From positions 76,949 through 140,948 of the forward strand of contig CAVURJ010000001.1 of NCBI GenBank assembly GCA_963743885.1: a DNA stretch of 64,000 nt, in the 5' to 3' direction. This DNA comes from Candidatus Moraniibacteriota bacterium (lineage in GTDB: Bacteria > Patescibacteriota > Minisyncoccia > Moranbacterales > UBA1568). The notes below the pieces were generated by a model, which did no database searches, was not told the origin of the DNA, and was given only the letters and a program-made list of their open reading frames with translations. Of this stretch, positions 1-64,000 are shown piece by piece. How positions within the stretch are numbered: position 1 is the first letter of the stretch; each line of letters opens with the position of its first letter. The position numbers were made by a program, and so were the translations under genes.

Positions 1-1147
1 CGTTACTGGCGGTGAGAGAAGCATTGGTACCGCCGTGAGCGAGAGAGAGATAATTGGTATCGACGCTCCAGGTGCCAGAGGAAATGGTCGGGACGCCGGT
101 CGAAGCGCTCGTATTGAGGCCGGTACCGCCGTACTGGGCACCGATGGCGGTACCTTGCCAAATGCCGGCGGAAATAGTGCCGGCAGATGTGATACCCGCA
201 AAGGTGGCTGCGCCAGCAGACGTGATACCCCAATTATCATCCGTGATGGAGACGCCGGTCGAAGCAACGTTGCCGATGGTAATCGTATCCGCACCACCAT
301 TGCCGATGGTGATCGTGTCTGTACCAGTTGAACCAAGGGTCACGGTCGTAGCGGACGTAGCAGTGAGCGATGTACCGGTGACGGAAACCGAATCATTCAA
401 GCTGATAACGCCAACACCGGCAGCGGTAAGCGTCAAATCTTCGCCAGTCGCCGTAGTCATGTCTGTCGTAGCGCCCGAAAAGACCAGACCGGTCGAGCCG
501 ATGGTCTTGTTGGTGAGCGTCTGCGCCGTCGCGAGGTCGGCGATCGTGATGGTACCGGACGGAAGTGTCGCCGTCGTCGAGGCAGTCGCAGTGAGCGTCA
601 TCGGGAAGGCGCCGGATGTCGAGAAGGCATCCGCGAAGGACACGGTCTTACCGTTTGCGACGGTGAGAGTACCGGTCGTGTCGGTCACCGTGAGGCCATG
701 GACCTTGTCCGCGTTCATGGCGTACGGAGCGGCCGTAAAGCGCACGAGCGGGGTCATCTGGCCGTTCGCGTTGAAGTTGATGCCAAGGTAGATGTTGTCG
801 GTGTTGAAATCAACCGAGCCAGGCAGCGTCGTGGTGTCGCCGAGATCAGTCTGGAAAATACCGTCCGTGACCGTGATGCTCTTGGATTCGCGCCACACGG
901 CATCGTTGTTCGCACCGCTCGTACAAGCCGTGGCCGGACTGCCGGTCGTGTAGAGACAAAACAGGAATGTGTAGCTGCCGTTCGTGACGTTGGTCCCGTC
1001 GGTATTGGTCACCTTACCCTGGAAGTTGATCTGGCGATTGATGCCAGCAGCAGCCTGTACAGAGGCAGAAAAAAGCCAAAAGCCCCCCATCCCGAGGATG
1101 GTGGCTACGAGCAGCACGCTGATGATATTTTTGTTTTTCCCCTCCAT
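1..1147 (-). CDS. Large secreted Thr/Gly/Ser/Asn-rich repetitive cell-surface protein, N-terminal ~380 aa (C-terminus lies beyond the window start)
   Basis: Manual reverse translation from ATG at 1147..1145 gives MEGKNKNIISVLLVATILGMGGFWLFSASVQAAAGINRQINFQGKV..., a signal peptide or TM helix, then a long stop-free T/G/S/N-rich sequence with short repeats (GSTGTDTITIGNGGADTITIGN, IGAQYGGTG). It is absent from the ORF track because there is no stop inside the window. Plus-strand ORFs 54..791 and 698..1213 are its antisense. Confidence 0.6.
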   Translation of the reverse strand, partial: MEGKNKNIISVLLVATILGMGGFWLFSASVQAAAGINRQINFQGKVTNTDGTNVTNGSYTFLFCLYTTGSPATACTSGANNDAVWRESKSITVTDGIFQTDLGDTTTLPGSVDFNTDNIYLGINFNANGQMTPLVRFTAAPYAMNADKVHGLTVTDTTGTLTVANGKTVSFADAFSTSGAFPMTLTATASTTATLPSGTITIADLATAQTLTNKTIGSTGLVFSGATTDMTTATGEDLTLTAAGVGVISLNDSVSVTGTSLTATSATTVTLGSTGTDTITIGNGGADTITIGNVASTGVSITDDNWGITSAGAATFAGITSAGTISAGIWQGTAIGAQYGGTGLNTSASTGVPTISSGTWSVDTNYLSLAHGGTNASLTASN

Positions 1148-1236
1148 AACCCCTTTAAAGAAGCAAAAACGGGAGAAGGTCTATCTTTTTCTTTCTTCGC
1201 CCGTTTCCATTGAACTCACTATCTATTATACACGAA

Positions 1237-1265
1237 AAAAATGGCTTAGTCAAGCCATAAACAGT
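1237..1265 (-). terminator. Hairpin (tggctt/aagcca) plus T-run on the minus strand
   Basis: aatggcttagtcaagccat flanked by A7 on plus (T-run on minus). It is the second of two tandem terminators downstream of the 1394..2011 gene. Confidence 0.35.
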
Positions 1266-1347
1266 TTGACGTATATAGAGAGTCATTTCATGCATTTCAC
1301 GAAAGATAGAAAGTCGGCCACTATTTTCCGCGTTGTCAAGAAAACAA

Positions 1348-1375
1348 AAAATGGCTTTTTTAAGCCATTATAGTA
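1348..1375 (-). terminator. Rho-independent terminator-like hairpin for the 1394..2011 gene
   Basis: aaaaaatggcttttttaagccatta; the minus-strand reading gives a hairpin followed by a T-run immediately after the stop at 1394. Confidence 0.4.
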
Positions 1376-1393
1376 AAAAACAGAAAAGTCCGG

Positions 1394-2011
1394 TCACTTT
1401 TTGAAGGAAAAACTACCGAGAATATCCTGGAAGTCTTTTTCGATACGATCCGGATCAGCAAAAGATTGCGAACTAACGCTTACTGTAGCCAAAATACCGC
1501 TTCCCAGGATAAAAGCTGTCTTCTCATACCCCTCTTCTTTCTTCGTAAAGACGACTCCCTCGGATCCATCAGCTATTTTCCCTTTTTCTCGGCCATATTG
1601 TGCCTTCTTGACATCATTCCGGAGGCGATAAGCCGGGATATCATCAAGTGTCTTGCCATGCATATCCATGATAGCGAAGGCAAACGTCCTTGACGACATT
1701 CCCGATGCGACAAAAACACCCTTTTCAAGCGACACCGTATCCGGATCGGTCTCACGCGGCGTATATCCGCCAGGATACGAGAAAATGGCGTATTGCCCAT
1801 CAAATCGGACTGGGGAAAGCAATGCCTCCGTCTCGGCCTGCGTCGGTCCCTGCTCGATGGTCCGGACTACGCCGACGGCTGGGCGATTGAAAAGCCAAAC
1901 AAGCAACGCAATCGCGATGACAACAAGCGCTACAAACACGATAAGCAAGGTCTTTTTCCAGCTTTTCTTTGACTTTTCCTCTGGATTCTTCTCTGATACA
2001 GATTCAGTCAT
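1394..2011 (-). CDS. Hypothetical N-terminally membrane-anchored protein
   Basis: 205-aa ORF. A Lys/Glu-rich N-terminus is followed by one TM helix (LLIVFVALVVIAIALLVWLF) and a roughly 160-aa soluble domain. It is co-oriented with the surface-protein locus. Confidence 0.45.
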   Translation of the reverse strand: MTESVSEKNPEEKSKKSWKKTLLIVFVALVVIAIALLVWLFNRPAVGVVRTIEQGPTQAETEALLSPVRFDGQYAIFSYPGGYTPRETDPDTVSLEKGVFVASGMSSRTFAFAIMDMHGKTLDDIPAYRLRNDVKKAQYGREKGKIADGSEGVVFTKKEEGYEKTAFILGSGILATVSVSSQSFADPDRIEKDFQDILGSFSFKK

Positions 2012-2086
2012 ATCGTCACAATCTTTTTCTCTTTGTTTTTTCTTATTTCTTGTCTCTTGTCCCTTTTATCTCTTATCACTCATCCC

Positions 2087-3022
2087 TTATCCTCTTGCTC
2101 GGCGCTTCCGCCTCACTACTCTATCAGCCGCAAAGACTGCTATCAGGCCGATACATCCAGCGATGAAGGCTGGCGGTACGACAAATACCCGCTCTTCTAC
2201 GGTTTCAAAGGCTTCCAGGCCATCGTAGCGGTACCCGAGACGGAGCGTATACACGCCAGGAACCCAAGCAGTCATCACTGGCCGCATCTTGACAACTATA
2301 TCACGTGTCGCTCCAGGCAATACGATGGAAGAATCCTCATTCACGATACCTTTTGCTACCAGACGACCTCGAGGATCAAGCAGATCCGACCGACCGCGCG
2401 GCACGATATGCACGTTGCCCATATTGCGGAAAGCGAGCCGCATCGAACGCACCGAGCCAAAAATATCCCGATCCATCGAAGATGAAACGAATTCCATGCC
2501 ATAGCGCTCACCGCCCATTTTTTTCATGAAAACAAGGGCTGAGATGCGCTGTTCAAGAGCAATATTGGCCGGTCCACTCCGAAGCACATCAGGATTGCCC
2601 GCATCAAAGAGAATAGACCCGTAATGTCCGCCTGGTGCCAGATCAGGCGTATTCACCAATCGGCCACGAAGCTCAGCCGTACCACCAGCCGGCACGGTCA
2701 CGCTATCGCTCTCAAGCGCTATCCAGGACGCCCGATCATACGACTGCTCAATATCACGTGCGGCACCAAGGAAAGCTGTACCAGCGGAAATATCCAGCGA
2801 TCCAAAATCCACCGCGAATGCAGAAAAATGCACATCAGACGGCGAATCGTTCGAAAGCGTGATTGTAAAAGGCTTTTCCGTCTCGCCCGGCTCGAAAACG
2901 AGATCGCTCAAGAAAGGCTCAACAGAAACACCTATTCCCGCTGCTTGCGCGGGAATAGCAAAGATACAAGAGACGAGAGACAAGAAACAAACGGCGGAAA
3001 AGACAACAAGGAGAGCGCGCAT
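2087..3022 (-). CDS. Secreted cell-surface protein with signal peptide and C-terminal TM anchor plus basic tail; divergent paralog of the two downstream genes (DUF916/DUF3324-like architecture by topology)
   Basis: The ORF track extends the ORF to 3328, but the plausible start is ATG at 3022 (MRALLVVFSAVCFLSLVSCIFAIPAQA signal peptide). C-terminus ...PPAFIAGCIGLIAVFAADRVVRRKRRARG. Shares FRNMGNVHIVPRG (vs VRNSGNVHVAPRG) and GHYGSILF (vs GYYYAVVF) with 3208..4251 and 4268..5305. Confidence 0.55.
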   Translation of the reverse strand: MRALLVVFSAVCFLSLVSCIFAIPAQAAGIGVSVEPFLSDLVFEPGETEKPFTITLSNDSPSDVHFSAFAVDFGSLDISAGTAFLGAARDIEQSYDRASWIALESDSVTVPAGGTAELRGRLVNTPDLAPGGHYGSILFDAGNPDVLRSGPANIALEQRISALVFMKKMGGERYGMEFVSSSMDRDIFGSVRSMRLAFRNMGNVHIVPRGRSDLLDPRGRLVAKGIVNEDSSIVLPGATRDIVVKMRPVMTAWVPGVYTLRLGYRYDGLEAFETVEERVFVVPPAFIAGCIGLIAVFAADRVVRRKRRARG

Positions 3023-3207
3023 AAGAAATCGTAACAATATGTCGACTACAAAACGAATCTTTGCGTTTTTTCTGTCATTCCGAGCTTGTCGAGGAATCCC
3101 GTGCCAAAAAGGAAGAGGTAAGATTCTTCGCGAAGCCCCCCCGCCTTTGGCGGGCTCAGAATGACAACGACTTGTTTTGTGATCGCTATAACTACGACTC
3201 CAGTATA

Positions 3208-4251
3208 TCAGGCTTTGCCGAAAGTACGTATCTTGCGATAGAAGCCAAGGAAGGTATTCTTGAAACCGATGAAGGCGAAGAAAAGAATCACTGCTGACGC
3301 CCCAATCACCCTCCAAGGCATCACCCAAAATGATACCTCCGCCTCAAGCGGGACATCACGAGTACCATCGTCGTAGGCCATGACCAGCTTGGCCGTATAC
3401 TTGCCGAAACGGAGTTTGTGAGCCTGCGAGAAATCCCATTGGAGTTCAGAAATCGGCTGTCCATCCTCATCAAAGACGGTGCGATCGCCATCACGCTTTT
3501 CAATACGAAGCGGGAATCCATCCTCCCATTTAACCGAGTAGATACGGTTGGAATCAGGAAGAATATTCCCCATCCCCTCATTAACGTCCAAAAGAGCAAC
3601 TTGTTTGTCTGTAGTAGAACTAATAAAAATATTGCCCCTCGGAGCCACATGGACATTGCCAGAATTTCTCACCTTAACATTGAATGTTGTCGGGAGAAAT
3701 TCATACCATGAACGATCGGTGGAAAACTCCGCAATCTGCGCCTCTCTTCTTGCATCCGGAGTCCTCACATCAAGCAAAACAAGAACTGCCGAACCGCCAG
3801 TAATAGCCGTCTGTCGTACTCCTGTTTTGACCTCTTCATCAGCCCTGGAAAATACGACTGCGTAGTAATAGCCAAATGAAGCGCTCTTGGGCGGATTGAG
3901 CGTCGTGGTAATCGTTTTCCATTCCTGTGGATCGATATTGAAAGCATCCTCCGAGAAAGAAATCCACTTGATGAAATCATCGCTCGGCTCCGGATCCATG
4001 AGCTGCGGCTGGCCGTTTTCCTGGTATGCCTTAAACTTCATCAGGCTCGCCTTGATCCTTTCCGACTGACTGCCGCCATTCTTAATCTTGATTTGAGCAG
4101 ATACTGGTGCTCCTGGCTCGGTAACGAGGCTGATTGGAAGCGGGGACGTGACAAGATTCAAGCTACCATCAGATTGAGCAGAAGCAACCGGAATAGCAAT
4201 CAAAAAACAGAGTACAATAAACAGTGAGCCAGAGAAGAGATGTTTGGTCAT
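3208..4251 (-). CDS. Secreted surface protein with C-terminal TM anchor, tandem duplicate copy 1
   Basis: The ORF track start at 4359 reads through the upstream copy's C-terminal codons. The real start is ATG at 4251 (MTKHLFSGSLFIVLCFLIAIPVASA). Roughly 320 aa are identical to 4268..5305 except one residue (DVPLEAEV vs DVQLEAEV). The C-terminal TM/basic tail is unique (SAVILFFAFIGFKNTFLGFYRKIRTFGKA). Confidence 0.55.
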   Translation of the reverse strand: MTKHLFSGSLFIVLCFLIAIPVASAQSDGSLNLVTSPLPISLVTEPGAPVSAQIKIKNGGSQSERIKASLMKFKAYQENGQPQLMDPEPSDDFIKWISFSEDAFNIDPQEWKTITTTLNPPKSASFGYYYAVVFSRADEEVKTGVRQTAITGGSAVLVLLDVRTPDARREAQIAEFSTDRSWYEFLPTTFNVKVRNSGNVHVAPRGNIFISSTTDKQVALLDVNEGMGNILPDSNRIYSVKWEDGFPLRIEKRDGDRTVFDEDGQPISELQWDFSQAHKLRFGKYTAKLVMAYDDGTRDVPLEAEVSFWVMPWRVIGASAVILFFAFIGFKNTFLGFYRKIRTFGKA

Positions 4252-4267
4252 ATGAGAAGCCATAGGG

Positions 4268-5305
4268 CTATTGCTGGAGCGCCTTAAGCCGGCGTCGCAG
4301 GCGGATGACGTACATGGTGAGACCGACAATAAGCGCGAAGTTAAGAAGCGCGGCTCCAATCACTCTCCAAGGCATCACCCAAAATGATACCTCCGCCTCA
4401 AGCTGGACATCACGAGTACCATCGTCGTAGGCCATGACCAGCTTGGCCGTATACTTGCCGAAACGGAGTTTGTGAGCCTGCGAGAAATCCCATTGGAGTT
4501 CAGAAATCGGCTGTCCATCCTCATCAAAGACGGTGCGATCGCCATCACGCTTTTCAATACGAAGCGGGAATCCATCCTCCCATTTAACCGAGTAGATACG
4601 GTTGGAATCAGGAAGAATATTCCCCATCCCCTCATTAACGTCCAAAAGAGCAACTTGTTTGTCTGTAGTAGAACTAATAAAAATATTGCCCCTCGGAGCC
4701 ACATGGACATTGCCAGAATTTCTCACCTTAACATTGAATGTTGTCGGGAGAAATTCATACCATGAACGATCGGTGGAAAACTCCGCAATCTGCGCCTCTC
4801 TTCTTGCATCCGGAGTCCTCACATCAAGCAAAACAAGAACTGCCGAACCGCCAGTAATAGCCGTCTGTCGTACTCCTGTTTTGACCTCTTCATCAGCCCT
4901 GGAAAATACGACTGCGTAGTAATAGCCAAATGAAGCGCTCTTGGGCGGATTGAGCGTCGTGGTAATCGTTTTCCATTCCTGTGGATCGATATTGAAAGCA
5001 TCCTCCGAGAAAGAAATCCACTTGATGAAATCATCGCTCGGCTCCGGATCCATGAGCTGCGGCTGGCCGTTTTCCTGGTATGCCTTAAACTTCATCAGGC
5101 TCGCCTTGATCCTTTCCGACTGACTGCCGCCATTCTTAATCTTGATTTGAGCAGATACTGGTGCTCCTGGCTCGGTAACGAGGCTGATTGGAAGCGGGGA
5201 CGTGACAAGATTCAAGCTACCATCAGATTGAGCAGAAGCAACCGGAATAGCAATCAAAAAACAGAGTACAATAAACAGTGAGCCAGAGAAGAGATGTTTG
5301 GTCAT
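4268..5305 (-). CDS. Secreted surface protein with C-terminal TM anchor, tandem duplicate copy 2
   Basis: 345 aa with signal peptide MTKHLFSGSLFIVLCFLIAIPVASAQS and C-terminal ...VIGAALLNFALIVGLTMYVIRLRRRLKALQQ. Its stop lies 16 bp from the start of copy 1. Confidence 0.6.
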   Translation of the reverse strand: MTKHLFSGSLFIVLCFLIAIPVASAQSDGSLNLVTSPLPISLVTEPGAPVSAQIKIKNGGSQSERIKASLMKFKAYQENGQPQLMDPEPSDDFIKWISFSEDAFNIDPQEWKTITTTLNPPKSASFGYYYAVVFSRADEEVKTGVRQTAITGGSAVLVLLDVRTPDARREAQIAEFSTDRSWYEFLPTTFNVKVRNSGNVHVAPRGNIFISSTTDKQVALLDVNEGMGNILPDSNRIYSVKWEDGFPLRIEKRDGDRTVFDEDGQPISELQWDFSQAHKLRFGKYTAKLVMAYDDGTRDVQLEAEVSFWVMPWRVIGAALLNFALIVGLTMYVIRLRRRLKALQQ

Positions 5306-5418
5306 ATATCTATCATCACTTATCTTTTATCCCTCATCTACTATCTAGGATTTCCCCAAGTATACCCCTTTTTCAGCCAAAACAAAACCCCCTCCTTTCG
5401 GAGGGGGTTAAAAATTCT

Positions 5419-6498
5419 CTAGAATCGACCCGCAGCCACAATAGTGAGTGTATCGGTATAATCCGAAGCTGCTGCCTGCACTGCCGAAATCTTCGCGCGC
5501 TCGATAAGGGTCAAGACATCTCCGCTCGCCACGCCATCACAAGAAGCAATCGGTTGGAAAGAAGTTGAAAGGGTTCCGCCTGAAGTTGTATTTGCACCAA
5601 GGTATTCCGGATCAATAACAAGGTTCGAACTTCCAGAACATGTCTCCGTTGTTTCATCAACATCCAAGACGTAACCGGTTAATGAGGCCAAATCTGAAGG
5701 AGCTCCATTTACCGTTCCAGCTGTAGCAATAGAGGCTGAGGCAACGGTCGAATTCAAAGCCGCATTAGCGCTCTTAACCCAAGCTATCCATCCATCCTGA
5801 GCATTAGTAGCAACAGTTAATGTATTTCCGTATGTTGAAGTCGTCGTCGTAGAAAGATTTCCCGTAAACGAATCCGTATTCGCATCGGCATCGGCATCGG
5901 CTCCATCACCAAATACGACACTGAATGTCGGTGGAACGGTTGCGGAAATTACCAGTTGATCATTAGCTATGACGGACAGCGCGTAGCTGGAAGAATCTAT
6001 TGTGGCCGCCCCGCTTGTTCGCGTGGTAATAGTTCCGACCTGATCATTTCCAAGCGCGCCAGTAGTCAATGTTGATGTTCCAGTGAAGTGAAAGCAGTAC
6101 ATGGTTCCAACAACAAGATCCCCGGAAGGGAATGTGACCGTCTTACCCGAAACCGAGTCCGCATCAGTTACGCCAGATGTCATACCAATCCAAAACGTTG
6201 ATCCTGTCGGAAGATTAGTATCATCCACTACCCAGTTCGTTGCGGTGCTATTCACTGTAAAATCAGTTCCTGCTACCGTTGGGAAAGTGACCTGAACATC
6301 ACTCTCGGTATTGGCAGTCGCTGGCCGGGCACACACCGTACCACCGGTTGTTGTAACATCACTTATACGATCAAGCCGAACATACGCTTGCTGGAAGTTC
6401 GCCGCTTCAACCTTATTTACGAGAATCGGGAGAACAATGACTAAAAGAAGTACAATCGCCTCAAGCACGGCCGTCCTCCGGATAAACATTCGCTTCAT
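5419..6498 (-). CDS. Secreted Thr/Ser/Gly-rich surface protein, paralog of 6684..7766 (WxL-like role inferred from locus context only)
   Basis: 359 aa with signal peptide MKRMFIRRTAVLEAIVLLLVIVLPILVNKVEA. C-terminal motif DYTDTLTIVAAGRF matches DYVETLTVIASGSF of the neighbouring gene. Contains a G/D/A low-complexity stretch (GDGADADADANTD). Confidence 0.5.
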   Translation of the reverse strand: MKRMFIRRTAVLEAIVLLLVIVLPILVNKVEAANFQQAYVRLDRISDVTTTGGTVCARPATANTESDVQVTFPTVAGTDFTVNSTATNWVVDDTNLPTGSTFWIGMTSGVTDADSVSGKTVTFPSGDLVVGTMYCFHFTGTSTLTTGALGNDQVGTITTRTSGAATIDSSSYALSVIANDQLVISATVPPTFSVVFGDGADADADANTDSFTGNLSTTTTSTYGNTLTVATNAQDGWIAWVKSANAALNSTVASASIATAGTVNGAPSDLASLTGYVLDVDETTETCSGSSNLVIDPEYLGANTTSGGTLSTSFQPIASCDGVASGDVLTLIERAKISAVQAAASDYTDTLTIVAAGRF

Positions 6499-6683
6499 AC
6501 TTTTCGATTAATGTTCGTTTTGTTCGAAAACACGAGAGTTTTCACTCGCTCACTTACCATTATACACGAAAAATGCTCGCTCGTCAAAGATTTCATCTAT
6601 ACGGACCGATACAGACTCTACGCTGACTCGCACGGACGGGTGCAAATCATACACCGATTCATACTGACCTCATGAAAACATCA

Positions 6684-7766
6684 TCAGAAACTTCCCGAAG
6701 CGATGACGGTGAGCGTCTCGACATAATCGCCAGCAGCAGGAGTAGTGTTCGCAGACTTGGCCTTGAGGACGAACGAGCCGCGGCCGGCTGTGATCGGTGC
6801 AGAAGTCGAGAAGATTTCGCGGATAGTCGTATTCGTCACGCCGACCGTATCAGAGCTGCCATTATACGGTGCGACGAGTGCGAGTGGGCCGCCTGACCCC
6901 TGGGCTACCGAGGCTCCTTGAGCACCAAAACCGCTCTGGGCAGCGGAAAGATCGGCCGTTGCCGAAGAGATAGTATGGCTCGCTGTCGAGCTGTACAGGC
7001 CGCCATTGGCAGAGCTCACATAGACCTTGCCGCCGGTCGTGCCATTGGTATCAAGATCAATCCAGACACGATTTCCGCTCGTTACAACCGACCCGGCTGG
7101 CAAGCTTCCGAGGTCGATATCCCGTATCTCATTTTCATCCGATGACGATGTTCCTATATCAATATCAAATGAAAGCTGCGGGTTCGATGTCGCGACAGCG
7201 GCTGTCGGTCCGTAGCCGGTCTCGGTAAACTTGCCCTGCCAGGCCTTCACTTTGACCGTATAGGTCGTTCCGGCCGCAAGACCGATGATGTCCATACCGC
7301 TCGCTCCGCCCCAGGCGGCATATGTCTGGTAGTCTTCGAGACCAAGCGTCGCGCCTATGGTCGCATCGCTCTGCACATAGCGCGTATCGGCTACGAAACC
7401 GTCCGTACTGATCGCGATAGCGAAGAGCGTATCGGTCGGATTGCCACCAGTCGCAAGGACGATGTGGAGCTTGTTGTAATAGTTCGAGGGATTGGTGAAG
7501 GTCGGAGCAGGCGGTACATCGGCCTGATTAGTATATTGGAGGCCTGTTCCAGCCTTATAGGCAGCGCTCGAGAGGAGCCCCTGGCTCTGCTCACCAGCAA
7601 GCGTCTCTGCGGCATAGTCAGTCGACGTCGCGTTGCTCGTCCCACCACTCCCGAAGCTGTAATTCTGGAGCTGATAGCTCGTAGACGCAGGCATCACGAG
7701 CATGATAAAAAGTCCCGATGGGATAGGAAGGATGCGCCGCAAAAGATGACGAAAATACTGCTGCAT
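6684..7766 (-). CDS. Secreted Thr/Ser/Gly-rich surface protein, paralog of 5419..6498
   Basis: 360 aa with N-terminal hydrophobic signal and a conserved C-terminal D-Y-x-E-T-L-T-V-I-A-S-G-S-F. Confidence 0.5.
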   Translation of the reverse strand: MQQYFRHLLRRILPIPSGLFIMLVMPASTSYQLQNYSFGSGGTSNATSTDYAAETLAGEQSQGLLSSAAYKAGTGLQYTNQADVPPAPTFTNPSNYYNKLHIVLATGGNPTDTLFAIAISTDGFVADTRYVQSDATIGATLGLEDYQTYAAWGGASGMDIIGLAAGTTYTVKVKAWQGKFTETGYGPTAAVATSNPQLSFDIDIGTSSSDENEIRDIDLGSLPAGSVVTSGNRVWIDLDTNGTTGGKVYVSSANGGLYSSTASHTISSATADLSAAQSGFGAQGASVAQGSGGPLALVAPYNGSSDTVGVTNTTIREIFSTSAPITAGRGSFVLKAKSANTTPAAGDYVETLTVIASGSF

Positions 7767-7775
7767 AAGCTGACG

Positions 7776-8216
7776 CTATGATACCAAATCTGACGGCTCA
7801 GCGCACGCGTCTCGGAAAGAATGCTTGAAAAAAAGCGCGACGGCTCCAATCGTCAGGAAGACATCGGCGAGATTGAACACTGGGAAGTGCGGCAAGAAGA
7901 CATAATCCGTCACGCAACCATAAGCGAAGCGCTCATAGAAGTTGCTCGCTCCCGCCGCGATGAGCATGAGCCACGGCCATGCCTCAGAAAAATCCGCCGC
8001 CGTCCGAAAACCGTAAAAGAAAAGGAGAAAAGCGGCGAGCGCGAGTACAAAAAGTATCATTGGAGAGAACGGCATACCGAACGCTCCCCAAGCATTGCAA
8101 GAAAAATACCCTTCATCATTCCAAACAGTCACGGCTAGACGAACGATTTGGCAAAAGACAAACAAAAAAGCCGCAAAAAGGATTCCTAGCATCGCTTTCT
8201 GCGGCTTCATATACAT
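7776..8216 (-). CDS. lspA: Lipoprotein signal peptidase (signal peptidase II)
   Basis: 146 aa, 4 TM segments, with the conserved LspA motif FNLADVFLTIGAV and NFYERF. Confidence 0.7.
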   Translation of the reverse strand: MYMKPQKAMLGILFAAFLFVFCQIVRLAVTVWNDEGYFSCNAWGAFGMPFSPMILFVLALAAFLLFFYGFRTAADFSEAWPWLMLIAAGASNFYERFAYGCVTDYVFLPHFPVFNLADVFLTIGAVALFFKHSFRDACAEPSDLVS

Positions 8217-8356
8217 CTAAATCACAAATCCAAAATCTCAATTTCCAAATAAATTACAACTCTCAAATCCGAAACGCGTGCATTCCTATTTTGAGTTTTG
8301 AATTTATTATTTGTTTGGAACTTGTAATTTTGAGCTTTGAATTTCAAGAATTACCC

Positions 8357-8701
8357 TTAAATGGCCGTACGAGCGGCTGGGTAGACCTCGAGACGATCGA
8401 GCGGAATCTCTTCACCAGACTTCTCGCAGATGCCGTACACGCCCTTGTCCATCTTGGTAAGTGCATCGTTCACATCATGGAGCTGGCCTTCGAGATTGTC
8501 CTCGAGCGCCAGGTTATCGACATAGCCTTCCACTTCGGTCGCATTGTCGTCCTCATCATCGCCGATTTCCTCGATCTGCGTCTCATAGTTGCCGACAGCA
8601 TCAGTCGACTTCGCGAAACGGGACAGTTCGCTTTCGAGCCGCGCCTTCTCGGCGAGCAGCTTTTCCTTCAGTCTATCGAGCGTTGTCTGGTCAAGTGCCA
8701 T
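8357..8701 (-). CDS. DksA/TraR-family-like small regulator (weak)
   Basis: 114 aa with a coiled-coil N-terminus (LKEKLLAEKARLESELSRF), an acidic segment and a C-terminal GVYGICEKSGEEIPLDRLEVYP resembling the DksA/TraR C4 region with degenerate Cys. Confidence 0.4.
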   Translation of the reverse strand: MALDQTTLDRLKEKLLAEKARLESELSRFAKSTDAVGNYETQIEEIGDDEDDNATEVEGYVDNLALEDNLEGQLHDVNDALTKMDKGVYGICEKSGEEIPLDRLEVYPAARTAI

Positions 8702-8779
8702 ATCATTTCATCGTTACATGGTTATCATCGTTTCATTGCTTCAATGGAGCACCCTTATCTTACCAAATCAAGACCGTAT

Positions 8780-9160
8780 CTACAAGAATATGCTTTCCAG
8801 ATGCCTGATATCGGCCTTTCCTAGGGCTGGATCATACAGGATCGACAGCGCGTCGAAGGCATACGGGGCATCCTCCACCTTCTTCTCCCGAAGATAGCAC
8901 GCCGCGATCCGCTCAAGCTTGCGAAGCTTATCCCGGCCGATATTTTCCTCCGGCAACGCACCAACGCCTACTGTCCGGGTCTTCACCTCCACAAAGATGA
9001 TCCGCCCGTCTTTCTTAGCTACGATATCGATCTCGCCAAGCCGTTTCCCCGTCGTATTGCAATAATTAGTCTCCAGGATCCGATACCCCTTATCCCGAAG
9101 ATAACGGCAGCCGAGCTTCTCACCGATGCTTCCGACCTTGTTTTTTAAGAAAAACCGCAT
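8780..9160 (-). CDS. YraN/UPF0102-family endonuclease-like protein
   Basis: 126 aa; GYRILETNY...GEIDIVAKKDGRIIFVEVKTR matches the YraN (Holliday-junction-resolvase-like) core. Confidence 0.55.
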   Translation of the reverse strand: MRFFLKNKVGSIGEKLGCRYLRDKGYRILETNYCNTTGKRLGEIDIVAKKDGRIIFVEVKTRTVGVGALPEENIGRDKLRKLERIAACYLREKKVEDAPYAFDALSILYDPALGKADIRHLESIFL

Positions 9161-9895
9161 ATTGAAGCCATTTTTGTAAAATAAAACAGCCTTTCGGCCT
9201 TCATGTTCTTTTTTACTATACCCGACACCCTATTACCTATACCCTGTCTAGGAAATTGTTGGTGTCGGGCGCTACGTGCGCCCAATAATATAAATATTTG
9301 GCTGTAGCGCCCGACGTTGCATGTGCCAACACGCATGTCGGTCACGTAGCTCCGGGTGAGAAAGCATCGGTGATCCATTGATCATTCGTGTAGTTTGTGC
9401 ATATGCTGTGTTCGTGTTCGGTCCTAACGGTTCCGCTCACTTCTCCCTTCACCGTTCTCTGGCGCGAAGCCTTTGAGTTTGTTTGAAAGAACGATTTTTT
9501 GTTTCTTTTTGTTTTTCTCCTGACTGTATTATTTTTTCAGGATTGAACTTTGTTTTTGTTTTGGTCCTCGTGTTAGGGCGAGGCGGTTCCGATACGTTGC
9601 CGGAACGCTTGAACAGTGAAAGAATTCCCCTTCACAATCAGGGGGAGATTGTGATTGGGAATTCTTTCACCGTCCGTAAACGGTTGATGGGAGCTGGTTG
9701 TCAAGAAAACTCACTTACAAACTCATTATAGCAGAAAAAAAGCTCTTGGTCAACGCACATTGCATCATCATCGCTCATCAGAGCCTCTCTTTCTCTCTTC
9801 CGAAAACATTTACATCGCTTTCTTCACAATCATCGTTCCAAGAAAGTCTTTTGACTTTTTTTCTCGATCAGAAAAACGGCTTGCTCTCGGCAAAA

Positions 9896-10993
9896 CTACG
9901 GCTGCACGCGATCAACGATCGCACGGAGCGTATCCTTGCTCGATCCGATGAGCCACTGCTTGCCGCGCACCATATAATCAAATGAAAGATTCTGCTCGGC
10001 ATCGACATTGACGAAGCGGACCGTCTGCGATGCATAAGATCCAGAACGGAATGCCGCTTGTGCAGCGACCGACTGTTCCTTGCCGTAGAGGAATGTCTTG
10101 AATCCGGCCGGCACCTTGGCCTCTTCCTTTGTCAAACGTTCCGCAGCAAGCGTACTATCCTTGAAAGAAAGCGAGAGACCAAGACGGGTATTGTCCATAT
10201 CACCATACACGAAGATGGAGAACGGTTCCTCGATGAGGGCGACCAGATCGGCTGACAACCCAAGATCCGTGATAAAAGCGAAGCGGCTGAAAGCAATCGG
10301 GTTGTTGTTCTTATCAGTCACGAGAAACTCCACCGGACCAGCCATCTGCGCTTCAATAATCTTGGCTCCGGCCTCTGTGAGTGCCTGGCGAATGCTCGCA
10401 GCAGTCGCTGTCTCGACATCAATCGGGAGATAGTTCGGCTGATCGGCAGAGAATGGCGGTATAACTGGTACCGTATCTGTAGAATGATTCTCCACTGCCG
10501 GTGTCTCCGGTACGACTACTACTGGCGCTTCCGCGACCGGCTCAGATGCCGGCTGACGGTTCCAGAAAAGTAGGAAATAAGCCAAAATACCAAGAACTGA
10601 GAGCGCGAGTACGGCGATACCGAGACCGACCATGATTTTGCGGGTATTCGCTGAAATCGGCTTTTTTTCAGGATTTTCAAACGCTATACCACCAGGAGCG
10701 ACGGCCGGAGCAGGAGCAGCTTCCGCTCTAGCCCCAGGCGCTGCGAACGGTCCGACGGTGGGAACAACTGAAGCAGCTGGTACTGACCGATTGTCTGCAG
10801 AAGCAGTCTCAGACAAATGGAAATCGGGAGAAAACGGGTTGACACCGACGCTCTCAGCATGAATAATCGACGGTCGTTCAGCTGGCTTACCATCAAGATC
10901 ATCCTGCATAGTGCGGACAGCCGTGAAAAAGCTTGCCGGAATTTCCGGACCAGCTTCCTTGGTCAGGCTCTTGTCAGAAGAGAAAAAAGACAT
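9896..10993 (-). CDS. Hypothetical single-pass membrane protein
   Basis: 365 aa with a Pro/Ala-rich N-terminus, one TM helix (IMVGLGIAVLALSVLGILAYFLLF) and a roughly 200-aa C-terminal domain. Confidence 0.4.
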   Translation of the reverse strand: MSFFSSDKSLTKEAGPEIPASFFTAVRTMQDDLDGKPAERPSIIHAESVGVNPFSPDFHLSETASADNRSVPAASVVPTVGPFAAPGARAEAAPAPAVAPGGIAFENPEKKPISANTRKIMVGLGIAVLALSVLGILAYFLLFWNRQPASEPVAEAPVVVVPETPAVENHSTDTVPVIPPFSADQPNYLPIDVETATAASIRQALTEAGAKIIEAQMAGPVEFLVTDKNNNPIAFSRFAFITDLGLSADLVALIEEPFSIFVYGDMDNTRLGLSLSFKDSTLAAERLTKEEAKVPAGFKTFLYGKEQSVAAQAAFRSGSYASQTVRFVNVDAEQNLSFDYMVRGKQWLIGSSKDTLRAIVDRVQP

Positions 10994-11113
10994 ATATCGT
11001 AAGAATATTTGTTTTTACCCGACTCCGACCGCCTGGAAACATTTCCAGAAACGGAAAGAGGAAGAGATACATCTCTTCCTCTAGGATACACCAAATCCGT
11101 TGTCCGGGGAATA

Positions 11114-13246
11114 CTACTCTCCCTGTCCGGCGCCGTTCTCCGCATTCAGCTTGCGGACTGCGAGCTTGTGCGAGAGATTGATACGGCCCTGATCGTCGAT
11201 TTCCTTGACGATGACCGGGACGATATCGCCAACCTTCACGACATCTTCCACCTTCTCGACCCGGTTTTCAGCGAGCTCAGAGATATGGATGAGGCCTTCC
11301 TGATTCGGCAATACCTCGGCGAAAGCACCGAAGTTCATGATGCGAGTGATGCGGCCCTGGAAGAGCTCGCCTGCCTTCACTTCGCGAGTGATGTTGTTGA
11401 TCCACTCCACTGCCTTGGCAGCGCTCGTCTCATCGGTCGACGTGATGAAGACTGAGCCATCATCCTCGATATCAATCGAGACACCGGTCTCGTCGATGAT
11501 CTGGTTGATCATCTTGCCGCCCGGGCCGATGACGTCACGAATCTTCTCAGGATTGATGTGGAGCGTAATGATGCGCGGCGCGTACGGAGACATCGTCTTG
11601 CGTACCTCCGGAATCGTCGCGAGCATCTTGTCCATGATGAAGAGCCGGCCTTCAAGCGCCTGTGCGATAGCGACCTTCAGCATCGCCGGGGTCAAACCAT
11701 CGATCTTCACATCCATCTGCATGGCGGTGATACCATCCTTGGTACCAGCCACCTTGAAGTCCATATCACCATAGTGATCCTCGAGACCCTGGATATCGGT
11801 CAGTACCTTGTACTCACCGTCCTTGCCTGTGATCACACCCATCGCGATACCCGCGACCGGCTTCTTGATCGGCACGCCAGCATCCATGAGGGAGAGCGTA
11901 GAACCGCAAGTAGACGCCATAGAAGACGATCCGTTAGACTCGAGCACCTCAGAAACGAGGAGAATCGTGTACGGGAAATCTTCCTTGCTCGGAAGCACCG
12001 GCACGAGCGCCTTCTCAGCGAGCGCACCATGGCCCACCTCGCGACGACCCGGTCCACGCATCGGACGAACTTCGCCGACAGAATACGGCGGGAAGTTGTA
12101 GAAGTGCATGTAGCGCTTCTTCATGTCGGTCTGCATCGTATCGACAACCATCTCATCGCCAGGAGCGCCGAGCGTCGTGACTGTCAGAGCCTGCGTCTCA
12201 CCACGTGTGAAGAGCCCGGTACCATGCGTGCGCGGCAGGATGCCGACGTTGCAGGTGATCGGGCGGATCTCCGTCACGCCGCGTCCATCCGGACGGGCAC
12301 CCTTCTTCAGAATATTCTCATGCACCGCTTCGTCGGAGACTTCTTCAGTGATGATGGAGAGGATCTCAGAGAGATTCTTCTGGTCCGGATACTTCTCAGA
12401 TGCATACTTCGCGATCTCTGCATTGATCTCAGCAGTCTTCACCTCCATCGCCTGCTTCGGGCGGAGATACAGAGCATCAGCGAGACCGACGCCCTGGCAG
12501 AATGCACGGATATCTGCCTCGAATTCATCAGAACCACGAAGGAGTGCTGCCGGGCGCTTCTCCTTGCCGGCCTCCTTGCGAATCTCTTCGATGAAGGTCG
12601 CAATCTTCTGGACAGCCTCGAAGCCGAACTCGAACGCTTCACCCATCTTCTCCTCGGTGATCTCATTGGCACCACACTCAATCATGTTGATCTTATCCTT
12701 GGTACCGGAGACCAAGAGGTCGAGTATGCTCCCCTCGCGCTCTTCGCTCGAAGGATTGAGGACGAATGCATCGTTCTGGAGACCGACGCGCACGGCGCCG
12801 ATCGGTCCGTTCCACGGAATATCCGAGAGCGTGAGCGCAGCCGAAGCAGCGATCATCGCTACGAGATCCGGATCGTTCTCGCCATCATACGACAGCGTCG
12901 TCACGACCACCTGCACCTCATTGCGCATGCGGCTATCGAACAGCGGGCGGACCGTGCGGTCCACGGCGCGTCCCGAAAGCACGGCGTCGTCCGACGGACG
13001 GCCTTCGCGCTTGATAAAGCGAGATCCCTTGATCTTGCCGGCGGCATAATACCGCTCCTCATAGTCCACCATGAGCGGGAAATAGCCCGTGATCTTGGAC
13101 ATTTCCTTGCTCATCGTCGCAGCGGCGAGGACGACCGTGTCGCCATAACGCGCTGTCACCGATCCGCTCGCCTGCTTGGCAAGCGTCCCTGTCTCGATAG
13201 TCAACTCGCGACCGCCGAGCTGCAGAGACCATTTCTTCTCCTGCAT
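11114..13246 (-). CDS. pnp: Polyribonucleotide nucleotidyltransferase (PNPase)
   Basis: 710 aa with two RNase PH domains, KH and a C-terminal S1 (GELFQGRITRIMNFGAFAEVLPNQEGLIHISEL); typical pnp position downstream of rpsO. Confidence 0.95.
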   Translation of the reverse strand: MQEKKWSLQLGGRELTIETGTLAKQASGSVTARYGDTVVLAAATMSKEMSKITGYFPLMVDYEERYYAAGKIKGSRFIKREGRPSDDAVLSGRAVDRTVRPLFDSRMRNEVQVVVTTLSYDGENDPDLVAMIAASAALTLSDIPWNGPIGAVRVGLQNDAFVLNPSSEEREGSILDLLVSGTKDKINMIECGANEITEEKMGEAFEFGFEAVQKIATFIEEIRKEAGKEKRPAALLRGSDEFEADIRAFCQGVGLADALYLRPKQAMEVKTAEINAEIAKYASEKYPDQKNLSEILSIITEEVSDEAVHENILKKGARPDGRGVTEIRPITCNVGILPRTHGTGLFTRGETQALTVTTLGAPGDEMVVDTMQTDMKKRYMHFYNFPPYSVGEVRPMRGPGRREVGHGALAEKALVPVLPSKEDFPYTILLVSEVLESNGSSSMASTCGSTLSLMDAGVPIKKPVAGIAMGVITGKDGEYKVLTDIQGLEDHYGDMDFKVAGTKDGITAMQMDVKIDGLTPAMLKVAIAQALEGRLFIMDKMLATIPEVRKTMSPYAPRIITLHINPEKIRDVIGPGGKMINQIIDETGVSIDIEDDGSVFITSTDETSAAKAVEWINNITREVKAGELFQGRITRIMNFGAFAEVLPNQEGLIHISELAENRVEKVEDVVKVGDIVPVIVKEIDDQGRINLSHKLAVRKLNAENGAGQGE

Positions 13247-13464
13247 ATGGTATGCTGGCCCCGTCCAAGCTCATAAACACGCGGGTATCAGCGAACAATA
13301 AGCAGTGAACAATGAACAAAAAGGCTTAGTCTAGCATTTCTGTTCCTTGCTCCCTGTTCGCTGCTCTCTGACTCCCGTGTAGCTATAAACCTGAAAAGAG
13401 CCTTAATTAAGATTAACTACCCTTAGAGTAGCGTCATTTTCGCTCTTTTGTCAAAGAAAAAACC

Positions 13465-13500
13465 GACAACAGAGGATTCTGTTGTCGGCATGGGTCGAAC
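13465..13500 (-). terminator. Terminator hairpin after pyrC
   Basis: ccgacaacagaggattctgttgtcgg hairpin with an A-run on plus (T-run on the minus strand) just below the pyrC stop. Confidence 0.5.
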
Positions 13501-13505
13501 GTTGT

Positions 13506-14576
13506 TCAACCAGGGTACTCGAGGCCTTCCACTTGCCAATAGACCGTTTCGCCAGCCCGGAAGGGAACGACGACGTTCTCACCGAACGGATAGCTCGCTG
13601 GCACTGTCCACGGCCGACGCACGAGCGTGATCGTGTCGCGATTGCGCGTCAAGCCGTAAAAGTCCGCACCGAAATGGCTGGCGAACCCTTCCAACTGACC
13701 AAGTGCGCCGATGGAGTCGAACGCTTCAGCATAGAGCTCGATGGCTGCATGAGCCGTGAAGCAGCCTGCGCAGCCACATCCGCACTCCTTCGTCCCCTTG
13801 GCATGCGGCGCCGAATCGGTCCCAAGGAAAAACTTGGGGCTCCCAGACGTCGCCGCGAGAAGCAGTGCTTCACGATCACTTTCGCGCTTGAGAATCGGCA
13901 GACAATAGTAGTGCGGCCGGATGCCTCCGCGAAAGATCGCGTTGCGGTTCTCGAGAAGATGGTGCGCCGTGATGGTCGCAGCGACGCCCGGACGAGCGAC
14001 TTCCACGAACCCCACCGCGTCAGCCGTCGTCACATGTTCGAGCACAATCCGGAGTTTCGGATAGCTGTCGACGAGTTCGAGGAGCACTTCTTCGAGGAAG
14101 CGGCGCTCACGATCGAAGATATCCACTTCGCCGTTCTCGTTCCGGAGCTGCTCGCCATGAATACAGAGCACGACACCGTACTCCTCCATCGCTTCGAACA
14201 CCGCTTCCATTTTTGCGATATCCGTCACGCCATCGGCCGAGTTAGTCGTGGCGCCAGCCGGATAGAGCTTGGCTGCGATGATATGCGTCAGATTTGCTGC
14301 CTCCTTGATTTCCTCTGGAGTCGTGCTGTTCGTAAGGTAAAGTGTCATGAATGGATCAAACCTTAACTTCCTTCCAATCGTAAACAATACCCGACTGTAA
14401 TACTCGCACGCCCGTTCCACCGTTGTTACCGGTGGCTTCAAGTTAGGCATAATGAGTGCCCGGCCGAAGACGCGCGCCGTATGAGCTAGCGCACTCGCCA
14501 TCGCCGCACCATCACGCAGATGCGCATGCCAGTCATCCGGACGGATGATAGTGATGCTTCCGACTTTCATTGCCAT
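13506..14576 (-). CDS. pyrC: Dihydroorotase
   Basis: 356 aa; N-terminal ITIIRPDDWHAHLRDG (DxHxHLR metal-binding motif of the amidohydrolase dihydroorotase). Confidence 0.8.
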   Translation of the reverse strand: MAMKVGSITIIRPDDWHAHLRDGAAMASALAHTARVFGRALIMPNLKPPVTTVERACEYYSRVLFTIGRKLRFDPFMTLYLTNSTTPEEIKEAANLTHIIAAKLYPAGATTNSADGVTDIAKMEAVFEAMEEYGVVLCIHGEQLRNENGEVDIFDRERRFLEEVLLELVDSYPKLRIVLEHVTTADAVGFVEVARPGVAATITAHHLLENRNAIFRGGIRPHYYCLPILKRESDREALLLAATSGSPKFFLGTDSAPHAKGTKECGCGCAGCFTAHAAIELYAEAFDSIGALGQLEGFASHFGADFYGLTRNRDTITLVRRPWTVPASYPFGENVVVPFRAGETVYWQVEGLEYPG

Positions 14577-14588
14577 GTGATTCTCCTT

Positions 14589-15593
14589 TCAGGACTCTTG
14601 CCTAATGAGTTGGTATTGCAGATCATCACTTCCGGCGATAAGACTCGAAAAGACACGCGGGTCGTTATCGGCATAAAACGGAAGCGAGGTCAGAGCGACG
14701 GCATCAGCCTCATTTCTGAGACATTCCGCCGCATGATCGCCAGTCGTGATACCGCCCGAAGCGATGATGCTCATGGACTCGGGCAAGACAGAACGGGCAC
14801 GCCTGATGAAAGCGATTGTGTTCTCCCGCAGGATTTCTCCCGAGAGTCCGGCTTTGCCGCCATTCGGCGTCGTAACCGGATGCCCGTCTGCATCGCGCCA
14901 AATCACGTTCGGAAGCGTGTTGCCATAAACGACAGCGCACACGAATCGATACTTCGCGATAAGTTTCACGACCTCGTCGATGAAATCCATCGTCACTGTC
15001 GGAACATGCGAGAAATCAAGGCGCGGATATTTGCTCGCAACCATCTCGATCCACTCGCGCGTGACATACCGCGAAAGTTTGATCCAGAGCGGCTTCTTGA
15101 GCTGCAACCGGATGAACGCCTCAAGGATCTGATGCAGCGACTCGAAGTCATGGCCGATTGGCACCACTCGCTTCTCGTGCTTGTTCGGACAGCCGAGATT
15201 CGCCTTGATTGCCGCAATACACTCGACATCTTGGAAGGCTTCCGCACCGGCGACGTAATCACTGACGCCGTCCCCAGCGATGCTGACCACGAGCGGTTTA
15301 CAGAACGAATACTGTTGCAACAAACGTGCAGTCGATTCATAGCCGTCATTCGGCATGCCGAACGAATTGGAGGCAACCCCCTCTCGAAGGAAACTCCCAA
15401 GATCCGGCGGATAAAACAGCGTGCCTTCGTTGCCGGTACTCTTCCCGGGCGTAATCGACCCGAGTGTCACAGCTCCGACCTGAGCGGTCGGATCCATGTA
15501 CTTAAGCGCCTGGGGCAGATACTTGCACGCTCCGGCGCCGACAATGATCGGCAGATCCATCTCGACACCACCAACACAAAACGGCTTGTTCAC
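14589..15593 (-). CDS. pyrD: Dihydroorotate dehydrogenase family protein (class 1-like)
   Basis: 334 aa; FMN TIM-barrel motifs PIIVGAGA, NLGCPN (catalytic Cys loop) and IIASGGITTGDHAAE. Confidence 0.6.
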   Translation of the reverse strand: MNKPFCVGGVEMDLPIIVGAGACKYLPQALKYMDPTAQVGAVTLGSITPGKSTGNEGTLFYPPDLGSFLREGVASNSFGMPNDGYESTARLLQQYSFCKPLVVSIAGDGVSDYVAGAEAFQDVECIAAIKANLGCPNKHEKRVVPIGHDFESLHQILEAFIRLQLKKPLWIKLSRYVTREWIEMVASKYPRLDFSHVPTVTMDFIDEVVKLIAKYRFVCAVVYGNTLPNVIWRDADGHPVTTPNGGKAGLSGEILRENTIAFIRRARSVLPESMSIIASGGITTGDHAAECLRNEADAVALTSLPFYADNDPRVFSSLIAGSDDLQYQLIRQES

Positions 15594-15793
15594 GATTTTT
15601 CCTCTCTTTCAGATTGTTTAGGTACGGAAAAGAGACCAGTAAACCGGTCCCTCCTTGGGCCGAAGAGTACCGGAAACCCCTGTTTTTGTCAAAAGGCCGT
15701 GGAACCTTGACACTAGGCGAAAATCGGCCTACTCTGCCATCAAGTTGCTTACCAATCAACACCTATCCACAACCCTACCAGAGGAGATGCATC

Positions 15794-16534
15794 ATGAACA
15801 GGAAGCTGCTTCTCGTAGTAACGACCAATCCAACGCTTTCGAGCAAATACGCCGACATCGCGAACGGGTCACCAGGCATCGAAGCCAAAGCGCTCTGTCC
15901 AGCGAACGGGCTCTCAACGCTCCTTCTGCTTCTCAAGAGCCGGTTCAGCGATGCGGATGGTGTGCTCCTTTCACCGGACACGCTCCATATCTTCGACCGT
16001 ACACCGGAAGATGCTATCCGGCAGATTCGCGAAGCGAAACCGTCAATCCGCATCCTCATCCTCAAAATTGGCGGATTGACGAAAAAGTCCGAGCCAGAAC
16101 AACGGATGATCGCGGCCAGCGCCGACGGCATCTATATCGGCATCGACCCGTCGATAAATGATTTCCGCCACTGGATAGCCTCCGAAATGGATCGGCCCGC
16201 CGGAATGAAGGGCCGAATCTACAAGGGAAAGCTGCGCCAGCAATCGGCCTACTCAGCGAAACCTGTCGCGAAACCAGCGCCGACCATAGTACTGGGCGAA
16301 GACCTAGACGAGTTCACAGAAGATGATGTGGGCATTTCTCCAGAAGAGCGGAATATCTCTTTGGAAGAGCCGAGCGCCCCTCCTGTCCACCGGCCCTATC
16401 CCACGCCGGATCGGAAAAGGAATCGTCCAGCAGGACGGACCGCACTCTCGGCTATCGACACGCTCCGCGAACGCCGCGATGGCAATTCCTGGCTCTTCAA
16501 AGTGCCACCGCAATCTGCCGCCAAAGGAAAGTAG
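15794..16534 (+). CDS. Hypothetical protein
   Basis: Internal start MNRKLLLVVTTNPT preceded by GAGGAG at 15781. The ORF-track N-terminal extension overlaps pyrD antisense. No recognisable domain. Confidence 0.4.
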   Translation: MNRKLLLVVTTNPTLSSKYADIANGSPGIEAKALCPANGLSTLLLLLKSRFSDADGVLLSPDTLHIFDRTPEDAIRQIREAKPSIRILILKIGGLTKKSEPEQRMIAASADGIYIGIDPSINDFRHWIASEMDRPAGMKGRIYKGKLRQQSAYSAKPVAKPAPTIVLGEDLDEFTEDDVGISPEERNISLEEPSAPPVHRPYPTPDRKRNRPAGRTALSAIDTLRERRDGNSWLFKVPPQSAAKGK

Positions 16535-16600
16535 GAAAGACTCCAAAAACGAAAGCGGCTACCGCAAACGCGATAGCCGTCTTTTTTTACCATCAATCCC

Positions 16601-17107
16601 CTACGAGATGAGGAACTGGCGCTTGCCTTCGGAAATATTCATGAAATCATCCGCGGCATCGATGAGCTTGGCCGAAGCCGACTCAGCGAACGCAACCACC
16701 TCGACGCGACAACCGTACGTGTTCTGGATGTACTCGACAAGCGAGACATAGTCCCCGTCGCCGGAGAGGAGCACCACGACGTCCACTTTGGAAGCCATCT
16801 TGATGGCATCGACCGCGATGCCTACGTCCCAGTCGCCTTTCTTGGAACCGTCCGGAAAGATCTGGAGGTCCTTGGTCTTGACCTCGTAGCCACTCTTCTC
16901 GAGCGCCTCGAAGAATTTCTCTTCCGTCGCCTCGGACGTCTTGATGCCGTACGCGATGGCGCGGATGAGCTTGCGACCGCCAGTCGCAGCCTCGAGGACA
17001 TTGCGATAATTCACTTTTTTCCCATACAGCACGCGAGCGCTGTAGTAGAGGTTGGCGACATCCACCAGGACAGCGATGCGCTGGTCAGAATGCTTAGCTG
17101 TATTCAT
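16601..17107 (-). CDS. NYN/LabA-like (PIN-like) domain protein
   Basis: 168 aa; IAVLVDVANLYYSA ... VVLLSGDGDYVSLVEY is the NYN/LabA signature. Confidence 0.6.
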   Translation of the reverse strand: MNTAKHSDQRIAVLVDVANLYYSARVLYGKKVNYRNVLEAATGGRKLIRAIAYGIKTSEATEEKFFEALEKSGYEVKTKDLQIFPDGSKKGDWDVGIAVDAIKMASKVDVVVLLSGDGDYVSLVEYIQNTYGCRVEVVAFAESASAKLIDAADDFMNISEGKRQFLIS

Positions 17108-17163
17108 ATATGCTGTGTCTTAAGAAAAAAATATCCCGAGCAGAAGCCCGGGATATGCCATAT

Positions 17164-17433
17164 CTAGAGTCCGAGGGTCTTGACCAACTCCTTGTGGGCC
17201 GATGCATTGGTCTTCTCGAGATAAGCGAGAAGCCGCTTGCGCTTGGCGACCATCTTGAGGAGTCCGCGGCGGGAATGGAAGTCCTTCTTGTTCTTCTTGA
17301 GGTGAGCGGTCAATTTCTTGATCTGCTCCGTGAAGACCGCGACCTGGTACTCCGGTGACCCGGTGTCCTTGTCATGGCGCTTGACCCCTCCGGCGACCTT
17401 CTCCTTCTGCTTGTGCGTGAGTGCCATAGGCAT
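17164..17433 (-). CDS. rpsO: 30S ribosomal protein S15
   Basis: 89 aa; GSPEYQVAVFTEQIKKLTAHLKKNKKDFHSRRGLLKMV. Confidence 0.9.
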   Translation of the reverse strand: MPMALTHKQKEKVAGGVKRHDKDTGSPEYQVAVFTEQIKKLTAHLKKNKKDFHSRRGLLKMVAKRKRLLAYLEKTNASAHKELVKTLGL

Positions 17434-17540
17434 TCTTGTCAGCTATGCATTCGTTCCTCCACCTCTCGGCGCGGGACCAATGCACGCTCGTTGTAAAAAT
17501 ATTAACAAAAGGACTATAACACGGATTCCTTTTTGAAGCA

Positions 17541-17572
17541 AGAAAAAGGGCGCGCGATGCGTGCCCTTTGCT
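17541..17572 (-). terminator. Terminator hairpin (minus strand)
   Basis: aagggcgcgcgatgcgtgccctt stem; the minus-strand reading is followed by TTTTT. Confidence 0.35.
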
Positions 17573-17573
17573 G

Positions 17574-17750
17574 CTATCCGATTTTTCCGGACTTCATCTC
17601 CTGATCCGCCACGGGAACCAGCGGCTTGGACTGGAAACTGACGCTTCCCCCATCCGGTGCCGGAACGAATCCTCCGCAGGGAACAATCCGAAGTTCCGGT
17701 TCGAGCGGCCGCACCACGACCGCGAAATCGCTTTCCTGGCCATCTGCCAT
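17574..17750 (-). CDS. Possible small protein (about 58 aa from MADGQESDF...), unsupported
   Basis: ORF 17574..17807 with an in-frame internal Met; followed by the hairpin terminator at 17541..17572. No homology recognised. Confidence 0.2.
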   Translation of the reverse strand: MADGQESDFAVVVRPLEPELRIVPCGGFVPAPDGGSVSFQSKPLVPVADQEMKSGKIG

Positions 17751-17845
17751 TTCACTACCCCTCTCAAAAAAATGCGATACATCTATAGATACAGAAAAAC
17801 CTGCCATTTGGCAAGTTTTCCACTTTTTGACATATTACTAAGAAG

Positions 17846-18718
17846 TTGTATAATTTATTATGTAAGTCATACAAACAAAAGATTGTGACAGATACGCAGC
17901 AAAAGACACATGAAGAGAATCTGAACAAAAACCAGCCTCAATACAGGCTCTTTATTGATGAGCTCGGTACCGCTAACACGAAAGATGTCCAATCAAGCCT
18001 TTATTTGCTGGCAGGTTGTTCAGTAAATGAGGCTGACCGGCAAAATATAAAAACCTGGGCCGATCATATCAAATTCAAATATTGGGGCCATACCGACGTG
18101 GTATTTCATTCCAGAGAAATCGGGAGAAGAGAGGGTGATTTTGAGATTTTCAAAAATAAAAAGGTTTTTGAAGAATTCCTTGAAGACTTAGGGCGATTTC
18201 TTCTTTGCTCTCGATTTAAAATGTTCTTTGTCATAGTCGACAAGGAAGCTGCTCGAGCTGCGGGATGGAATGACATAAAAATCTATCAAGAAACATCGGA
18301 CTCTATCGTAAAAAACTTCTTGCTCATCCTGCTTTCCGGGGATTCCACTGGAAAAGTGGTTATAGAATCAGCGACTGCAGAAAAAGATTTCTATTTCCAC
18401 AGAGCATTGGGACACTTTCTCTCAGAGGGAATACCCGAACTCAATGTAAAATTCAAAAAAGCCCAAGAAACAATCACTTCCATCTCTTTCGTTACGAAAA
18501 AAAATCATGATATCGAAGAGCAGGTCGCCGATCTCTTCGCCTACGCCGCAAAATGCAAGTACCTCCAGAAACGAAAGGTGCCTTACAAGGAAGGCACCTA
18601 TGAAAAAATGATAATGGAAGTACTCGAGAAAAAATTATTCAAGATTCCAAAGGATGCCGCGCCAAAAAAAATGCGATTTTTTTCAAAAGTATCTTCATTC
18701 AAGATTTTTCCTGATTAG
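17846..18718 (+). CDS. DUF3800-family protein (uncharacterised) in a low-GC island
   Basis: 290 aa; YRLFIDELGTA resembles the DUF3800 N-terminal Y-x-D-E-S-G core. Local GC is about 38% versus about 58% in the flanking genes. A consensus TTGACA-17-TATAAT sits at 17827..17854 and overlaps the annotated ATG, so the true start may be GTG at 17884. Confidence 0.45.
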   Translation: MYNLLCKSYKQKIVTDTQQKTHEENLNKNQPQYRLFIDELGTANTKDVQSSLYLLAGCSVNEADRQNIKTWADHIKFKYWGHTDVVFHSREIGRREGDFEIFKNKKVFEEFLEDLGRFLLCSRFKMFFVIVDKEAARAAGWNDIKIYQETSDSIVKNFLLILLSGDSTGKVVIESATAEKDFYFHRALGHFLSEGIPELNVKFKKAQETITSISFVTKKNHDIEEQVADLFAYAAKCKYLQKRKVPYKEGTYEKMIMEVLEKKLFKIPKDAAPKKMRFFSKVSSFKIFPD

Positions 18719-18815
18719 ACAACAAAAAAACCGGATCGCGGCATCACGCTCGCTCCCCGGTTTCTTATGAATCAATTATAGCAAAAACATACGCCTTGTC
18801 AAGCCGACGACTTGA

Positions 18816-20003
18816 TCATCTCTGTTGCGGCTCGGCCCACATCCCCTTCTCCTTGATCAGCCCGATGAGCGCCTCGAGCGCTTCTGCCTGCGGCACATCG
18901 CGCCGTACCAACTCCTTCTTATAGTAGAGGTTGACCTTGTCCGGAGCACCACCAACATAGCCAAAATCCGCATCTGCCATCTCACCCAAGCCGTTCACGA
19001 TGCAGCCCATGATGGCAATACGCACACCCTTCAGATGCCCCAGGCGCTCCTTGATGGCGTCCGCGACTTCCTCGATATTATAGAGTGTGCGGCCGCATGA
19101 CGGGCAAGAGATGAATTCCGCGCGCGTGATACGCCGACGCGCTGCCTGGAGGATGCCGTAGCAGGTCGGGATCTCCTTCACCGGATCCTCAGTGAGCGAG
19201 ACGCGGATCGTATCGCCAAGACCTTCGAGGAGAAGCGTACCAATACCAAGCGTCGACTTGGCTCTCCCTTCTTCGCCATTACCGGCTTCCGTCACGCCGA
19301 GATGGATAGGATAGTCCATGCCTTCTTGTTCCATCGTCGCTGCGAGCAGACGATTGGACTCGATCATCACGAGCGGATCGGATGACTTGAGCGCGACGAT
19401 GATTTCATTGAAATCATGCTTCTTGAAGATGCGCAGGTACTCCATCGTCGACTCCACCATACCAAGCGGCGTATCGCCGAAGCGCGACAGCACCCGGTCC
19501 GAGAGCGACCCATGATTGGAACCGATGCGGATCGGCTTCCCAGCCGCCTTCGCCGCCTCGATGAACGGCAGCAGGCTTTCTTCGATGCGTGCGATCTCCA
19601 GAGCATAGCTCGCATCATCAAACGCGAACTCGCGGAAAATCTTACCGTCGAGAAAATTACCGGGATTGAGTCGGATCTTGTCCGCCCACCGAAGCGCCTC
19701 GAAAGCCGCCGCGGGCAGGAAGTGAATATCAGCGATGAGCGGGATCACGATACCGTCCTTCTCGAGCGCCTCGCGGATCGGACCGAGCACCTCTGCATGG
19801 CGCGGTGTCGGCGTCGTGAGACGGATGAGCTCGCAGCCGGCCGAGACGCAGCTCTTGATCTGTGCGACCGTCGCCTCGATATCGAGCGTATCGGTATTGG
19901 TCATCGTCTGCACGCGGATCGGGTTGTCCCCGCCAATGCCGATGCCGCCCACCATGACGACGCGCGACTTCCTCCTCGGCTTCAATGCGGAAATATCATG
20001 CAT
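18816..20003 (-). CDS. ispG: 4-hydroxy-3-methylbut-2-en-1-yl diphosphate synthase (GcpE)
   Basis: 395 aa; N-terminal TIM barrel (RVQTMTNTDT) and a C-terminal 4Fe-4S Cys cluster CPSCGR...GCIVNGLGE. Confidence 0.9.
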   Translation of the reverse strand: MHDISALKPRRKSRVVMVGGIGIGGDNPIRVQTMTNTDTLDIEATVAQIKSCVSAGCELIRLTTPTPRHAEVLGPIREALEKDGIVIPLIADIHFLPAAAFEALRWADKIRLNPGNFLDGKIFREFAFDDASYALEIARIEESLLPFIEAAKAAGKPIRIGSNHGSLSDRVLSRFGDTPLGMVESTMEYLRIFKKHDFNEIIVALKSSDPLVMIESNRLLAATMEQEGMDYPIHLGVTEAGNGEEGRAKSTLGIGTLLLEGLGDTIRVSLTEDPVKEIPTCYGILQAARRRITRAEFISCPSCGRTLYNIEEVADAIKERLGHLKGVRIAIMGCIVNGLGEMADADFGYVGGAPDKVNLYYKKELVRRDVPQAEALEALIGLIKEKGMWAEPQQR

Positions 20004-20090
20004 AAGAAAAAAGTAATATCAGACGCTACGATACCACGAATTCCCCCGTCACGTAAAGAAAGCAAAAGCCGCCCCGTAAGGCAGCTTTTT

Positions 20091-20249
20091 GGTTTCTGGC
20101 AAGATGTCTTTTTGAGAAAAAGAAACTGTCTGAGACGCTCTTGTTTCTCGAAAGATTTCCTTAGGCCGTGACGAGGGAGGGAAATGTTTCGCAAGAAACA
20201 AGAGCGACGAGTTTTTCTTTTTTGAGAAAAGAGTTTCTTGCCGGAAACC
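20091..20249 (+). repeat. Roughly 160-bp imperfect-palindromic intergenic repeat, copy A
   Basis: ggtttctggcaagatgtctttttgagaaaaagaaactgtctgagacgctcttgtttctcgaaag ... gtttcgcaagaaacaagagcgacgagtttttcttttttgagaaaagagtttcttgccggaaacc. The termini are inverted repeats. Other copies sit at 27430, 46336 and 57990 (the last reverse-complemented). Confidence 0.8.
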
Positions 20250-20263
20250 GTTCTCGGCTATGA

Positions 20264-22717
20264 CTAAAGGATCGTGAACGCTGCGACGCTATCACCAGCC
20301 TGCGGCTTCATCACGCGCACCCCCTGCGTCACGCGACCGAGAAGCGAGATGCTCTTAAACGGGATGCGGATGATCGTGCCCTTCTCGGAGGTGAGGATGA
20401 GATCGTCTTCGATATTCTCCATACTCGTGATGAGCGCACCGACGATATCACCGGTCTTATCGGTCACCTTCATCGCCTTGATGCCGGAGCCGCCGCGCTT
20501 CTGCGCCTTGAACTGACTGAGTTCACTGCGCTTGCCATAACCATGTCGCGAGAGCACGAGAAGCTCCATATCCTTGTCACCATCAGAGACGACATCCATC
20601 GCGACGATGCGATCCTTGTCATCCTTGAGCTTCATACCGCGCACACCGGCAGCGCTGCGACCCATCGGGCGAACATCGGATTCCTTGAAGCGGATGGACT
20701 GACCATCAGCGGTCGTCATCACGACTTCGTCCTGTCCGGTCGTCGGGCGAACCCAACCGAGCACGTCACCCTTCTCGAGTGAGATAGCGATGAGACCACT
20801 TCGGCGCACGTTCTCGAACTCTTCGATCTTGCTCTTCTTGACCGTACCCTTGGCCGTCGCCATGAAGAGATACTTGCAGCCGCCGTCCTTGAACGAGATG
20901 ACTGCCGTGATCTTCTCCTCCTGTGTCAGCTGGAGGAAATTGACGATCGCCTGGCCCTTCGCAGTGCGCGAAGACTCTGGGATCTCATATGCCTTAGTCT
21001 GGAAGACTTTGCCAGAATCAGTGAAGAACATGAGGTTGTCATGTGTCTCGATGGTGAGCACCTTGGCGATCTTGTCTTCTTCCTTGGTGGTCGCGCCGAT
21101 GACGCCCTTGCCGCCGCGCTTCTGCACGCGATAGACACCTGGGTTCATGCGCTTGATGTAACCGTCCTCGGTGAGCGTGATAATCGCTTCCTCGTTCGGA
21201 ATGAGATCCTCTTGCTTGAACTCGGAGATGCCGGTCTTCACGATGCGCGTGCGGCGATCATCGCCGAAACGGTCACGCACTTCGATGAGCTCGCTCTTCA
21301 CGAGCGCAAGGATCTTCTTGCGATGCTTGAGGAGGTCTTCGAGATACGCAATGAGCTTCAATTTTTCTTCGAGCTCGTCCTCAATCTTCTTGCGCTCGAG
21401 GCCAGCCAGTGTCTGGAGACGCATCTCGAGAATAGCGGTCGCCTGACGATCGGAGAGCTTGAACTTCTTCATGAGGTTCGCGTGGGCCTCTTCCTTGGTC
21501 GGAGACTTTTTGATGGTCTCGATGATCTGATCGATATGGTCGAGCGCGATCTTGAGACCTTCAAGGATATGCGCGCGGTCCTTGGCCTTCTGCAGGTCAT
21601 GCTCCGTACGACGCACGACGACAATCTCACGATGCTTGATATAGTGCTCGAGAATACTCTTGAGTGTGAGGATCTGTGGATCGGTGCCGTCGACGAGCGC
21701 GAGCATGTTGACGTTAAAGTTCTTCTGCAGGTCCGTCATCTGATAGAGCTGATTGAGCACCTTCTGCGGGAAGGCTTCCTTCTTGAGATCGACGACGATG
21801 CGCACGCCATCCTTGTCGGACTCATCGCGCAGGTCCTTGATGCCCACGATCTTCTCTTCCTTCACGAGCTCGGCGATCTTCATGATAAGCGACGCCTTGT
21901 TGGTCGCGTACGTCATCTCGGAAACGATGATCTGGAACATACCAGCCTTGGTCTCGACGATCTCCGCCTTGGCGCGCGTGACGATCGGGCCCTTGCCGGT
22001 CGCATAGGCCTCGCGGATATCCTTCTGGTTGTACATGATACCACCGGTCGGGAAGTCCGGACCTTTGACGAACTCCATCAGGTCATCGACGCTCGCTTCC
22101 GGATGATCGACGAGATGGCAAATACCATCCACGAGCTCATTGAGATTGTGCGGCGGAATATTGGTCGCCATACCGACCGCGATGCCCACGGTACCGTTCA
22201 AGAGGAGCTGTGGCAGCTTGGCTGGCAACACGACCGGTTCTTCATGTACGCCGTCGAAGTTCGGGATGAAATCCACGGTATCCTTCTCGATATCAATAAG
22301 CATCTCCTCAGCGATCGCCATGAGTTTAGCTTCGGTATAGCGATACGCTGCAGCGCTGTCACCGTCCATCGAGCCGAAGTTACCCTGGCCCCAGACGAGC
22401 GGATAGCGGAGCGAGAAGTCCTGCGCCATGCGGACCATGGTGTCATACACAGCCGAATCGCCGTGCGGATGGTACTTGCCGAGCACTTCGCCGACAACCG
22501 TCGCCGACTTGCGGAACTTCGACGTTGAGCGGAGCCCGGTCGACCACATGGAATACAGGATGCGACGATGCACCGGCTTCAAACCGTCGCGAACATCCGG
22601 CAGCGCGCGCGCCACGATGACCGACATCGCATAATCGAGATAGGATTGCTTCACTTCTTCCGCGATGCTCCGCGGCTCGATCTTCCCTTCATGGAATGCG
22701 CGCTTCTCTTCTGTCAT
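20264..22717 (-). CDS. gyrA: DNA gyrase subunit A
   Basis: 817 aa with active-site [11 protein letters not shown] and a C-terminal beta-pinwheel. Confidence 0.95.
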
Positions 22718-22739
22718 AGATTCGTCGTATATATCGAAA

Positions 22740-23102
22740 TTATCTCGGCTGCACGGCAGGAATGCCTTCCTGCAGACTCGTATCGCCTCTCGTTCTCATC
22801 TGGTCTCGGAAGAACTCTTCACCGGTCGTCTTCTCGCTACTGTCTACGCGGAGCGGCGACGCCTCCTTCAACATATCGCTCAAGGATGGGGCCGGAGTAG
22901 CGTTCGGAGCGAGCTCTCTCCCCTTCTCGATAGCCTGCGGCACATCGCGCGAAATCGAATGAAAATTCTCGCGAACCGACAACATCCAGATACCGATGAC
23001 AAAAAGCATCGAGACAGCGAGACAAGCAAGTGCGTAGCGCATGCGTACCGGCTCAGGCTGCCGCCGTACCTCTTCTATCTTCTCCCAGATATTAAGTGTC
23101 AT
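22740..23102 (-). CDS. Hypothetical small membrane protein
   Basis: Internal start [11 protein letters not shown] at 23102 and one TM helix ([19 protein letters not shown]). The ORF-track start at 23189 overlaps the MBL-fold gene. Confidence 0.3.
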
Positions 23103-23142
23103 AAGAAAAACTGAACGGCTAGGGTAGAAATTTAAACGACTG

Positions 23143-23802
23143 CTATGCTCCTCTCTCAAGCAGCACGACTTCGAGCGTCTTCTCCTCAAGATCCTTCTTC
23201 TTTATGTTGAGCCGCGGGAGCGATTCCTTCGGGCAGCTTCCAATGGCTTCGCAGAACGCCTTCTCTGTTTCAAGCGGGAGCGAGAGTCCAGCGATCTTAT
23301 AGTGCATCGGGATGACGATATTTGGCTCGATCTTCCGCACCATCTCGGCCGCGACCTTTGCAGAGAGCGTATCAGAACCACCAACCGGAATAAAAAGAAT
23401 GTCGACACCATTCAGCTTATCGAGCATCTCCGGTGAAAGATCATGGCCAAGAGCGCCGAGGAAGCAGATATGGATATCCTCGCTCTCGAAGATGAAGATC
23501 GTATTCTGACCTCGCTCCGCGCCATTCTGTTCATCACGAAACGACGAGAAACCAAGCGCTGCAATACCTTTCGCGGCATACTCACCGGGAGCGTCGAGCA
23601 CGACCGGCGATCCCTTGAGGGATTCCTTGGCCGAATCTGCATCGCCATGTGTCAGGAAAACGATATTCGCTTCGCCCTGCGGCGCGCGGAGACCAGCGCC
23701 CTTCTCGAGTGGATCAGTCCAGATGATGACATCATCGGTCGCACGACCAGCCGGCTTGGTGCTGATCTTGAAGCAATAATCGCCGTAGTACTGTATGTTC
23801 AT
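23143..23802 (-). CDS. MBL-fold metallo-hydrolase (UPF0173-like)
   Basis: 219 aa; NIVFLTHGDADS plus additional His/Asp ligands (DILFIPVGG, PMHYK) typical of the metallo-beta-lactamase fold. Confidence 0.55.
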   Translation of the reverse strand: MNIQYYGDYCFKISTKPAGRATDDVIIWTDPLEKGAGLRAPQGEANIVFLTHGDADSAKESLKGSPVVLDAPGEYAAKGIAALGFSSFRDEQNGAERGQNTIFIFESEDIHICFLGALGHDLSPEMLDKLNGVDILFIPVGGSDTLSAKVAAEMVRKIEPNIVIPMHYKIAGLSLPLETEKAFCEAIGSCPKESLPRLNIKKKDLEEKTLEVVLLERGA

Positions 23803-23977
23803 AGCGGGAGATAACCAAAGAGAGATAACACAGCCATTCTAACAGGAATGCGATGCCTTGTCGAGCATCATCAGACATCCATAAAACTGCTAGAGAGAGC
23901 CTGGGGATTGACTTTTTCCGATTCTCTGATACACTGGAAAAACATCACGTTTCTAATCCGGATCATATCATTTTCGT

Positions 23978-24118
23978 ATGCCAAAGAGGACATACCAGCC
24001 GAAGACCCGCAAGCGCGCCAGGCGCCATGGGTTTCTCGAGCGCATGAGCACCGTTGGCGGCCGCAAGGTCGTCGCTCGCCGCCGCGCCGCCGGTCGGAAG
24101 AAGCTGACCGTTGCCTAA
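23978..24118 (+). CDS. rpmH: 50S ribosomal protein L34
   Basis: 46 aa, manually translated: [46 protein letters not shown]. Below the ORF-track size cut-off. Confidence 0.85.
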
Positions 24119-24134
24119 GGAAAACGGCTGCATT

Positions 24135-24473
24135 ATGCTAAAAAAGGGCTTCCGTATCACGAAACAAGAGGATTTTGACAGGGTGTTTCGCAGCGGGAAG
24201 CCCCTTTTTTTTGGAGAGATCGGTTGCAAAGGATTCAAAAATGGGCTTGATCACATACGAATAGGCTTTTCTATAAGCAAAAAGCATGTTCCGCTCGCCG
24301 TCGATCGCAACCGGCTCCGTCGGATACTCTCCGAAGCCTTCGCTGCCGCATCGGCCGAATGGCCGGCATCGATGGATATCATCTTCTTTTCAGCCAAAAA
24401 AACAGCGCCAATCAGCCTTGATGAAGCAAAAATTATCATCAGCCAGATGCTCCACAAAGCCAATCGCGCATAA
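24135..24473 (+). CDS. rnpA: Ribonuclease P protein component
   Basis: Start MLKKGFRITKQEDFDRVFRSGK; basic RNR motif (VDRNRLRRILSEA). Canonically follows rpmH. Confidence 0.75.
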   Translation: MLKKGFRITKQEDFDRVFRSGKPLFFGEIGCKGFKNGLDHIRIGFSISKKHVPLAVDRNRLRRILSEAFAAASAEWPASMDIIFFSAKKTAPISLDEAKIIISQMLHKANRA

Positions 24474-24685
24474 GTAACCGTTCAAATTCTCACCGCCTAT
24501 TAAATAAGAAAAGAAATCATGCTTGTCTGATAAAATGTCCGGATTTCGGCTGAAAACCTTTCAAAGCTCGTCTGGTTATCTCGATAGCCTTCCTCGCTTC
24601 TTCAAAGTTTTCATCTCGAAATCCGAACATTTTCTCAAGACATGAGATTTTGAACGGTTACTAACAAACGAGAAAAACGCTTCTT

Positions 24686-25414
24686 ATGGGATATTTCTTC
24701 CACTCCTTCATTTACGAGCCGATCTACAACACGCTCGTCTACCTCTACGACACCGTTCCAGGCGGCGATTTCGGCATCGCCATCATCCTGACGACCATCC
24801 TCCTCAAGACCCTTTTCATCCCGCTTTCCAAGAAGCAGATTGAATCCCAGAAGAAGATGCAGGAGCTCCAGCCCAAGATCAAAGAGCTACAGCAGCGCTA
24901 CAAGAACGACAAAGAAAAGCAGACAAAGGCCATCATGGACCTTTACAAGGAGCATAAGGCCAACCCAGTTTCCGGCTGTCTGCCGCTCATTATCCAGCTC
25001 GTCTTCCTGATTGCTATCTATCAGGTCATCATCAATATCTCCCAGGCTGGCTTCCTCGCCAACCCAGCAGATCTCTACGCGTTCGTAGCGGATCCTGGAC
25101 AGATCAATCAGCTGTTCCTGCATTTCCTCGATCTCTCAAAGCCAAACTACGTCCTAGCCGTCTTTTCAGCCATAGCACAGTACTATCAGACCAAGATGAT
25201 CATGGGCCAGCAGGCGGCCAAGACTCCGAAGAACGACGCCCCTTCCGACCAGCCGGACTTTGCCGCTATAATGAATAAGCAGATGCTCTACCTCGGCCCT
25301 GGCATCACCCTCTTCATCGGTGCCACCTTCCCAGCCGCGCTCTCGCTCTACTGGCTCGTCTCGACCCTCTTCATGATCTTCCAGCAGATGTTCATCCTTA
25401 AGCCGAAAGCCTAA
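24686..25414 (+). CDS. yidC: Membrane protein insertase YidC (short form)
   Basis: 242 aa, 5 TM segments; the YidC/Oxa1 core LPLIIQLVFLIAIYQ and C-terminal YWLVSTLFMIFQQMF. Confidence 0.85.
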   Translation: MGYFFHSFIYEPIYNTLVYLYDTVPGGDFGIAIILTTILLKTLFIPLSKKQIESQKKMQELQPKIKELQQRYKNDKEKQTKAIMDLYKEHKANPVSGCLPLIIQLVFLIAIYQVIINISQAGFLANPADLYAFVADPGQINQLFLHFLDLSKPNYVLAVFSAIAQYYQTKMIMGQQAAKTPKNDAPSDQPDFAAIMNKQMLYLGPGITLFIGATFPAALSLYWLVSTLFMIFQQMFILKPKA

Positions 25415-25419
25415 CGCCT

Positions 25420-25908
25420 ATGGAAACTGCACACCAAGAAACCGTCAAAGGGATCGTCAATGACCTGATGGAGAAGATGGGTTTCACCGCCTCGGTGGAA
25501 GTCCGTCCGCTCGCCTCATCCGAGACGATTCTCTTCGCTATCCGCGTCGAAGGCGACCAGCATCTCCTGATCGGCCAGCATGGCGCCAATCTCGCCGCGC
25601 TCCAACACCTGGTCCGCGCTATCGTCCGCCAGAAGACCGGGGAACGACTCGATATCACTGTCGATGTCAACGACTACTTCGCAGAAAAAGCTGCGCTCCT
25701 CATGAAGGAAGCTGATAAAGTCGTCGCCGAAGTTCTCGAGAACCGCATCTCCGTCGCGCTCCGTCCGATGCTGCCGTATGAACGCAAGATCGTGCACTCG
25801 CACCTCGCCAAGCACGACGGCGTCACGACCGAAAGCATCGGAAACGGACCCGACCGCAAGGTTCTCGTCCGCCCGAAAGTTTCGGATACCGTTCCGGACG
25901 AAGCATAG
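25420..25908 (+). CDS. jag: Jag/KhpB-like RNA-binding protein (KH plus R3H)
   Basis: 162 aa; C-terminal R3H (LPYERKIVHSHLAKHDGVTTESIGNGPDRKVLVRP). Conserved yidC-jag pairing. Confidence 0.75.
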   Translation: METAHQETVKGIVNDLMEKMGFTASVEVRPLASSETILFAIRVEGDQHLLIGQHGANLAALQHLVRAIVRQKTGERLDITVDVNDYFAEKAALLMKEADKVVAEVLENRISVALRPMLPYERKIVHSHLAKHDGVTTESIGNGPDRKVLVRPKVSDTVPDEA

Positions 25909-25938
25909 TCATCATCCGGCCGCACCAATCTCCTCTCT

Positions 25939-27402
25939 ATGGCCGTCGCCAGAAAAATTGCCTATATCGTCATCCTGAACTCCTTCCTCAAGGTGTTTTC
26001 GACGGTCGCGCTCTCACTCCTCTCCATCCGGCTCATCACCGGCTATCTCGGCCAGGACGGATTCGGTGACTACGCTACCGTGCTCGCATTCTTCTCATTT
26101 TTTTCTGCTATTGCCGACCTCGGCATCGGCGCTGTCACTGCTCGCGAAATATCCCGAGAAGGCGCCGACGAAGGCAAGATCCTCGGTCACGTCATCTCGC
26201 TCCGCATCCTCTCTGCCGCTGCCCTCATTCTCCTCTCACCAGCTGTCATCTTCTTCTTCGATTATTCGCGAGAAGTCGAGATCGGTATCCTGATCGCCGC
26301 CATCGCCACCGTCTTCTCGACCCTCTCGCTCACGCTCAACGGCATCTTCCAAAAGCACCTCGCCATGGACAAGGTGGCAATGGTCGAATTCCTCGGCAAG
26401 CTCCTCCAGGTCGGCGCAGTCTTCCTCATCGTGAAAGCTGACCTAGGATTCCTCGCGATCGCCGCAACGCTCCTTGTCTCACTCTCCTGGAATGCGCTCG
26501 TCGTACTCCTCATCAGCCGGCGCTACACCACTTTCCGCCTCCGTATCGACACAGCTGCTTGGAAGGATTTCCTCCGCGAGTCCTGGCCGATGGGCATGAC
26601 CGCGATCATCACTTTCGCCTACTTCAAGATGGACACCATCCTCCTCTCGGTGCTCCAGACCAGCTCGGAAGTCGGCATCTACAACGTGGCCTACAAGATC
26701 ATGGAAAACCTGATCTTCTTCCCAGCCATGCTCGCCGGCCTCGTCTTGCCGCTCCTCTCACGTTCCATCTTCACTGATCGCCCGCACTTCGACGAAGTCG
26801 CCAACAAGACCTTCAAGGTCTTCCTCATCATTGTGCTACCACTCATCATCGGTACCTGGTTCCTTGCGAGCGATATCATCGCTATCGTCTCCGGAGCCGG
26901 CTTCCTCGAGGCCGCCCCGGTGCTCCGCATGCTCGTCTTCGCGCTCGGCTTCATCTTCTTCGGGCATTTCTTCAACATGCTGCTCATCGTCAGCAATGCC
27001 CAAAAGAAACTCATGCAGACACTCATCATCGCCGCCGTCTTCAATATCCTCGCCAATCTCTACCTCATCCGGGAATATTCATACCTCGGTGCCGCGACCG
27101 CATCGATCGCGACGGAAACACTCGTCGTACTCCTCACCGGCTTCCTTGCCTACCGTCACATCCGCTTCATCCCCTCCTTCGAAAATATCGGCCGCATCGC
27201 GCTCTCCGCGCTCGCCATGACCGCCACACTCTTCTTCCTCGAGCCGTTCTCATTCCTTCTCTCTGGTATCGCCGGTGTCGCTGTCTATATCCTCGTGCTC
27301 TGGCTGACAGACGCCGTCAATCACACCGAGCTCGCCAGCCTCTTCCAGAAAGGCGGCTCATCAACAGAAGAAGCCGAGCACATGGAAACCATGCTGCCGT
27401 AG
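25939..27402 (+). CDS. Polysaccharide biosynthesis protein / oligosaccharide flippase (Wzx, MOP superfamily)
   Basis: 487 aa, roughly 12-14 TM segments with the typical Wzx N-terminal LKVFSTVALSLLSIRLITGYLGQDGFGDYA. Confidence 0.7.
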   Translation: MAVARKIAYIVILNSFLKVFSTVALSLLSIRLITGYLGQDGFGDYATVLAFFSFFSAIADLGIGAVTAREISREGADEGKILGHVISLRILSAAALILLSPAVIFFFDYSREVEIGILIAAIATVFSTLSLTLNGIFQKHLAMDKVAMVEFLGKLLQVGAVFLIVKADLGFLAIAATLLVSLSWNALVVLLISRRYTTFRLRIDTAAWKDFLRESWPMGMTAIITFAYFKMDTILLSVLQTSSEVGIYNVAYKIMENLIFFPAMLAGLVLPLLSRSIFTDRPHFDEVANKTFKVFLIIVLPLIIGTWFLASDIIAIVSGAGFLEAAPVLRMLVFALGFIFFGHFFNMLLIVSNAQKKLMQTLIIAAVFNILANLYLIREYSYLGAATASIATETLVVLLTGFLAYRHIRFIPSFENIGRIALSALAMTATLFFLEPFSFLLSGIAGVAVYILVLWLTDAVNHTELASLFQKGGSSTEEAEHMETMLP

Positions 27403-27429
27403 GATCGTTTTCGTCATCGAAAACACCCT

Positions 27430-27613
27430 TCTTAGTTTCCGGCTAGATGTCTTTTTGAGAAAAAGAAACTGTCCGAGACACCCTTGTTTCCCGAAGGATT
27501 CCCTTGGGTCGTAAAGAATGAGGCCTGCCTGCCGGTAGGCAGGGGAATGCTTCGTTAGAAACAAGGGTGATGAGTTTTTCTTTTTTTCAAAAAGAGTTTC
27601 TGGCCGGAAACCG
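27430..27613 (+). repeat. Palindromic intergenic repeat, copy B (with a central insertion carrying the CCTGCCTGCCGGTAGGCAGG hairpin)
   Basis: agtttccggctagatgtctttttgagaaaaagaaactgtccgagacacccttgtttcccgaagg ... cgttagaaacaagggtgatgagtttttctttttttcaaaaagagtttctggccggaaacc. Confidence 0.8.
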
Positions 27614-27645
27614 ATACTCCTCAAAACCGACTGACAGCCATCACT

Positions 27646-28530
27646 ATGCCAAAAGTCGCTATCATCGTCCTCAACTGGAACGGGCATGACTGCCTCCCTG
27701 GCTGCTTGTCATCTCTCGATTCCCTTTCTTACCCAGACAAAGAGATCATCGTCATCGATAACGGATCAAGCGACGATTCTCTCGCGCTCGCCAAGCGCGA
27801 CTTCCCACACTGCCTCTTCATCGAGAACAGCGAGAACCTCGGCTTCGCTTCCGGCATGAATCGCGGTATCCGCGTCGCCCTCGATCGCGGCGCTGACTAT
27901 GTCTGGCTCTTCAACTACGACGCGCAAGCAGCAGCCGATTCCCTCTCGCTCCTCATCGACACAGCCTCATCGCATCCGGAGGCTGGGCTCTTCAGTCCGG
28001 TCATCACCGATCAAAACGAGAAAGTCTGGTTCGCCAAAGGACAGATCGATTTCCTCCGCATGCGCGCCACCCATGTGGAGCCGTCGCCCCGAGAACTCAC
28101 GGCCGATGCCTATCCAAGCCCGTTCCTCACCGGCTGCGCGCTCCTCATAAGGAGAGGCGCCTTAGAAAGCATCGGCTTCTTCGATGAGGATTTCTTCCTC
28201 TATTATGAGGATGCCGACCTCTGCCTGCGCGCCAAAGCCTCTGGCTTCCACTCCCTTGTTGTTCCGAAAGCACGGGTCATACATGCCGAAAAGAGCCGGG
28301 AAAACCCAGAAAAGACCTACTATCTGGTCCTTTCAGGCCTCATGTTCTCAGCCAAGCACGCGCCGCGGCTCATCCGGCCATATCTCGCCATATATGCTAC
28401 AATACGGAGACTGAAAAACCGCTTGGATCTGCTTCGTGGGAGGGATGAGGCAGAAGCCGTCGCGAAAGCCTATAGAGACTTCGACCGCTATGAACACCCC
28501 TCTCTTCTCGATCGTCATCGTCAATTATAA
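27646..28530 (+). CDS. Glycosyltransferase family 2
   Basis: VAIIVLNWNGHDC...IIVIDNGSSDDS...NLGFASGMNRGI; DxD-containing GT-A fold. Confidence 0.75.
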   Translation: MPKVAIIVLNWNGHDCLPGCLSSLDSLSYPDKEIIVIDNGSSDDSLALAKRDFPHCLFIENSENLGFASGMNRGIRVALDRGADYVWLFNYDAQAAADSLSLLIDTASSHPEAGLFSPVITDQNEKVWFAKGQIDFLRMRATHVEPSPRELTADAYPSPFLTGCALLIRRGALESIGFFDEDFFLYYEDADLCLRAKASGFHSLVVPKARVIHAEKSRENPEKTYYLVLSGLMFSAKHAPRLIRPYLAIYATIRRLKNRLDLLRGRDEAEAVAKAYRDFDRYEHPSLLDRHRQL

Positions 28531-29275
28531 AAGCGCTGCGCGCCTGGCGCGCTTGCTCGCGAGTCTGCCCGCCCGAAACGGCGAGTATTCCGTCATCGTC
28601 GCCAACAACGACCCATCGGAAAGCCGCGTGCTCGGACAGCTCTCTTCAGCATTCCCCTTCACGCTTATCGAAACCGGTGCGAACCGCGGCTTCGCAGCCG
28701 GGGCGAATGTCGGCGCCCTCGCAGCAACCGGGGACATCATCGGCTTTATCAATCCCGACATGCTCTGGGACGGTGTCTCCTTCGAAGCGATTCGTTCGGC
28801 ATTCGAATCAGATGGAGAAACTGGCATCATCGGACTCGGACTCACCGATCCAAACGGCCGCCCCGAAGATTGGAGCTTTGGTCACGACCCATCGCTCACC
28901 GAACTCATCAAGAACAACATCCTCCGGAACCGCCAGACCAATCAACCAGAAAAAAAGTCGCTCCTCACTGATTGGGTCAGCGGCGGTGCGCTCTTCATCC
29001 GGAAGGATCTCTTCCAGAAGCTCGGCGGATTCGATGAAGATTTCTTCCTCTATTTCGAAGATGCCGACCTCTGTCGCCGGGCGCGCCTCTTGGGAACAAA
29101 AGTCCGGATCGCTCCGCACCTGCCGATCATCCACCTCGGCGGTCAAAGCCAAGAATCACAAGCGCTACAGAAAAGGTATTTCTATACTTCCCAATCCGCC
29201 TATTTCCGTAAGCATCGCCCACGCGCCGAATACTACATGCTCCGCTTCCTCCGCTTCCTCCGTTACGGACTCTAG
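28490..29275 (+). CDS. Glycosyltransferase family 2
   Basis: Start MNTPLFSIVIVNYKSAARL (ATG 28490); ANNDPSE...NRGFAAGANVG. Overlaps the previous GT2 by about 40 nt. Confidence 0.7.
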   Translation: MNTPLFSIVIVNYKSAARLARLLASLPARNGEYSVIVANNDPSESRVLGQLSSAFPFTLIETGANRGFAAGANVGALAATGDIIGFINPDMLWDGVSFEAIRSAFESDGETGIIGLGLTDPNGRPEDWSFGHDPSLTELIKNNILRNRQTNQPEKKSLLTDWVSGGALFIRKDLFQKLGGFDEDFFLYFEDADLCRRARLLGTKVRIAPHLPIIHLGGQSQESQALQKRYFYTSQSAYFRKHRPRAEYYMLRFLRFLRYGL

Positions 29276-29337
29276 CCTCTAGAGCACAGACATATAAGAG
29301 CAATGCTTCTCCCCGCATTCCATTCTGCAATCAAGCT

Positions 29338-30654
29338 ATGGCTATCCTCCTCTCACTCTATCTTCTCATCCTGCCGATCCAGTTCGCACTTTCCCCGATA
29401 GCTGGCATCGATCTTGCGCTTTCGCGCGTCCTCGCACTCGCTATCATCGGAGTATGGGCGGCTCTCTCCCTAGCACGCCGTTCCCTCATCCTGCCACGAC
29501 CAGCCATCCTCCTGCCGTTCGTCTCATTCCTCGCCATCGCATCCATCTCATACTGCTGGGCGGAAAACCGTGACTGGGCACTCCGAAAGATCATCTTCCT
29601 CTGGAATTTCTTCCCTCTTCTCGTAGTATTCGCCGCTGCCTTGAAGGAACCTGGTGCACGCCTCCTTGTCATCCGCGCCATCACCTTCTCCGGCGCTCTC
29701 GCTGGCATGATCGGACTCATCCAGTCAGCCGCTCAACTCCTCTTCGGCGTCGAACGCGTCTTCGCCTTCTGGACTGGCACGCTCCTGCCATTCTTCCTCG
29801 GTACCGGACTCGGCGGATCGGTCGCCAGCTATCCAAGCCTCCTCGTCAACATCTCCGGGGCGACCGTGCTCCGCGCCTCGGCGCTCTTTCCGGACCCACA
29901 CATGCTCTCGCTCTTCCTCGGGCTTGCACTACCGATCGCAGCAGGATATGCGCTCTCGCGACCAAAAGGCTCGCGCGCTCTTCCGATCGCAGCAGCCACC
30001 ATCATCCTCGCTGCCGACCTCCTCACTTTCTCCCGCGGCGGCTATGTCGGACTAGCAGCCGGGATACTCGCAGTTGGAATACTCTCTTTCCATGAACGCC
30101 TCTCCGCCGAAACAGTCAAGCGGATACTGATTGGGATAGCCGCTGTCGCCATGCTTGCTATCACGCTCCTCATAACACCTATCGGGACACGCTTCCTCTC
30201 GAGCTTCTCTTCCGATGACGGATCAAATAGCGAACGCCTCCGCCTCTGGCAGGAAGCTGCGGACCATATCATCAGCCAGCCGATTCTCGGCGTAGGCCTC
30301 GGCAACTATCCACTCGCCGTGAAACCATCGGCTGATTATCGCGAACCAATCTATGCTCACAGCCTCTATCTCGACATCGGTGTGGAGATAGGCCTCGTCG
30401 GGCTTTCAGCATTCGTCAGTCTCATCATCGTCGTACTTCTTACCGCCTCATCTACATGGATCAGGCAACGCGATGTCCTGGCAGCAGCAACCACCGTCTC
30501 GCTCATAATCTTCTCAGCGCACTCCCTCTTCGAACTACCACTCTTCTCTGTCCAGGTGCTACCACTCCTCCTCGCGATCATCGCACTCGCCTCGCACAAA
30601 GAAGTCAACACGCCGATTTCCAGCCGCATCCATCGAAATGACACTGCCATATAA
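29338..30654 (+). CDS. O-antigen ligase / Wzy_C-family polytopic membrane protein
   Basis: 438 aa, about 11 TM segments with a larger loop near residues 290-330 (SSDDGSNSERLRLWQEAADHIISQPILGVGLGNYP), typical of the Wzy_C / O-antigen ligase / PglL-like family. Confidence 0.5.
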   Translation: MAILLSLYLLILPIQFALSPIAGIDLALSRVLALAIIGVWAALSLARRSLILPRPAILLPFVSFLAIASISYCWAENRDWALRKIIFLWNFFPLLVVFAAALKEPGARLLVIRAITFSGALAGMIGLIQSAAQLLFGVERVFAFWTGTLLPFFLGTGLGGSVASYPSLLVNISGATVLRASALFPDPHMLSLFLGLALPIAAGYALSRPKGSRALPIAAATIILAADLLTFSRGGYVGLAAGILAVGILSFHERLSAETVKRILIGIAAVAMLAITLLITPIGTRFLSSFSSDDGSNSERLRLWQEAADHIISQPILGVGLGNYPLAVKPSADYREPIYAHSLYLDIGVEIGLVGLSAFVSLIIVVLLTASSTWIRQRDVLAAATTVSLIIFSAHSLFELPLFSVQVLPLLLAIIALASHKEVNTPISSRIHRNDTAI

Positions 30655-30683
30655 CCTTATATGATAGTATTTATTCACAGCCT

Positions 30684-31940
30684 ATGACCCGTCCGCTCCG
30701 CATCACCATAGAAACCCTCATTCTCTCAGGATTCTTCCTACTCCCCTTCGCGCGCCTCAAGCTGACCCTCTTCGGACTGCCGCTCTACGCGCTCGAGATA
30801 CCAGTCCTCATCGCCGCAGCCATCTTTCTCTTAGGCATCATTCGGAAACGAGCCGTGCCCTACCTGCCGCTCTTCTCAGATACTATCCTCACGGCCGGCA
30901 TTATCCTCTTCGCCTCCGGTGCCGCGCTCTCGTTCGCAGCCAATCCATTCTCGGAGACTGGTCTCGGCCTCATCAAAAGCTGGGTGTGTTTCCCAATCGC
31001 TGCTGCCGCGCTCTGGACCGCCGCAAGAGGCCGCACTGACCGACTCTTCTCTGCTTGGTTCATAGCGATCTCCGGCATCGCGATCTCCTCTCTCGTCTAC
31101 CTCTCACTCCATATCCTCACCTTCGATGGCCGGCTCGAAGCCTGGTACACATCGCCCAACTTTCTCGCGGCCATGCTCACTCCAGGCCTCCTGATCGGCA
31201 CACACCTTCTCATCTCGCTCCTCGCCGAGGAGAAGCGGTGCCTTTCTCTCATCGCCGCTACAAGTCTCGCGCTTCCCGCAATCACCGTCGCACTCTTCTT
31301 CACGCGCTCCTATGGCGCTTGGGTCGCAGCTACGATCGCGCTCGCAGCATACCTCCTCTTTGTAGGCATGACGAAAAAACGAATGGCTGCCGTCTTCGCA
31401 ATCGTCCTCTCAGCCATCGCTGTCTTCACGCTCTCCGAGTACGATAGCGAAAAATGGCAATCGCTCGTCTCTCTCAATGAACGCTCATCACTCTCATCAC
31501 GGCTCATAATCTGGCGATCAGCCACCAAGATGATCAGCGATCAGCCGCTCCTCGGTATCGGTATCGGCCGCTTCCAAGAAGAGTACCTCGCCTACCAGCA
31601 GTACTTCCCGCCATATCTCGAATGGGCGGTACCGGAACCGCACAACTTCTTCCTCGCACTCTGGCTGAATACTGGGTTCATCGGACTCATCGGGTTCATC
31701 CTCATACTCATCCGCTCCGCCTGGATCCTCCTCCGTCAGCCACTGCCAGAAAACAAAAAGATGAGCCGCCGGCTCATCCTGTGTCTCTTCGTATTCTTCC
31801 TCGCTTACGGCCTCTCTGATACTCCCTATTTCGGCAACGATCTTTCCTTTGTTTTCTGGATGCTTATCGCATCCGGCATCGGTCTCGTCTCAATGACTAC
31901 AGATCGACCCGATACAGGCGATGTGTCTGGCGATCAGTGA
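30684..31940 (+). CDS. Second O-antigen ligase / Wzy_C-family membrane protein
   Basis: 418 aa polytopic; loop SSRLIIWRSATKMISDQPLLGIGIGRFQEEY parallels that of the upstream paralog. Confidence 0.5.
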   Translation: MTRPLRITIETLILSGFFLLPFARLKLTLFGLPLYALEIPVLIAAAIFLLGIIRKRAVPYLPLFSDTILTAGIILFASGAALSFAANPFSETGLGLIKSWVCFPIAAAALWTAARGRTDRLFSAWFIAISGIAISSLVYLSLHILTFDGRLEAWYTSPNFLAAMLTPGLLIGTHLLISLLAEEKRCLSLIAATSLALPAITVALFFTRSYGAWVAATIALAAYLLFVGMTKKRMAAVFAIVLSAIAVFTLSEYDSEKWQSLVSLNERSSLSSRLIIWRSATKMISDQPLLGIGIGRFQEEYLAYQQYFPPYLEWAVPEPHNFFLALWLNTGFIGLIGFILILIRSAWILLRQPLPENKKMSRRLILCLFVFFLAYGLSDTPYFGNDLSFVFWMLIASGIGLVSMTTDRPDTGDVSGDQ

Positions 31941-33033
31941 AAAAGAGCTCTCGCTCATCACGACCAAGAAAAAGGTCCGCACTATCAAAGCTGGCTGTCA
32001 CATCAGCAAGATCGACAAGCCGGGTCTTCCTCCCAGTCTCGATGTCCATCTTCCAAAACGTATCTTTTGTCGGCAATAACTTTCCGAAATAATCATTTGG
32101 CAAGACCGCTGTCTCTGGAAGCGACCCAGGGAGGGCATAATAAATCGTCCTGTTATCAGCGGACCAGACCACTTTCGAAACAAGCGTCGGTAAGAAAAGA
32201 TCACGAAACTGTCCTCCATTCCTATTCATGATACCCAGCGTAAGCGAATGCCCGCCCTTCTCGCTGCTTGCGGACACCAATACATGCTCGCCATCCGGCG
32301 ACCAGAGATAATCCGCGCCAAAATTACTCGTAAACAAAGCTTTTCGCGCATCCCCAGAAATGCCCGATGTCTCCAAAAATGTCTGGTCGAATGCATTCGG
32401 CTTATTCCAGAATGAGACTAACGAGCTCTGCGGGACAGAAGCGATAAATGAATCTTTTTCAAGCTTAGAAAGTTTCTTCCAGTCCGATCCATCAGGATTA
32501 GACATATTAAGAGATTTTGCTGCAGTCACTGATTCGACATACTGATAGAAAATCTTGTCACCAAGGTTATTCCACGCAACCCTAGCTACTCCTGGTTTGA
32601 GCGCAACAAGCGATCTCGTCGCAAGATCCGCATAATGCCAGACAAACGCGCCATCCAGCTGCCTAATATGCAAAAGTGCGCGAGCGCGTTTCGGCGACCA
32701 AATAACCTGATCCGGGGTGCCAGGCATATCGCTCATAAGCACCTCTTTATCCTTCCCATCAAAAGTAGCTCGCTTGATGGAGTGATCATCAAGCGAATAG
32801 TAGTACAGCTTATCATCAGGACCCGATACAGCGCCAATCACATCTTCATTCACCGGATTCTCAAAACGCCCCACCTCAGGAATCACATCTTCTATAATCA
32901 TTTCCGCTGCCTGCTTCTCTTCCGGCGCAGCAACAGGACTGTTCACGTTATGTCTGAACGCGACGTTATATGCACCCAAAAAAATAAGCACGAGCACTAA
33001 CAGCCCAAGAGACGTATAGAAAATCCGTTTCAT
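31897..33033 (-). CDS. Secreted beta-propeller (TolB/PD40-like repeats) protein
   Basis: 378 aa with a signal peptide; repeated WSPDG / WSP motifs (IWSPKRARALL, YLWSPDGEHVLVSASS). Confidence 0.4.
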   Translation of the reverse strand: MKRIFYTSLGLLVLVLIFLGAYNVAFRHNVNSPVAAPEEKQAAEMIIEDVIPEVGRFENPVNEDVIGAVSGPDDKLYYYSLDDHSIKRATFDGKDKEVLMSDMPGTPDQVIWSPKRARALLHIRQLDGAFVWHYADLATRSLVALKPGVARVAWNNLGDKIFYQYVESVTAAKSLNMSNPDGSDWKKLSKLEKDSFIASVPQSSLVSFWNKPNAFDQTFLETSGISGDARKALFTSNFGADYLWSPDGEHVLVSASSEKGGHSLTLGIMNRNGGQFRDLFLPTLVSKVVWSADNRTIYYALPGSLPETAVLPNDYFGKLLPTKDTFWKMDIETGRKTRLVDLADVTASFDSADLFLGRDERELFFTDRQTHRLYRVDL

Positions 33034-33051
33034 ATCAGGCAGTTATCGATC

Positions 33052-34269
33052 TCATTTCGAGCAACAGCTTGTCTGGGCGCTAACATGGATATGCGGCCAA
33101 GACGAGGAAGATTCATCATTCACCCTACCACCGCATGAAGCCGCAGCCGACATAACTGCCTTGGCAATGCTCATATCAATAGTGCCGCTCGCACTCTTTA
33201 TACTGAAATCAGCCGCTTGTGATTTTTGACACTCGTCAGACGTACGACTAGCGCCGCCACCATAATGACAAGACCCTTCAGCATGCGCACACTTCGGATC
33301 AGTCCATGAATTCTTACATGTCAGAAACCCGGCGCTATCAGAAATACTTGTGATCTTCGCGCTGGGATACTTGCCATGCATGCACGACAAAACGTCAGAA
33401 AGCGCAGGTGATGCATCGCTGCATTGATCGGAAGATATATCTTTTACACTATATCCGCCACACGTTCCCGGTATTCCGGTCCCCGATGCCACGGGAGCAC
33501 TTGCAGGAATGCTCATTTCGACCGGCGTGACGGAAAGACCGTTTAATGTCACATTGACCAGGTCCGGGTTGATAACATTCAAGATAAGCCATGATGTAAT
33601 TGCGATAACAAGGCCGATGAGCGAATCAAAAATGACGCTTTTTGCCGACCCCATAGCCGAAGTATTGCCGGCGCTCGTCAAGTACATGAAACCGCCGATC
33701 GAAAGCATAAGTACCGCGGAGAGCGTCACGATGATGAGCGCCGCCTTATAGATCGCTTCGATATACGTCTTCAAATCGCTCCCGGCACTTTCTCCGCCAG
33801 GAATCTTCTCGAGCAAGACATATTCCGATGGCGAAAGCGATGATCCGGATACGGCTGCTCCGCCAGATGAGGCTGCTCCGCCAGATGAGGCCATGCTACA
33901 ACAACTAAAGCCTGCGACATCGCTACAGATACCCATGAAGGAAGACCCTATGCTCGAACAGCTCCGGTTGGTGCAAAATCCGCTAGACGAATCGCAATCG
34001 CTCTTCGTATACTGAGGAAGATCTTTTTTTGGAACACAGCATTTGTTGGTTTTCGTAAAGACAGCATCCGAGCATTTTCCCTTATCGATCTCATCGCTCT
34101 CGCAGGCATTCCCGTACCAAGGCTCGTCCTTGCATATCCCCTTGAGGTCAGACACACACTGGGCACTTGTCACATCCGCCGATGCTGAAACAGGAAAGGA
34201 CGCCAACAGTACCGAAAGTACAGAAAAAGTCGCGACAAAAATGCTATTTTGTTTCATATGTGAAATCAT
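33052..34269 (-). CDS. Cys-rich secreted/membrane protein with two central TM helices and a C-terminal LAS/M15-like zinc peptidase motif
   Basis: 405 aa. The N-terminal Cys-rich module is CVSDLKGICKDEPWYGNACESDEIDKGKCSDAVFTKTNKCCVPK. The TM pair is ALIIVTLSAVLMLSIGGFMYL / IFDSLIGLVIAITSWLILNVI. The C-terminus has SCHYGGGASRTSDE ... WPHIHVS, an H-x-x-x-D...H-x-H arrangement as in Hedgehog/DD-peptidase (M15) folds. Confidence 0.35.
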   Translation of the reverse strand: MISHMKQNSIFVATFSVLSVLLASFPVSASADVTSAQCVSDLKGICKDEPWYGNACESDEIDKGKCSDAVFTKTNKCCVPKKDLPQYTKSDCDSSSGFCTNRSCSSIGSSFMGICSDVAGFSCCSMASSGGAASSGGAAVSGSSLSPSEYVLLEKIPGGESAGSDLKTYIEAIYKAALIIVTLSAVLMLSIGGFMYLTSAGNTSAMGSAKSVIFDSLIGLVIAITSWLILNVINPDLVNVTLNGLSVTPVEMSIPASAPVASGTGIPGTCGGYSVKDISSDQCSDASPALSDVLSCMHGKYPSAKITSISDSAGFLTCKNSWTDPKCAHAEGSCHYGGGASRTSDECQKSQAADFSIKSASGTIDMSIAKAVMSAAASCGGRVNDESSSSWPHIHVSAQTSCCSK

Positions 34270-34350
34270 TTTTATTTATTATACCACAGAAACTCATGGC
34301 AAGAAAAAGACCCCTCCTTAACGGAGAAGTCTTCATCTGATGGGATGACC

Positions 34351-35394
34351 TCAAAAGTCCCAGCTGCCATTAAGGCTCGAGGACTGAGTATAGTTGACCA
34401 CGGTCGACTCGAAGAAGTTGCTCTTATCGCCATTGGTATCCTGAATACGCTCGAGATGTTTGTACGGATTCTCGACCGCTTCCGGATAGATCGGGGCAAT
34501 ATTGAGCATCGCCAGGCGATTGTTGGCCAACCAGCGGGTATATTCGCGTGTCGTCTGGCCATTAATACCCGGGATACGATCACCCAAGATATGATTGGAC
34601 CACTCGATTTCCTGCTTCACGGCCACATCCATCATATCCTTCACAACCTGCTCATCATAGATGTGCGGGAATTCGCGCTTGATCTCGCGGATCAGGTTCG
34701 CAAAGATAGTGATATGCGTCAGCTCATCGCGGCGGATGTACGAGATCATGCGGCCGGTCGCGAGCATCTTCATGTGGTCAGTCAGCGTATCGAAGAACGC
34801 GAAGCCGTTGTAGAAGTAGACCGACTCAAGAAGGAAGTTCGCCACGATGCCACGGAAAAACTTGGCATCAGACGGATCTTCGAGGAAATCCTGGTACAGC
34901 TGGCCGATATACTGGTTGCGATCGAGGAGTGTCTTGTCCGTCCGCCAGAAATAGTAGATCTCATCGCGCTCCTTGCTATCCACCACCGACTCAAGGATGG
35001 TCGCATATGACTGCGAATGGATCGCCTCCTGATAGGTCTGGATTGAGAGGATGAGATTGACCTCCGGCGACGTCACGAAATCGGAGAAGTGCGGGAGATT
35101 CACGGTCTGGATCGAATCGAGAAAGATGAGGAATGAGAGAATACCCTTATAGGCACGTTGTTCTTCCTCTGTCAGATCCGTATGGAACATACGGGCGTCA
35201 TCCTTGAGGCCTGACACCTTCTCCGGCACCCAGAAGTTGCCAATCATTACCTGATAGAGCGACTTCGCCCAAGGATACTTAACGGCATTCAGATTGAAGA
35301 GGCCGGTCGTCTGGCCTTTGATGATAGTCCGCACCTCAACCAGGTCGTTGCCGTCCGGGTTGAAGATCTGATTCTGCTGCATTTTTTCGGTCAT
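34351..35394 (-). CDS. nrdB: Ribonucleoside-diphosphate reductase beta subunit (R2)
   Basis: 347 aa; di-iron ligand motifs (QTYQEAIHSQSYATILE, FFYNGFAFF, EELTHITIF). Confidence 0.85.
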   Translation of the reverse strand: MTEKMQQNQIFNPDGNDLVEVRTIIKGQTTGLFNLNAVKYPWAKSLYQVMIGNFWVPEKVSGLKDDARMFHTDLTEEEQRAYKGILSFLIFLDSIQTVNLPHFSDFVTSPEVNLILSIQTYQEAIHSQSYATILESVVDSKERDEIYYFWRTDKTLLDRNQYIGQLYQDFLEDPSDAKFFRGIVANFLLESVYFYNGFAFFDTLTDHMKMLATGRMISYIRRDELTHITIFANLIREIKREFPHIYDEQVVKDMMDVAVKQEIEWSNHILGDRIPGINGQTTREYTRWLANNRLAMLNIAPIYPEAVENPYKHLERIQDTNGDKSNFFESTVVNYTQSSSLNGSWDF

Positions 35395-35490
35395 ATGATT
35401 TTTGACTTACGACTTACAACTCACGACATACGACCGGATACTTCTGAGCATTCCATTGTCAGTCGTTGGTCATTGGTCGTCAGTTCAGTC

Positions 35491-38106
35491 TTATCCGCTG
35501 CAGCTCACGCATCCGTCCTTCACTTCTCCCGAGAGACTGCGCACATAGTAGACGGTCTTGATCTCCTGTTCCCACGCCTTCACGTAGTAGCCGTAGAGCT
35601 GGGCCGGGCTGACGCGTGCCGGGTCGATCATCCATTCGAACGACACCGACTGGTCGATCCACTTGTAGATGACTGCCATCATATCGATGACGTCATTCAT
35701 ATCCATGTTGATGTACTCCTTGTAGTACCAGAAGTTGTCTTTGGAAAGCTTCGGCGCCACACGGATGGTCGGAGCAGACAAATTGGTCTCGACGAAGTAG
35801 CGCTTGTAGATCGGGAGGAGCGCCGCTGTCGTACCGACCACACCGGCTGTCGAGGTATTCGGCGCCGGAGCGGTATGGTAGGCGAAGCGTACGCCGGAAA
35901 GCTTCATGTCCGCGAAAAGCTGCTTCCATTCATCAGCATGGCCAGTCTTCTCGACGAACCATTGCTCATCACGGCCGAGGAGCACTCCCTTGGAATACTC
36001 GCTGCCATCATAGAGCGGATACTGGCCGCGCTCCTTCGCGAGGTCAACCGATGCCCGATAGGTGTGATAGGCGTAGCGCTCGAAGAGCTTGTCGGTCTCC
36101 TGGCGCGCCTCCTCGCTATCGTAGGCGATGTGCCGCGTCGCGAGATACTCGGCGAGACCGAGGTATCCGAGACCGACGCTCCGATACCGCATCGCGGTCC
36201 GCTCGGCTTCCTTGATCGGATAGTAGTTGAGGGTGATGACGTTATCAAGCACACGCATGACCACCGGGAACACCTCAGCGATCGTCGCATCATCATTGAC
36301 CGACGCCACATTGATGGAAGCCAGGTTGCAGACCACAAGGTCGCCCGGCTCATAGCGGATCACGATCTTCCCATCCTCGATTACTTCTTCAAGGAAGCGT
36401 GATGGGGTCGTATTCTGACAGATCTCAGTGCAGAGCTGCGTAGAATAGATGTTGCCGGCATGCTTGTTCGGGTTGAGACGATTCACCGTATCGCGATAAA
36501 AGACATACGGCATACCCGTCTCGACAGCGCTCTTCAAAAACTTCTTGAAGAGCTCCTTGGTCTCGACGACCTTCTTCATCGAGAGGCGTTCATCGCGCTC
36601 GAGCTCCTCATAAAAGACATCAAAGTCCTTGCCGAAATGATCCTGGAGATTCTTACCGTAAAGATTTTTCACCTCATTCGGATCAAACAGTGTCCAGCTG
36701 CCGCCCTCTTTCAAACGACGCATAAAGATGTCTGGGATCGACACTGCTGGGAAGATATCAAACGCCTTGGAACGAATATCGCCCGTCTCCGTCTGCAGAT
36801 CGAGAAAGTCGTAGATATCGAGATGCCAGAAATCGAGCGTGACCGAGATAGCGCCGAGCCGGCTCCCCAGCTGGTTCACCGCGACTGCCGTGTCATTGAT
36901 GACCTTAACCCATGGGTTCACGCCACCACTCATCCCCTTCACGCCACGGATCGCTCCGCCACGGGCGCGGATGTTGCCGAGATACACGCCGACGCCACCG
37001 CCAAACTTTGAGATCTGCGCCATGTTCTCGACCGCATGATAGATGCCGCGGAGATCATCATCGACATTAATCTTGAAGCAGCTCGAGAGCTGATTGTAGT
37101 TGGTGCGCGCATTGAGAAGTGTCGGGGTCGGAAGCGAGATGCGCTGCTTCGAGCAATGCTCGTAGATCTTGAGCGCGAGCGCGAGACGGTTCTCCTGTTC
37201 CTCCGGGATGGCAAGAAAAAGTGCGACCGACATATACATCTCCTGCGGAAGTTCGCGGGTCTCCTTGTTCGGGTTGAGGAGATAGCGCTTGATGAAAGAA
37301 ACGATGGTCGTATACTCGTATCCCTCATCGGTCTTCTTCGAGAGATGCTTACCCGCCTCGAGGATATCCTCCGCGGAGTAATACTTGTAGAAGTCCTTAT
37401 AGTAGAGTCCGCGCGCGATATAGTCATCGAAGAGCGCCTTGTACGCTTCCGGTGTGTAAATATCATCCTGCGTCAGGCCACGATTCTTGATAGCATGCTT
37501 GTAGAGGTTGCCGAGCAGGATACGGGCCGCCACATTCTGCCAGGCGATGTTCTCCACCGAGACGAGGTCAATGCAAGTCTTCACCAAAAGCTTGTTGATG
37601 TCCGACGTCTTGATATCATCGACGATGTTCTTCTTGAACGCCTCAATCATCTGGTCGAATGGGCACTCTTTCTCATAGCCCTTAGCAGCACGATCAAAGA
37701 CCACTCTGATCTTCTTCGAATCAAAGAGTTCCTTCGAGCCATTCGCCTTCGTCACCTTGAGAGACTTGTTCTCGAACTGCTCGACGATCTTCTCGATTTT
37801 CTCCTCGCGCCGCTCGGTCTGCTTCTCGCGATACAGGATATACGCCTTTGCCACCTCGTAGCGGTCCCACTTCATGAGATGCTTCTCGACGAGGTCCTGG
37901 ACCTCTTCGACGGACGGGATGGATTCTTCCTCTCTCTCCTCGTAGAGATGCATGAGCTCGTGCACGACGTCGTCGGTCAGTCCGGGGATAAACGCCTTGT
38001 CGAGATCGCCGACCGCATCGCACGCGGATGCGATAGCGCTCTCGATACGCGACCGATCAAACTTCACCACTTCTCCGTCCCGACGCTTCACCTGTGAAAA
38101 AGTCAT
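35491..38106 (-). CDS. nrdA: Ribonucleoside-diphosphate reductase alpha subunit (class I, with ATP-cone)
   Basis: Start MTFSQVKRRDGEVVKFDRSRIESAI (ATP-cone) at 38106; roughly 870 aa with the ten-stranded barrel; C-terminal DGCVSCSG redox Cys pair. Confidence 0.9.
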   Translation of the reverse strand: MTFSQVKRRDGEVVKFDRSRIESAIASACDAVGDLDKAFIPGLTDDVVHELMHLYEEREEESIPSVEEVQDLVEKHLMKWDRYEVAKAYILYREKQTERREEKIEKIVEQFENKSLKVTKANGSKELFDSKKIRVVFDRAAKGYEKECPFDQMIEAFKKNIVDDIKTSDINKLLVKTCIDLVSVENIAWQNVAARILLGNLYKHAIKNRGLTQDDIYTPEAYKALFDDYIARGLYYKDFYKYYSAEDILEAGKHLSKKTDEGYEYTTIVSFIKRYLLNPNKETRELPQEMYMSVALFLAIPEEQENRLALALKIYEHCSKQRISLPTPTLLNARTNYNQLSSCFKINVDDDLRGIYHAVENMAQISKFGGGVGVYLGNIRARGGAIRGVKGMSGGVNPWVKVINDTAVAVNQLGSRLGAISVTLDFWHLDIYDFLDLQTETGDIRSKAFDIFPAVSIPDIFMRRLKEGGSWTLFDPNEVKNLYGKNLQDHFGKDFDVFYEELERDERLSMKKVVETKELFKKFLKSAVETGMPYVFYRDTVNRLNPNKHAGNIYSTQLCTEICQNTTPSRFLEEVIEDGKIVIRYEPGDLVVCNLASINVASVNDDATIAEVFPVVMRVLDNVITLNYYPIKEAERTAMRYRSVGLGYLGLAEYLATRHIAYDSEEARQETDKLFERYAYHTYRASVDLAKERGQYPLYDGSEYSKGVLLGRDEQWFVEKTGHADEWKQLFADMKLSGVRFAYHTAPAPNTSTAGVVGTTAALLPIYKRYFVETNLSAPTIRVAPKLSKDNFWYYKEYINMDMNDVIDMMAVIYKWIDQSVSFEWMIDPARVSPAQLYGYYVKAWEQEIKTVYYVRSLSGEVKDGCVSCSG

Positions 38107-38205
38107 ACTCGTTGCGGCCCACCGACAGCGAAAAGAAGACAACCGAAGCCTCCCCGAAAGCCTCGACCCCTGATCGCTATAAGCAACCTGTTACTTTAAT
38201 ATGTT

Positions 38206-38772
38206 TTATAGAAACCGCCGCTCCACCGCCCTCCAGTCGATTGAACGGAAAAACACTTCGATATACTCAGCTCTCTTGATTCCATAATCAGTCACGTACG
38301 CATGCTCGAACACATCCATCACGAGAAGCGGCGTTGCACCTGCGAGATGCCCCATGTCATGCTCATTGATCCAAACATTGAAGAGCCGCTCACCATCTTT
38401 GACGAGCATGACCCATCCGATGCCGCGCATGATTCCGGCCATCCGAAAATCTTCCTGCCATGCTTCCATGCTTCCGAATCGTTCCACTATCGCTTCCGTA
38501 ACTGCCGGCGCCATATCGGGCCCGGCCGATTCCTTCGTCAGGTTGTCAAAATAGAACTCATGAAGACGCATGCCATTCCACTCCCATCCGAAACGTCTCC
38601 GAAGCTCGGCGCCTTCCGGCATACCCGGCTCGATAACCTTCGAACGCTCCCCGATCAGATTCACATTCTTCACATATCCTTCGTAGAGCGCGAAGTGATT
38701 TGAGAGCAGCGTATCCGAAAATCCTTCGAGGCCGAGAAGATGCTTGTAATCCTTTGGCGTATACGCGGCCAT
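38206..38772 (-). CDS. sodA: Fe/Mn superoxide dismutase
   Basis: Start MAAYTPKDYKHLLGLEGFSDTLLSNHFALYEGYVKNVN; C-terminal WEHAYY-like VFEHAYVTDYG. Confidence 0.8.
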   Translation of the reverse strand: MAAYTPKDYKHLLGLEGFSDTLLSNHFALYEGYVKNVNLIGERSKVIEPGMPEGAELRRRFGWEWNGMRLHEFYFDNLTKESAGPDMAPAVTEAIVERFGSMEAWQEDFRMAGIMRGIGWVMLVKDGERLFNVWINEHDMGHLAGATPLLVMDVFEHAYVTDYGIKRAEYIEVFFRSIDWRAVERRFL

Positions 38773-38783
38773 AGGTATGTGTG

Positions 38784-39404
38784 TTAGATTTTTCCTACGA
38801 GATCGATGCCCGGCTTGAGCGTCTTCTCGCCCGGATGCCACTTGGCTGGGCAGACCTCGCCGCCATGCTCACGAACGAACTGGGCAGCCTCGATCTTCCG
38901 GATAAGCTCCTTCGCATCGCGGCCGATATTGTTGGCGTGCACTTCGAATGCCTGCAGTACTCCGTCCGGATCAATCACAAACGTCCCACGTCGTGCCAAC
39001 CCGCGATCGCCACCCTCTTCAATATAGACACCGAAATACTGCGCAAGCTCTCCAGCCGGATCAGCGACCATCGGATAGGCGATCTTCTTGATCGCTGCGG
39101 AGTGATCATGCCATGCCTTGTGCGCGAAGCGTGTATCCGTGCTCACCGAGAAGATCTCTACGCCGAGCTCCTGAAACTTCGCATAATGATCAGCGAGATC
39201 CTCGAGTTCTGTTGGGCAGACAAATGTGAAGTCCGCTGGATAGAAGAAGAATACCGCCCACTTCCCCTTGAAATCAGAGAGGTGCGCCTGACTGAACGTC
39301 TCGTCCTTATAGATGTCGAGCTCGAAGTCTGGAACCGTCTGGCCGATCACCGGAGACACGCCAAATGTGGAGCATCCGCCGCAATTGCATTCGTCTTGAT
39401 ACAT
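38784..39404 (-). CDS. Peroxiredoxin (2-Cys AhpC/TSA family)
   Basis: [21 protein letters not shown] peroxidatic Cys motif and resolving Cys in GEVCPAKW. Confidence 0.85.
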
Positions 39405-39665
39405 ATGTTTTTCTTTACGATATTACCCGTGGGGTCTCTCCATCATACGCATGGAAAAATACCCTGTCAAACATCCGCTTCTGGAGCGAAGAATCCAATC
39501 AGTTTTTTATGCTCGCATACATTTTTCAACTATATATTGTATGTATGTGTCGAAATGACACACAAGACAGAAAACTTGATAGCATCAGAAAAACAGCCTC
39601 GACAAGTACCCATCGATTTGCATTCGCAGCCAAAATCCTGTACAGAGACTATACAGATATACCCT

Positions 39666-40673
39666 ATGGAAACAACCCCTCTCATCACCGTATCGGTCAA
39701 ACGCAGCGGACAGGACAAACGTTTTGACGCCGCCCTCTTCGCGCTGCTCGAAAAGGAGTTTCCGGGACGGTTTTCCCGATCTTCCGTCGGCAGGGTCATC
39801 CGGGAAGGCCGGGCCTTTCGCAATGGTTCCCTTGCCAAGCCGAGCACGCCCGTCTTCCAGGGTGACATCCTCTCCATCGAGGCGGATACCACATCAGAAG
39901 ACGCTCCGCTCCAGCCGAATACAGATATCCAGACCGTCATCCTCGCTGAAACAGCCGATTATATAGCCATAGACAAGCCAGCTGGCCTCCAGGTCCACCC
40001 AGGAAACCATGATACCGGCGATACGCTCGCGAACTGGATCATCGCCACCTACCCAGAAACAGCCGCTTTCGGAGAAGATCCGCTCCGGCCAGGCATCGTC
40101 CACCGGCTCGACCGCGATACGTCCGGCGTCATGATGATTGCAAAGACAGAAAAAGGCTTTGATGAGCTAAAACACGTCTTCCATGACCGCCTGGCTGAAA
40201 AGACCTATATCGCGCTCGTTTCTGGCCATCTCTCCGAACAATCAGGAACTATCGATCGGGCGCTCGGCCAACGGAGCGGCGAATTGCGCCGCCGGACGGA
40301 TGACGGGACGATTCCGAATGCCCGGCCAGCTCTCACTGATTATCGGGTCATCGCCCGCTATGCCGACTGCGACTTGGTCGCCGCTATGCCAAAAACAGGC
40401 CGCACCCACCAGATCAGAGCCCATATGGCCGCTCTCGGCCACCCCATCATCGGAGATCACCTCTACTCGAACAAGCTTTCACGGCAAAAAGATGTTCTTT
40501 CTGCTCCTCGCCATATGCTCCATGCCTGGCGCCTTTCTTTGCCTCTATTCGGCCAAAAAGTAGCTCTCGAAGCCCCATTGCCAGAGGATTTCCGAAAAGT
40601 GATGAAAAGTATTGACGAAACACGGGAGACAAGCTATGATGACGAGGCCTTAGAAAGCCTGCTTTTGTCCTGA
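39666..40673 (+). CDS. rluD: RluA-family 23S rRNA pseudouridine synthase (RluD-like, S4 domain N-terminal)
   Basis: Start METTPLITVSVKRSG; catalytic HRLDRDTSGVMMIAKT and GRTHQIRAHMAALGHPIIGD. The ORF-track N-terminal extension (from 38781) is antisense of sod/prx. Confidence 0.8.
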   Translation: METTPLITVSVKRSGQDKRFDAALFALLEKEFPGRFSRSSVGRVIREGRAFRNGSLAKPSTPVFQGDILSIEADTTSEDAPLQPNTDIQTVILAETADYIAIDKPAGLQVHPGNHDTGDTLANWIIATYPETAAFGEDPLRPGIVHRLDRDTSGVMMIAKTEKGFDELKHVFHDRLAEKTYIALVSGHLSEQSGTIDRALGQRSGELRRRTDDGTIPNARPALTDYRVIARYADCDLVAAMPKTGRTHQIRAHMAALGHPIIGDHLYSNKLSRQKDVLSAPRHMLHAWRLSLPLFGQKVALEAPLPEDFRKVMKSIDETRETSYDDEALESLLLS

Positions 40674-40728
40674 GGCTTTTCTTTTTTTCAGTTTCCAGAT
40701 AGTAGATTATCCTTTTATCAGCGAGAGT

Positions 40729-41190
40729 ATGCACCAGAAGCTCATATCGTTCAACAAGAAGCAGCGTGAACCGATCTCTGTTCCTGATATCCAGGCCGGC
40801 GACGTCGTGAAGATTCACCGCAAGATCAAAGAAGGTGGCAAGGAGCGCACCCAGGTCTTCCAGGGTACCATCATCGCTATCAAGGGTGGCCAGAGCTCTT
40901 CCAAGACCATCACGGTCCGCAAGGTCTCTTCCGGTGTCGGCGTTGAGCTCGTTCTTCCGCTCGCTTCGCAGCAGATTGAGAAGATCGAGTTCGTGAAGCG
41001 CACTCGCGCCCGCCGTGCCAAGCTCTACTTCGTCCGCACCAAGTCCGTGAAGACGCTTTCCAAGAAGCTCAAGGAAGTGGCAGTGAAGGCCGGATTGGTC
41101 GCCGCTCCGGCAGAAGAAGTGATCGAAGAGGCTCCGGTAGCTGCTGAAAAGCCAGTAGTCGAGGAAGTTGTTGAGAAGACCGAGGTCTAG
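40729..41190 (+). CDS. rplS: 50S ribosomal protein L19 with Ala/Glu/Val-rich C-terminal extension
   Basis: VKIHRKIKEGGKERTQVFQGTIIAIKGG...ITVRKVSSGVGVELVLPL. Confidence 0.85.
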   Translation: MHQKLISFNKKQREPISVPDIQAGDVVKIHRKIKEGGKERTQVFQGTIIAIKGGQSSSKTITVRKVSSGVGVELVLPLASQQIEKIEFVKRTRARRAKLYFVRTKSVKTLSKKLKEVAVKAGLVAAPAEEVIEEAPVAAEKPVVEEVVEKTEV

Positions 41191-41311
41191 TAATAGAGCC
41201 TCCCACCTGCCCACAAAGGTAGACAGACGGAATTGGTGGTGCAGAAAGCAAGAAATACGGTACAATCAGATTACGATGAGAGAAAATGTCTGAGAAGGCT
41301 CAGACACACCT

Positions 41312-41395
41312 GCCCAGGTGGCGGAATTGGTATACGCGCTAGCTTGAGGTGCTAGTTCTCGCAAGGGATTGGAGGTTCGAGTCCTCTCCTGGGCA
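41312..41395 (+). tRNA. tRNA-Leu (anticodon GAG)
   Basis: Acceptor GCCCAGG/CCTGGGC, anticodon stem CTAGC/GCTAG with loop TTGAGGT, long variable arm, T-arm GGAGGTTCGAGTCCTCT. Confidence 0.8.
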
Positions 41396-41750
41396 CAAGT
41401 GAATGAAGTGAACGCCGTGGCCAGAGTAAGCCAACTGCTTGGCTTACGAGGGAGGCGAGAAAGCCGGAGCGATATCCACGCGAGTGGACCGCGAGGCGGG
41501 GTCGACAGCTCGCATAAGCGAGACTGGTGACCGAGTCCTCTCCTAGGCACAAAATGAACAAAGTGAATGGATTGTGCCCCGGAAGCAGGCCAACTCTTGC
41601 CTACCGGCAGGCAGGGCTTGGCCTGCGGAGGACGAGAAAGCCGCAGTGCTGCGTGAGTTTCCGCCGAAGGCGGAAGGCGAGCGCCACGAGGCGGGGTCGC
41701 GAGAAATTTCCGTCAGGAAATTTACTTGTGACCGAGTCTCTCGTTTCTAC
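41396..41750 (+). repeat. Two tandem roughly 165-190-bp related units, each ending in a copy of the tRNA-Leu(GAG) 3' end (…cgagtcctctcctaggcaca; …gtgaccgagtctctcg)
   Basis: Unit A 41396..41560 and unit B 41561..41750 share blocks (aagccaactgcttggctt / caggccaa...ttggcctg hairpins; gaggcgagaaagccggagcg / gaggacgagaaagccgcagtg; cgaggcggggtcg). Unit B contains ttgcctaccggcaggcagg. Confidence 0.7.
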
Positions 41751-41824
41751 GCACGCTTAGCTCAGTTGGTTAGAGCACCTCGTTTACACCGAGGGGGTCC
41801 AAGGTTCGAATCCTTGAGCGTGCA
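41751..41824 (+). tRNA. tRNA-Val (anticodon TAC)
   Basis: GCACGCT acceptor, anticodon stem-loop CCTCG TTTACAC CGAGG, T-arm GGTTCGAATCC. Confidence 0.85.
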
Positions 41825-41842
41825 CAGTACCTATAAAATATG

Positions 41843-42160
41843 CCGAGGTAGCTCAGTGGTAGAGCAGAGGACTGATTTTCGGTCACTCCTGTAGTAATAC
41901 AGGATGTATGCATCGGGTGAACTCGAGGAAACCTACGTTTCTAGCAATAGGAATATGGCAATCTCGATCCAAGCCTCAGTGGGATAAAGTTCTGAGGAAG
42001 GTGTAGAGACTAGCAGGTGAGCCCCAACAATAATCCTGCAACAGCGCCCGACTTCGCACTCCTTTCGAGGAACGAAGATGAAATAGTCCGATCCTTGGGG
42101 AAACCCAAGACAAATAAGAGGAAAATCCTTGTGTCGGCAGTTCAATCCTGCCCCTCGGCA
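41843..42160 (+). tRNA. tRNA-Phe (anticodon GAA) interrupted by a 246-nt group I intron in the anticodon loop
   Basis: 5' exon 41843..41874 (GCCGAGG acceptor, D-arm, GAGGA-CT) and 3' exon 42121..42160 (GAAAATCCTT...GGCAGTTCAATCCTGCC CCTCGGC A). The acceptor stem is perfectly complementary across 300 nt. The spliced loop reads CTGAAAA. Confidence 0.7.
41875..42120 (+). mobile_element. Group I intron in tRNA-Phe
   Basis: Internal guide GGTC pairs with exon GACU with a U.G at the splice site. P7-forming R/S-like elements are gtagagactagcagg and agatgaaatagtccgatcc. The intron ends in G (omega-G) at 42120. Confidence 0.6.
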
Positions 42161-42228
42161 CAGAAGACAGTTAGCAGTTAACAAATAGCAGACAACGGGA
42201 CTGTAGCTCAGTGGTAGAGCGCGCGGCT

Positions 42229-42848
42229 CAAGAAGTTCATTTCAAATTGTGTTGCGGGTTGTGTAATTCAGCATGACAATTGTTGCAAACAAGCAGACAC
42301 TTGTTCACTTCTTCGTCAATATGGGATTGCTTCCGATTTGAAAGGGATCTCATATCGAGTTGAAAGCTTTTTTCTTTCGGATCAAGGTGATGGAAAGTCA
42401 GTGCGGCAAGGTTTTTGTTATAGCCGCAAACTGAACATTTCCCACCGAATCGTTTCAAAAGCGACATCTTTCTCTCCAAGCCCCTGGCTTGTTGGGATTG
42501 ATACGATTGATGAAGCTGATTCTTACAAAAGGGCGAGCAAAAGACTGTTTGTCTGCCAGACAATTCCTTGCTACACACGACACAAGTTATGAGTTTTTTC
42601 ATAACTTTATGATAACACAAAATGAATGGATCTAGCAGGGCTGCTTAGGAAGTAATTCCTAAGTGATACTCTGTCAAACTCGGGGAAATCTAAACGGTGA
42701 GCAGTTTCATCCGCATGACAATCCCGAGCCAAGCCTCATCCATCAGGTGAGGAAGGTGTAGAGACTAGACGGCAGACACCCGTAATTCGGGTGAAGGGAT
42801 AGTCCAGCTCACAAATTTGAAAGAAGTTGCGAAAGCAATAGTGAGAAG
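42229..42848 (+). mobile_element. Group I intron in tRNA(CAT) carrying an antisense HNH endonuclease ORF
   Basis: The 3' part (ccaagcctcatccatcaggtgaggaaggtgtagagactagacgg ... gggatagtccagctcac) is homologous to the tRNA-Phe intron core. The intron ends with G at 42848. The ORF 42237..42620 lies on the opposite strand. Confidence 0.6.
42237..42620 (-). CDS. HNH homing endonuclease (intron-encoded, antisense to host tRNA)
   Basis: 127 aa; CSVCGYNKNLAALTFHHLDPKEKSF ... LLVCNNCHAELHN is a classic HNH/zinc-finger motif. Low GC. Confidence 0.7.
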   Translation of the reverse strand: MCYHKVMKKLITCVVCSKELSGRQTVFCSPFCKNQLHQSYQSQQARGLERKMSLLKRFGGKCSVCGYNKNLAALTFHHLDPKEKSFQLDMRSLSNRKQSHIDEEVNKCLLVCNNCHAELHNPQHNLK

Positions 42849-42947
42849 CATAACCGCTTGGTCGTTGGTCCGATTCCAACCAGTCCCACAAAAACCCCTC
42901 CCCCATTGACCTGGGCGGGTTTTTTTGCCAAAATGTCCTAGTGAGCT

Positions 42948-43022
42948 GCGGGTATCGTATAGCGGCTATTATGTGACCTTGCCAAGGTCAAGATACGGGT
43001 TCGACTCCCGTTACCCGCTCCA
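42948..43022 (+). tRNA. tRNA-Gly (anticodon GCC), CCA encoded
   Basis: GCGGGTA acceptor, anticodon stem-loop TGACC TTGCCAA GGTCA, T-arm ACGGGTTCGACTCCCGT, 3' TACCCGC T CCA. Confidence 0.85.
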
Positions 43023-43067
43023 GTAAAGTAAAAGGAATGACCTCGCGTTATTCCTTTTTACTTTTTT
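43023..43067 (+). terminator. Intrinsic terminator after tRNA-Gly
   Basis: agtaaaaggaatgacctcgcgttattccttttact plus TTTTT. Confidence 0.6.
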
Positions 43068-43157
43068 AGTGGTAACGGGAGGAGAAGGGCGCGAGTCGGA
43101 AGCGAGCGAGCGCAGCTTCCTGTGTGTAGCGCCCAGGCTTTTTGTCAGAGCAAAAAG

Positions 43158-43177
43158 GACTCCCGTTACCCGCTCCA
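43158..43177 (+). repeat. 20-nt perfect direct repeat of the tRNA-Gly 3' end (gactcccgttacccgctcca), 155 bp downstream of the tRNA
   Basis: Identical to 43003..43022. The intervening 135 bp contains a terminator hairpin and ggtaacgggag...ctcccgttacc inverted repeats. Confidence 0.8.
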
Positions 43178-43233
43178 AGCAACAAAAACAACCTCTGGAG
43201 AGGTTGTTTTTGTTTTTCTGCTACACTATATAT

Positions 43234-43860
43234 ATGTTCAATCTCTCACCAGAGGAGCTCAAGATCCTCAAACCCCTCTCGACGCCACAGAAGATCCAGG
43301 ACTTCCTGGATGCTTTGCCGAGCAACCTCTCCCGCTATAGCGACTCCTGCTCTTCTCCGCGCATGGCACTCCGGCACGGCCGCGCCCACTGTATTGAAGG
43401 CGCCTTCATTGCAGCTACCGCGCTGTGGCTCCATGGCGAGCGTCCGCTCCTCCTCGACCTCAAAGCGAAGCGACCGGACTTCGACCATGTCGTCGCCCTC
43501 TTCAAGCAAAACGGCTACTGGGGCGCCATCAGCAAATCCAACCACCCTGTCCTCCGCTATCGTGATCCTATCTACCGGACCGTCCGCGAGCTTGCTCTCT
43601 CCTATTTCCACGAGTACGTATTCGTGAAAACAGGAGAAAAGACTCTGGAGAGCTATTCTCGGCCTTTCTCGCTCAAGAGATTCGGCACTGCCTGGATGAC
43701 CTCCGAACGCCACCTCTGGGATATCGCTCAAGCCCTCGATGACTCCCCTCACTCTCCCCTGGTTCCGGAGAGCCAAAAACGCCTCATCCGCACCGCTTCG
43801 ACCATAGAAAAACAAGCCGGGGCACTGACCGAATGGGATCGAAGCGATCCGAGGACATAA
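43234..43860 (+). CDS. Hypothetical protein with papain-like Cys/His arrangement
   Basis: Start MFNLSPEELKIL at 43234; GRAHCIEGAFIAATALWLHG (candidate nucleophile Cys) and FDHVVALF...GYWGAISKSNH (candidate His). Family not identified. Confidence 0.3.
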   Translation: MFNLSPEELKILKPLSTPQKIQDFLDALPSNLSRYSDSCSSPRMALRHGRAHCIEGAFIAATALWLHGERPLLLDLKAKRPDFDHVVALFKQNGYWGAISKSNHPVLRYRDPIYRTVRELALSYFHEYVFVKTGEKTLESYSRPFSLKRFGTAWMTSERHLWDIAQALDDSPHSPLVPESQKRLIRTASTIEKQAGALTEWDRSDPRT

Positions 43861-44113
43861 TCCACACAATCACTGTATTGCTCGTGTATAAGTTACTAAA
43901 TGTCTTAAAATAAGCCATTTTTTATTTAACAACTCATATACGCCTGTTTTTGGCTCAAACAAGCACCTTATATCTTAATATTTGCTTCAAATAAGCCAAA
44001 TACTTACATTTTACCATTGACGGATTTCTTATTTTGTGCTAACATAGGCGGTTGGCTGAAAAGCCAGCCCGTACCCCTTCCGAGGGACTGCGGCTTATAC
44101 GTAAGGGCAACCT

Positions 44114-44683
44114 ATGCGTTTTCAGAAGGACCTCCTTCTTATCAGACTCGTCATCGGACTGGTTTTCCTCAATATAGACATCACCGACGCGAACGCTATG
44201 GCGTTCCACACCGAGCTTCCGCTCGCGACTACCGTCAAGACAGCCTACGACTTCAAAAACGACCCTTTCCTCATCGATTGGACCTTCCGTACGGAAGACA
44301 CCGAGCAGGCTATCGAGCCCGCCCAGATGAGCAAAGAGGACAAGCTCCTCGCCCACTGGAAGGAAAAGCAGGCCCATCTCTGGACTGCCCTTCCGGAAGG
44401 ACAGTTCACTATCAACGCCTCTGCCTATACGGCCGCGGCTGATGAGTGTGGTAAAAGCGACGGAGTCACCGCTTCCGGCATCAAAGTGACCGAGAAACGC
44501 ACCCTCGCCTGCCCGCCCAACTTCCCATTCGGTACCAAAATCGCCATCGAGGGTATGGGCGAATTCCGTTGCGAAGACCGCGGCGGCGCCATCAAAGGCA
44601 ACAAGATCGACATCTACATGGAGACCAAGAAAGAGGCTTTCTCCTTCGGTCGCCGCAACCTCATCGCCCAGGTCGTGAAGTAA
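44114..44683 (+). CDS. 3D-domain (MltA/RlpA-like lytic transglycosylase fold) secreted protein
   Basis: 189 aa with an N-terminal signal; C-terminal 3D domain GKSDGVTASGIKVTEKRTLACPPNFPFGTKIAIEGMGEFRCEDRGGAIKGNKIDIYM with the three conserved Asp. Confidence 0.6.
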   Translation: MRFQKDLLLIRLVIGLVFLNIDITDANAMAFHTELPLATTVKTAYDFKNDPFLIDWTFRTEDTEQAIEPAQMSKEDKLLAHWKEKQAHLWTALPEGQFTINASAYTAAADECGKSDGVTASGIKVTEKRTLACPPNFPFGTKIAIEGMGEFRCEDRGGAIKGNKIDIYMETKKEAFSFGRRNLIAQVVK

Positions 44684-44696
44684 TACTGCCTGATCA

Positions 44697-44745
44697 GAAA
44701 AGCGCCCCATCCGCCAGCCGGCGGAGGGCGCTTTTTGATTTCATA
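44697..44745 (+). terminator. Intrinsic terminator
   Basis: aaaagcgcccc...gggcgcttttt hairpin followed by a T-run. Confidence 0.55.
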
Positions 44746-44806
44746 ACCCATTGCGAATCATTGCGAATTATCCTAAAATTGCAGTATAGGACATAACCTC
44801 TTTTAT

Positions 44807-45514
44807 ATGGGAATAAAATACAAAGTAAACGAGGACTTCTTCAAAAAATGGTCCCAGGAAATGGCTTATACGCTCGGATATATCTACGCCGACGGCAGCC
44901 TCGAGTACGCCCCTCGCCTCCGAGGAAGATACCTCCGCGTCTCTAGTGTGGAAAAAAGAAATATCGAGAAGATAAAAGAATGGATGGATTCAGAACATAC
45001 AATAATCACCAAGAAGCCAACGTCAAAGAACGGAAAGACTGGGTACTTGCTACGAATCGGGAGTCATAAGATCTATAACGATCTAACGAAACTGGGATTG
45101 TATCCAAATAAATCATTGACCGTGAAATTTCCCTCTATTCCTAAAGAATCTCTCTGCCACTTCGTTCGCGGATATTTCGATGGTGATGGCTGCGTCAGAC
45201 TATCGACAGCAAAGGGAGTCTTTCAGAAGCTCAGCACTGTATTTACAAGCGGAAGCAAAGCATTTTTACAAGATCTGGCTATCCAATTACACTCTGCCGC
45301 CAACACAAAACAGCTGAGTGTCTACAATGGCCATCGGTCTTATATGCTTTCCTATTCGACAAGTGATAGTATTAGGCTTTTTAAGTTTTTTTATGGAAAA
45401 GCGAAGATTCCTATCTTTTTGGAAAGAAAGGCCGCAATTTACGGCGAGTATTTCCAGCTGAAGCCAGAAAGGCTTGATAAAAAGGCAAAAAGTGTACTAC
45501 AATGCTTAAGTTAA
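44807..45514 (+). CDS. Free-standing LAGLIDADG homing endonuclease (two-motif, monomeric type)
   Basis: 235 aa; motif 1 MAYTLGYIYADGSLEY and motif 2 FVRGYFDGDGCVRLS about 110 aa apart. Low-GC, between a terminator and tRNA-Cys. Confidence 0.75.
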   Translation: MGIKYKVNEDFFKKWSQEMAYTLGYIYADGSLEYAPRLRGRYLRVSSVEKRNIEKIKEWMDSEHTIITKKPTSKNGKTGYLLRIGSHKIYNDLTKLGLYPNKSLTVKFPSIPKESLCHFVRGYFDGDGCVRLSTAKGVFQKLSTVFTSGSKAFLQDLAIQLHSAANTKQLSVYNGHRSYMLSYSTSDSIRLFKFFYGKAKIPIFLERKAAIYGEYFQLKPERLDKKAKSVLQCLS

Positions 45515-45524
45515 CATAGGTATT

Positions 45525-45595
45525 GGTCCGATGGCCGAGTGGTTAGGCAAAGCTCTGCAAAAGCTTTTACAGCGGTTCAATTCCGCTTCGGACCT
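45525..45595 (+). tRNA. tRNA-Cys (anticodon GCA)
   Basis: GGTCCGA/TCGGACC acceptor, anticodon stem-loop AAGCT CTGCAAA AGCTT, T-arm AGCGGTTCAATTCCGCT. Confidence 0.8.
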
Positions 45596-45604
45596 CAAGT
45601 ATTC

Positions 45605-45688
45605 TCAAAAAATAGGGTCAGTGGTGGAACTGGCATACACGCGACACTTAAAATGTTGTGCCTGTAAAGGCTTGTGGGTTCGAGTCCC
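45605..45688 (+). tRNA. tRNA-Leu (anticodon TAA)
   Basis: GGGTCAG/CTGACCC acceptor, anticodon loop CTTAAAA, long variable arm, T-arm GGGTTCGAGTCCCAC. Confidence 0.8.
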
Positions 45689-45722
45689 ACCTGACCCACA
45701 AAAAAACCGGGTTCATGCCCGG
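45689..45722. terminator. Bidirectional terminator hairpin (serves the tRNA operon on plus and udg on minus)
   Basis: aaaaaaaccgggttcatgcccggttttcgtttttc. Confidence 0.55.
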
Positions 45723-46348
45723 TTTTCGTTTTTCTTCTTGATCTTCGCGATCACTCCAGGGATCTTCTTAAAATCCTCGATGAGCGTCTGACGCAATCCG
45801 CCATTGTAGAGTGCGGCCGCCGGATGGTAGAGCACGAAAAACATCTGCTCGCCGATATCATCAAATGTCCGACGGAATACCTGTCCGTGTACTTCGGAAA
45901 TCTTCTCGCCCGGGACGAAGTGCTCCATCGCATGCCGGCCGAGTGTCACGATGACTTTCGGACGGATGACAGCGATTTGCTCATGGAGCCAGGGCATGCA
46001 CGCCGCTATCTCTTCCGGCAGCGGATCACGATTCTCCGGCGGACGATACTTCACGACATTGGTTATATAGATATCCTCGCGCTTAAGGTTGATCGTCACC
46101 AACATCTCAGAAAGAAATTTTCCTGCTGCTCCGATGAACGGCCTCCCCTCTTCGTCTTCTTTTTTTCCTGGCGCCTCACCGACGAACATGATCTCTGCTT
46201 CCGCGCTGCCATCACCCGGCACCGCCTGCGTGCACTGCTCGCGAAGCGCACACACGCACTCGCGCACCCACTTCTCATTCACAGCATCAAGCGCCTGTTG
46301 CTTATCCATATCAGACACATTATGAATCGAGCTCAGGATTTCCGGCAA
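45713..46348 (-). CDS. udg: Uracil-DNA glycosylase, family 4
   Basis: FVGEAPGKKEDEEGRPFIGAAGKFL and HPAAALYNG motifs. The ORF-track start overlaps repeat copy C; the true start may be the internal MDKQQ. Confidence 0.8.
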   Translation of the reverse strand: MPEILSSIHNVSDMDKQQALDAVNEKWVRECVCALREQCTQAVPGDGSAEAEIMFVGEAPGKKEDEEGRPFIGAAGKFLSEMLVTINLKREDIYITNVVKYRPPENRDPLPEEIAACMPWLHEQIAVIRPKVIVTLGRHAMEHFVPGEKISEVHGQVFRRTFDDIGEQMFFVLYHPAAALYNGGLRQTLIEDFKKIPGVIAKIKKKNENRA

Positions 46349-46497
46349 GATGTCTTTTTAAGAAAAAGAAATTGTCTGAGACGCTCTTGTTTCTCGAAAG
46401 ATTTCCTTTGGCCGTAGAGAGGGAGGGAAATGTTTCGTAAGAAACAAGAGCGGTGAGTTTTTCTTTTTCTTCAAAAAGAGTTTCTTGCTGGGAATCC
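46336..46497 (+). repeat. Palindromic intergenic repeat, copy C
   Basis: ggatttccggcaagatgtctttttaagaaaaagaaattgtctgagacgctcttgtttctcgaaag ... gtttcgtaagaaacaagagcggtgagtttttctttttcttcaaaaagagtttcttgctgggaatcc. Confidence 0.8.
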
Positions 46498-46517
46498 AAA
46501 CGTCACCCATCCAAATT

Positions 46518-47495
46518 TTATGCGATAGCGAACCCCCGCTCCGTCTCTATGATACTACCAGGAATCTCAAAGCCACTCGCGAGACGATGTCCGCCGCCAC
46601 CAAACTGCGCTGCAATCGCCGACACATCCACACCGTGCTGCTCCATCGAACGCAAGCTCGCGCGCACGATGCCCCCATCACGTTCCGAGAGCACCATCGC
46701 GAACTTCGCATCCGGCACCGCCGAGAGAATAGACGCGACCTGATAGATATCATCCACCGATGCCTGGGCATCCTCGACATCCCTCTTTGTCACCGCCGTC
46801 ACAAGCATACCATTCTCCGGATTGAGCTTCGCCTTCTCAAATGCCTTCCCCCACAACTTGAGGGCTGCGATATTCTGATGTGCGAAAATCGTCTGCGAAA
46901 TCTTGGTGAGCGGCGCGCCGCGTTTCATGAGATCCGATGCGATCTCCATCACGCGCGGCGACAGACTCCCATGCTGGAAGCCGCCGGTATCGAAGATGAT
47001 CCCCATGAGGAGCTTCGTCGCCATCGACTTCGAGATGTTCGCATCGACTGAACGAAGGAAAAGATAGACGAGTTCGGAGCTCGACGAGTACGCGGTATCG
47101 ATCACGATCACATCACCGCGCACCGATATGTCGGGATGATGATCGATGAGCACAATCGCCTGATCCTCAGAGAATCGTCCGACGATCGTATCAAATCCCC
47201 TATCGACACTATCGCATGCGATCACGGCATCGTAGCTCGCGAGATCGAGCTGGTCAGGATGAAAGAATGTTTCCTTCGCAAGCGATGAGATCACATCCGG
47301 AAACGGATCAAGACAGGCGACATCAGCATGTTTGCCACTCAACCGAATATATTCCGCCAGCGCAGTATTCGATCCGACCGCATCAGGGTCTGGCCGATTA
47401 TGCGCCACAAGGAGTACGCGCTCGGATTTCGAGATGATGTATTCAATGGTGCGAAACTCTTTCTCGAAACTCTGCATACGTATCGGATACTTCAA
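46518..47495 (-). CDS. nrnA: DHH-family phosphoesterase (NrnA-like oligoribonuclease / pAp phosphatase)
   Basis: 325 aa; VAHNRPDPDAVGS (DHH motif I), DHHP, and C-terminal DHHA1 GGGGH. Confidence 0.75.
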   Translation of the reverse strand: MKYPIRMQSFEKEFRTIEYIISKSERVLLVAHNRPDPDAVGSNTALAEYIRLSGKHADVACLDPFPDVISSLAKETFFHPDQLDLASYDAVIACDSVDRGFDTIVGRFSEDQAIVLIDHHPDISVRGDVIVIDTAYSSSSELVYLFLRSVDANISKSMATKLLMGIIFDTGGFQHGSLSPRVMEIASDLMKRGAPLTKISQTIFAHQNIAALKLWGKAFEKAKLNPENGMLVTAVTKRDVEDAQASVDDIYQVASILSAVPDAKFAMVLSERDGGIVRASLRSMEQHGVDVSAIAAQFGGGGHRLASGFEIPGSIIETERGFAIA

Positions 47496-47827
47496 AATAT
47501 TTCTTTGAGAAGCTTCTCGACTTTATCAGCCTCTTCTTCGGTCCGATCGATCTCAAAAGAGAGCTTTGGCATCGGCCGCATGTAGAGCTTACTGTAAAGC
47601 TTCCTCTGGATTCCAGGAAGTTCCTTCTTGAGCGTCTCAGTAACATAGTGGATTTCTGTCTCAGGGAAAACACTGACGAACATACGAGTGTAGCGGAGAT
47701 CCTTCGATGTGTCAACCTTCGCGATCGTCGCAAAGACGCCCGGCTTGAAGGAAAGCTCCTTTTCCATGATTTCCGCCAGATGTTTGCGGATCAGCTCATT
47801 GACCTTGGTGACGCGGAGTGATGACAT
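47492..47827 (-). CDS. rbfA: Ribosome-binding factor A
   Basis: 111 aa; RVTKVNELIRKHLAEIM and KH-like fold motifs. Confidence 0.8.
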   Translation of the reverse strand: MSSLRVTKVNELIRKHLAEIMEKELSFKPGVFATIAKVDTSKDLRYTRMFVSVFPETEIHYVTETLKKELPGIQRKLYSKLYMRPMPKLSFEIDRTEEEADKVEKLLKEIF

Positions 47828-48055
47828 ATATGTGGATAACAGTGTACAAACGTCTTTTTTGGCTTATATTGTGCCCTCGAGAGGAATCGGACCTCTATTT
47901 ACTCGTTAGGAGTGAGTCGTTCTATCCATTGAACTACAAGGGCGAAGACGCATACTACCACGTCTCATTCATCTTATCAATGCTTACGTGTTAAGTAAAA
48001 CAAAAAATCCCCAAATAAGGAGATTTTCGCGACAACGCCTGATTTTCCGAAAACA

Positions 48056-48072
48056 GTGTGGACCATGCCGGA
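48056..48072 (-). repeat. 17-nt direct repeat of the tRNA-Ala 3' end (gtgtggaccatgccgga), 220 bp 3' of the tRNA
   Basis: Identical to 48292..48308. The intervening segment carries cctgcctaccggcaggcagg. Confidence 0.75.
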
Positions 48073-48294
48073 ACACTCACTACGCCCCTTCGATAAACTC
48101 GGGGTGCGTTCTATAGGGCTTCCCTGCCCGAAGTGCTACATCGTTGCAGGCGGGCGCCCTCTAGTCCTCTCCGCCCAGCTGGCGGATCGGTCACCCCGAA
48201 CGGGAAACTCCCGTTTCCTCGACTCGATTCGAGTCGAAGCGGGCCGACCCCTGCCTACCGGCAGGCAGGCCTTCCCTATTCGACCCCGTCAGTG

Positions 48295-48367
<73 letters not shown>

Positions 48368-48375
48368 GTTATTGG

Positions 48376-49050
48376 CTACATGAGTAGCATTTTAGCAATG
48401 TGTTTTAATTCAAGATCAATAGAAGAAGAAAAGTAGTCAACGCGACATACGCCTCTGTAATCGGCTTTTCTTGACTTTTTACCAATGGTTCTCTTATCAA
48501 TCCTTGCTTTGTAAAACTGACTGCGAGAGACGGCTGTAATTTTAGACCAAATATTCTCTAAAGATTCTACGTCTTGATCTGCTCTGCATTGAACCGTAAT
48601 TCTGAACTTTGACTCATCAATCTCATAACATTCTCGCATAAGGCGCATAAAAAGTCCAATGATGGATGGGTCTGAGTTACCAAACATAAGGGCTCCCCTT
48701 GGTGATTTGGAGCCTTCTGCTAGATAGAGAACTGCCAATGTAATTTTTCGGGAATCTTTGCTGGTTTTAAAAAAATTAATAAGCGAATTATTTTGTGAAT
48801 TAAGTTTTTCTACTAGAACTAAACGGTCCTCTTTTTTCTTTTCTAGAGCCATAATTCTAGATTTTTCAAGATGAAGTTTATTCATATTCTTCATCTTCAA
48901 ATAGTATTCTTCTGGCAGTTTAACCTTACTGCACCAGCTAGAAAGCGTGCTTTTTGAAATAATAACACCTAAAATATCACTAATCTCACTATATGTTCTC
49001 CCTTGCGAACGGAGATGCTGAGCTCTAATTTTGATGGAATATAATTTCAT
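48376..49050 (-). CDS. HTH-domain protein with a degenerate single LAGLIDADG-like motif (possible inactivated homing endonuclease or DNA-binding protein), in an AT-rich island
   Basis: 224 aa. N-terminal helix-turn-helix is RTYSEISDILGVIISKSTLSSW. Central KITLAVLYLAEGSKSPRGALMFGNSDPSIIGLF follows the LAG-x-x-D-G-D-G-S-x pattern with Glu in place of Asp. About 33% GC, directly upstream of the parS array. Confidence 0.3.
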   Translation of the reverse strand: MKLYSIKIRAQHLRSQGRTYSEISDILGVIISKSTLSSWCSKVKLPEEYYLKMKNMNKLHLEKSRIMALEKKKEDRLVLVEKLNSQNNSLINFFKTSKDSRKITLAVLYLAEGSKSPRGALMFGNSDPSIIGLFMRLMRECYEIDESKFRITVQCRADQDVESLENIWSKITAVSRSQFYKARIDKRTIGKKSRKADYRGVCRVDYFSSSIDLELKHIAKMLLM

Positions 49051-49139
49051 AGATTTATTGTACCATAGAACTACTCCATGTGTAAATAAGTTAGGTTCAT
49101 TTTTTAAGATGAGACTTTCTTGCTCAACTATTTACTAAT

Positions 49140-50350
49140 TGTTCCACGTGGAACAATTCCGATACTAGTCACCCTATCAGAACAATCCAGAATATCTTTT
49201 AAACGATACTTTCCTACTTGAAAGTAAAAATCATGCCATTAGGCTAATCTGTAAGCCAAAAATACGCACGGTCCAGCCCGCGTCATCACAATGTTCCACG
49301 TGGAACATATTACACTCCATAATAATTAATCATCTGTTCCACGTGGAACATTCAAAAAAACCAGTAGCGGATAACAATGAGACAACGAGATTGTTCCACG
49401 TGGAACAATTTAAAAAAATACCTCCGTATCTACGTGACAGCAAAAAATTAGCGTATCGATGTTCCACGTGAAACATACTCATATATACAGACTTGTTCCA
49501 CGTGGAACAAAATACCCACTATGAACAATCATGGGTCTTGAGGATCCTTAAAAGATAAGCGATTGCTATGGAGCCACAGAAAGCATATTCTAAAACATCC
49601 TATGTTCCACGTGGAACATACATCAAAAAAACAGCCAGCCTGAAATATCCCTTATCCTCGTTTTCAAATATACTTTCCTTTCAAAAAGTCTAAAAATACT
49701 GTTTTTTGGCTTATGATAGGTACGTAAGACACAAAAATACTAGTTGTTCCACGTGGAACATGCCAAAATTCCATACCAATGTTCCACGTGGAACATTTTT
49801 AAAAAAACGATATCCTTGAGGCGTCTCACAATGTTCCACGTGGAACATATGTGTTTTTTGAAAAACAGTCTCAAAACGATCCATCCCATACAAAGGTTCG
49901 CCAGAACAGCTGCGCCTCTACTTATCGCGATACATTGTTCCACGTGGAACAATGTATCATTACAATACATGGATAAGGGAAAGATGTTCCACGTGGAACA
50001 TATCTACCGAATACCCACTCCATGAACATTAAAAATTATCCTTTTGCCAGAACTTTCTTCTTTGAAAGTTAGAAATTTGTATATTTTGGCTTATATTAAA
50101 TATTTATGTTAATAATGTTCCACGTGGAACATGCTAACACAATCAAATCTTATCGTGCTTGAAACATATTTTAAAAAATGTTCCACGTGGAACATTTAAA
50201 CAAGTCACCAAAAGATCGGGTATTTCGCCAGGGGATTATGTTCCACGTGGAACATAGCCATCATTATTAAAAACTCAAATATACAAATATCCTATATATC
50301 ATACTAATAATTGACAGAATGGACTGCTGTAAAATGTTCCACGTGGAACA
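49140..50350. repeat. parS: Array of 16 parS-type 16-bp palindromes TGTTCCACGTGGAACA (one copy TGTTCCACGTGAAACA) with irregular 34-152 bp spacing in AT-rich noncoding DNA
   Basis: Core starts: 49140, 49292, 49335, 49392, 49460 (gtgAaaca variant), 49494, 49603, 49745, 49780, 49832, 49935 (a 26-bp perfect palindrome tacattgttccacgtggaacaatgta), 49985, 50116, 50179, 50239, 50335. Most are flanked to give the 18-bp ATGTTCCACGTGGAACAT or TTGTTCCACGTGGAACAA. The sequence is one or two symmetric changes from the canonical Firmicute/ParB parS TGTTNCACGTGAAACA. Confidence 0.85.
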
Positions 50351-50384
50351 TCTTATATCACTTTTTCTCTACATTATTGACATA

Positions 50385-50413
50385 TATACTATATTGTAGT
50401 ATAATAATGCTCT
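50385..50413 (+). promoter_or_regulatory. Perfect consensus sigma70 promoter (TTGACA - 17 bp - TATAAT)
   Basis: ttgaca at 50385..50390, 17-bp spacer, tataat at 50408..50413. Confidence 0.6.
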
Positions 50414-50419
50414 GTCTAC

Positions 50420-50815
50420 TATATACATGCTACCAAGATGATTTTCATTATTAACAAACGCTGGCCATCTGCGAGTTCTACGCGAGCTTAACAAAAGACA
50501 CTGAGCCCCAACACAAGCCTTGGATCTAATCCCTCTCCGCCTCTGGCAGAGAGTATTGACCAGATTTTACCTACGCTCCTCCGCCAGCTGGCGGACGGAA
50601 ACGAGAGTAAAATCTTGTTTCGCTCGCTTTGCTCGATAATTAAAAGACGGTGCTGGGCAGGTGCTTATCGAAAGGGGCTCGTGTCTTTCTACTACATCCG
50701 ATCAGCAGCGAGCTCCCTACGTCTCGACTTCGCAGCCCTCGTTATTGTGGCACGCCTAGCCAATGTATTCGATATCATCCTCTTGGGCCTAATACACAAG
50801 GCTCGGTTTTTTTAA
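50420..50815 (+). ncRNA. Candidate roughly 400-nt structured noncoding transcript (identity unknown) between the consensus promoter and a T7 run
   Basis: Higher GC than the AT-rich surroundings and multiple internal helices (cagattttac...gtaaaatcttg; ccgccagctggcgg). It ends ggctcggttttttt at 50808..50815. Only weak ORFs (66 and 72 aa) lie within it. The downstream gene has its own TTGATA-17-TATACT promoter at 50877..50905. Confidence 0.35.
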
Positions 50816-50933
50816 AACAACTTCATACCCCGTCCCGCCTACTAATCATCACTCGCAGTCTGACATAATCGTAAAATTGATACACACAGAAAAATATGTT
50901 ATACTTTCATTGTAAAAACAAGTAGCGACTCTT

Positions 50934-51926
50934 ATGAGCCGTAATGTTTCTTCTAGTACTGTCGGATCCGATGCGCGAGTGTCCCTTTTTGTATTTTCCA
51001 GCCTGCTTGTTTTTAGTGCAGTTTTTTTTATTTTTTCCGGAAGCGCTTCCGGGACATCAAATATTTTCCAAGATACCGACCAGGACGGCTTGAGCAACGA
51101 TGAAGAGAAGCTCTATGGGACCGACCCGAACAATCGGGACAGCGATAATGATGGGTATGGGGATGGAGTAGAAGTAGAAAGCGGATACGACCCTCTCAAG
51201 AAAGCCCCTGGAGATAAAATTACCCAAGAAGAATCGACCACTGCTACCATCTCACCAGCTGCTACCAATGATACTGCTACGTTGACTGACCGGGTGTCGA
51301 GCGAAATTGCTGCGGCGTTAAAGTCATCGGAAAGCGCCGAAGAACCGCTCACTATGGAACAGCTTAGCTCGTCTGTTCAGGAAATTCTCAGTGAAAACAC
51401 TCAGGAAATTACGTTGCCGGATATCGATGCCAGTACCATAAAAATCAAGAAGGTTTCAAAAAAACTTTCCGAAAAAAAACGCGAGGAGCAAGAGCGTGAA
51501 GATATCCTCGAGTATCTCACCGTGATGTCATATCTCGTTGCGAATAATTCACCAAAAGCATTCCACGAGGAAAGCGAGCTTGAGGATCTCGCTTCATCAA
51601 TATCAAGCGAATCGCTGACCGCACTGACCACTGGCAACCTATCCTACATCAATCAGCTCGCTGAAAAAGGAGAGAAGATTCTCAACGAAACGCGTGACAT
51701 CGAAGTGCCTGAAACAATGCTTGATACGCACGTCAAAGCTCTTAGGATTGCAACTTATGCCGTCAACCTCAAAGACTCGTCAGCATCGGTGCAAAACGAT
51801 CCTCTCGGGCAAATAGCGCTACTCTCAAAAACACAAGGACTGATCGGTGCCGCTTCATCACTTGGAGAAGAAATCCAGGGAAGGCTCTCAGGATACGGAA
51901 TCAAGAATATCCCAATCAGCCTCTGA
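50934..51926 (+). CDS. Membrane-anchored/secreted acidic protein with thrombospondin type-3-like Ca-binding repeats
   Basis: 330 aa; N-terminal TM (LFVFSSLLVFSAVFFIF), then DTDQDGLSNDEEKLYGTDPNNRDSDNDGYGDGVE (D-x-D-x-D-G repeats), then an acidic helical region. Confidence 0.45.
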   Translation: MSRNVSSSTVGSDARVSLFVFSSLLVFSAVFFIFSGSASGTSNIFQDTDQDGLSNDEEKLYGTDPNNRDSDNDGYGDGVEVESGYDPLKKAPGDKITQEESTTATISPAATNDTATLTDRVSSEIAAALKSSESAEEPLTMEQLSSSVQEILSENTQEITLPDIDASTIKIKKVSKKLSEKKREEQEREDILEYLTVMSYLVANNSPKAFHEESELEDLASSISSESLTALTTGNLSYINQLAEKGEKILNETRDIEVPETMLDTHVKALRIATYAVNLKDSSASVQNDPLGQIALLSKTQGLIGAASSLGEEIQGRLSGYGIKNIPISL

Positions 51927-51931
51927 ATACT

Positions 51932-53212
51932 ATGCGGCTATCGCAAAAAAACAATCTTTTCATGCGAATACCCCGAGCGGTTCTGTTTTCTAGCTGCCTT
52001 GTCATCATAATCGGCTTCGCTCCAAATGCTTCTGCTGGCGTTTGGGGAGAAACATTCTCAGCTACCATATGGAAGCAGGTGATGGAAGTCGCCTACACGC
52101 AAATACAGGGCATGATGCTAGGAGCCCTCAAATCAGCAGCCATGCAAGCTCTTAATCAGCAAGTAAACCAATTGATTGGCGGTTCATCTTCCAGCAAAGC
52201 TTTATTTATCACGAACTACGAGACCTTCCTCTACCAGGACCCGCTCCAAAAAACCAACCTCTACATGAACGATTTCTTTACGCTCACAACACGCGGGAAG
52301 GGAGCTTCATCAAACTACATCAGCTCAGGAACTGGGGCGTTTAGCAATTATGCCGGACATATTGTCGATATCGGGAAAAAATCAACTATCAATCAGACTG
52401 TGCCAACATATGATCTCGACAATTACTGCGATATTCCGGGAGAAATCACGTCCTTCCAATGCTTCTCGGGTATGTTTAAAAATCCGATGAATAATGATTT
52501 CGGATCTTCGCTGATATTTCAATCTGCATACCAAAGCCAATCCATAAAAAACCAGCGTATAGCCGAAGTCGAAGCGCAATCATCAGGGTTCCTCGGCTCA
52601 AAAAAGGGGAATCAAGTCGTCGCGCCAGCAGGGACTATCGAGGCTATGGCTGGAAAGGTACAGAATATAGGGAGCGACCTCATCGCATCCGCTACGAACC
52701 CCGGGGAACTCGTCTCGAGCGCCGTCGCCGCCATGGCATCGCAAATGATCAATCGACTCGTACAGCAAGGCATCGGACAAGCGCAAGCCAACATGCAACG
52801 GGAGATTTCTAACGTTTCAAGCGAAATAAACACATCCAGAAGTGACGCTATGCGCAATAGCGGTCCGGGAGCGGTCTTTTCTCCGGTCATGGCCCAACGG
52901 ACATCGGTGCGTATCAATCCGAACACTCCTGCACCGCCAGTTGCTTCATCGACCATATCGCCTTGTTCCGGATTCGGCGGCTCTTCCGGAAGTTGTGCTC
53001 CGGCAGCAACGTGTACAAACGGATACAGCGAGTCTGGTTGTGGCAGCGGTCTCGTCTGCTGCTACAATCCGCCAGCGGGAACTGGCCTCGCTGTCGGCTT
53101 GCCATGTTCCTCATACGGGAAAGCTTCAACGTGCCAAAAATCATCTTCATGCAGCCATGGATATACGATTGGTGGTTGTGAAGATGGACTTGTCTGCTGC
53201 TACAACCCGTGA
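51932..53212 (+). CDS. Secreted protein with a duplicated C-terminal Cys-rich module
   Basis: 426 aa with a signal peptide. The C-terminus has two copies of C-x5-C-x2-GY-x3-GC-x2-GLVCCYNP (CAPAATCTNGYSESGCGSGLVCCYNP / CQKSSSCSHGYTIGGCEDGLVCCYNP). This resembles the N-terminal Cys module of the 33052..34269 protein. Confidence 0.45.
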   Translation: MRLSQKNNLFMRIPRAVLFSSCLVIIIGFAPNASAGVWGETFSATIWKQVMEVAYTQIQGMMLGALKSAAMQALNQQVNQLIGGSSSSKALFITNYETFLYQDPLQKTNLYMNDFFTLTTRGKGASSNYISSGTGAFSNYAGHIVDIGKKSTINQTVPTYDLDNYCDIPGEITSFQCFSGMFKNPMNNDFGSSLIFQSAYQSQSIKNQRIAEVEAQSSGFLGSKKGNQVVAPAGTIEAMAGKVQNIGSDLIASATNPGELVSSAVAAMASQMINRLVQQGIGQAQANMQREISNVSSEINTSRSDAMRNSGPGAVFSPVMAQRTSVRINPNTPAPPVASSTISPCSGFGGSSGSCAPAATCTNGYSESGCGSGLVCCYNPPAGTGLAVGLPCSSYGKASTCQKSSSCSHGYTIGGCEDGLVCCYNP

Positions 53213-53346
53213 TTCTTTCTCAAAGGACACCCATAACGGGTATTGGACCCGATTTTACCTGCGCTCTCTTCGAGTCTGAGCCTCAGAGTCGATGACCGCT
53301 CGGAAACGAGAGCAAGCTCTCGTTTCACTCCCTACACTTGGTAATC

Positions 53347-53385
53347 AAAAGCGCCCCGAGCTTGTCGAAGGGCGCTTTTGTATAT
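53347..53385 (+). terminator. Intrinsic terminator
   Basis: aaaagcgccccgagcttgtcgaagggcgctttt plus a T-run. Confidence 0.6.
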
Positions 53386-53496
53386 ATGGTGGGTGATACT
53401 GGATTCCCTGGCTGCTCGCCTCGATGAGGCATCGGGCGAAGCGGTCCGACAGGCAGGGAACCAGTGACTTCATCCCTCACTTGAATACCTTACGGG

Positions 53497-53570
53497 TGGG
53501 TCTGCCCAGATTCGAACTGGGGACCTCTACAATGTCAATGTAGCGCTCTAACCAACTGAGCTACAGACCC
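53497..53570 (-). tRNA. tRNA-Val (anticodon GAC)
   Basis: Reverse complement GGGTCTG TA GCTCAGTTGGTTAGAGC G CTACA TTGACAT TGTAG AGGTC CCCAGTTCGAATCTGGG CAGACCC A. It is flanked by a 22-bp inverted repeat (53471..53492 / 53579..53600). Confidence 0.85.
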
Positions 53571-53673
53571 GAAAAATAAAGGTATTCAAGTGAGGGATCA
53601 ATGTGACGCTCTACTAACCCCAGCCCAAGGCTGGTCCGCCTCGGGCGGAAACTGAGCTCATCACTCCGAAAAC

Positions 53674-54540
53674 TTACGCCGCCGGCATGCTCGGATCGAG
53701 CACGTGTTCACCGGAAGCGAGCTTTTCACTATCCCTTTCTGAAGCAAGATCCTCAAAAAATCTCAAGGAAAGCGCTTGGTCGAAGACCATGAACCAGACA
53801 AACCCGATAAACCCGATACCGAGGACTATCTGCTCAGAAAAAGGCACCAAACCGACTTTCATGAAAAGGGAACTAGTACCCAGCATAGCGGCATTCAGGA
53901 AAAAAGTAAAGACTGCCGCTACCGCTATGGAGAATATCCAGAAGCCGAGGCTTCTTAGAAAAAACTTCGAGAAAAGCGCCGCGCCGCGATCCACTGAGGA
54001 GCGGAGTCTAAGCGGCGAAAGCAGGTGATAGAACAATCCATACTGCCGAATGAACGAGATGACAAGCGCGACAGGAAGAAACGCGACGATGCTCAAGAGA
54101 GCTGCTCCTTCGAAGGCTCCACGATTACTCAAAAGCGCGAGGAGCGGTGGGGCCGCGAAGATGAACGCGAGCACACAGAGCGCCGCTCCGGCCGTCACAT
54201 CCACAGCGAGCGTCTTGATAAAACGGCTGATCATCTCGCCCATCCTGAAGCCCATCCTGCGAGTAGAAAGCGCTGCGATCAGGTTGGCCTGACCGAACGC
54301 ATGCGCAAGGAGCAGAAGGAGAAACCCACCCGTAGCGATAGCTGTGTGCTCGACCCAAAAATCCCTCAAGGCCAGAGCGGCGCCCCCAGAAGCCGGCTGT
54401 TGCCAAAGAGCCTGCGCGACAAGCTGCTCCGCCATCATGCCGGAAGCGACCAGCATGCCGAAAAAGAGCGTCGGCGCTTTAGGCGTTGATGCCTTCCACG
54501 CCTGCGATACGAGTTCGGAAAACGGAGCCTTCTCCATCAT
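53674..54540 (-). CDS. Hypothetical polytopic membrane protein
   Basis: 288 aa, about 7 TM segments, no recognisable motif. Confidence 0.4.
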   Translation of the reverse strand: MMEKAPFSELVSQAWKASTPKAPTLFFGMLVASGMMAEQLVAQALWQQPASGGAALALRDFWVEHTAIATGGFLLLLLAHAFGQANLIAALSTRRMGFRMGEMISRFIKTLAVDVTAGAALCVLAFIFAAPPLLALLSNRGAFEGAALLSIVAFLPVALVISFIRQYGLFYHLLSPLRLRSSVDRGAALFSKFFLRSLGFWIFSIAVAAVFTFFLNAAMLGTSSLFMKVGLVPFSEQIVLGIGFIGFVWFMVFDQALSLRFFEDLASERDSEKLASGEHVLDPSMPAA

Positions 54541-54555
54541 AGTCCCGATATATGA

Positions 54556-56400
54556 TCAGACAGCAGCAGGGGTCTTGCCGACAATCCGATCGAATTCATC
54601 CTTCTCAAGCGTCTCCTTCTCAAGGAGCGTCTGAGCAATTGTATCGAGCAAAGCACGCTTCTCAACAAGGATATCCATCGCGCGCTTGAGAGCACCGTCG
54701 ACAAGATGCGATACCTCGGCATCGATATCCTGTGCGGTCTTCTCGGAATAATCCCGTTCCTCGTGCATCTCACGACCGAGAAAGACGAGCTCTTCCTTCT
54801 TGCCGAAGGTACGGGCGCCGAGACGGCTCATGCCATACCGAGTCACCATGCCGCGCGCCATCTGCGTCGCGCGTTCGAGATCATTCGACGGGCCGGTTGT
54901 CGTGTCGTTGAAGATAAGCTTCTCGCTCGCATACCCACCGAGAAGTACCGCCAACTCATCGAGGAAATATTCTCTCGAATGAAGCATCTTGTCCTCTTCT
55001 GGGACCGCCAGCGTATACCCGCCTGCATGGCCGCGGGAGATGATGGAAACTTTCTGGATCGGGTCAGCATTCACGAGGCTCGTGCCGACGAGCGCGTGGC
55101 CGCCCTCATGATACGCGATGATCTCCTTTTCTTTCTTGTTGATAGCGCGGCTGCGGCGTTCCGGACCGAGGATAACCTTCTCGATAGACTCAGTCAGCTC
55201 ATCCATACCAATCGTCTTGTGTTCACGACGGGTCGCGAGAATCGCACCTTCGTTCACGAGGTTGGCAAGGTCGGCACCAGAGAATCCTGGCGTGCGTTCA
55301 GCCAGGCGGCGGAGTTTCACATCTTCTGCAAGCGGCTTTCCCTTCACATGGATCGCGAGAATCTGCTCTCGTTCATTGATATCGGGCAAGTCCATCGTGA
55401 CGCGCCGATCGAAGCGTCCTGGGCGGAGCAGCGCTGGGTCAAGAACATCAGGGCGGTTGGTCGCTGCGATGACGATGACGCTCGTGTCCGTCTCAAAACC
55501 ATCCATCTCGACTAGGATCTGGTTGAGCGTCTGCTCACGTTCATCGTGCCCGCCACCGAGACCGGCACCGCGATGGCGGCCGACAGCATCGATCTCATCG
55601 ATGAAGACGATGGCCGGAGCACTCTTCTTCGCCTGCTTGAAAAGATCGCGCACGCGGCTCGCGCCAACACCGACGAACATCTCCACGAACTCGCTGCCGC
55701 TGATATTGAAGAAGGGGACACCGGCTTCGCCAGCGACCGCCTTGGCCATGAGCGTCTTGCCGGTGCCGGGAGGGCCGAGGAGCAACACCCCCTTCGGGAT
55801 CTTCGCTCCCATATTGAGGAACTTCTTCGGATGCTTGAGGAACTCAACAATCTCCTCGAGCTCGGTCTTCGCTTCTTGCGCGCCGGCCACATCCTTGAAC
55901 ATAATCCGCTTCTTCTTGTCTTTCGGGTCAAGCATGCGAGCCCGGCTCATACCGAATGACATCGCCTGCGCGTTGCCACGCTGCGCCTGGCGCATCATGA
56001 ACCAGATGAACGCCGCAATCAGGATGAAGGGGAGGAGAAACGGTAAAATGGCTGCCGCCCAAAACGACGCGCCGGATTCTTCCTTGATATCGATGCTCAC
56101 GCCCTTGAGCTTTTCCTTATCAACGCCATAATTGCCGAGCGTCTCGGTAAGCGAGCTCTCAGACTCCTTGTTTGCCTTCTGCTGTTTACCTTCCTCCACG
56201 AGCGCCACTTCGAGCGCATTACCGGAAACAGCTATCGATTTCACTTTACCCTGGTTGATCTCTTCTACGAGCTCAGAAAGCGAGACTTCGGCCGGCTTCT
56301 CCTCCGGAGACTGGTAGAGCACGAATATGCCCGAGATGAGGAGGAATATCAGAATGAACGTCGAGAGATTCTTGAGCATCTTTTCCATATGTTTCTGCAA
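54556..56400 (-). CDS. ftsH: ATP-dependent zinc metalloprotease FtsH
   Basis: 614 aa; two N-terminal TM segments, AAA+ Walker A GPPGTGKT, second region of homology, zinc motif HEGGHAL. Confidence 0.95.
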
Positions 56401-56409
56401 AAATATCGA

Positions 56410-57390
56410 TTAGTGGGCTGAATTGAGCAGTGTTACTGTATCACCTTTCCGCTCCAGTTTCAACCCTCGCACTGTGACGGATTGCGTTTTCTTCTTTTCG
56501 CTCCGCAGAGCCTTCAGCCATTCATCCATAACGCCTTTTTCCGGCATCTTCCCATCAGAAAACACCGCAAAAAGAGCCCGGAGCTCACGCAAGAGCAACG
56601 CCGGTGGCAAAGCAAGCGCTTCCGACCTTGAAAACGCCACTTTTCCAGCCTTCCAGGCAAGCGTAAGCGCCCCCTGTGAAGTCTTATTGGCCAGCTCATA
56701 ATCAGAAGCAATGACCGCGGCAGAACGCGCCAGAACCTTACGGATATTCGGCTGGAAATCACGCTCGAGAAGTGGGATAAGCTCATGGCGGATCCTATTG
56801 CGCATGAACCGACGGTCTCCATTGCTTTCATCCTCGCGATAGGGGAGACCGCGTTCTTCGAGGTACTGGAGGATATCCTGCCGGCTCATGGATAAAAGCG
56901 GGCGGATGATAGCTCCACTTTGTGAGCGCATCGCGGCAAGCCCCTGGAGCCCGGCTCCGCGGAGCAGCCGGAGAAGCACTGTTTCTGCTTGATCGTCCTC
57001 ATGATGGGCGACCGCCACTCGTCCGTACCCGAGTTTCTTGCGCAACCGCTCAAAAAACGCATATCGTTCATCACGAAGCGTCTCTTCAAGGTTCCCTTTC
57101 ACAGTCTTTTTCGGGCGGAAGACCGTACAGGGGATATCATAAGCCGCCGCTCGCTCGCGGACCAGCACTTCATCCAAGTCTGACGCCGCACCACGCAGCC
57201 GATAATTCACATGTGCGATATGAAGTTGGAACGCCTGCTTTTCAGCCAGCGCAGCCAGTACATCGAGGAGACAGAGACTGTCTGGGCCACCGGAAACGCC
57301 GATAATGAGGCCTTCTCCTGGTTTCCACAAGGCCTGCGTATGGGCCGCATTCTGGACACGTCGTAAAAAAGCCCGCGCAAACGGCGAAAA
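56410..57390 (-). CDS. tilS: tRNA(Ile)-lysidine synthetase (start uncertain)
   Basis: PP-loop LIIGVSGGPDSLCLLDVL; classic tilS-ftsH adjacency. The ORF-track start at 57588 would overlap gmk by 190 nt, and no clean ATG lies near the expected start, so an alternative start codon is likely. Confidence 0.7.
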   Translation of the reverse strand, partial: FSPFARAFLRRVQNAAHTQALWKPGEGLIIGVSGGPDSLCLLDVLAALAEKQAFQLHIAHVNYRLRGAASDLDEVLVRERAAAYDIPCTVFRPKKTVKGNLEETLRDERYAFFERLRKKLGYGRVAVAHHEDDQAETVLLRLLRGAGLQGLAAMRSQSGAIIRPLLSMSRQDILQYLEERGLPYREDESNGDRRFMRNRIRHELIPLLERDFQPNIRKVLARSAAVIASDYELANKTSQGALTLAWKAGKVAFSRSEALALPPALLLRELRALFAVFSDGKMPEKGVMDEWLKALRSEKKKTQSVTVRGLKLERKGDTVTLLNSAH

Positions 57391-57397
57391 TACCCGC

Positions 57398-57958
57398 TTA
57401 GATCGCGGCGTGCTGCTTGATAATCGAGGCGACTTTCTCGATCGCTTCGTCAAGCTTTCCTTGCTCATTTTCGACGGTGTAGTCATAGATATCAGTATGT
57501 TTGAGCCATTCTTCCGTATATGCCATCCGCTCACGCATGAATGCTTCAGATGGGTTGTCTCGCCGGCGGATACGCTCTTCAAGGACATCGAGCGGGGCAG
57601 ATATCATGATGGCTATGATGCCTGGGTAGAGCTTCTTCGCTGTTTCAACGCCTTTATACTCTATTTTCCAGATACCTATCTTCCCGGATTGCTCCAAACG
57701 GTCCAGTTCCTGTCTCGTTATACCGTACAGGTTACCATTGTATTGCTCGGCATGCTCCACGAACTCGCCCTGAGCAAGCCTCTGCTCGAATACTTCTTTC
57801 GACACGAAGTAGTACGGATTCCCGTCACTTTCGCCAGGGCGCATCGCCCTCGTCGTAGTCGTAACAGCTCTTTCCACTGGGAAAAGCTCAGAAATACCGT
57901 TTATTATCGAATCCTCTCCTGCTCCGGAAGGTCCGGAAATAATGAATACGTTTTGCAT
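57398..57958 (-). CDS. gmk: Guanylate kinase
   Basis: Start MQNVFIISGPSGAGEDSI (P-loop) at 57958. The ORF-track N-terminal extension runs into repeat copy D. Confidence 0.85.
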   Translation of the reverse strand: MQNVFIISGPSGAGEDSIINGISELFPVERAVTTTTRAMRPGESDGNPYYFVSKEVFEQRLAQGEFVEHAEQYNGNLYGITRQELDRLEQSGKIGIWKIEYKGVETAKKLYPGIIAIMISAPLDVLEERIRRRDNPSEAFMRERMAYTEEWLKHTDIYDYTVENEQGKLDEAIEKVASIIKQHAAI

Positions 57959-57989
57959 ACTACTGCTTAGTTTTTGACTAAAAGTTACG

Positions 57990-58146
57990 TTTCCGGAAAG
58001 AAACTCTTTTTGAAGAAAAAGAAAAACTCGTCGCCCTTGTTTCCAACGAAGTATTTCCCTCATTCTTCACAGCCCAAGGAAATCCTTCGAGAAACAAGGG
58101 CGTCTCAGACAGTTTCTTTTTCTTAAAAAGACATCTTTCCAGAAAC
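57990..58146 (-). repeat. Palindromic intergenic repeat, copy D (reverse orientation)
   Basis: The reverse complement reads ...gtttctggaaagatgtctttttaagaaaaagaaactgtctgagacgcccttgtttctcgaagg ... cgttggaaacaagggcgacgagtttttctttttcttcaaaaagagtttctttccggaaac. Confidence 0.8.
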
Positions 58147-58198
58147 GCCTCTTGCTTTGTATCAAAACATCCGCCAAGTGGCGGATGTTTCTGCTATC

Positions 58199-59368
58199 TT
58201 AAGCCTCTTTTTCCTCCTTCTTCACCTTAGCGCCCTCCTTCACAGGCAGGAGGCCCATGCGGTGGCTCTTCGGCTCGATAGAGAGGATGGTCCAAGTGTA
58301 GGCCTCACCTTCCTTGAAGACTTCTTCGATACGCTTGCCAGGGTAGACATCCTGGAACTCGCTCACGTGCGCGAGGCCATGGATATCCTTGTCGAGATAG
58401 ACGAACGCTCCGAAATGGTTGATCTTGTCCACCTTGCCCGGAACGATATCACCGACCTTGTACTTCTCGAGTACGCTCTCCCATGGGTCCTTCTTGAGCG
58501 CCTTCATCGAGAGAGAGATGCGGCTATCCTCAATACCGATGATCTTGGCCTGCACCGCCTCACCCGTCTTGATCATATCGCGCGGGTTATCGATGAGCTG
58601 CCAAGCGAGCTCTGAGATATGCACGAGGCCTTCGAGCTTCTCCATGCGACGCTTGCCGTCACCCTGCTCTGGAAGCGAGAACTTCACGAAGGCACCGAAA
58701 TCGACGACACCACTCACTTCGCCGTCGACGACATCGCCGACGCGGAGGAGATTGATGAGCTCCTTCTCTTTTTCGCTCTGTGCAGCCTTTTCAGAAGCGA
58801 TAAGCTTCTCGCTCTCGCGATCAGCATCAAGGATGCGGACCTGGATCTCCTGGCCAATAAGCTTCTTCAAAAGGTCGAGGATCTTGTTCTTGTCGCCATC
58901 CTCAACGCGCGGATAGTGCTCGCTTGAGAGCTGGGAAACCGGGATAAAGCCCGGGATGCCGTTGACCTCGATCATGAGACCACCCTTGTTGGCCTCGATC
59001 ACCTTGGTGCCGATCACCTCGCGGCCGGTCAGCTTGCGTTCGATATCCTCCCACGACTTCTCATACGACGCTTCGCGGATAGACAGCTCGATATAGCCAT
59101 CCTCGTTCTCATAATCCATGAGAGTCGCGCTCACTGTCGTGCCGACTTTCAGCTTGCCCTCCGGTCCGAGACCATCACGCATCTCTTTGCCCAGCACGAT
59201 ACCAGTGCCCATCGGGCCAAGGTCAACCAAAGCCGAGCTTGGGGCGACAAATACCACCGTACCCTGCACGACATCGCCGATGCTTGGGATTTCTACAACA
59301 TGCTTCGTCAAAAGCTCTTCCATCGGGGAAAGGCTTGTTTCAGCTATTTCCTGTCCTGTCTTCGTCAT
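58199..59368 (-). CDS. rpsA: 30S ribosomal protein S1 (short, four S1 domains)
   Basis: 389 aa with four repeats of the S1 OB-fold (GTVVFVAPSSALVDLG..., GTKVIEANKGGLMIEVNG..., GEVSGVVDFGAFVKF..., GKVDKINHFGAFVYL). Confidence 0.8.
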   Translation of the reverse strand: MTKTGQEIAETSLSPMEELLTKHVVEIPSIGDVVQGTVVFVAPSSALVDLGPMGTGIVLGKEMRDGLGPEGKLKVGTTVSATLMDYENEDGYIELSIREASYEKSWEDIERKLTGREVIGTKVIEANKGGLMIEVNGIPGFIPVSQLSSEHYPRVEDGDKNKILDLLKKLIGQEIQVRILDADRESEKLIASEKAAQSEKEKELINLLRVGDVVDGEVSGVVDFGAFVKFSLPEQGDGKRRMEKLEGLVHISELAWQLIDNPRDMIKTGEAVQAKIIGIEDSRISLSMKALKKDPWESVLEKYKVGDIVPGKVDKINHFGAFVYLDKDIHGLAHVSEFQDVYPGKRIEEVFKEGEAYTWTILSIEPKSHRMGLLPVKEGAKVKKEEKEA

Positions 59369-59734
59369 ATATTTCTTCTCTCTTGCGCGGAAACCGGGAA
59401 ACCGTGCGTTATTGAGTTAAAAACCGGATTTTTATCTTCAAAAAGCAAAAAACACCATTTCAAAATCGGGTGTTTCAGGGAACATTCTCTAGCAGAGGCT
59501 TATTACAGCCACTTCTTAGGTTGTGTTAGCTGATTACCCTTCTTCAGAACTTTTCCAAGTATACCTGAAGCTTTTCTTTTTGGCAAGCCCTATTAGAGCC
59601 CTGTCAAATTTTTTCATTACCTAATAAACTTTCACCCTTATCGGGACATTTTTCCTCAACAGGCTAGGGAGATCCGTACTCTAATAAGGCAAGCCCCGCT
59701 CCTATAAAATCCTTTCCCTTAAGGATCTCTCTAT

Positions 59735-59795
59735 AATTATCCACTTATACACCGGTTATTCACTATTCCCCAGTATCTAGAGGCTCGTTCAGTTA
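59735..59795 (+). promoter_or_regulatory. DnaA boxes in the dnaA upstream region
   Basis: ttatccact (59741..59749) and ttatccacc (59783..59791), 8/9 and 7/9 matches to TTATCCACA, plus the weaker ttattcact, within 70 bp of the dnaA start. Confidence 0.5.
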
Positions 59796-59811
59796 TCCAC
59801 CACGTGCTATA

Positions 59812-61260
59812 ATGGCTCGTACTGCTGATATTTTCCCTCACCTTATGCTGACAAGCGATGAACTTTGGAAGGCTGTCTTGGGCCAAATAGAACTTTCTTT
59901 ATCGAAAGCCAATTTTATAACCTGGTTTAAGAACACTCGGATCCTTAGTAGCCAAAACGGCCTCGTCACTATTGGCGTGCCGAATGGCTTCGCAAAAGAA
60001 TGGCTTGAAAACAAGTACAACCTCTATATATTGAAGGCGCTCAAAAGCCTCGACCCAAGCGTCACTGAGATGCGTTGTGTTATATCGCAGGAACGGCCGA
60101 ATATCCCAACAATTGATTCGGTCAAGACCGCGTCCGTGTCGTCACAACCATCAGAGGCCCAAGGATTCGTCAGGAAAAAGATCATCGAAAAGCCCGCTTT
60201 CGGCGCGCAAACCACATCCGAACCAGTATTCCATGAGACAAACCTCAACAGCCGATACACATTTGAAAACTTCATCGTTGCTGAGAACAACGAACTCGCA
60301 CGAGCGGCCTGCTACGCCGTCTCACAAAACCTCGGCATGGCCTATAACCCACTCTTCATCTATGGTGGTGTAGGGCTTGGCAAAACCCACCTCCTCCAAT
60401 CCATCGGCAATGAGGTGATGAGAAACGCGCCTGAAAAGCGCATCAAATACATCAACTCTGAACGATTCACCACTGAACTCGTCGATTCCATCAAGAACCA
60501 GAAGATTGATAAATTCAAAGAATACTACCAACAGATGGACCTCCTCATTATTGATGATGTCCAATTTCTCGCCGGCAGAGAGAAAACTCAGAATGAGTTC
60601 TTCCATATCTTCAATGCGCTCTACCAACTCAATAAACAGATCGTGATATCGAGCGACCGGCCCCCAAAAGCCATTCCAACACTCGAGGAGCGTCTTCGGT
60701 CGCGTTTTGAGGGAGGTATGATCACTGATATTAGTCGGCCAAATATTGAAACGCGTATCGCTATACTTGAGGCTAAGATAAGCGAAAAATCAGCTCATCT
60801 TGATGATGCATCCATTCGTTACATCGCTGAGCACATCTCACAAAACATCCGTGAACTTGAAGGAGCCCTCAACCGAGTCATCGCCTTCTGTGAATTCCAC
60901 AAAGTCTCTCCCTCCCTCGAAAATACCCAGAAAGTCCTCTCTCAACTCATTGAAACGAATAAAAAAACCATCAAGCTGGATGATATCTTCTCAGCCATTA
61001 TTGAGTTTTATAACGTATCAAAAGAAGACCTCTTAAAGAAAGGCCGGAAAAAAGAAGTCTCCCACCCTCGACAGGTGATGATGTATCTCCTCCGAAAGGA
61101 ACTCGACATGCCATTTTCTACGATTGGCGATACCCTTGGGGGACGTGATCATACCACTGCCCTTCATGCATATGAGAAAGTGAATAAACAACAAGTGGAT
61201 AATGAGCGACTCCAAGAAGAACTCCTTACCTTAAAAGAGAAGCTCTACTACCAATCCTGA
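59812..61260 (+). CDS. dnaA: Chromosomal replication initiator DnaA
   Basis: 482 aa; Walker A GGVGLGKTHLLQ, AAA+ sensor motifs, and C-terminal DNA-binding helix DHTTALHAYEKV. Confidence 0.95.
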   Translation: MARTADIFPHLMLTSDELWKAVLGQIELSLSKANFITWFKNTRILSSQNGLVTIGVPNGFAKEWLENKYNLYILKALKSLDPSVTEMRCVISQERPNIPTIDSVKTASVSSQPSEAQGFVRKKIIEKPAFGAQTTSEPVFHETNLNSRYTFENFIVAENNELARAACYAVSQNLGMAYNPLFIYGGVGLGKTHLLQSIGNEVMRNAPEKRIKYINSERFTTELVDSIKNQKIDKFKEYYQQMDLLIIDDVQFLAGREKTQNEFFHIFNALYQLNKQIVISSDRPPKAIPTLEERLRSRFEGGMITDISRPNIETRIAILEAKISEKSAHLDDASIRYIAEHISQNIRELEGALNRVIAFCEFHKVSPSLENTQKVLSQLIETNKKTIKLDDIFSAIIEFYNVSKEDLLKKGRKKEVSHPRQVMMYLLRKELDMPFSTIGDTLGGRDHTTALHAYEKVNKQQVDNERLQEELLTLKEKLYYQS

Positions 61261-61519
61261 TACAAACTCTGTTAATAACCCTGTATAACCAACGATATCC
61301 GCTGGATAAGAGTGTTGATAAACTAAACACTCTTGTGAGTAACTCTCCTCTCCTTGATTATTTTATGAGTTATACGAATATCCCTCTGAGATATCCTGAT
61401 TATAAAAATACATCTACTCTAAAAAATACCCTTTATTTAAAACAAAAATAAGAATTATCCCCATATCCACATCACTAAGTAATAATAATTCTTATTTAAA
61501 TATATAATACTTATATCTT
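61261..61519. promoter_or_regulatory. oriC: Candidate oriC: AT-rich dnaA-dnaN spacer with DnaA boxes and a DNA-unwinding-element-like AT tract
   Basis: ttatccagc (reverse complement of gctggataa, 61301 region), atatccacat and ttatcccca (about 61455..61475), then about 60 bp of more than 85% AT (aataataattcttatttaaatatataatacttatatctt) adjacent to dnaN. Confidence 0.45.
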
Positions 61520-62665
61520 ATGAAACTCATCTGTACACAAGAGAACCTCAACCGAGCAATATCATACCTTGAACGAGTTACAGGAAAACAGACAAACCTT
61601 CCTATTCTTGGAAATTTCCTTCTTGAGACAGAAAAGGGGAGATTGAAGATATCAGCGACAAATCTCGAGATTGGGGTTGTGGTGTATATTGGGGCAAAGA
61701 TCGAGCGTGAAGGAAGAATAGCAGTTCCTTCGCGGGTATTGGCAAATTTTATCCATAATCTTCCAAGTGGGGATGTAGTGGATATTGAGGTTTCTGGGCA
61801 GGTGATGAAAATAGTGAGTGCAGCGCATCAAGTGAATATTAAAGGTGTGGATGGAAAGGATTTTCCGATTATCCCACAATATAAAGAGGAGTATCCATTT
61901 GCGTTACCAGCCCAAGAATTAAAAGAAGCGCTTTCAAGGCTTTTATTTTGTGTTAGCTTAAATGAATCTCGGCTTGAGCTTACTGGGGTGAATATTTTTT
62001 TCTTTGAAGATGCTCTCCACCTCGCAGCGACAGATAGTTTTAGGCTTGCAGAGGAGATTATTCCACTTAAAGAGTCGAGCGTTGGATATCAGGATTTTAT
62101 TAAGGGGAATCCATCGCTTATTATTCCAAGTAATACCCTCCAAGAGGTGGTAAGGGTTATTACTCAGGAAAATAGCGAGGTGAAGATGGCACTTAAGGAG
62201 AATCAGGTATTTTTTGAAATAGATGGGGTCCAGATTATCTCGCGGAGTATTAATGGGAAATACCCTGATTATAAGCAGATTATCCCACAATCCTTTATAT
62301 TAAGATGTACTTTAGGGAGGGATGATCTTCAACGGGCGATCCGGATTGCAAGCGCATTCTCATCGTATGATACAAATGAGGTGACGCTTGTATTTGATCC
62401 GAAGCGTAGTGAGTGTTCCGTGGCGTCTATTTCGCGCGAAGTCGGGGAGAATAAGACGGTGCTTAAGTGTGAGTTTATATCTGGGAATGACCCATTAACG
62501 ATCGTCTTTAATCCGCGCTATGTCGCAGATGGCTTGAATGCCTGCTCGAGTGGTGTGGTGATGTTTTTAGCGAATACAGGGACGACGCCAGCAGCGCTTC
62601 GGATGATGGATAATGAGAGGGAAAAAGAAGGGTATCTTTATATTATGATGCCGATCAGGAAATGA
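61520..62665 (+). CDS. dnaN: DNA polymerase III beta sliding clamp
   Basis: 381 aa, three-domain clamp; typical position after dnaA. Confidence 0.9.
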   Translation: MKLICTQENLNRAISYLERVTGKQTNLPILGNFLLETEKGRLKISATNLEIGVVVYIGAKIEREGRIAVPSRVLANFIHNLPSGDVVDIEVSGQVMKIVSAAHQVNIKGVDGKDFPIIPQYKEEYPFALPAQELKEALSRLLFCVSLNESRLELTGVNIFFFEDALHLAATDSFRLAEEIIPLKESSVGYQDFIKGNPSLIIPSNTLQEVVRVITQENSEVKMALKENQVFFEIDGVQIISRSINGKYPDYKQIIPQSFILRCTLGRDDLQRAIRIASAFSSYDTNEVTLVFDPKRSECSVASISREVGENKTVLKCEFISGNDPLTIVFNPRYVADGLNACSSGVVMFLANTGTTPAALRMMDNEREKEGYLYIMMPIRK

Positions 62666-62669
62666 TGTT

Positions 62670-62963
62670 ATGAAGACTCTTAGGGATCTGCTACCAAAAA
62701 GAGAATCAAAGCGTGTCCCAGAGATGTTGGATGAGAAGACGATATTCCATATCTGCCGGAAAGTCCTCCTTGAGGAATATGGTGTGCGTGGAAGTGAGAA
62801 TATCATCCCTTCGCTCTATAAAGACAAGCGTCTTTTCCTCTCCCCGCGGAGCTCGCTTTGGGGGAATGAGATATCGCTTGAGCGTGAAGCACTGAGGAAT
62901 AAGATGAACGCGGTCATCGGGAGCGAAGCGGTGGATGGTATTGTGGTGTCGAAGCGGGGGTGA
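62670..62963 (+). CDS. DUF721 (RemB/YaaB-like) small protein
   Basis: 97 aa; same length and hydrophobic-pattern register as Bacillus YaaB (W in the second half, KLN..IG near the C-terminus), and located after dnaN where DUF721 genes commonly sit. Confidence 0.4.
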   Translation: MKTLRDLLPKRESKRVPEMLDEKTIFHICRKVLLEEYGVRGSENIIPSLYKDKRLFLSPRSSLWGNEISLEREALRNKMNAVIGSEAVDGIVVSKRG

Positions 62964-63076
62964 AAGCTAAGAGTCTATCCTAATAAAGAATGGTGATTTA
63001 TTAGGATAGACTCTAGGCTCGTCCGTATAGATGGGAGGGTATATAATAGCGACATATCATAAAACAGAAGAATTAT

Positions 63077-64000
63077 ATGGCTTTATGGTTTCGGAAGCGG
63101 CGGAGACTTCCGCCTGAATTCGGAGAACAGCCTCAAAAGAATAGGAAATGGCTGAACTGGAGGGTATTCTGGAGAGTATCCGCTATTATGGCCGCTACCA
63201 GCGTTGTAGTTGTAGCTGGTGTGTTTGCGTATATCGCGAAAGATTTACCGAACCCTGGAAGTGTCAGTAAGCGGTTCATCGCAGAATCGACCAAGATCTA
63301 TGATCGGACTGGTACGCATCTTCTCTATGAAGTGCATGGTGAGGAGAAGCGCACTATCATTGCGTTTTCTGATATGCCGGACGTTGTGAAATACGCAACG
63401 ATTAGTCTTGAGGACCAGGATTTCTATTCGCACCATGGCATCAAGCTGACGTCGATTGCCCGTTCGATCCTCAAGGACCTCGTCCAGTTCGGCAAGGCGC
63501 AGGGTGGATCGACTATCACACAGCAGTTTGTGAAGAACTCACTTCTCACGAATGAGAAGACGCTTATTAGGAAAGCGAAGGAAGTTGTTCTTTCACTCGA
63601 GATGGAGACGAAGTTTTCGAAGGATGAGATCCTCGCGATGTATCTCAATGAGATTCCATATGGGTCAAATACGTATGGTATCGAGGCAGCGGCGCAGACA
63701 TTTTTCGGAAAGCCGGCACGAGAACTCTCGCTCGATGAGGCGGCGCTCATCGCGGCATTGCCGCAGGCGACGACCTACTACTCACCATACGGCTCGCATC
63801 GTGATGCACTCATCGGCCGCAAGGATTATGCGCTTAAGCAGATGGCGAAGCTTGGGTATATTACGAGCGAGCAGGCGGACGAGGCGATGAGTACCAACAC
63901 ACTCGACAAAGTGATGCCACAGAAGAATATCATCGCGGCGCCGCATTTCGTCATGCATATCAAAGATTACCTCCAGGAGACCTATGGTGATCAGGCGGTC
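63077..64000 (+). CDS. Class A penicillin-binding protein, N-terminal transglycosylase (GT51) part; continues past the window end
   Basis: Manual translation from ATG 63077: MALWFRKRRR..., TM anchor, then the GT51 motifs ISLEDQDFYSHHGI, GGSTITQQFVKN, KAKEVVLSLEMET, YLNEIPYGSNTYGIEAAAQTFFGK. No stop in the window, so it is absent from the ORF track. Confidence 0.8.
   Translation, partial: MALWFRKRRRLPPEFGEQPQKNRKWLNWRVFWRVSAIMAATSVVVVAGVFAYIAKDLPNPGSVSKRFIAESTKIYDRTGTHLLYEVHGEEKRTIIAFSDMPDVVKYATISLEDQDFYSHHGIKLTSIARSILKDLVQFGKAQGGSTITQQFVKNSLLTNEKTLIRKAKEVVLSLEMETKFSKDEILAMYLNEIPYGSNTYGIEAAAQTFFGKPARELSLDEAALIAALPQATTYYSPYGSHRDALIGRKDYALKQMAKLGYITSEQADEAMSTNTLDKVMPQKNIIAAPHFVMHIKDYLQETYGDQAV

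Follow-up and report, generated by a model that had tools for sequence, protein, structure and literature searches.

A dense parS array and a tRNA-linked gene for a putative DNA-binding protein are probably separate neighbours close to a probable replication origin in Patescibacteria

The AT-rich island at positions 48376-50420 of the window (the whole stretch of 64 kb that was analysed) brings together a dense array of parS palindromes and a gene for a 224-aa protein with an N-terminal helix-turn-helix (HTH), and the two are probably separate neighbours. Among relatives the parS sites and the gene are separable. We read their pairing as an old origin-proximal gene order rather than as a functional module or one machine, and as the best explanation of the whole this reading has a probability of roughly 50%. 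The gene is part of a 0.8-kb module conserved across Patescibacteria, which consists of a promoter, the 224-aa ORF and a tRNA-Ala(GGC) gene that follows or overlaps the end of the ORF. The locus comprises the following features:

48054..48308, minus strand: 19-nt perfect direct repeat (48054-48072 and 48290-48308, including the 3' end of tRNA-Ala) with a 217-nt GC-rich structured insert between its copies
48294..48367, minus strand: tRNA-Ala(GGC), co-directional with the 224-aa gene and separated from its stop codon by 8 nt
48376..49050, minus strand: gene of the 224-aa protein, with a three-helix HTH at the N-terminus (about residues 1-40), followed by a long helix at 47-96 and an alpha/beta domain at the C-terminus (98-224)
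49057..49086, minus strand: promoter of this gene and candidate operator, with -35 TTTACA (49086-49081), extended -10 TGGTACAAT (49065-49057), 6 nt, and the ATG at 49050
49140..50350, no strand: parS array, non-coding, with 16 canonical parS palindromes TGTTCCACGTGGAACA; presumed ParB loading zone and chromosomal centromere
49160..50120, no strand: spacer repeats, three copies of a spacer segment of about 100 nt (49160-49295, 49625-49745 and 50005-50120)
50377-50405, plus strand: right-edge promoter, a perfect TTGACA-17-TATAAT (12/12) beside the last parS and directed away from the array
50377..50815, plus strand: candidate ncRNA or long leader, about 400 nt of GC-richer non-coding sequence with a terminator at 50783-50806
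59812..62665, plus strand: dnaA and dnaN (Pfam) with TTATCCAC boxes and a GC-skew sign change; probable oriC region

The sequence-only reading had described the island as one gene plus a palindrome array with a GC content about 20 points below that of its flanks. This inventory is borne out by the 224-aa gene and the 16 palindrome copies that were counted, and the drop in GC is real, but its size is 15-16 points: 48376-50420 has 35.4% GC, identical in the gene part and the array part (35.4% each), and the 5-kb flanks have 50.7% and 51.1%. No other 2-kb stretch of the window has a GC as low as that of the island, which is 3.6 sd under the mean. Its sole long ORF, whose product includes LAVLYLAEGSKS, has a GC3 of 0.32 versus 0.41-0.71 in the neighbouring genes, and the nearest parS (49140-49155) begins 54 nt upstream of the predicted -35 of this gene.

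The array contains 15 perfect copies of the palindrome and one TGTTCCACGTGAAACA, which is a total of 16 versus 0.02 expected by chance; no further copy is present elsewhere in the 64-kb window. Most copies extend to an 18-bp form (ATGTTCCACGTGGAACAT), the sites are irregularly spaced (34-152 bp), and they fit the 16-bp parS consensus TGTTNCACGTGAAACA. The palindrome equals the chromosomal parS consensus tabulated in PMC7022226 (Table 1). Judged by their sequence, the palindromes are real parS, the canonical site of ParB, and the 1.2-kb array of 16 sites is presumed to be the centromere of the chromosome. ParB dimers would load on it and spread, about 9.5 kb (the distance from the array end to dnaA) from the probable oriC in the dnaA/dnaN region, where the TTATCCAC DnaA boxes (59737, 59794 and 61455) and the skew change together span 59.7-61.5 kb. 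The array itself was rejected as a replication origin given this skew change and the ordinary DnaA boxes near dnaA/dnaN. Three copies of one spacer segment (family D5; 464 and 380 apart, with 66% mean column identity in the alignment) suggest that the array grew partly via the duplication of units of about 400 bp.

The chromosomal ParABS clusters of Myxococcus xanthus (22 parS), Pseudomonas aeruginosa and Bacillus subtilis share with this array the 16-bp palindrome, its presence in several copies and the origin-proximal position, and the GG-type consensus of the array site is also that of M. xanthus and P. aeruginosa (PMC7022226, Table 1). The difference lies in the concentration of 16 sites within 1.2 kb of non-coding DNA and in the lack of an adjoining parAB. 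Plasmid centromere arrays, such as sopC of the F plasmid, consist of iterated ParB-type sites. In both sopC and the array, an inverted-repeat site is reiterated many times within a compact block of non-coding DNA that grows via duplication. Unlike sopC, the array has irregular spacing, mostly unique spacers, the chromosomal consensus site and a chromosomal position by oriC. It would represent an unusually compact centromere in a bacterial group whose chromosome segregation has barely been studied.

Neither parA nor parB is present in the island, and a motif scan of the window plus a 10-kb extension past dnaN revealed no ParA or ParB gene from -60 to +11 kb around dnaA (71 kb). A homolog search for ParB likewise gave no clear hit on the 652,564-bp contig. 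ParB is present in the related Kaiser-, Magasanik-, Nomura- and Paceibacteria of the Patescibacteria, and among 120 unrelated metagenome loci where the parS motif occurs as a close pair, 53 have soj/parA and 33 have spo0J/parB next to it. A literature search retrieved nothing relevant on parS or ParB in Patescibacteria. In related loci, a gene for a Wzy_C membrane protein carries the parS sites within its coding sequence, where they occur in all three reading frames, and arrays with the ability to reside inside such a gene are informative on the spread of centromere sites. The possibility that the array is a decayed Wzy_C gene was discarded, as no residual similarity was left when parS was masked and the unmasked tblastn search matched parS-encoded peptides only.

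The distribution of parS among the relatives of the 224-aa gene does not support an obligate pairing. The recurrence of homologs beside parS is genuine: the upstream sequence is complete to 2.5 kb in 65 GTDB relatives, 15 of which harbor at least one parS in this interval, and the groups with the linkage, at least six, are scattered over the family tree. The density of parS is 3.66 per 10 kb upstream of the gene versus 0.165 elsewhere in the loci, an enrichment of about 22-fold that exceeds the expectation under drift, so that a functional tie, for example an influence of ParB on the promoter of the gene, is possible. On the other side, 60 of the 80 relatives lack parS in the sequence covered, which is up to 10 kb in each direction, the gene is absent from all 120 loci chosen for a close parS pair (0/120), and two distinct dense parS arrays (L148 and L173/L197) are located beside tRNA-Ala(GGC) without the gene or a remnant of it.

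These data bear directly on the idea that the parS array is read, protected or regulated by the protein, which would assist ParB at the centromere or take its place. It could explain why the upstream parS sites invariably lie on the side of the promoter, with distances of 34-160 bp to the start codon in many cases, why this linkage recurs in separate groups of the family tree and why no ParB gene is found in the 71 kb around the origin; the promoter boxes and the parS half-site also share a weak TTNCAC core. However, most relatives have no parS nearby and dense arrays exist without the gene, and the motif is the universal ParB site, which travels with parAB elsewhere and whose cognate ParB exists in related lineages. 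Moreover, the parS variant differs by lineage (GG, AA and CATATG cores) whereas the recognition helix does not, and the conserved promoter of the 224-aa gene is a better candidate target for this invariant helix. We regard a role of the protein at the array as quite improbable, and our preferred reading is that array and gene are old neighbours.

A second proposal of the sequence-only reading was that the island represents a horizontally acquired module, and the evidence speaks against it. The gene is about 8 GC points under its flanks in nearly all 80 relatives, and its low GC is therefore a trait of the family and not a sign of recent transfer. The gene order is shared with the related locus L001 (tRNA-Val, two ORFs, array, gene, tRNA-Ala, tRNA-Arg and a DHH gene), whose protein is 55% identical. 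Sequence identity within the family tracks that of the neighbouring Wzy_C gene (Spearman 0.77, 21 pairs), which is indicative of a vertical co-divergence of the two genes, and the family is more conserved than Wzy_C. No copies of the gene were detected in phage, plasmid and IMG/VR viral collections, and a phage or defence origin was dismissed after PHROGs and PADLOC had also returned nothing useful. Foreign DNA that was recently acquired as a partition module, with a centromere and binding protein of its own, would fit the lowest GC in 64 kb and the AT-rich third codon positions of the gene, but an AT bias in nearly all lineages, a gene order in common with L001, the lack of parA/parB in the island and the absence of plasmid or phage similarity make it the most implausible explanation considered here.

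The protein belongs to a family of Patescibacteria with 280 clusters at 50% identity (E<=1e-30). Its N-terminal HTH, proposed from the sequence, is supported by a structure model with a three-helix bundle (helices 2-15, 20-27 and 33-39, pLDDT >=89); the Pfam match to HTH_23 is weak (E 0.004; 17.3 bits, under the cut-off of 24.6). The relative P0260 reaches 28.8 bits with HTH_23 and thus exceeds the cut-off, and sub-threshold matches to HTH_SB were obtained for 14 of 32 family members. The best fold match of the protein among viral structures is a transposase HTH (59 columns, rmsd 2.7). The HTH appears to be of the transposase-type or homeodomain-like class, closest to the HTH_23, HTH_SB and HTH_28 families. 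Its residues K33, T35, L36 and W39 are invariant in the 32 sequences, and a helix of 50 residues connects it to the C-terminal domain. For the latter, the model (pLDDT 92.7) shows the order alpha-beta-alpha-beta-alpha-beta-alpha and many invariant polar residues, but profile and fold searches gave no significant match. Beyond the HTH, no significant assignment was obtained from Pfam, NCBIfam, PDB, PHROGs and PADLOC, and the longer family members yielded nothing informative on extra domains. We infer that the protein acts as a dimer and recognises a specific DNA sequence. The invariant polar residues of the C-terminal domain would fit an enzyme too.

The earlier description of the protein as a degenerate LAGLIDADG homing endonuclease finds no significant profile, hhalign or fold match. 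The window protein does not match the LAGLIDADG profiles PF00961, PF03161, PF14528 and PF14527 even at E<=10, and a single one of 32 members matches LAGLIDADG_2, with a sub-threshold E of 0.012. The family profile retrieved no LAGLIDADG chain among the PDB sequences, and hhalign against I-CreI gave a probability of 0.2%. Foldseek with the model of the C-terminal domain produced no PDB match at E<=0.001; the top matches are OmpA-like domains (TM about 0.4), and the best one of LAGLIDADG type is the intein endonuclease 7qss at rank 35 (E 0.42, TM 0.40). LAGLIDADG membership was consequently rejected after Pfam on 32 members, the profile search of PDB sequences, Foldseek (twice against PDB, once against viral structures) and hhalign had all remained non-significant. 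The order of secondary structures also differs from the LAGLIDADG core alpha-beta-beta-alpha-beta-beta-alpha. E112 and G113 at the end of helix 98-113 are invariant in the 32 sequences, but an acidic residue followed by Gly is not specific alone. Active LAGLIDADG enzymes use Glu, and the exchange of Asp for Glu does therefore not imply inactivity. An assignment to an unrelated family, for example a transposase-associated HTH, had been named as the outcome that speaks against the endonuclease, and this was found in part, as the HTH matches transposase-type families best. The protein shares with WhiA and domesticated LAGLIDADG proteins an HTH combined with a second alpha/beta domain and the acidic residue before Gly at a helix end. 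Unlike WhiA it has no LAGLIDADG_WhiA match, its HTH comes first (the reversed order), it contains one C-terminal domain instead of two, and strands and helices follow another order. A short LAGLIDADG-like string is accordingly no evidence for homing-endonuclease ancestry.

The position of the gene at the 5' edge of tRNA-Ala(GGC) nevertheless invites comparison with a selfish, homing-endonuclease-like element whose HTH locates the tRNA gene and whose C-terminal domain cuts empty alleles, while the essential tRNA prevents its loss. Phage T4 SegB, an endonuclease whose free-standing gene lies among clustered tRNA genes, provides a precedent. The gene is free-standing as well, located in neither an intron nor an intein, and some relatives have empty sites. 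It is AT-richer than every host genome, occupies a fixed position against a conserved tRNA with a presence/absence polymorphism at the same site, combines the HTH with a polar-residue-rich domain in a modular build and shows the weak LAGLIDADG hints given above. The covariation with Wzy_C counts against mobility, as does the higher conservation of the family. Every one of the 80 copies is an intact ORF of about 225 aa, though such copies were favoured by the search. No nuclease family is matched, phages, plasmids and viruses are devoid of copies, and the target tRNA is intact in filled sites. A selfish origin is thus unlikely.

The association with the tRNA is far tighter than that with parS. 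Of 80 relatives, 77 have a tRNA-Ala(GGC) adjoining the homolog, and the ORF ends inside this tRNA in 43 of the 76 loci that were scored. The stop codon corresponds to U8-A9-G10 of the tRNA in 33 loci, and the overlap is 15 nt in eight; the other gaps between ORF and tRNA range from -1 to +21 nt, two outliers excepted. The promoter scan predicted no promoter of its own for tRNA-Ala(GGC) in the window, and the tRNA is thus presumably co-transcribed with the gene. A conserved -10 box for the tRNA at a fixed position within the 3' end of the ORF was sought and discarded; in other lineages an internal tRNA promoter may be located there.

The promoter of the gene is family-specific and conserved. 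Its core GGTA[CT]AAT occurs without mismatch in 53 of 81 loci. The consensus reads TTGcACATtGA-N6-TCTrTGGTAC(A/G)AT, followed by 6-7 nt and the ATG. Within 1.19 Mb, the gene holds 38 of the 47 occurrences of TGGTACAAT and 27 of the 31 of TTG[CTA]ACAT[TG]GA, and loci that have tRNA-Ala(GGC) without the gene lack the motif upstream of the tRNA. The lack of a Shine-Dalgarno sequence is indicative of a leaderless-type geometry, and the mRNA would start at or beside the AUG. The paired conserved boxes over its own -35 and -10 would be the target of the protein, which would thereby control how much of its mRNA, and of the tRNA on the same transcript, is made. The candidate operator is proposed from conservation that extends beyond the sigma-70 contacts. 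Our best guess is a self-regulated DNA-binding protein that is transcribed together with a tRNA. Autoregulated HTH repressors with an operator over their own -35 and -10 resemble the module in the gene-specific conserved sequence over both elements of an HTH-protein gene. Unlike typical repressors of this kind, the module would have a leaderless transcript that carries a tRNA and a sensor or effector domain without known relative, and its DNA binding is predicted.

Where the ORF ends in the tRNA, cutting by RNase P would remove the stop codon, and we propose that tRNA making and protein completion compete on one transcript for this reason. The module might then represent an undescribed mRNA-tRNA fusion, in which a leaderless mRNA, mutually exclusive tRNA processing and protein completion, and feedback of the protein on the shared promoter constitute a new tRNA-coupled control; this is a tentative idea that we consider possible but rather doubtful. 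In animal mitochondria, tRNA punctuation means that the excision of an abutting tRNA defines the 3' end of the mRNA. Coding sequence and tRNA are able to share nucleotides in both cases. Unlike in mitochondria, the module is located on a bacterial chromosome, involves one tRNA species across a phylum and has its stop codon in tRNA positions 8-10, so that excision removes instead of completes the stop.

An alternative with a similar starting point is that the protein acts on RNA, in the maturation or stabilisation of tRNA-Ala(GGC) or of the mRNA-tRNA transcript that encodes it, via a basic surface of the sheet in its C-terminal domain. The near-universal physical fusion to one tRNA species fits this view, the tRNA itself could be the target conserved throughout the phylum, and the invariant residues K148, R150, Q154 and R156 alternate on one strand with R187 and R203 nearby. 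Yet the HTH is of DNA-binding type, no RNA-binding or tRNA-processing family is matched, and related genomes are found with tRNA-Ala(GGC) but not the gene, and we judge an action on RNA to be as improbable as the selfish element. Under the preferred reading of a DNA-binding protein that is transcribed with the tRNA, a family without known relatives is fixed to one tRNA gene phylum-wide, with its own conserved leaderless promoter and a stop codon that is often located in the tRNA. If the coupling is functional, it represents a new way to link tRNA supply with gene expression; if it is not, it is still a clear case of overlapping signals that freeze gene order in the long term.

Both the tRNA-Ala(GGC) beside the gene and the outward promoter at the right edge of the island were missing from the sequence-only reading. 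The non-coding stretch behind this promoter has a folding z of -2.6, no Rfam match at E<=1 and no conservation in the other loci. Rfam gave noise only for both GC-rich non-coding stretches, this one and the 217-nt insert behind the tRNA. The insert, which is missing in locus L001, has a folding z of -3.35 and is followed by a terminator at 48028-48003, and pieces of the repeat and insert are shared with positions 27521-27545 and 41582-41619 of the window (self-match).

The segment at 48376-50420 has a GC content of 35.4%, the same in its gene part (35.4%) and its array part (35.4%), versus 50.7% and 51.1% in the 5-kb flanks; no other 2-kb stretch of the 64-kb window is as poor in GC (3.6 sd under the mean). 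The sequence-only reading of an AT-rich island composed of one gene and a palindrome array is thereby confirmed: the sole real ORF encodes a protein of 224 aa, containing LAVLYLAEGSKS, and the array comprises 16 copies of TGTTCCACGTGGAACA.

48294-48367 (-), tRNA-Ala(GGC)
48376-49050 (-), family gene, 224-aa ORF
49140-50350, array of 16 parS palindromes
59812-61260, dnaA, 9.5 kb from the array
61520-62665, dnaN

The GC3 of the family gene is 0.32 vs. 0.41-0.71 in neighboring genes. Across 80 GTDB loci the gene averages 8 GC points under its flanks regardless of host GC, and its low GC in the window is thus a family trait.

One of the array copies carries a G-to-A change, and the majority extend to ATGTTCCACGTGGAACAT; 0.02 copies of TGTTCCACGTGGAACA are expected by chance, and the remaining 64-kb window outside 49140-50350 contains none. 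The spacing is irregular (34-152 bp) and lacks helical phasing. A spacer segment of ~100 nt is present in three copies (464 and 380 bp apart), indicating that segmental duplication contributed to the growth of the array. Published work gives TGTTNCACGTGAAACA as the chromosomal ParB-site consensus; P. aeruginosa and M. xanthus have the GG form as their parS consensus (PMC7022226 Table 1). In an unbiased scan of metagenome contigs, two perfect palindromes 18-48 bp apart were found in 120 loci, mostly from high-GC non-Patescibacteria, with a parA/soj gene beside the pair in 53 and a parB/spo0J gene in 33 of them. Published consensus and parA/parB neighbors together substantiate the earlier assignment of the palindrome to chromosomal parS. 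ParB proteins (PF02195 plus PF17762) are present in related Patescibacteria, and no ParB gene of this genome was found from -60 to +11 kb around dnaA. The array is the presumed ParB loading zone of the chromosome and a compact example of the dense origin-proximal parS clusters that are already known. It is origin-proximal yet not the origin itself, because dnaA and dnaN are 9.5 kb off, the GC skew changes from negative to positive at ~60 kb of the window and TTATCCAC boxes are located on both sides of dnaA. Three comparison loci harbor five to eight parS sites directly upstream of dnaA, the usual place of oriC (L061 1874-2467, L074 9296-9829, L167 13583-13822); the sites have the form TGTTTCACGTGAAACA in L061 and L074, and the contig of L167 ends within the array.

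The linkage of the family gene to parS is real. Of the 65 relatives whose upstream sequence is complete to 2.5 kb, 15 contain parS within this distance, the upstream density is 3.66 per 10 kb vs. 0.165 elsewhere in the loci, and linked cases are scattered over six or more groups of the family tree. The proposed pairing of gene and array nevertheless stands only in part, since 60 of the 80 relatives lack parS throughout the available flank (up to 10 kb each side) and the reciprocal scan retrieved the family gene in none of the 120 parS-pair loci. Dense Patescibacteria-like arrays are located within Wzy_C, an O-antigen-ligase-like membrane-protein gene, near tRNA-Ala(GGC) in L148 and L173/L197, from which the family gene, any remnant of it and the TGGTACAAT motif are all absent. 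It is thus parS region and tRNA-Ala(GGC) locus that stay together as neighbors, in a block that includes the family gene in some lineages but not in others. Non-coding arrays are found in the window, L001, L061 and L074, and in the latter two the array is situated between dnaA and the family gene. Shared ancestry of the gene order explains the strong local parS enrichment beside the promoter only partly, and ParB may influence this promoter.

The partner of the family gene is tRNA-Ala(GGC), which was found directly downstream on the same strand in 70 of the 80 loci from GTDB species representatives and just upstream in seven more. The ORF runs into the tRNA in 43 of 76 scored junctions. In 33 of these its stop codon is the TAG of tRNA positions 8-10; the other overlaps measure 15 nt (eight loci), 11 and 22 nt (one each). 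At the remaining 33 junctions, gene and tRNA are separated by -1 to +21 nt, two outliers aside; the window gene ends 8 nt short of its tRNA, which lacks a predicted separate promoter. Promoter, ORF and tRNA form a compact unit that is probably transcribed as one leaderless RNA. Where the ORF extends into the tRNA, the sequence geometry suggests that RNase P would cut the stop codon off the mRNA, so that tRNA maturation would compete with completion of the protein on the same transcript. As far as we searched, libraries and literature describe neither the protein family nor its fusion to tRNA-Ala(GGC) nor the conserved promoter.

This promoter emerged when the 160 nt before the start codons were examined for enriched k-mers: ATTGTACC occurs there in 41 of 79 loci (0.2 expected), with close variants in most of the others. 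Loci aligned on the core share TTGcACATtGA-N6-TCTrTGGTAC(A/G)AT, which reads as a -35 box, a 17-nt spacer and an extended -10 box located 6 nt (in 30 loci) or 7 nt (in 10) before the ATG, with no Shine-Dalgarno sequence. The predicted promoter is family-specific and of the leaderless type. Its motif is specific to the family gene, given that 38 of 47 occurrences of TGGTACAAT and 27 of 31 of TTG[CTA]ACAT[TG]GA in 1.19 Mb of loci fall there; the window holds a single copy, at the family gene alone. The conservation reaches past the positions contacted by sigma-70; the two boxes are mutually related (TTGyACA-like). We infer a candidate operator of the encoded HTH protein, which would most likely bind its own promoter. 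The promoter boxes (ATTG[C/T]AC, GTACAAT; 49057-49094) and the parS half-site GTTCCAC (49140-50350) have a TTNCAC core in common, a weak likeness that may reflect chance.

The protein family was seen here in Patescibacteria only (>322 matches of ~225 aa at about 50% identity, none with a Pfam domain; a profile search yielded 280 clusters at 50% identity, E<=1e-30). The AlphaFold model (pLDDT 91) comprises a three-helix N-terminal bundle, a 50-residue helix and a C-terminal alpha/beta domain. The bundle and weak but repeated matches to transposase-type families (HTH_SB in 14 of 32 members, HTH_23 above threshold in one relative) corroborate the N-terminal HTH. The C-terminal domain, with invariant polar residues E112, N125, E146, K148, R150, Q154, R156, D158, Q159, D185, R187 and D205, received no assignment from Pfam, NCBIfam, PDB sequences, PHROGs or PADLOC. 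A degenerate homing endonuclease had been proposed from a LAGLIDADG-like motif, but Foldseek with the whole model and the isolated C-domain (pLDDT 92.7) retrieved nothing at E<=0.001. Its top matches were OmpA-like domains (TM ~0.4) and the best LAGLIDADG-type match ranked 35th, while hhalign against I-CreI gave a probability of 0.2% and the order of helices and strands differs from that of LAGLIDADG. No LAGLIDADG relationship was thus detected; in our view the motif resembles LAGLIDADG by chance or, at most, reflects very distant kinship. One source (JGI) names the family member P0030 'NMD protein affecting ribosome stability and mRNA decay', a name without backing from profile searches of the family.

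A recent transfer or an actively homing element is countered by three observations. Identities of the family protein (46-71%) track those of Wzy_C (30-55%) in seven loci sharing this neighbor (Spearman 0.77, 21 pairs). The window order tRNA-Val, ORF, TSP3-repeat protein, array, gene, tRNA-Ala, tRNA-Arg(CCT), small ORF and DHH protein recurs in L001, whose family protein is 55% identical. Finally, phage, plasmid and IMG/VR collections contain no family copies. This evidence points to a resident gene on which strong purifying selection acts; with AT-richness being a family trait, the suggested horizontal acquisition is not supported as a recent event.

Six relatives contain parS inside a divergent Wzy_C ORF of 500-600 aa, and parS also lie inside intact Wzy_C ORFs in L148, L173 and L197.

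L024 7852-9375
L030 1228-2889
L034 8470-9942
L035 6991-8595
L039 8057-9883
L051 4580-6289

With 3-11 parS per intact ORF, a centromere array is embedded in a membrane-protein gene. The sites occupy all three frames, encoding VPRGT, FHVEH or CSTWN, and these peptides apparently fall in loops; one parS, located before a transmembrane helix, appears to be homologous in position across several lineages. In L068, a more remotely related ORF occupies the same position and has one looser parS-like site. The ORF of L024 holds a canonical parS at 9046 and, at 8239-8543, at least two sites (~8239, ~8539) of a palindrome with a CATATG core (TGTTTCATATGAAACA-like) that could represent parS in diverged form. 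Two copies of a TSPNPSPYKGEGGSE insert adjoin parS-encoded peptides in the translated ORF of L039, which suggests in-frame insertion of other small repeat elements too.

Further non-coding features were observed in the window. A perfect TTGACA-17-TATAAT promoter 27 bp past the last parS leads into ~400 nt of GC-richer non-coding sequence ending in a hairpin plus T-run (50783-50806), and the next gene has a separate, second promoter (50877-50905). The stretch at 50377-50815 (+) has a folding z-score of -2.6, no Rfam match and no conservation in other loci, and is a candidate new non-coding RNA. A tRNA-Phe(GAA) at 41842-42161 (+) is split in its anticodon loop by a 247-nt group I intron (Rfam match 41865-42110; ARAGORN with introns allowed); a second group I intron match (42622-42829, +) has no detected host tRNA. 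A 19-nt perfect direct repeat at 48054-48308 (-), including the last 15 nt of tRNA-Ala(GGC), brackets a GC-rich, strongly structured insert of 217 nt (z = -3.35) between this tRNA and the terminator (48028-48003). The insert is missing in L001, the closest relative, parts of it are found again at 27521-27545 and 41582-41619, and it looks like a small insertion element targeting the tRNA 3' end. Other short repeat arrays downstream of the family gene were also found in three relatives: six copies of ATGTCTAGACAT (L065 11903-12265), nine of GTGGACTTTGGA (L022 11377-14366) and eight repeat copies directly after tRNA-Ala (L031 3536-3720).

Follow-up and report, generated by a model that had tools for sequence, protein, structure and literature searches.

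Introduction

Sites of the parS type may fall in coding sequence, as most of those of Bacillus subtilis do, one of them in spo0J. The sopC centromere of the F plasmid consists of 12 near-identical head-to-tail repeats of 43 bp, has a plasmid-specific sequence and is located beside sopAB. The sites recognized by Noc differ in their core (ATTTCCCGGGAAAT) and do not form clusters but are scattered over the chromosome outside the terminus. In B. subtilis, Caulobacter crescentus, Corynebacterium glutamicum and Streptomyces, 4-24 parS sites are distributed over 10-400 kb; C. glutamicum has 10 in 35 kb (PMC7083940, PMC5815017), and a single parS suffices for function in this organism (PMC7083940). 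In Myxococcus xanthus, 22-24 parS sites with irregular spacers are found in ~3 kb near oriC, with parA 4 kb away. This cluster binds ParB and acts as a centromere, and the M. xanthus parS consensus binds ParB in vitro (PMC3899335).

For CPR bacteria (Patescibacteria), we found no study of chromosome segregation in the full-text literature, and nothing relevant on ParB or parS in CPR clades or on O-antigen ligase genes in this context. Here, we analyzed a 64-kb stretch of DNA (the window) that is part of a 652,564-bp contig of Candidatus Moraniibacteriota (Patescibacteria/CPR). It contains an array of parS palindromes that is very likely the chromosomal ParB-loading centromere (parS cluster) of this organism, with ParB being putative in this genome. 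Dense chromosomal parS clusters are already known from M. xanthus, and the window array is of the Myxococcus type, uncoupled from parAB. What is unusual is its density, its separation from parAB and, above all, the clade-wide in-frame embedding of the sites in a WaaL-like open reading frame (ORF), an arrangement that appears to be undescribed in the full-text literature.

Results

A motif search of the 64-kb window returned 16 matches to TGTTCCACGTGGAACA at 49140-50350, 15 of them exact and one with a single mismatch (Table 1). By chance, 0.02 matches are expected, and 16 were reached in none of 100 shuffles. The deviating site at 49460 reads TGTTCCACGTGAAACA, a single G-to-A change that stays inside the parS consensus TGTTNCACGTGNAACA. 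No further match was found in the window beyond the array with up to three mismatches allowed. The palindrome extends to 18 bp in 14 of the 16 sites and to 20 bp in seven. These results uphold a first-pass annotation, which had described 16 consensus-grade parS-type palindromes in a single cluster, most of them extending to 18 bp. It had also described the spacers as irregular and non-identical, which they are, but the length of 34-152 bp that it gave for them is the distance from site start to site start; the true spacers measure 18-136 nt.

Table 1. Features of the array and its surroundings in the window
Feature	Position	Strand	Remarks
parS array	49140..50350	.	16 palindromes in 1,211 bp of AT-rich noncoding DNA
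parS 1	49140..49155	.	exact TGTTCCACGTGGAACA, 20-bp palindrome
parS 2	49292..49307	.	exact
parS 3	49335..49350	.	exact, palindrome limited to 16 bp
parS 4	49392..49407	.	exact
parS 5	49460..49475	.	variant TGTTCCACGTGAAACA, within consensus TGTTNCACGTGNAACA
parS 6	49494..49509	.	exact, 18 nt past parS 5
parS 7	49603..49618	.	exact
parS 8	49745..49760	.	exact, palindrome limited to 16 bp
parS 9	49780..49795	.	exact
parS 10	49832..49847	.	exact
parS 11	49936..49951	.	exact
parS 12	49985..50000	.	exact
parS 13	50116..50131	.	exact
parS 14	50179..50194	.	exact
parS 15	50239..50254	.	exact
parS 16	50335..50350	.	exact, followed after 26 nt by the -35 hexamer of a perfect sigma-70-type consensus promoter
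rbfA	47492..47827	-	left-hand syntenic anchor of the array, conserved in relatives
224-aa HTH protein gene	48376..49050	-	starts 90 nt from the first parS site
TSP3-repeat secreted/membrane protein gene	50934..51926	+	right-hand syntenic anchor, conserved
Probable oriC region	59737..61757	+	dnaA with flanking DnaA-box-like sites and GC-skew minimum
dnaA	59812..61260		Pfam
dnaN	61520..62665		Pfam

The GC content is 0.366 in the array and 0.331 in the spacers alone, compared to 0.514 in the whole window. Stop codons number 16-30 in each reading frame over the array, and no open stretch is longer than 100 codons. The array is therefore noncoding in the window, as had been proposed along with its AT-richness. 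A self-comparison of the array yielded parS-centred matches only and thus neither relatedness between spacers nor a higher-order repeat, on which grounds both such a repeat and a recent amplification were rejected. The sole element shared among spacers is a 34-nt motif that occurs three times.

The array resembles the M. xanthus cluster in that many near-identical 16-bp parS sites with irregular spacers lie within a few kilobases near oriC, and the consensus is almost identical (TGTTCCACGTGGAACG vs. ...ACA), the array 16-mer differing from that of M. xanthus by one base. The two differ in density, which is about twice as high in the window (13 sites per kb for 16 sites in 1.2 kb, vs. ~7 per kb), and in their relation to parAB, located 4 kb off in M. 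xanthus but lacking here for at least 60 kb in one direction and ~15 kb in the other. Furthermore, the M. xanthus genome comprises 9 Mb, in contrast to ~0.65 Mb or more for the CPR genome, and in the clade of the window the sites are typically found in-frame inside a membrane-protein ORF. With the sites of B. subtilis, Caulobacter, Corynebacterium and Streptomyces the array shares the 16-bp consensus, the position close to the origin and a presumed role in ParB/SMC loading. There the sites form spread sets, whereas the window has 16 in 1.2 kb and none elsewhere in 64 kb. Like sopC, it comprises about a dozen palindromic sites for a ParB-family protein within ~0.5-1 kb that jointly would make up one centromere. 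In contrast to sopC, its spacers are unrelated and irregular instead of belonging to near-identical head-to-tail units, its site is the chromosomal consensus, and its context is one of housekeeping genes, with neither a mobile replicon nor adjacent partition genes (parAB).

When the genomes of a collection with one per species were scanned, three parS sites close together occurred in at least 120 stretches from many phyla, among them arrays of 8-11 sites. Among the arrays in this sample, that of the window has the highest density. Given these stretches and the M. xanthus cluster (22 sites in 3 kb; PMC3899335), the earlier statement, by which only centromeres of plasmids or phages reach a comparable density, was too strong. 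In most other phyla a parS triplet directly adjoins parAB, and clusters of the identical 16-mer accompany soj-spo0J at seven loci (Planctomycetota, Bacillota, Acidobacteriota and Proteobacteria). Most of the densest arrays in the species genomes (L014, L039, L041, L073, L114, L012 and L051) are without parAB in the stretch examined; an exception is L025, where soj-spo0J is immediately adjacent to eight sites.

To place the array on the chromosome, we used dnaA, the cumulative GC skew, which reaches its minimum at ~61 kb of the window, and the DnaA-box-like sites, of which 7 of the 14 in the window fall into the probable oriC region. Together these indicate that the array ends 9.5 kb from dnaA (9.46 kb from the last parS site to the dnaA start) and ~11 kb from the probable origin, the GC-skew switch, which agrees with the ~10 kb from dnaA noted before. 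This origin proximity (9.5-11 kb) is demonstrated for the window's lineage only; among the relatives described below, dnaA was not found within 10 kb of the array except in L140, the closest one. That it is demonstrated for this lineage alone counts against a role of the array as a centromere.

ParA and ParB were not found in the 64-kb window by tblastn with approximate Spo0J/Soj queries, which gave one chance match inside a polysaccharide flippase, by Pfam analysis of 50 ORFs, or by profile hidden Markov models (HMMs) for which 49 ParB and 36 ParA sequences from other phyla had been used. None was present in the gene list of the ~11 kb beyond dnaN, and the profile HMMs detected none when run on 1.19 Mb of DNA surrounding homologous arrays in Patescibacteria. 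The absence of parA and parB near the array, reported in the first-pass annotation, thus holds for the whole window, and the lack of both proteins from all three regions likewise counts against a centromere.

The DNA around the TSP3 gene was then taken from independent assemblies of related genomes. The named homologues of the TSP3 protein belong almost all to Candidatus Moraniibacteriota/Moranbacteria. In five independently assembled relatives, an array with 6-17 exact copies occupies the same slot, between rbfA/tRNAs and the TSP3 gene: L140 (JGI contig, 15 sites), whose DnaN falls into the same 90% cluster as that of the window, L141 (766,823-bp NCBI MAG contig, 17 sites), L142 (NCBI MAG, 6 sites), L144 (ENA, 12 sites) and L146 (NCBI MAG, 13 sites). 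The gene order is conserved, with pseudouridine synthase, L19, UDG, DHH and rbfA on one side of the array and TSP3, an unknown gene, ftsH, tilS, gmk and S1 on the other. Over these six genomes, the window included, 78 of 79 sites have the exact 16-mer, though the neighboring TSP3 protein is only ~50-56% identical. L140 and the window share ~92% identity in the tRNA flanks, while their spacers hardly align. This contrast argues for purifying selection on the palindromes alone and against both a recently acquired element and a collapsed or chimeric assembly. The latter, named in the first-pass annotation as an observation that would speak against a centromere, is ruled out by the conserved flanks and by the JGI, NCBI, ENA and Logan assemblies, which were made independently and have each array with its own, unrelated spacers. 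Taken together, the comparison of assemblies indicates that the array is a conserved chromosomal locus, neither an artefact nor a mobile element.

The picture of a noncoding array does not extend to all of these relatives. In L141, L144 and L146, gene callers predicted an ORF of 425-583 aa that spans the array, an in-frame location inside an intact gene that the earlier annotation had missed. The ORF encodes a polytopic membrane protein, in which the palindrome, mostly as ATGTTCCACGTGGAACAT, is translated in all three frames (MFHVEH, NVPRGT and CSTWN). In L014, a more distant Parcubacteria locus, 10 sites are located within a homologue (35% identity, E = 1e-62) that exceeds the Pfam threshold for Wzy_C/O-antigen ligase. 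An AlphaFold model of the family member P0143 (pTM 0.73) places 14 of 14 parS-coded peptides in low-confidence loops between confident helices, and among solved structures, it is most similar to 7TPG, a WaaL O-antigen ligase (E = 1.9e-4, probability 1.0). The array-bearing ORF of the relatives is accordingly predicted to have the fold and domain of the WaaL/Wzy_C family (PF04932; PDB 7TPG). Some parS-coded peptides occupy homologous alignment columns in members that are just 38-79% identical, which suggests that those sites are old. We know of no described WaaL/Wzy_C member with parS arrays in its loop-coding regions.

A first protein search returned 407 homologues, and parS-coded peptides were present in 120 of 120 among the matches listed, with up to 18 per protein. 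Since this search gathers its candidates by shared 5-mers, those of the parS peptides included, it is biased to motif carriers, and we therefore relied on a metagenome scan that was seeded by the non-parS patterns WQ[FY]QP[VI]HN and FNEY... and from which 80 loci (947 kb) were kept. All 80 loci carry 3-17 sites within the gene. In total, 703 sites were counted in 145 kb of gene sequence (4.9 per kb), compared to 10 in 802 kb of flanking sequence (0.012 per kb). A single open frame (median, 587 codons) contains every site, or every site except one, in 79 of the 80 loci.

Whether the peptides or the palindrome are conserved was assessed by a codon test on 76 unique ORFs, in which the expectation was derived from the codon usage of the same ORFs. 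FHVE is encoded by the parS nucleotides in 96.7% of 209 occurrences (1.1% expected), VPRGT in 99.5% of 214 (0.36% expected) and CSTWN in 97.4% of 156 (0.25% expected). These differences point to selection on the DNA palindrome and not on the peptides, and suggest that the protein merely tolerates the palindrome-coded peptides in its loops.

A motif-masked HMM of the family, which scored 592 bits on L146 as a control, did not find the host ORF in the array regions of the window, L140 and L142 (E > 0.2). As masked tblastn did not reveal a remnant either, a WaaL-like pseudogene in the window was rejected. The window, with stops in every frame, thus differs from the relatives that have an intact WaaL/Wzy_C ORF: the lineages of the window, L140 and L142 have lost the ORF but retained the sites, whose number in the window and L140 is at the high end of the range. 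The loss of the ORF with retention of the sites suggests that selection keeps the sites and not the protein. The array would accordingly have a history in which it descends from parS sites in loop-coding parts of a WaaL/Wzy_C-like gene that is still intact in most relatives, the ORF having decayed past recognition in the window's lineage while the sites stayed.

Discussion

The sites in the window show the characteristics of chromosomal parS: they have the 16-bp consensus, are close to the origin, are enriched at one locus in the DNA examined and appear to be conserved under selection at the DNA level. Their canonical sequence, the position near the origin and the conservation at the same slot make a centromere the best explanation. 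A dedicated chromosomal centromere had been one of several readings offered by the first-pass annotation, and the synteny in related genomes, which it had suggested looking for, strengthens this reading, with ParB being putative. By analogy with established ParABS biology, each 16-bp palindrome would serve to load ParB: a dimer would bind there, close into a clamp in a CTP-dependent manner and then slide away. As the sites are at least 18 nt apart, all of them could be occupied at once, and the sixteen sites in 1.2 kb could nucleate one large ParB complex ~10 kb from oriC. A complex of this kind would single out the region around the origin for segregation, and probably for SMC loading as well, by analogy with B. 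subtilis and C. glutamicum (PMC7083940). The number of sites counts against a centromere, since one parS is enough in C. glutamicum, yet 16 are present here.

A possible but unlikely alternative is a binding protein different from canonical ParB, in which case the palindromes would not form a segregation centromere. A Noc-like protein, a transcription factor for which the array is a titration sink or operator bank, and the 224-aa helix-turn-helix (HTH) protein encoded next to the array were considered as such binders. In favor of such a binder, no ParB was found near any of the arrays, and the last site is just upstream of a perfect sigma-70-type promoter (Table 1). However, the sequence is exactly that of canonical parS and is found beside parAB in other phyla. 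Binding as a Noc-like anchor, an earlier suggestion, does not fit this sequence either: the core is CACGTG and not CCCGGG, and the sites are clustered at one locus. The HTH gene lies close to the first site, and its homologues, which are widespread in Patescibacteria, directly and divergently adjoin the parS-bearing gene in 6 of the 80 loci, but most loci, and also L140 as the closest relative, lack it. The Kaiserbacteria homologue is located beside a cluster of tRNA genes that has no parS closer than 10 kb, and hence tracks tRNA genes rather than parS. The HTH protein was therefore rejected as a dedicated partner of the array.

A repeat of selfish or structural nature that does not act as a centromere is, in our view, a very improbable explanation; a MITE-like palindrome, mRNA or DNA hairpins, a guide-RNA array of the TIGR or CRISPR type and an assembly artefact were considered here. 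The palindromes do score as terminator-like hairpins, and in relatives three-site modules are duplicated verbatim within one gene. TIGR arrays, which have 36-nt dual-repeat units, are known from CPR bacteria (PMC12045711). Against a repeat of this kind, the palindrome has no copies elsewhere in the 64 kb and just 10 in the 802 kb of the relatives' flanks, there is no Rfam match, and the independent JGI, NCBI, ENA and Logan assemblies each have unique spacers. The irregular (18-136 nt), unrelated spacers are unlike both 36-nt TIGR units and CRISPR; on this architecture, the missing Rfam match and the absence of tas and cas genes from the window, a TIGR, CRISPR or noncoding RNA array was rejected.

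A further suggestion of the first-pass annotation, that this is the centromere of an integrated or episomal element with parAB outside the window, be it a plasmid, a phage-plasmid or an island, is scarcely credible: although the array is AT-rich (GC 0.37 vs. 0.51) and adjoins tRNA genes and a possible homing-endonuclease-like ORF, and although viral contigs carry chromosomal-type parS clusters of 3-8 sites, its low GC content is accounted for by the lack of coding sequence in this region, the same housekeeping genes (UDG, DHH and rbfA; TSP3, ftsH, tilS, gmk and S1) flank it in every relative examined in an order conserved throughout the clade, the sites are present in all 80 surveyed host-gene loci, Pfam analysis of the window ORFs revealed no integrase, replication or partition gene nearby, and a plasmid or phage origin was rejected as known plasmids and phages gave no similarity except to tRNA and the parS-bearing viral contigs are unrelated to this locus.

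With a centromere as the preferred reading, the embedding of the sites in a gene allows a bolder proposal, which is speculative and in our view rather doubtful: in Paceibacteria-type Patescibacteria, the centromere would be a gene, namely a WaaL/Wzy_C-like ORF for a polytopic membrane protein with 3-18 in-frame parS sites in the segments that encode its loops, in which ORF and ParB array have been kept together since before the lineages split. If this were true, the dual coding may be functional rather than accidental. Co-translational insertion of the nascent protein (transertion) could attach the origin region, with its bound ParB, to the membrane of these tiny cells, or the expression of the envelope gene could depend on whether ParB occupies the sites. 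The window would then represent an end state in which the ORF is dead and only the centromere has been kept. In a more radical variant, another protein may have taken over the palindrome in genomes that have no canonical ParB.

The presence of sites in all three frames of an intact membrane-protein gene is a striking overlap of constraints at the DNA and the protein level, and the in-frame array offers a testable lead on a coupling between centromere and membrane. The natural series of 3-18 sites allows one to ask why many parS sites are kept where one suffices elsewhere. For a large share of the uncultured bacteria, the locus provides a precise, clade-wide and sequence-defined putative centromere. 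More modestly, the window alone adds a Myxococcus-type cluster that is denser than any described one that we found in the literature.

The 224-aa HTH protein combines an N-terminal HTH with only a weak resemblance to I-DmoI/LAGLIDADG, and no significant similarity was detected between it and the LAGLIDADG_3 protein of the window. It appears to follow tRNA genes and, based on the weak I-DmoI match, is perhaps a relative of homing endonucleases.

Finally, the locus may be of use in fragmented assemblies, where it flags the origin-proximal region. Such arrays probably break short-read assemblies, and may thus explain some of the breaks seen in them: one Moraniibacteriota contig in the collection of species genomes (L077) breaks off within an array, and another contig (L147) starts within one.

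The parS Array Lies Within a Membrane-Protein Gene in Relatives

In relatives, the parS array is carried in-frame by an intact open reading frame for a WaaL/Wzy_C-like membrane protein. This arrangement was found in the Moraniibacteriota loci L141, L144 and L146, in a more distant Parcubacteria locus (L014) and in metagenomic loci (L148-L227) from a survey that was not seeded by parS; all 80 of these survey loci contain parS, with 3-17 sites each. The palindrome is read in three frames, giving the peptides FHVE, VPRGT and CSTWN, all of which are located in predicted loops. Codon usage shows that the constraint on parS within this gene is on the DNA.

Dense parS arrays are also present outside Moraniibacteriota, in two Bacilli, one Gammaproteobacteria and one Paceibacterota genome (see table). 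No parAB was found in the 8 kb examined at each of these four loci. Seventeen putative viral contigs from IMG/VR (L121-L137) carry clusters of 3-8 chromosomal-type sites, and within the stretches examined only one of them, L122, encodes a ParB.

Coordinates of features in the window and in loci from other assemblies (L-numbers)
Feature	Location	Strand	Remark
Secreted/membrane-anchored protein ORF	window 3208-4359	-	
Secreted/membrane-anchored protein ORF	window 4268-5305	-	
Group I intron match	window 41865-42110	+	
HNH-like ORF, weak	window 42237-42620		near intron matches
Group I intron match	window 42622-42829	+	
LAGLIDADG_3 ORF	window 44807-45514		near intron matches
224-aa ORF	window 48376-49050	-	start 90 nt from first parS
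Perfect promoter TTGACA-17-TATAAT	window 50377-50405	+	26 nt past last parS
Terminator-like hairpin with T run	window 50783-50806	+	
97-aa ORF	window 62670-62963	+	directly 3' of dnaN
parS-bearing WaaL/Wzy_C-like ORF	L141:8472-9749		
parS-bearing WaaL/Wzy_C-like ORF	L144:8326-9870		
parS-bearing WaaL/Wzy_C-like ORF	L146:7916-9667		
parS-bearing WaaL/Wzy_C-like ORF	L014:6843-7994	-	
10 parS, strict 55-bp period	L041:5384-5894		uncultured Bacilli MAG
8 parS at 64 bp	L073:3560-4023		another uncultured Bacilli MAG
9 parS, irregular spacing	L114:7232-7956		Gammaproteobacteria MAG
8 sites of TGTTTCACGTGAAACA	L039:1473-1906		Paceibacterota chromosome, 661 kb
Example viral parS cluster	L135:6137-6460		IMG/VR contig

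Genomic Surroundings of the Array

After the S1 gene come dnaA-dnaN in the window and in L140, and lactamase_B and gyrA in L141, L142, L144 and L146. The window has these last two genes 35 kb away, at 20-24 kb, beside yidC-jag (compared stretch 20264-25908). This gene order indicates that the origin region has been rearranged within the Moraniibacteriota clade, so that the array-to-dnaA distance varies between lineages. The small ORF after dnaN matches DciA below threshold (E = 2.4e-4; 21.7 bits, cut-off 24). It is kept at this position in L139 (97 aa) and L138 (90 aa), the two closest relatives.

The 224-aa ORF next to the array has an N-terminal HTH (weak HTH_23 match), a conserved LYLxEG motif and a weak match to I-DmoI. 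Its family, which is uncharacterised, spans at least 322 clusters from Patescibacteria, and in 6 of the 80 survey loci a member directly adjoins the parS-bearing gene. A Kaiserbacteria homologue adjoins a tRNA cluster lacking parS. This cluster (L228:8900-10000) looks odd in make-up: tRNA-like halves appear to be split by, or nested with, further tRNA-like sequences and repeated G+C-rich inserts.

Past the last parS, the promoter leads into a G+C-rich stretch that folds well (50412-50700; z = -2.97). The segment 50377-50815 had no Rfam match and showed no conservation, even with L140, the closest relative. It could represent a lineage-specific RNA of ~400 nt or the leader of the TSP3 operon, whose TSP3-repeat gene is the array's right-hand syntenic anchor.

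Other Features of the Window

About eight ORFs at ~1.4-11 kb, without a Pfam match, encode signal peptides or Thr/Ser-rich regions. Two adjacent members, with nearly identical products of ~345 aa each, are a tandem duplication. Both group I intron matches, which scored 57 and 63 bits, fall inside a cluster of tRNA genes (Leu, Val, Gly, Cys, Leu). They may point to tRNA genes with introns that were missed by ARAGORN.

Follow-up and report, generated by a model that had tools for sequence, protein, structure and literature searches.

Introduction

The REP and REPIN sequences of bacteria, exemplified by the BIMEs of Escherichia coli and the REPINs of Pseudomonas, occur together with RAYT genes of the Y1 (HUH) type. 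The REP sequence itself is a simple, imperfect palindrome of 20-40 nt that features a conserved 5' tetranucleotide. Another group of small palindromic elements, the PATEs derived from IS200/IS605, is characterized by a fixed short 5' sequence and subterminal hairpins, and is devoid of inverted repeats and target duplications. In addition, the palindromic elements of Rickettsia and the GC clusters of mitochondria propagate within reduced genomes and consist of small palindromes with a raised GC content. Dispersal in many copies and without gene association is, moreover, typical of small ribozymes too.

The present work concerns a 400-nt segment in a 64-kb stretch of DNA from Candidatus Moraniibacteriota, which is referred to as the window. 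A preliminary description of this segment, made from the letters only, had proposed a textbook promoter that drives a dedicated stable structural RNA. On balance, we favour a different reading, in which the segment would be a transcribed spacer or leader that is driven by the promoter, termed P1, and built on a copy of an REP- or PATE-like element, termed R1, and in which it would be neither a housekeeping nor a conserved RNA gene. The closest analogues of R1 in behaviour appear to be the REP/REPIN sequences and the palindromic elements derived from IS200/IS605.

A promoter-to-terminator unit behind a parS array

The context of the segment is an array of 16 parS sites (TGTTCCACGTGGAACA; 49140..50350), 15 of them perfect and one with a single mismatch, compared with 0.02 expected; the array lies outside the transcript. 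Its last site ends at 50350 and the -35 hexamer of promoter P1 starts 26 nt further, in agreement with the preliminary description, which had placed the promoter directly downstream of the last parS site. Promoter P1 (50377..50405, forward strand) is a perfect sigma-70-type TTGACA-17-TATAAT with a 12/12 match, and perfect TTGACA-N16-18-TATAAT sites are found only 3 times in the window, against 0.01 expected. The sequence of this consensus promoter had been recognized correctly, but its position had been given as 50385..50413, and the actual site lies 8 nt upstream. A functional tie of the segment to the parS array, which had also been considered, is not borne out by any link besides adjacency.

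At the other end of the segment an intrinsic terminator is located (50783..50813, forward strand), which comprises an 8-bp stem with 4 G-C pairs and an 8-nt loop and occurs in this genome only. Its hairpin spans 50783-50806 and the T7 run, which had been noted earlier as the end of the segment, follows at 50807-50813. Further downstream, the TTGATA-17-TATACT promoter that had been assigned to the next gene was located at 50877..50905 on the forward strand; this promoter P2 carries an upstream TG and constitutes the conserved proximal promoter of the operon behind it. A non-coding unit is in this way framed by its own promoter (50377-50405) and its own terminator (50783-50813), as is expected of an sRNA gene, and the 400-nt stretch is probably transcribed.

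The predicted P1 transcript, whose 5' end was deduced from where the -10 element lies and whose 3' end was set at the terminator, covers about 400 nt (50412..50813, forward strand) and contains no credible ORF. It starts with an AT-rich leader of about 80 nt, and about 95 nt of unique sequence precede the terminator (50689..50782, forward strand), for which blastn and nhmmer detected no relative in 61 loci or in the remainder of the window. Likewise, the segments S1-S2 (50406-50500) and S5 (50649-50830) yielded no relative in the fetched loci or elsewhere in the window.

The GC content amounts to 0.47-0.52 across 50400-50800 and to 0.29-0.37 in the parS array, while the P1 transcript has a GC content of 0.49 and the window a mean of 0.51. 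Since the transcript is close to this mean, the segment is GC-richer only relative to the AT-rich array and is ordinary for its genome; the earlier statement that it is GC-richer than its surroundings holds against the parS array but not against the window. The internal complementarity reported for the segment was recovered: its minimum free energy is -118 kcal/mol, and its fold surpasses that of shuffled sequences on both strands (z = -2.7 on the forward and -3.1 on the reverse strand).

Coding capacity and known RNA families

Two mutually overlapping ORFs are present in the segment, one of 66 aa (50615-50815, TTG start) and one of 72 aa (50650-50868, GTG start). Neither matches a Pfam family, and no gene was called in the segment of an identical public Logan contig from run ERR12035942, in keeping with the earlier judgement that only two implausible small ORFs exist. 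A small protein gene would require one of these two ORFs, both of which do exist, to be translated. Against this stand their TTG and GTG starts, the missing Pfam match and gene call, their overlap with the repeat copy and the terminator hairpins, and the lack of gene calls in the corresponding spacers of three related loci (L004, L006 and L007), so that we regard a protein-coding function as very improbable. A pseudogene was considered as well and rejected, as tblastn searches with the long ORFs of related loci against 49001-50935 returned nothing in the candidate. The sole tblastn matches in this interval were parS sites translated in three frames.

RNase P RNA and tmRNA had been named as the usual suspects for an RNA of this size, with the reservation that their universal motifs could not be matched. 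The reservation proved correct and the suspicion did not. Rfam 15 reported no RNase P RNA, tmRNA or other family in the segment when the window was scanned at the gathering score, nor did it do so at E<=10 over 50300-50950, permuted tmRNA forms included; both scans gave only noise on the candidate. Moreover, ARAGORN identified 8 tRNAs in the window but no tmRNA. RNase P RNA and tmRNA are consequently excluded as far as sequence-and-structure models reach. A divergent housekeeping RNA, be it RNase P RNA, tmRNA or another, would share with the candidate only the size of about 400 nt, the strong promoter and the absence of coding capacity. The candidate differs from these RNAs by lacking a covariance-model match, even at E<=10, an ARAGORN tmRNA call, a tRNA-like end and any counterpart at the same slot in related genomes, and by its core, which is a dispersed repeat. 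The chances of such a housekeeping RNA are next to negligible.

The downstream operon and its relatives

The segment is followed by a surface-protein operon of two genes (50934..53212, forward strand), which encode proteins of 330 aa and 426 aa and are flanked by two copies of R1, A and B. The 330-aa protein features TSP3 repeats and an N-terminal hydrophobic segment, while the 426-aa protein has a Cys-rich C-terminus. Relatives of the former were found in three Candidatus Moraniibacteriota genomes and 48 relatives of the latter were obtained, the nearest at about 52% identity. The reading of synteny given here is based on 11 related loci, in which even the closest relatives share only about 50% protein identity. 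The gene order is kept, comprising tRNA-Arg, tRNA-Ala, the parS array, the 330-aa gene, the gene of about 430 aa, tRNA-Val, a 288-aa gene, FtsH and TilS, and a parS array is found at the same slot in L001, L003, L004 and L006.

Promoter P1 is found behind the parS array in nine genomes, with a P1-like TTGACA-N16-18-TATAAT at the same position in L001, L003, L004, L006, L007, L008, L010 and L011. The distance from P1 to the start codon is only about 95-115 nt in L008 and L003, and in the nearest clade (the window, L004/L005, L006 and L007) P1 and P2 are both strongly conserved and are 393-500 nt apart. From this distribution, P1 is to be read as belonging to the 330/426-aa operon, as its conserved upstream promoter, and not to an RNA gene.

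The sequence between the two promoters behaves differently from the promoters themselves. It is unconserved, and only the spacers of L004 and L007 align with each other. For the candidate, neither blastn nor nhmmer found a relative at the same slot in any related locus, so that conservation of the transcribed part, as is expected of an sRNA gene, is not seen among relatives at about 50% protein identity. The orthologous spacers of L004, L006 and L007 fold with z = -0.9, -2.1 and +0.5, which is not significant compared with shuffles, and contain neither a gene call nor a terminator between P1 and P2. Because the spacer is unconserved and P1 stands before the operon in the relatives, the 400 nt are a spacer that is specific to the clade, evolves fast and lies behind an old promoter of the operon. 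On the other hand, the spacing of about 400 nt between P1 and P2 is retained in four genomes despite the unconserved sequence, and hence the spacer or its RNA could matter.

Such a role could be that of a cis-regulatory leader or attenuator, where P1 transcripts would either stop at 50813 or read through in response to a signal sensed by the fold. This reading would fit the location of P1 upstream of the operon in all relatives, and two mutually exclusive folds seem possible in the R1 copy of the segment (copy A, see below). In addition, a palindrome, TCTATATATAGA, which may be an operator, follows P1 in L004, L006 and L007, and since no terminator separates P1 from the gene in these three loci, their P1 transcripts are predicted to carry a 5' UTR of 400 nt. 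Nonetheless, we give an attenuator little credence, as the segment matches no riboswitch or leader family, the leader is conserved among relatives in neither sequence nor structure and the operon possesses its own conserved promoter P2.

Origin of the structured core

The structured core of the candidate (50494-50688) matches a second region of the window, 53239-53381, right behind the 426-aa gene. This region harbours R1 copy B (53238..53353, forward strand; helices P0, P1, optional P2 and P3), which attains 94 bits in cmsearch with model R1 and 72 bits with model R2. Copy B starts immediately 3' of ATAAC, 26 nt beyond the stop codon that ends the 426-aa gene, folds with z = -5.2 and is matched by orthologues at the corresponding place in L001, L004 and L005; Rfam returned only noise on it at the gathering score and at E<=10. 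Its 3' end overlaps the intrinsic terminator of the operon (AAAAGCGCCC...GGGCGCTTTT; 53347..53379, forward strand).

Copy A (50551..50648, forward strand) is a diverged R1 copy that scores 81 bits (E 2e-16) with model R1 and 55 bits (E 2e-11) with model R2. It exhibits a C.A mismatch in helix P1, a helix P3 of 8 bp with a G.U pair and an extra helix-P2 hairpin, and it is the weakest and most degraded member of the family, with 55 bits compared with 72 for copy B and about 95 for canonical copies. It can also form an alternative, near-perfect 12-nt helix (ACCAGATTTTAC/GTAAAATCTTGT), which canonical copies lack. Both copies satisfy the R1 model over its full length, including helices P0, P1 and P3 and the conserved junctions, and they are the only two R1 copies in the 64 kb. 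Elsewhere, R1 likewise lies in the interval between P1 and the gene, which altogether applies to three lineages and both orientations: forward in the window, reverse in L001 and L011.

Copy A is preceded by a degenerate long-form 5' module (50503..50550, forward strand), which consists of the mini-hairpin H1 (CCAACACAAGCCTTGG), a linker (ATCTAATCCC) and the mini-hairpin H2 (CTCTCCGCCTCTGGCAGAGAG) and resembles the long-form modules of L031 and L053 weakly, though specifically. In the minimum free energy structure the core is closed by an enclosing helix of 15 bp, with its 5' arm (AAAGACAC-T-GAGCCCC) at 50494..50509 and its 3' arm (GGGGCTC-GTGTCTTT) at 50674..50688, both on the forward strand; UCUUUCU follows the end of the helix at 50688. 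Through its 5' arm, this helix is similar to the L004 terminator that follows the 430-aa gene (AAAAGACACCC..GGGCGTCTTTT). According to the alignment of the two copies, the stretch from copy A to the end of the 3' arm (50649..50688, forward strand) is left over from the terminator region behind copy B.

Aligned locally, A and B indeed match past R1 into the terminator region, up to 50684 and 53381, respectively, and AAAG(G)ACAC precedes either copy. Moreover, both have the sequence ACCU-R-CGCUC, a helix-P2 hairpin at the same site and a 3' end of UAAU-Y-AAAAG, all of them derived traits that are missing in other family members. Taken together, the similarity beyond R1 and the traits shared by the copies point to copy A as a segmental duplicate of the 3' flank of the operon. 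Judged by this alignment, the core at 50494-50688 is a diverged duplicate of that flank, i.e. a terminator-like helix around an R1 copy.

These relations bear on the proposal of a dedicated stable structural RNA, a proposal of which several elements persist: the segment is non-coding, runs from promoter to terminator and is structured above shuffles. However, its promoter is that of the operon, its sequence is unconserved, the orthologous spacers are unstructured and its structure stems from the R1 copy. In its strongest form the proposal would be a lineage-specific sRNA gene, encoding a trans-acting or structural RNA of about 400 nt with a co-opted R1 core. A promoter with a 12/12 match combined with a good terminator is the look to be expected of a dedicated sRNA gene, and the fold (z = -2.7) as well as the ORFs without a family match would be consistent with it. 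The restriction of the terminator to this genome would delimit a discrete unit, and the alternative 12-nt helix of copy A, missing in canonical copies, would suit this reading as well. Yet nothing of the 400 nt is conserved at the slot in relatives, where the orthologous spacers are unstructured, P1 is older than the spacer and serves the operon, and no family member is more degraded than copy A; on this evidence an sRNA gene seems unlikely.

The R1 family

R1 is an element of about 86 nt composed of three helices, the consensus of which reads GGGUAUUcaACCCGAUUUUACCGGCACUgCGCUCGGAAACGAAAGUAAACUUUCGUUUCgCUCgCUUCGUUUGGUAAUAAA. The first R1 covariance model was built from five sequences and a relaxed DNA motif from four lineages. 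A strict DNA motif derived from copies A and B found 0 matches in metagenomes, while the relaxed motif retrieved 50 metagenome loci; a looser motif gave 0 matches in viral contigs. Altogether, 61 full-length copies reside on 50 metagenome contigs, each of which carries at least one and some of which carry up to 3 per 11 kb, and R1 hence occurs on at least 50 metagenome contigs. Those carrier contigs that have organism names belong to Moraniibacteriota/Moranbacteria, among them L025, a named Moranbacteria genome.

The covariation analysis that had been recommended for the candidate gave a strong signal for the R1 family. Helices P0 (GGGU/ACCC), P1 (UUACC/GGUAA) and P3 (10 bp) all covary: 97.9% of the alignment cells are paired, compared with 42-58% for slid-partner controls, double changes occur at 9 of the 15 pairs and no shuffle reached the covariation score. 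An independent alignment with MAFFT and RNAalifold recovered helices P1 and P3, with compensatory changes at 11 of 16 pairs. In addition, the unpaired junctions, GGCACUGCGCUCG and GCUCGCUUCGUUU, are nearly invariant, and optional variable stems occur at fixed sites.

Searches of canonical R1 copies against Rfam 15, at the gathering score and at E<=10, yielded only noise, and known ribozyme models (hammerhead, twister, pistol, hatchet and others) were not matched. Canonical long-form R1 found no blastn match in phage and plasmid collections, and a literature search by topic and by consensus strings returned nothing that describes R1. The R1 family is in this sense undescribed, being absent from Rfam 15 and from the literature searched. 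The suggestion of a lineage-specific or novel ncRNA accordingly fails for an RNA gene at this slot but applies to the R1 family, which covaries and is absent from Rfam.

DNA repeat or RNA gene

R1 copies are intergenic and their orientations relative to the flanking ORFs fall into classes of 15, 14, 11 and 9, as expected at random. A link to tRNA genes was examined because copy B adjoins tRNA-Val, and was discarded, as most copies have no tRNA nearby. Furthermore, no recurrent neighbour protein emerged besides those of re-sampled identical contigs. Neither strand of R1 is enriched in promoters or terminators of its own (3/43 vs 4/43 and 6/43 vs 4/43). The numbers of G.U and A.C mismatches are similar, with 19 vs 12 in the model-fitted alignment and 8 vs 7 in the MAFFT alignment, and hence there is no strand-specific RNA signal.

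The sequence (A)ATAAC directly precedes R1 in 33 of 48 distinct copies, and the upstream ORF ends on the TAA of this motif in five sense copies; ATAAC could equally belong to the R1 element itself. Long forms of R1 contain GC-rich mini-hairpins, amounting to 25-100 nt, inserted between a duplicated GGGTATT. Some hairpins sit inside the loops of others, contigs that are otherwise nearly identical differ in a single mini-hairpin, and the nested palindromes carry short flanking repeats. In addition, the loops of helix P3 flip to their reverse complement, UAAA/UUUA in general and CAAG/CUUG between L004 and L005. These loop flips, along with the nested palindromes and their flanking repeats, point to events at the level of DNA.

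Terminal inverted repeats were not found, the ends being GGGTATT... and ...GGTAATAAA, and neither were target duplications beyond AATAA-like ends, which fit an extended helix P1. A MITE with terminal inverted repeats is therefore ruled out. An integron attC site was dismissed as well, for the 3' end of R1 is unlike GTTRRRY and the orientations are mixed. Nonetheless, the invariant unpaired junctions and the absence of terminal inverted repeats and duplications are as compatible with a functional RNA or a site of protein binding as with a mobile repeat. On the whole, the patterns in the copies point to R1 spreading at the DNA level and being passively co-transcribed.

A candidate partner for such spreading is encoded on the Moranbacteria contig L025, where a 224-aa Y1 (HUH) transposase-like gene lies 700 nt from an R1 copy. 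Its product matches Pfam Y1_Tnp with 29.4 bits (cut-off 23) and exhibits an HYH motif, while its sole NCBIfam match is the REP-associated tyrosine transposase at 30 bits, below the cut-off of 80; a PDB sequence search with the protein gave no match. The mini-hairpin TTTGGAAGCCTTGCTTCCAAA is present on both sides of the gene and twice in frame inside it, where the insertions account for the two FGSKASK stretches in the protein. No Y1 transposase was found in the 64-kb window or in the other loci.

These features allow for an alternative in which R1 would be a functional class of structured RNA, for instance a ribozyme of the small, self-cleaving kind or an RNA bound by a group-specific protein, with the P1 transcript as one expressed member. 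Its three covarying helices, nearly invariant junctions and optional stems at fixed sites would agree with this, as would its absence from Rfam 15 and, by analogy with small ribozymes, its multi-copy and gene-independent dispersal. We consider such a class quite unlikely in view of the lacking excess of G.U over A.C, the absence of a linked promoter or terminator on either strand, the loop flips and nested palindromes with flanking repeats, and the RAYT-like transposase in a carrier genome. A bolder version appears decidedly unlikely: R1 would be a new functional RNA class in Candidatus Moraniibacteriota, a ribozyme or the partner of an unknown protein, and the P1 transcript next to parS would represent a domesticated copy that is highly expressed and has its own role.

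Comparison with known repeat systems

As for a DNA repeat, R1 resembles REP/REPIN sequences in being a short, multi-copy extragenic hairpin element (61 copies on 50 contigs) that occurs in either orientation, is often near terminators and would be passively co-transcribed. The single-copy Y1 gene of L025 with its own flanking hairpins is likewise reminiscent of the REP/REPIN-RAYT arrangement. On the contrary, R1 is a three-helix junction of about 86 nt with long invariant unpaired stretches, of which only the P3, H1 and H2 sub-hairpins are REP-like. It does not conform to a palindrome of 20-40 nt with a 5' tetranucleotide, even though ATAAC is frequent at its 5' side. Moreover, the hairpin next to the L025 gene is not R1, its protein scores 30 bits where 80 are called for and the window is devoid of such a gene.

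With the PATEs, R1 shares the lack of terminal inverted repeats and target duplications, the subterminal hairpins, a short sequence directly on the 5' side, which for R1 is (A)ATAAC (33/48), and a Y1 family in a carrier genome. It differs in that no full-length parent IS with R1 ends was found and that cleavage or insertion 3' of ATAAC is putative. Insertion into hairpins, RNA-gene-like sequences and genes in frame is a trait in common with the Rickettsia palindromic elements and mitochondrial GC clusters, and mini-hairpins were observed inside tRNA-like D and T loops. There is, however, no sequence relationship to these elements, the host phylum is another one and R1 is a junction and not one long hairpin. 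Finally, a repeat behind a promoter that yields a structured RNA recalls Correia and ERIC elements, and a duplicated 3' UTR and terminator that becomes a separate transcription unit recalls 3'-UTR-derived sRNAs, while for the present segment corresponding effects on processing, stability and regulation are putative.

A scenario for the segment

In the scenario that we favour, promoters P1 and P2 would have stood close together before the 330-aa gene in an ancestor, and in the clade of the window about 400 nt of fast-evolving DNA would have come to separate P1 from P2. A duplication of the repeat and the terminator would have landed between the tandem promoters. Strong firing of P1 would yield an abundant, structured non-coding RNA that ends at about 50813, some 400 nt from its predicted start, and some molecules may end earlier, at the weaker helix with its end at 50688, which would give about 280 nt. 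Subsequently, P2 would drive the 330/426-aa operon. The P1 RNA would most likely be a by-product, and a leader with an insulating or attenuating effect at the very most. Transcription from P1, termination and the absence of a function in trans are here inferred from the arrangement of the elements.

Implications

For the annotation of genomes, the locus advises caution, since a textbook promoter and a terminator around folded, ORF-free DNA can be a repeat behind an operon promoter. Beyond this, the R1 family is a more interesting object than the 400-nt transcript. The literature searched contained no description of an REP/RAYT-type system in the Moraniibacteriota group. If R1 and the mini-hairpins constitute such a system, it would be one in ultra-small, reduced genomes and would explain much of the structured intergenic DNA of these genomes. 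If, instead, R1 is a functional RNA, it would represent a new RNA class.

The parS array and its neighbourhood

The parS array of the window (49140-50350) comprises 16 sites and has counterparts with 11-16 sites in the Moraniibacteriota relatives L001, L003, L004 and L006. In L001, the entire array lies within a single 729-codon frame devoid of stops (L001:3410-5596), in which parS is translated as MFHVEH, VPRGTF or CSTWNI and which reads like an O-antigen-ligase-type membrane protein. In two further relatives, L002 and L011, the 3' portion of this gene still contains 2-4 parS sites, and from the window the gene has been lost. Between tRNA-Ala and the array, the minus strand of the window harbors an ORF of 224 aa (48376-49050), which features a LAGLIDADG-like motif, LYLAEGS, and otherwise just a weak HTH_23 match. 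This ORF is lineage-specific and is missing from L004 and L006.

Downstream of P1, the conserved promoter preceding the 330/426-aa operon, the perfect palindrome TCTATATATAGA (10-12 bp) occurs in the three nearest relatives (L004:2880-2900; L006:3560-3575 and 3720-3735; L007:275-290) and may constitute an operator. Its window counterpart is just TCTACTATATAC at 50416-50427.

Hairpins in tRNA regions, R1 and a transposase gene

In the window, the minus-strand tRNA-Val(GAC) gene (53495-53570) is surrounded, within 53390-53690, by two tRNA-like half sequences and a 23-nt inverted repeat, whose arms lie on both sides of the gene (53469-53491 and 53579-53601). Where the D-loop and T-loop would be, these half sequences contain GC-rich hairpins, and a decayed tandem copy of tRNA-Val in L004 and L006 bears hairpins at equivalent loop positions.

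The Moranbacteria contig L025 contains, in the region 5900-7500, a gene for a Y1/RAYT-like transposase of 224 aa with an HYH motif. The mini-hairpin TTTGGAAGCCTTGCTTCCAAA flanks this gene and is also inserted in frame at two places within it, where it reads as the peptide FGSKASK. A long-form copy of the dispersed three-helix repeat R1 is located 700 nt from this gene. The loop of the R1 helix P3 reads CAAG in L004 (5896-5919) and CTTG in L005 (3041-3064), an exact reverse complement; the two contigs encode identical proteins, and this difference looks like a hairpin-loop inversion.

Between tRNA-Arg and tRNA-Ala, a stretch of the window (48000-48290) has a GC content of 0.57-0.66, and an Rfam search of it returned no match. 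In the relatives, the spacer separating these two tRNAs ranges in length from 94 to 350 nt, which suggests further hairpin insertions. Moreover, two group I introns scoring above the Rfam gathering score (41865-42110 and 42622-42829) are situated amid a cluster of tRNA genes in the window and may mark intron-containing tRNA genes unreported by ARAGORN.
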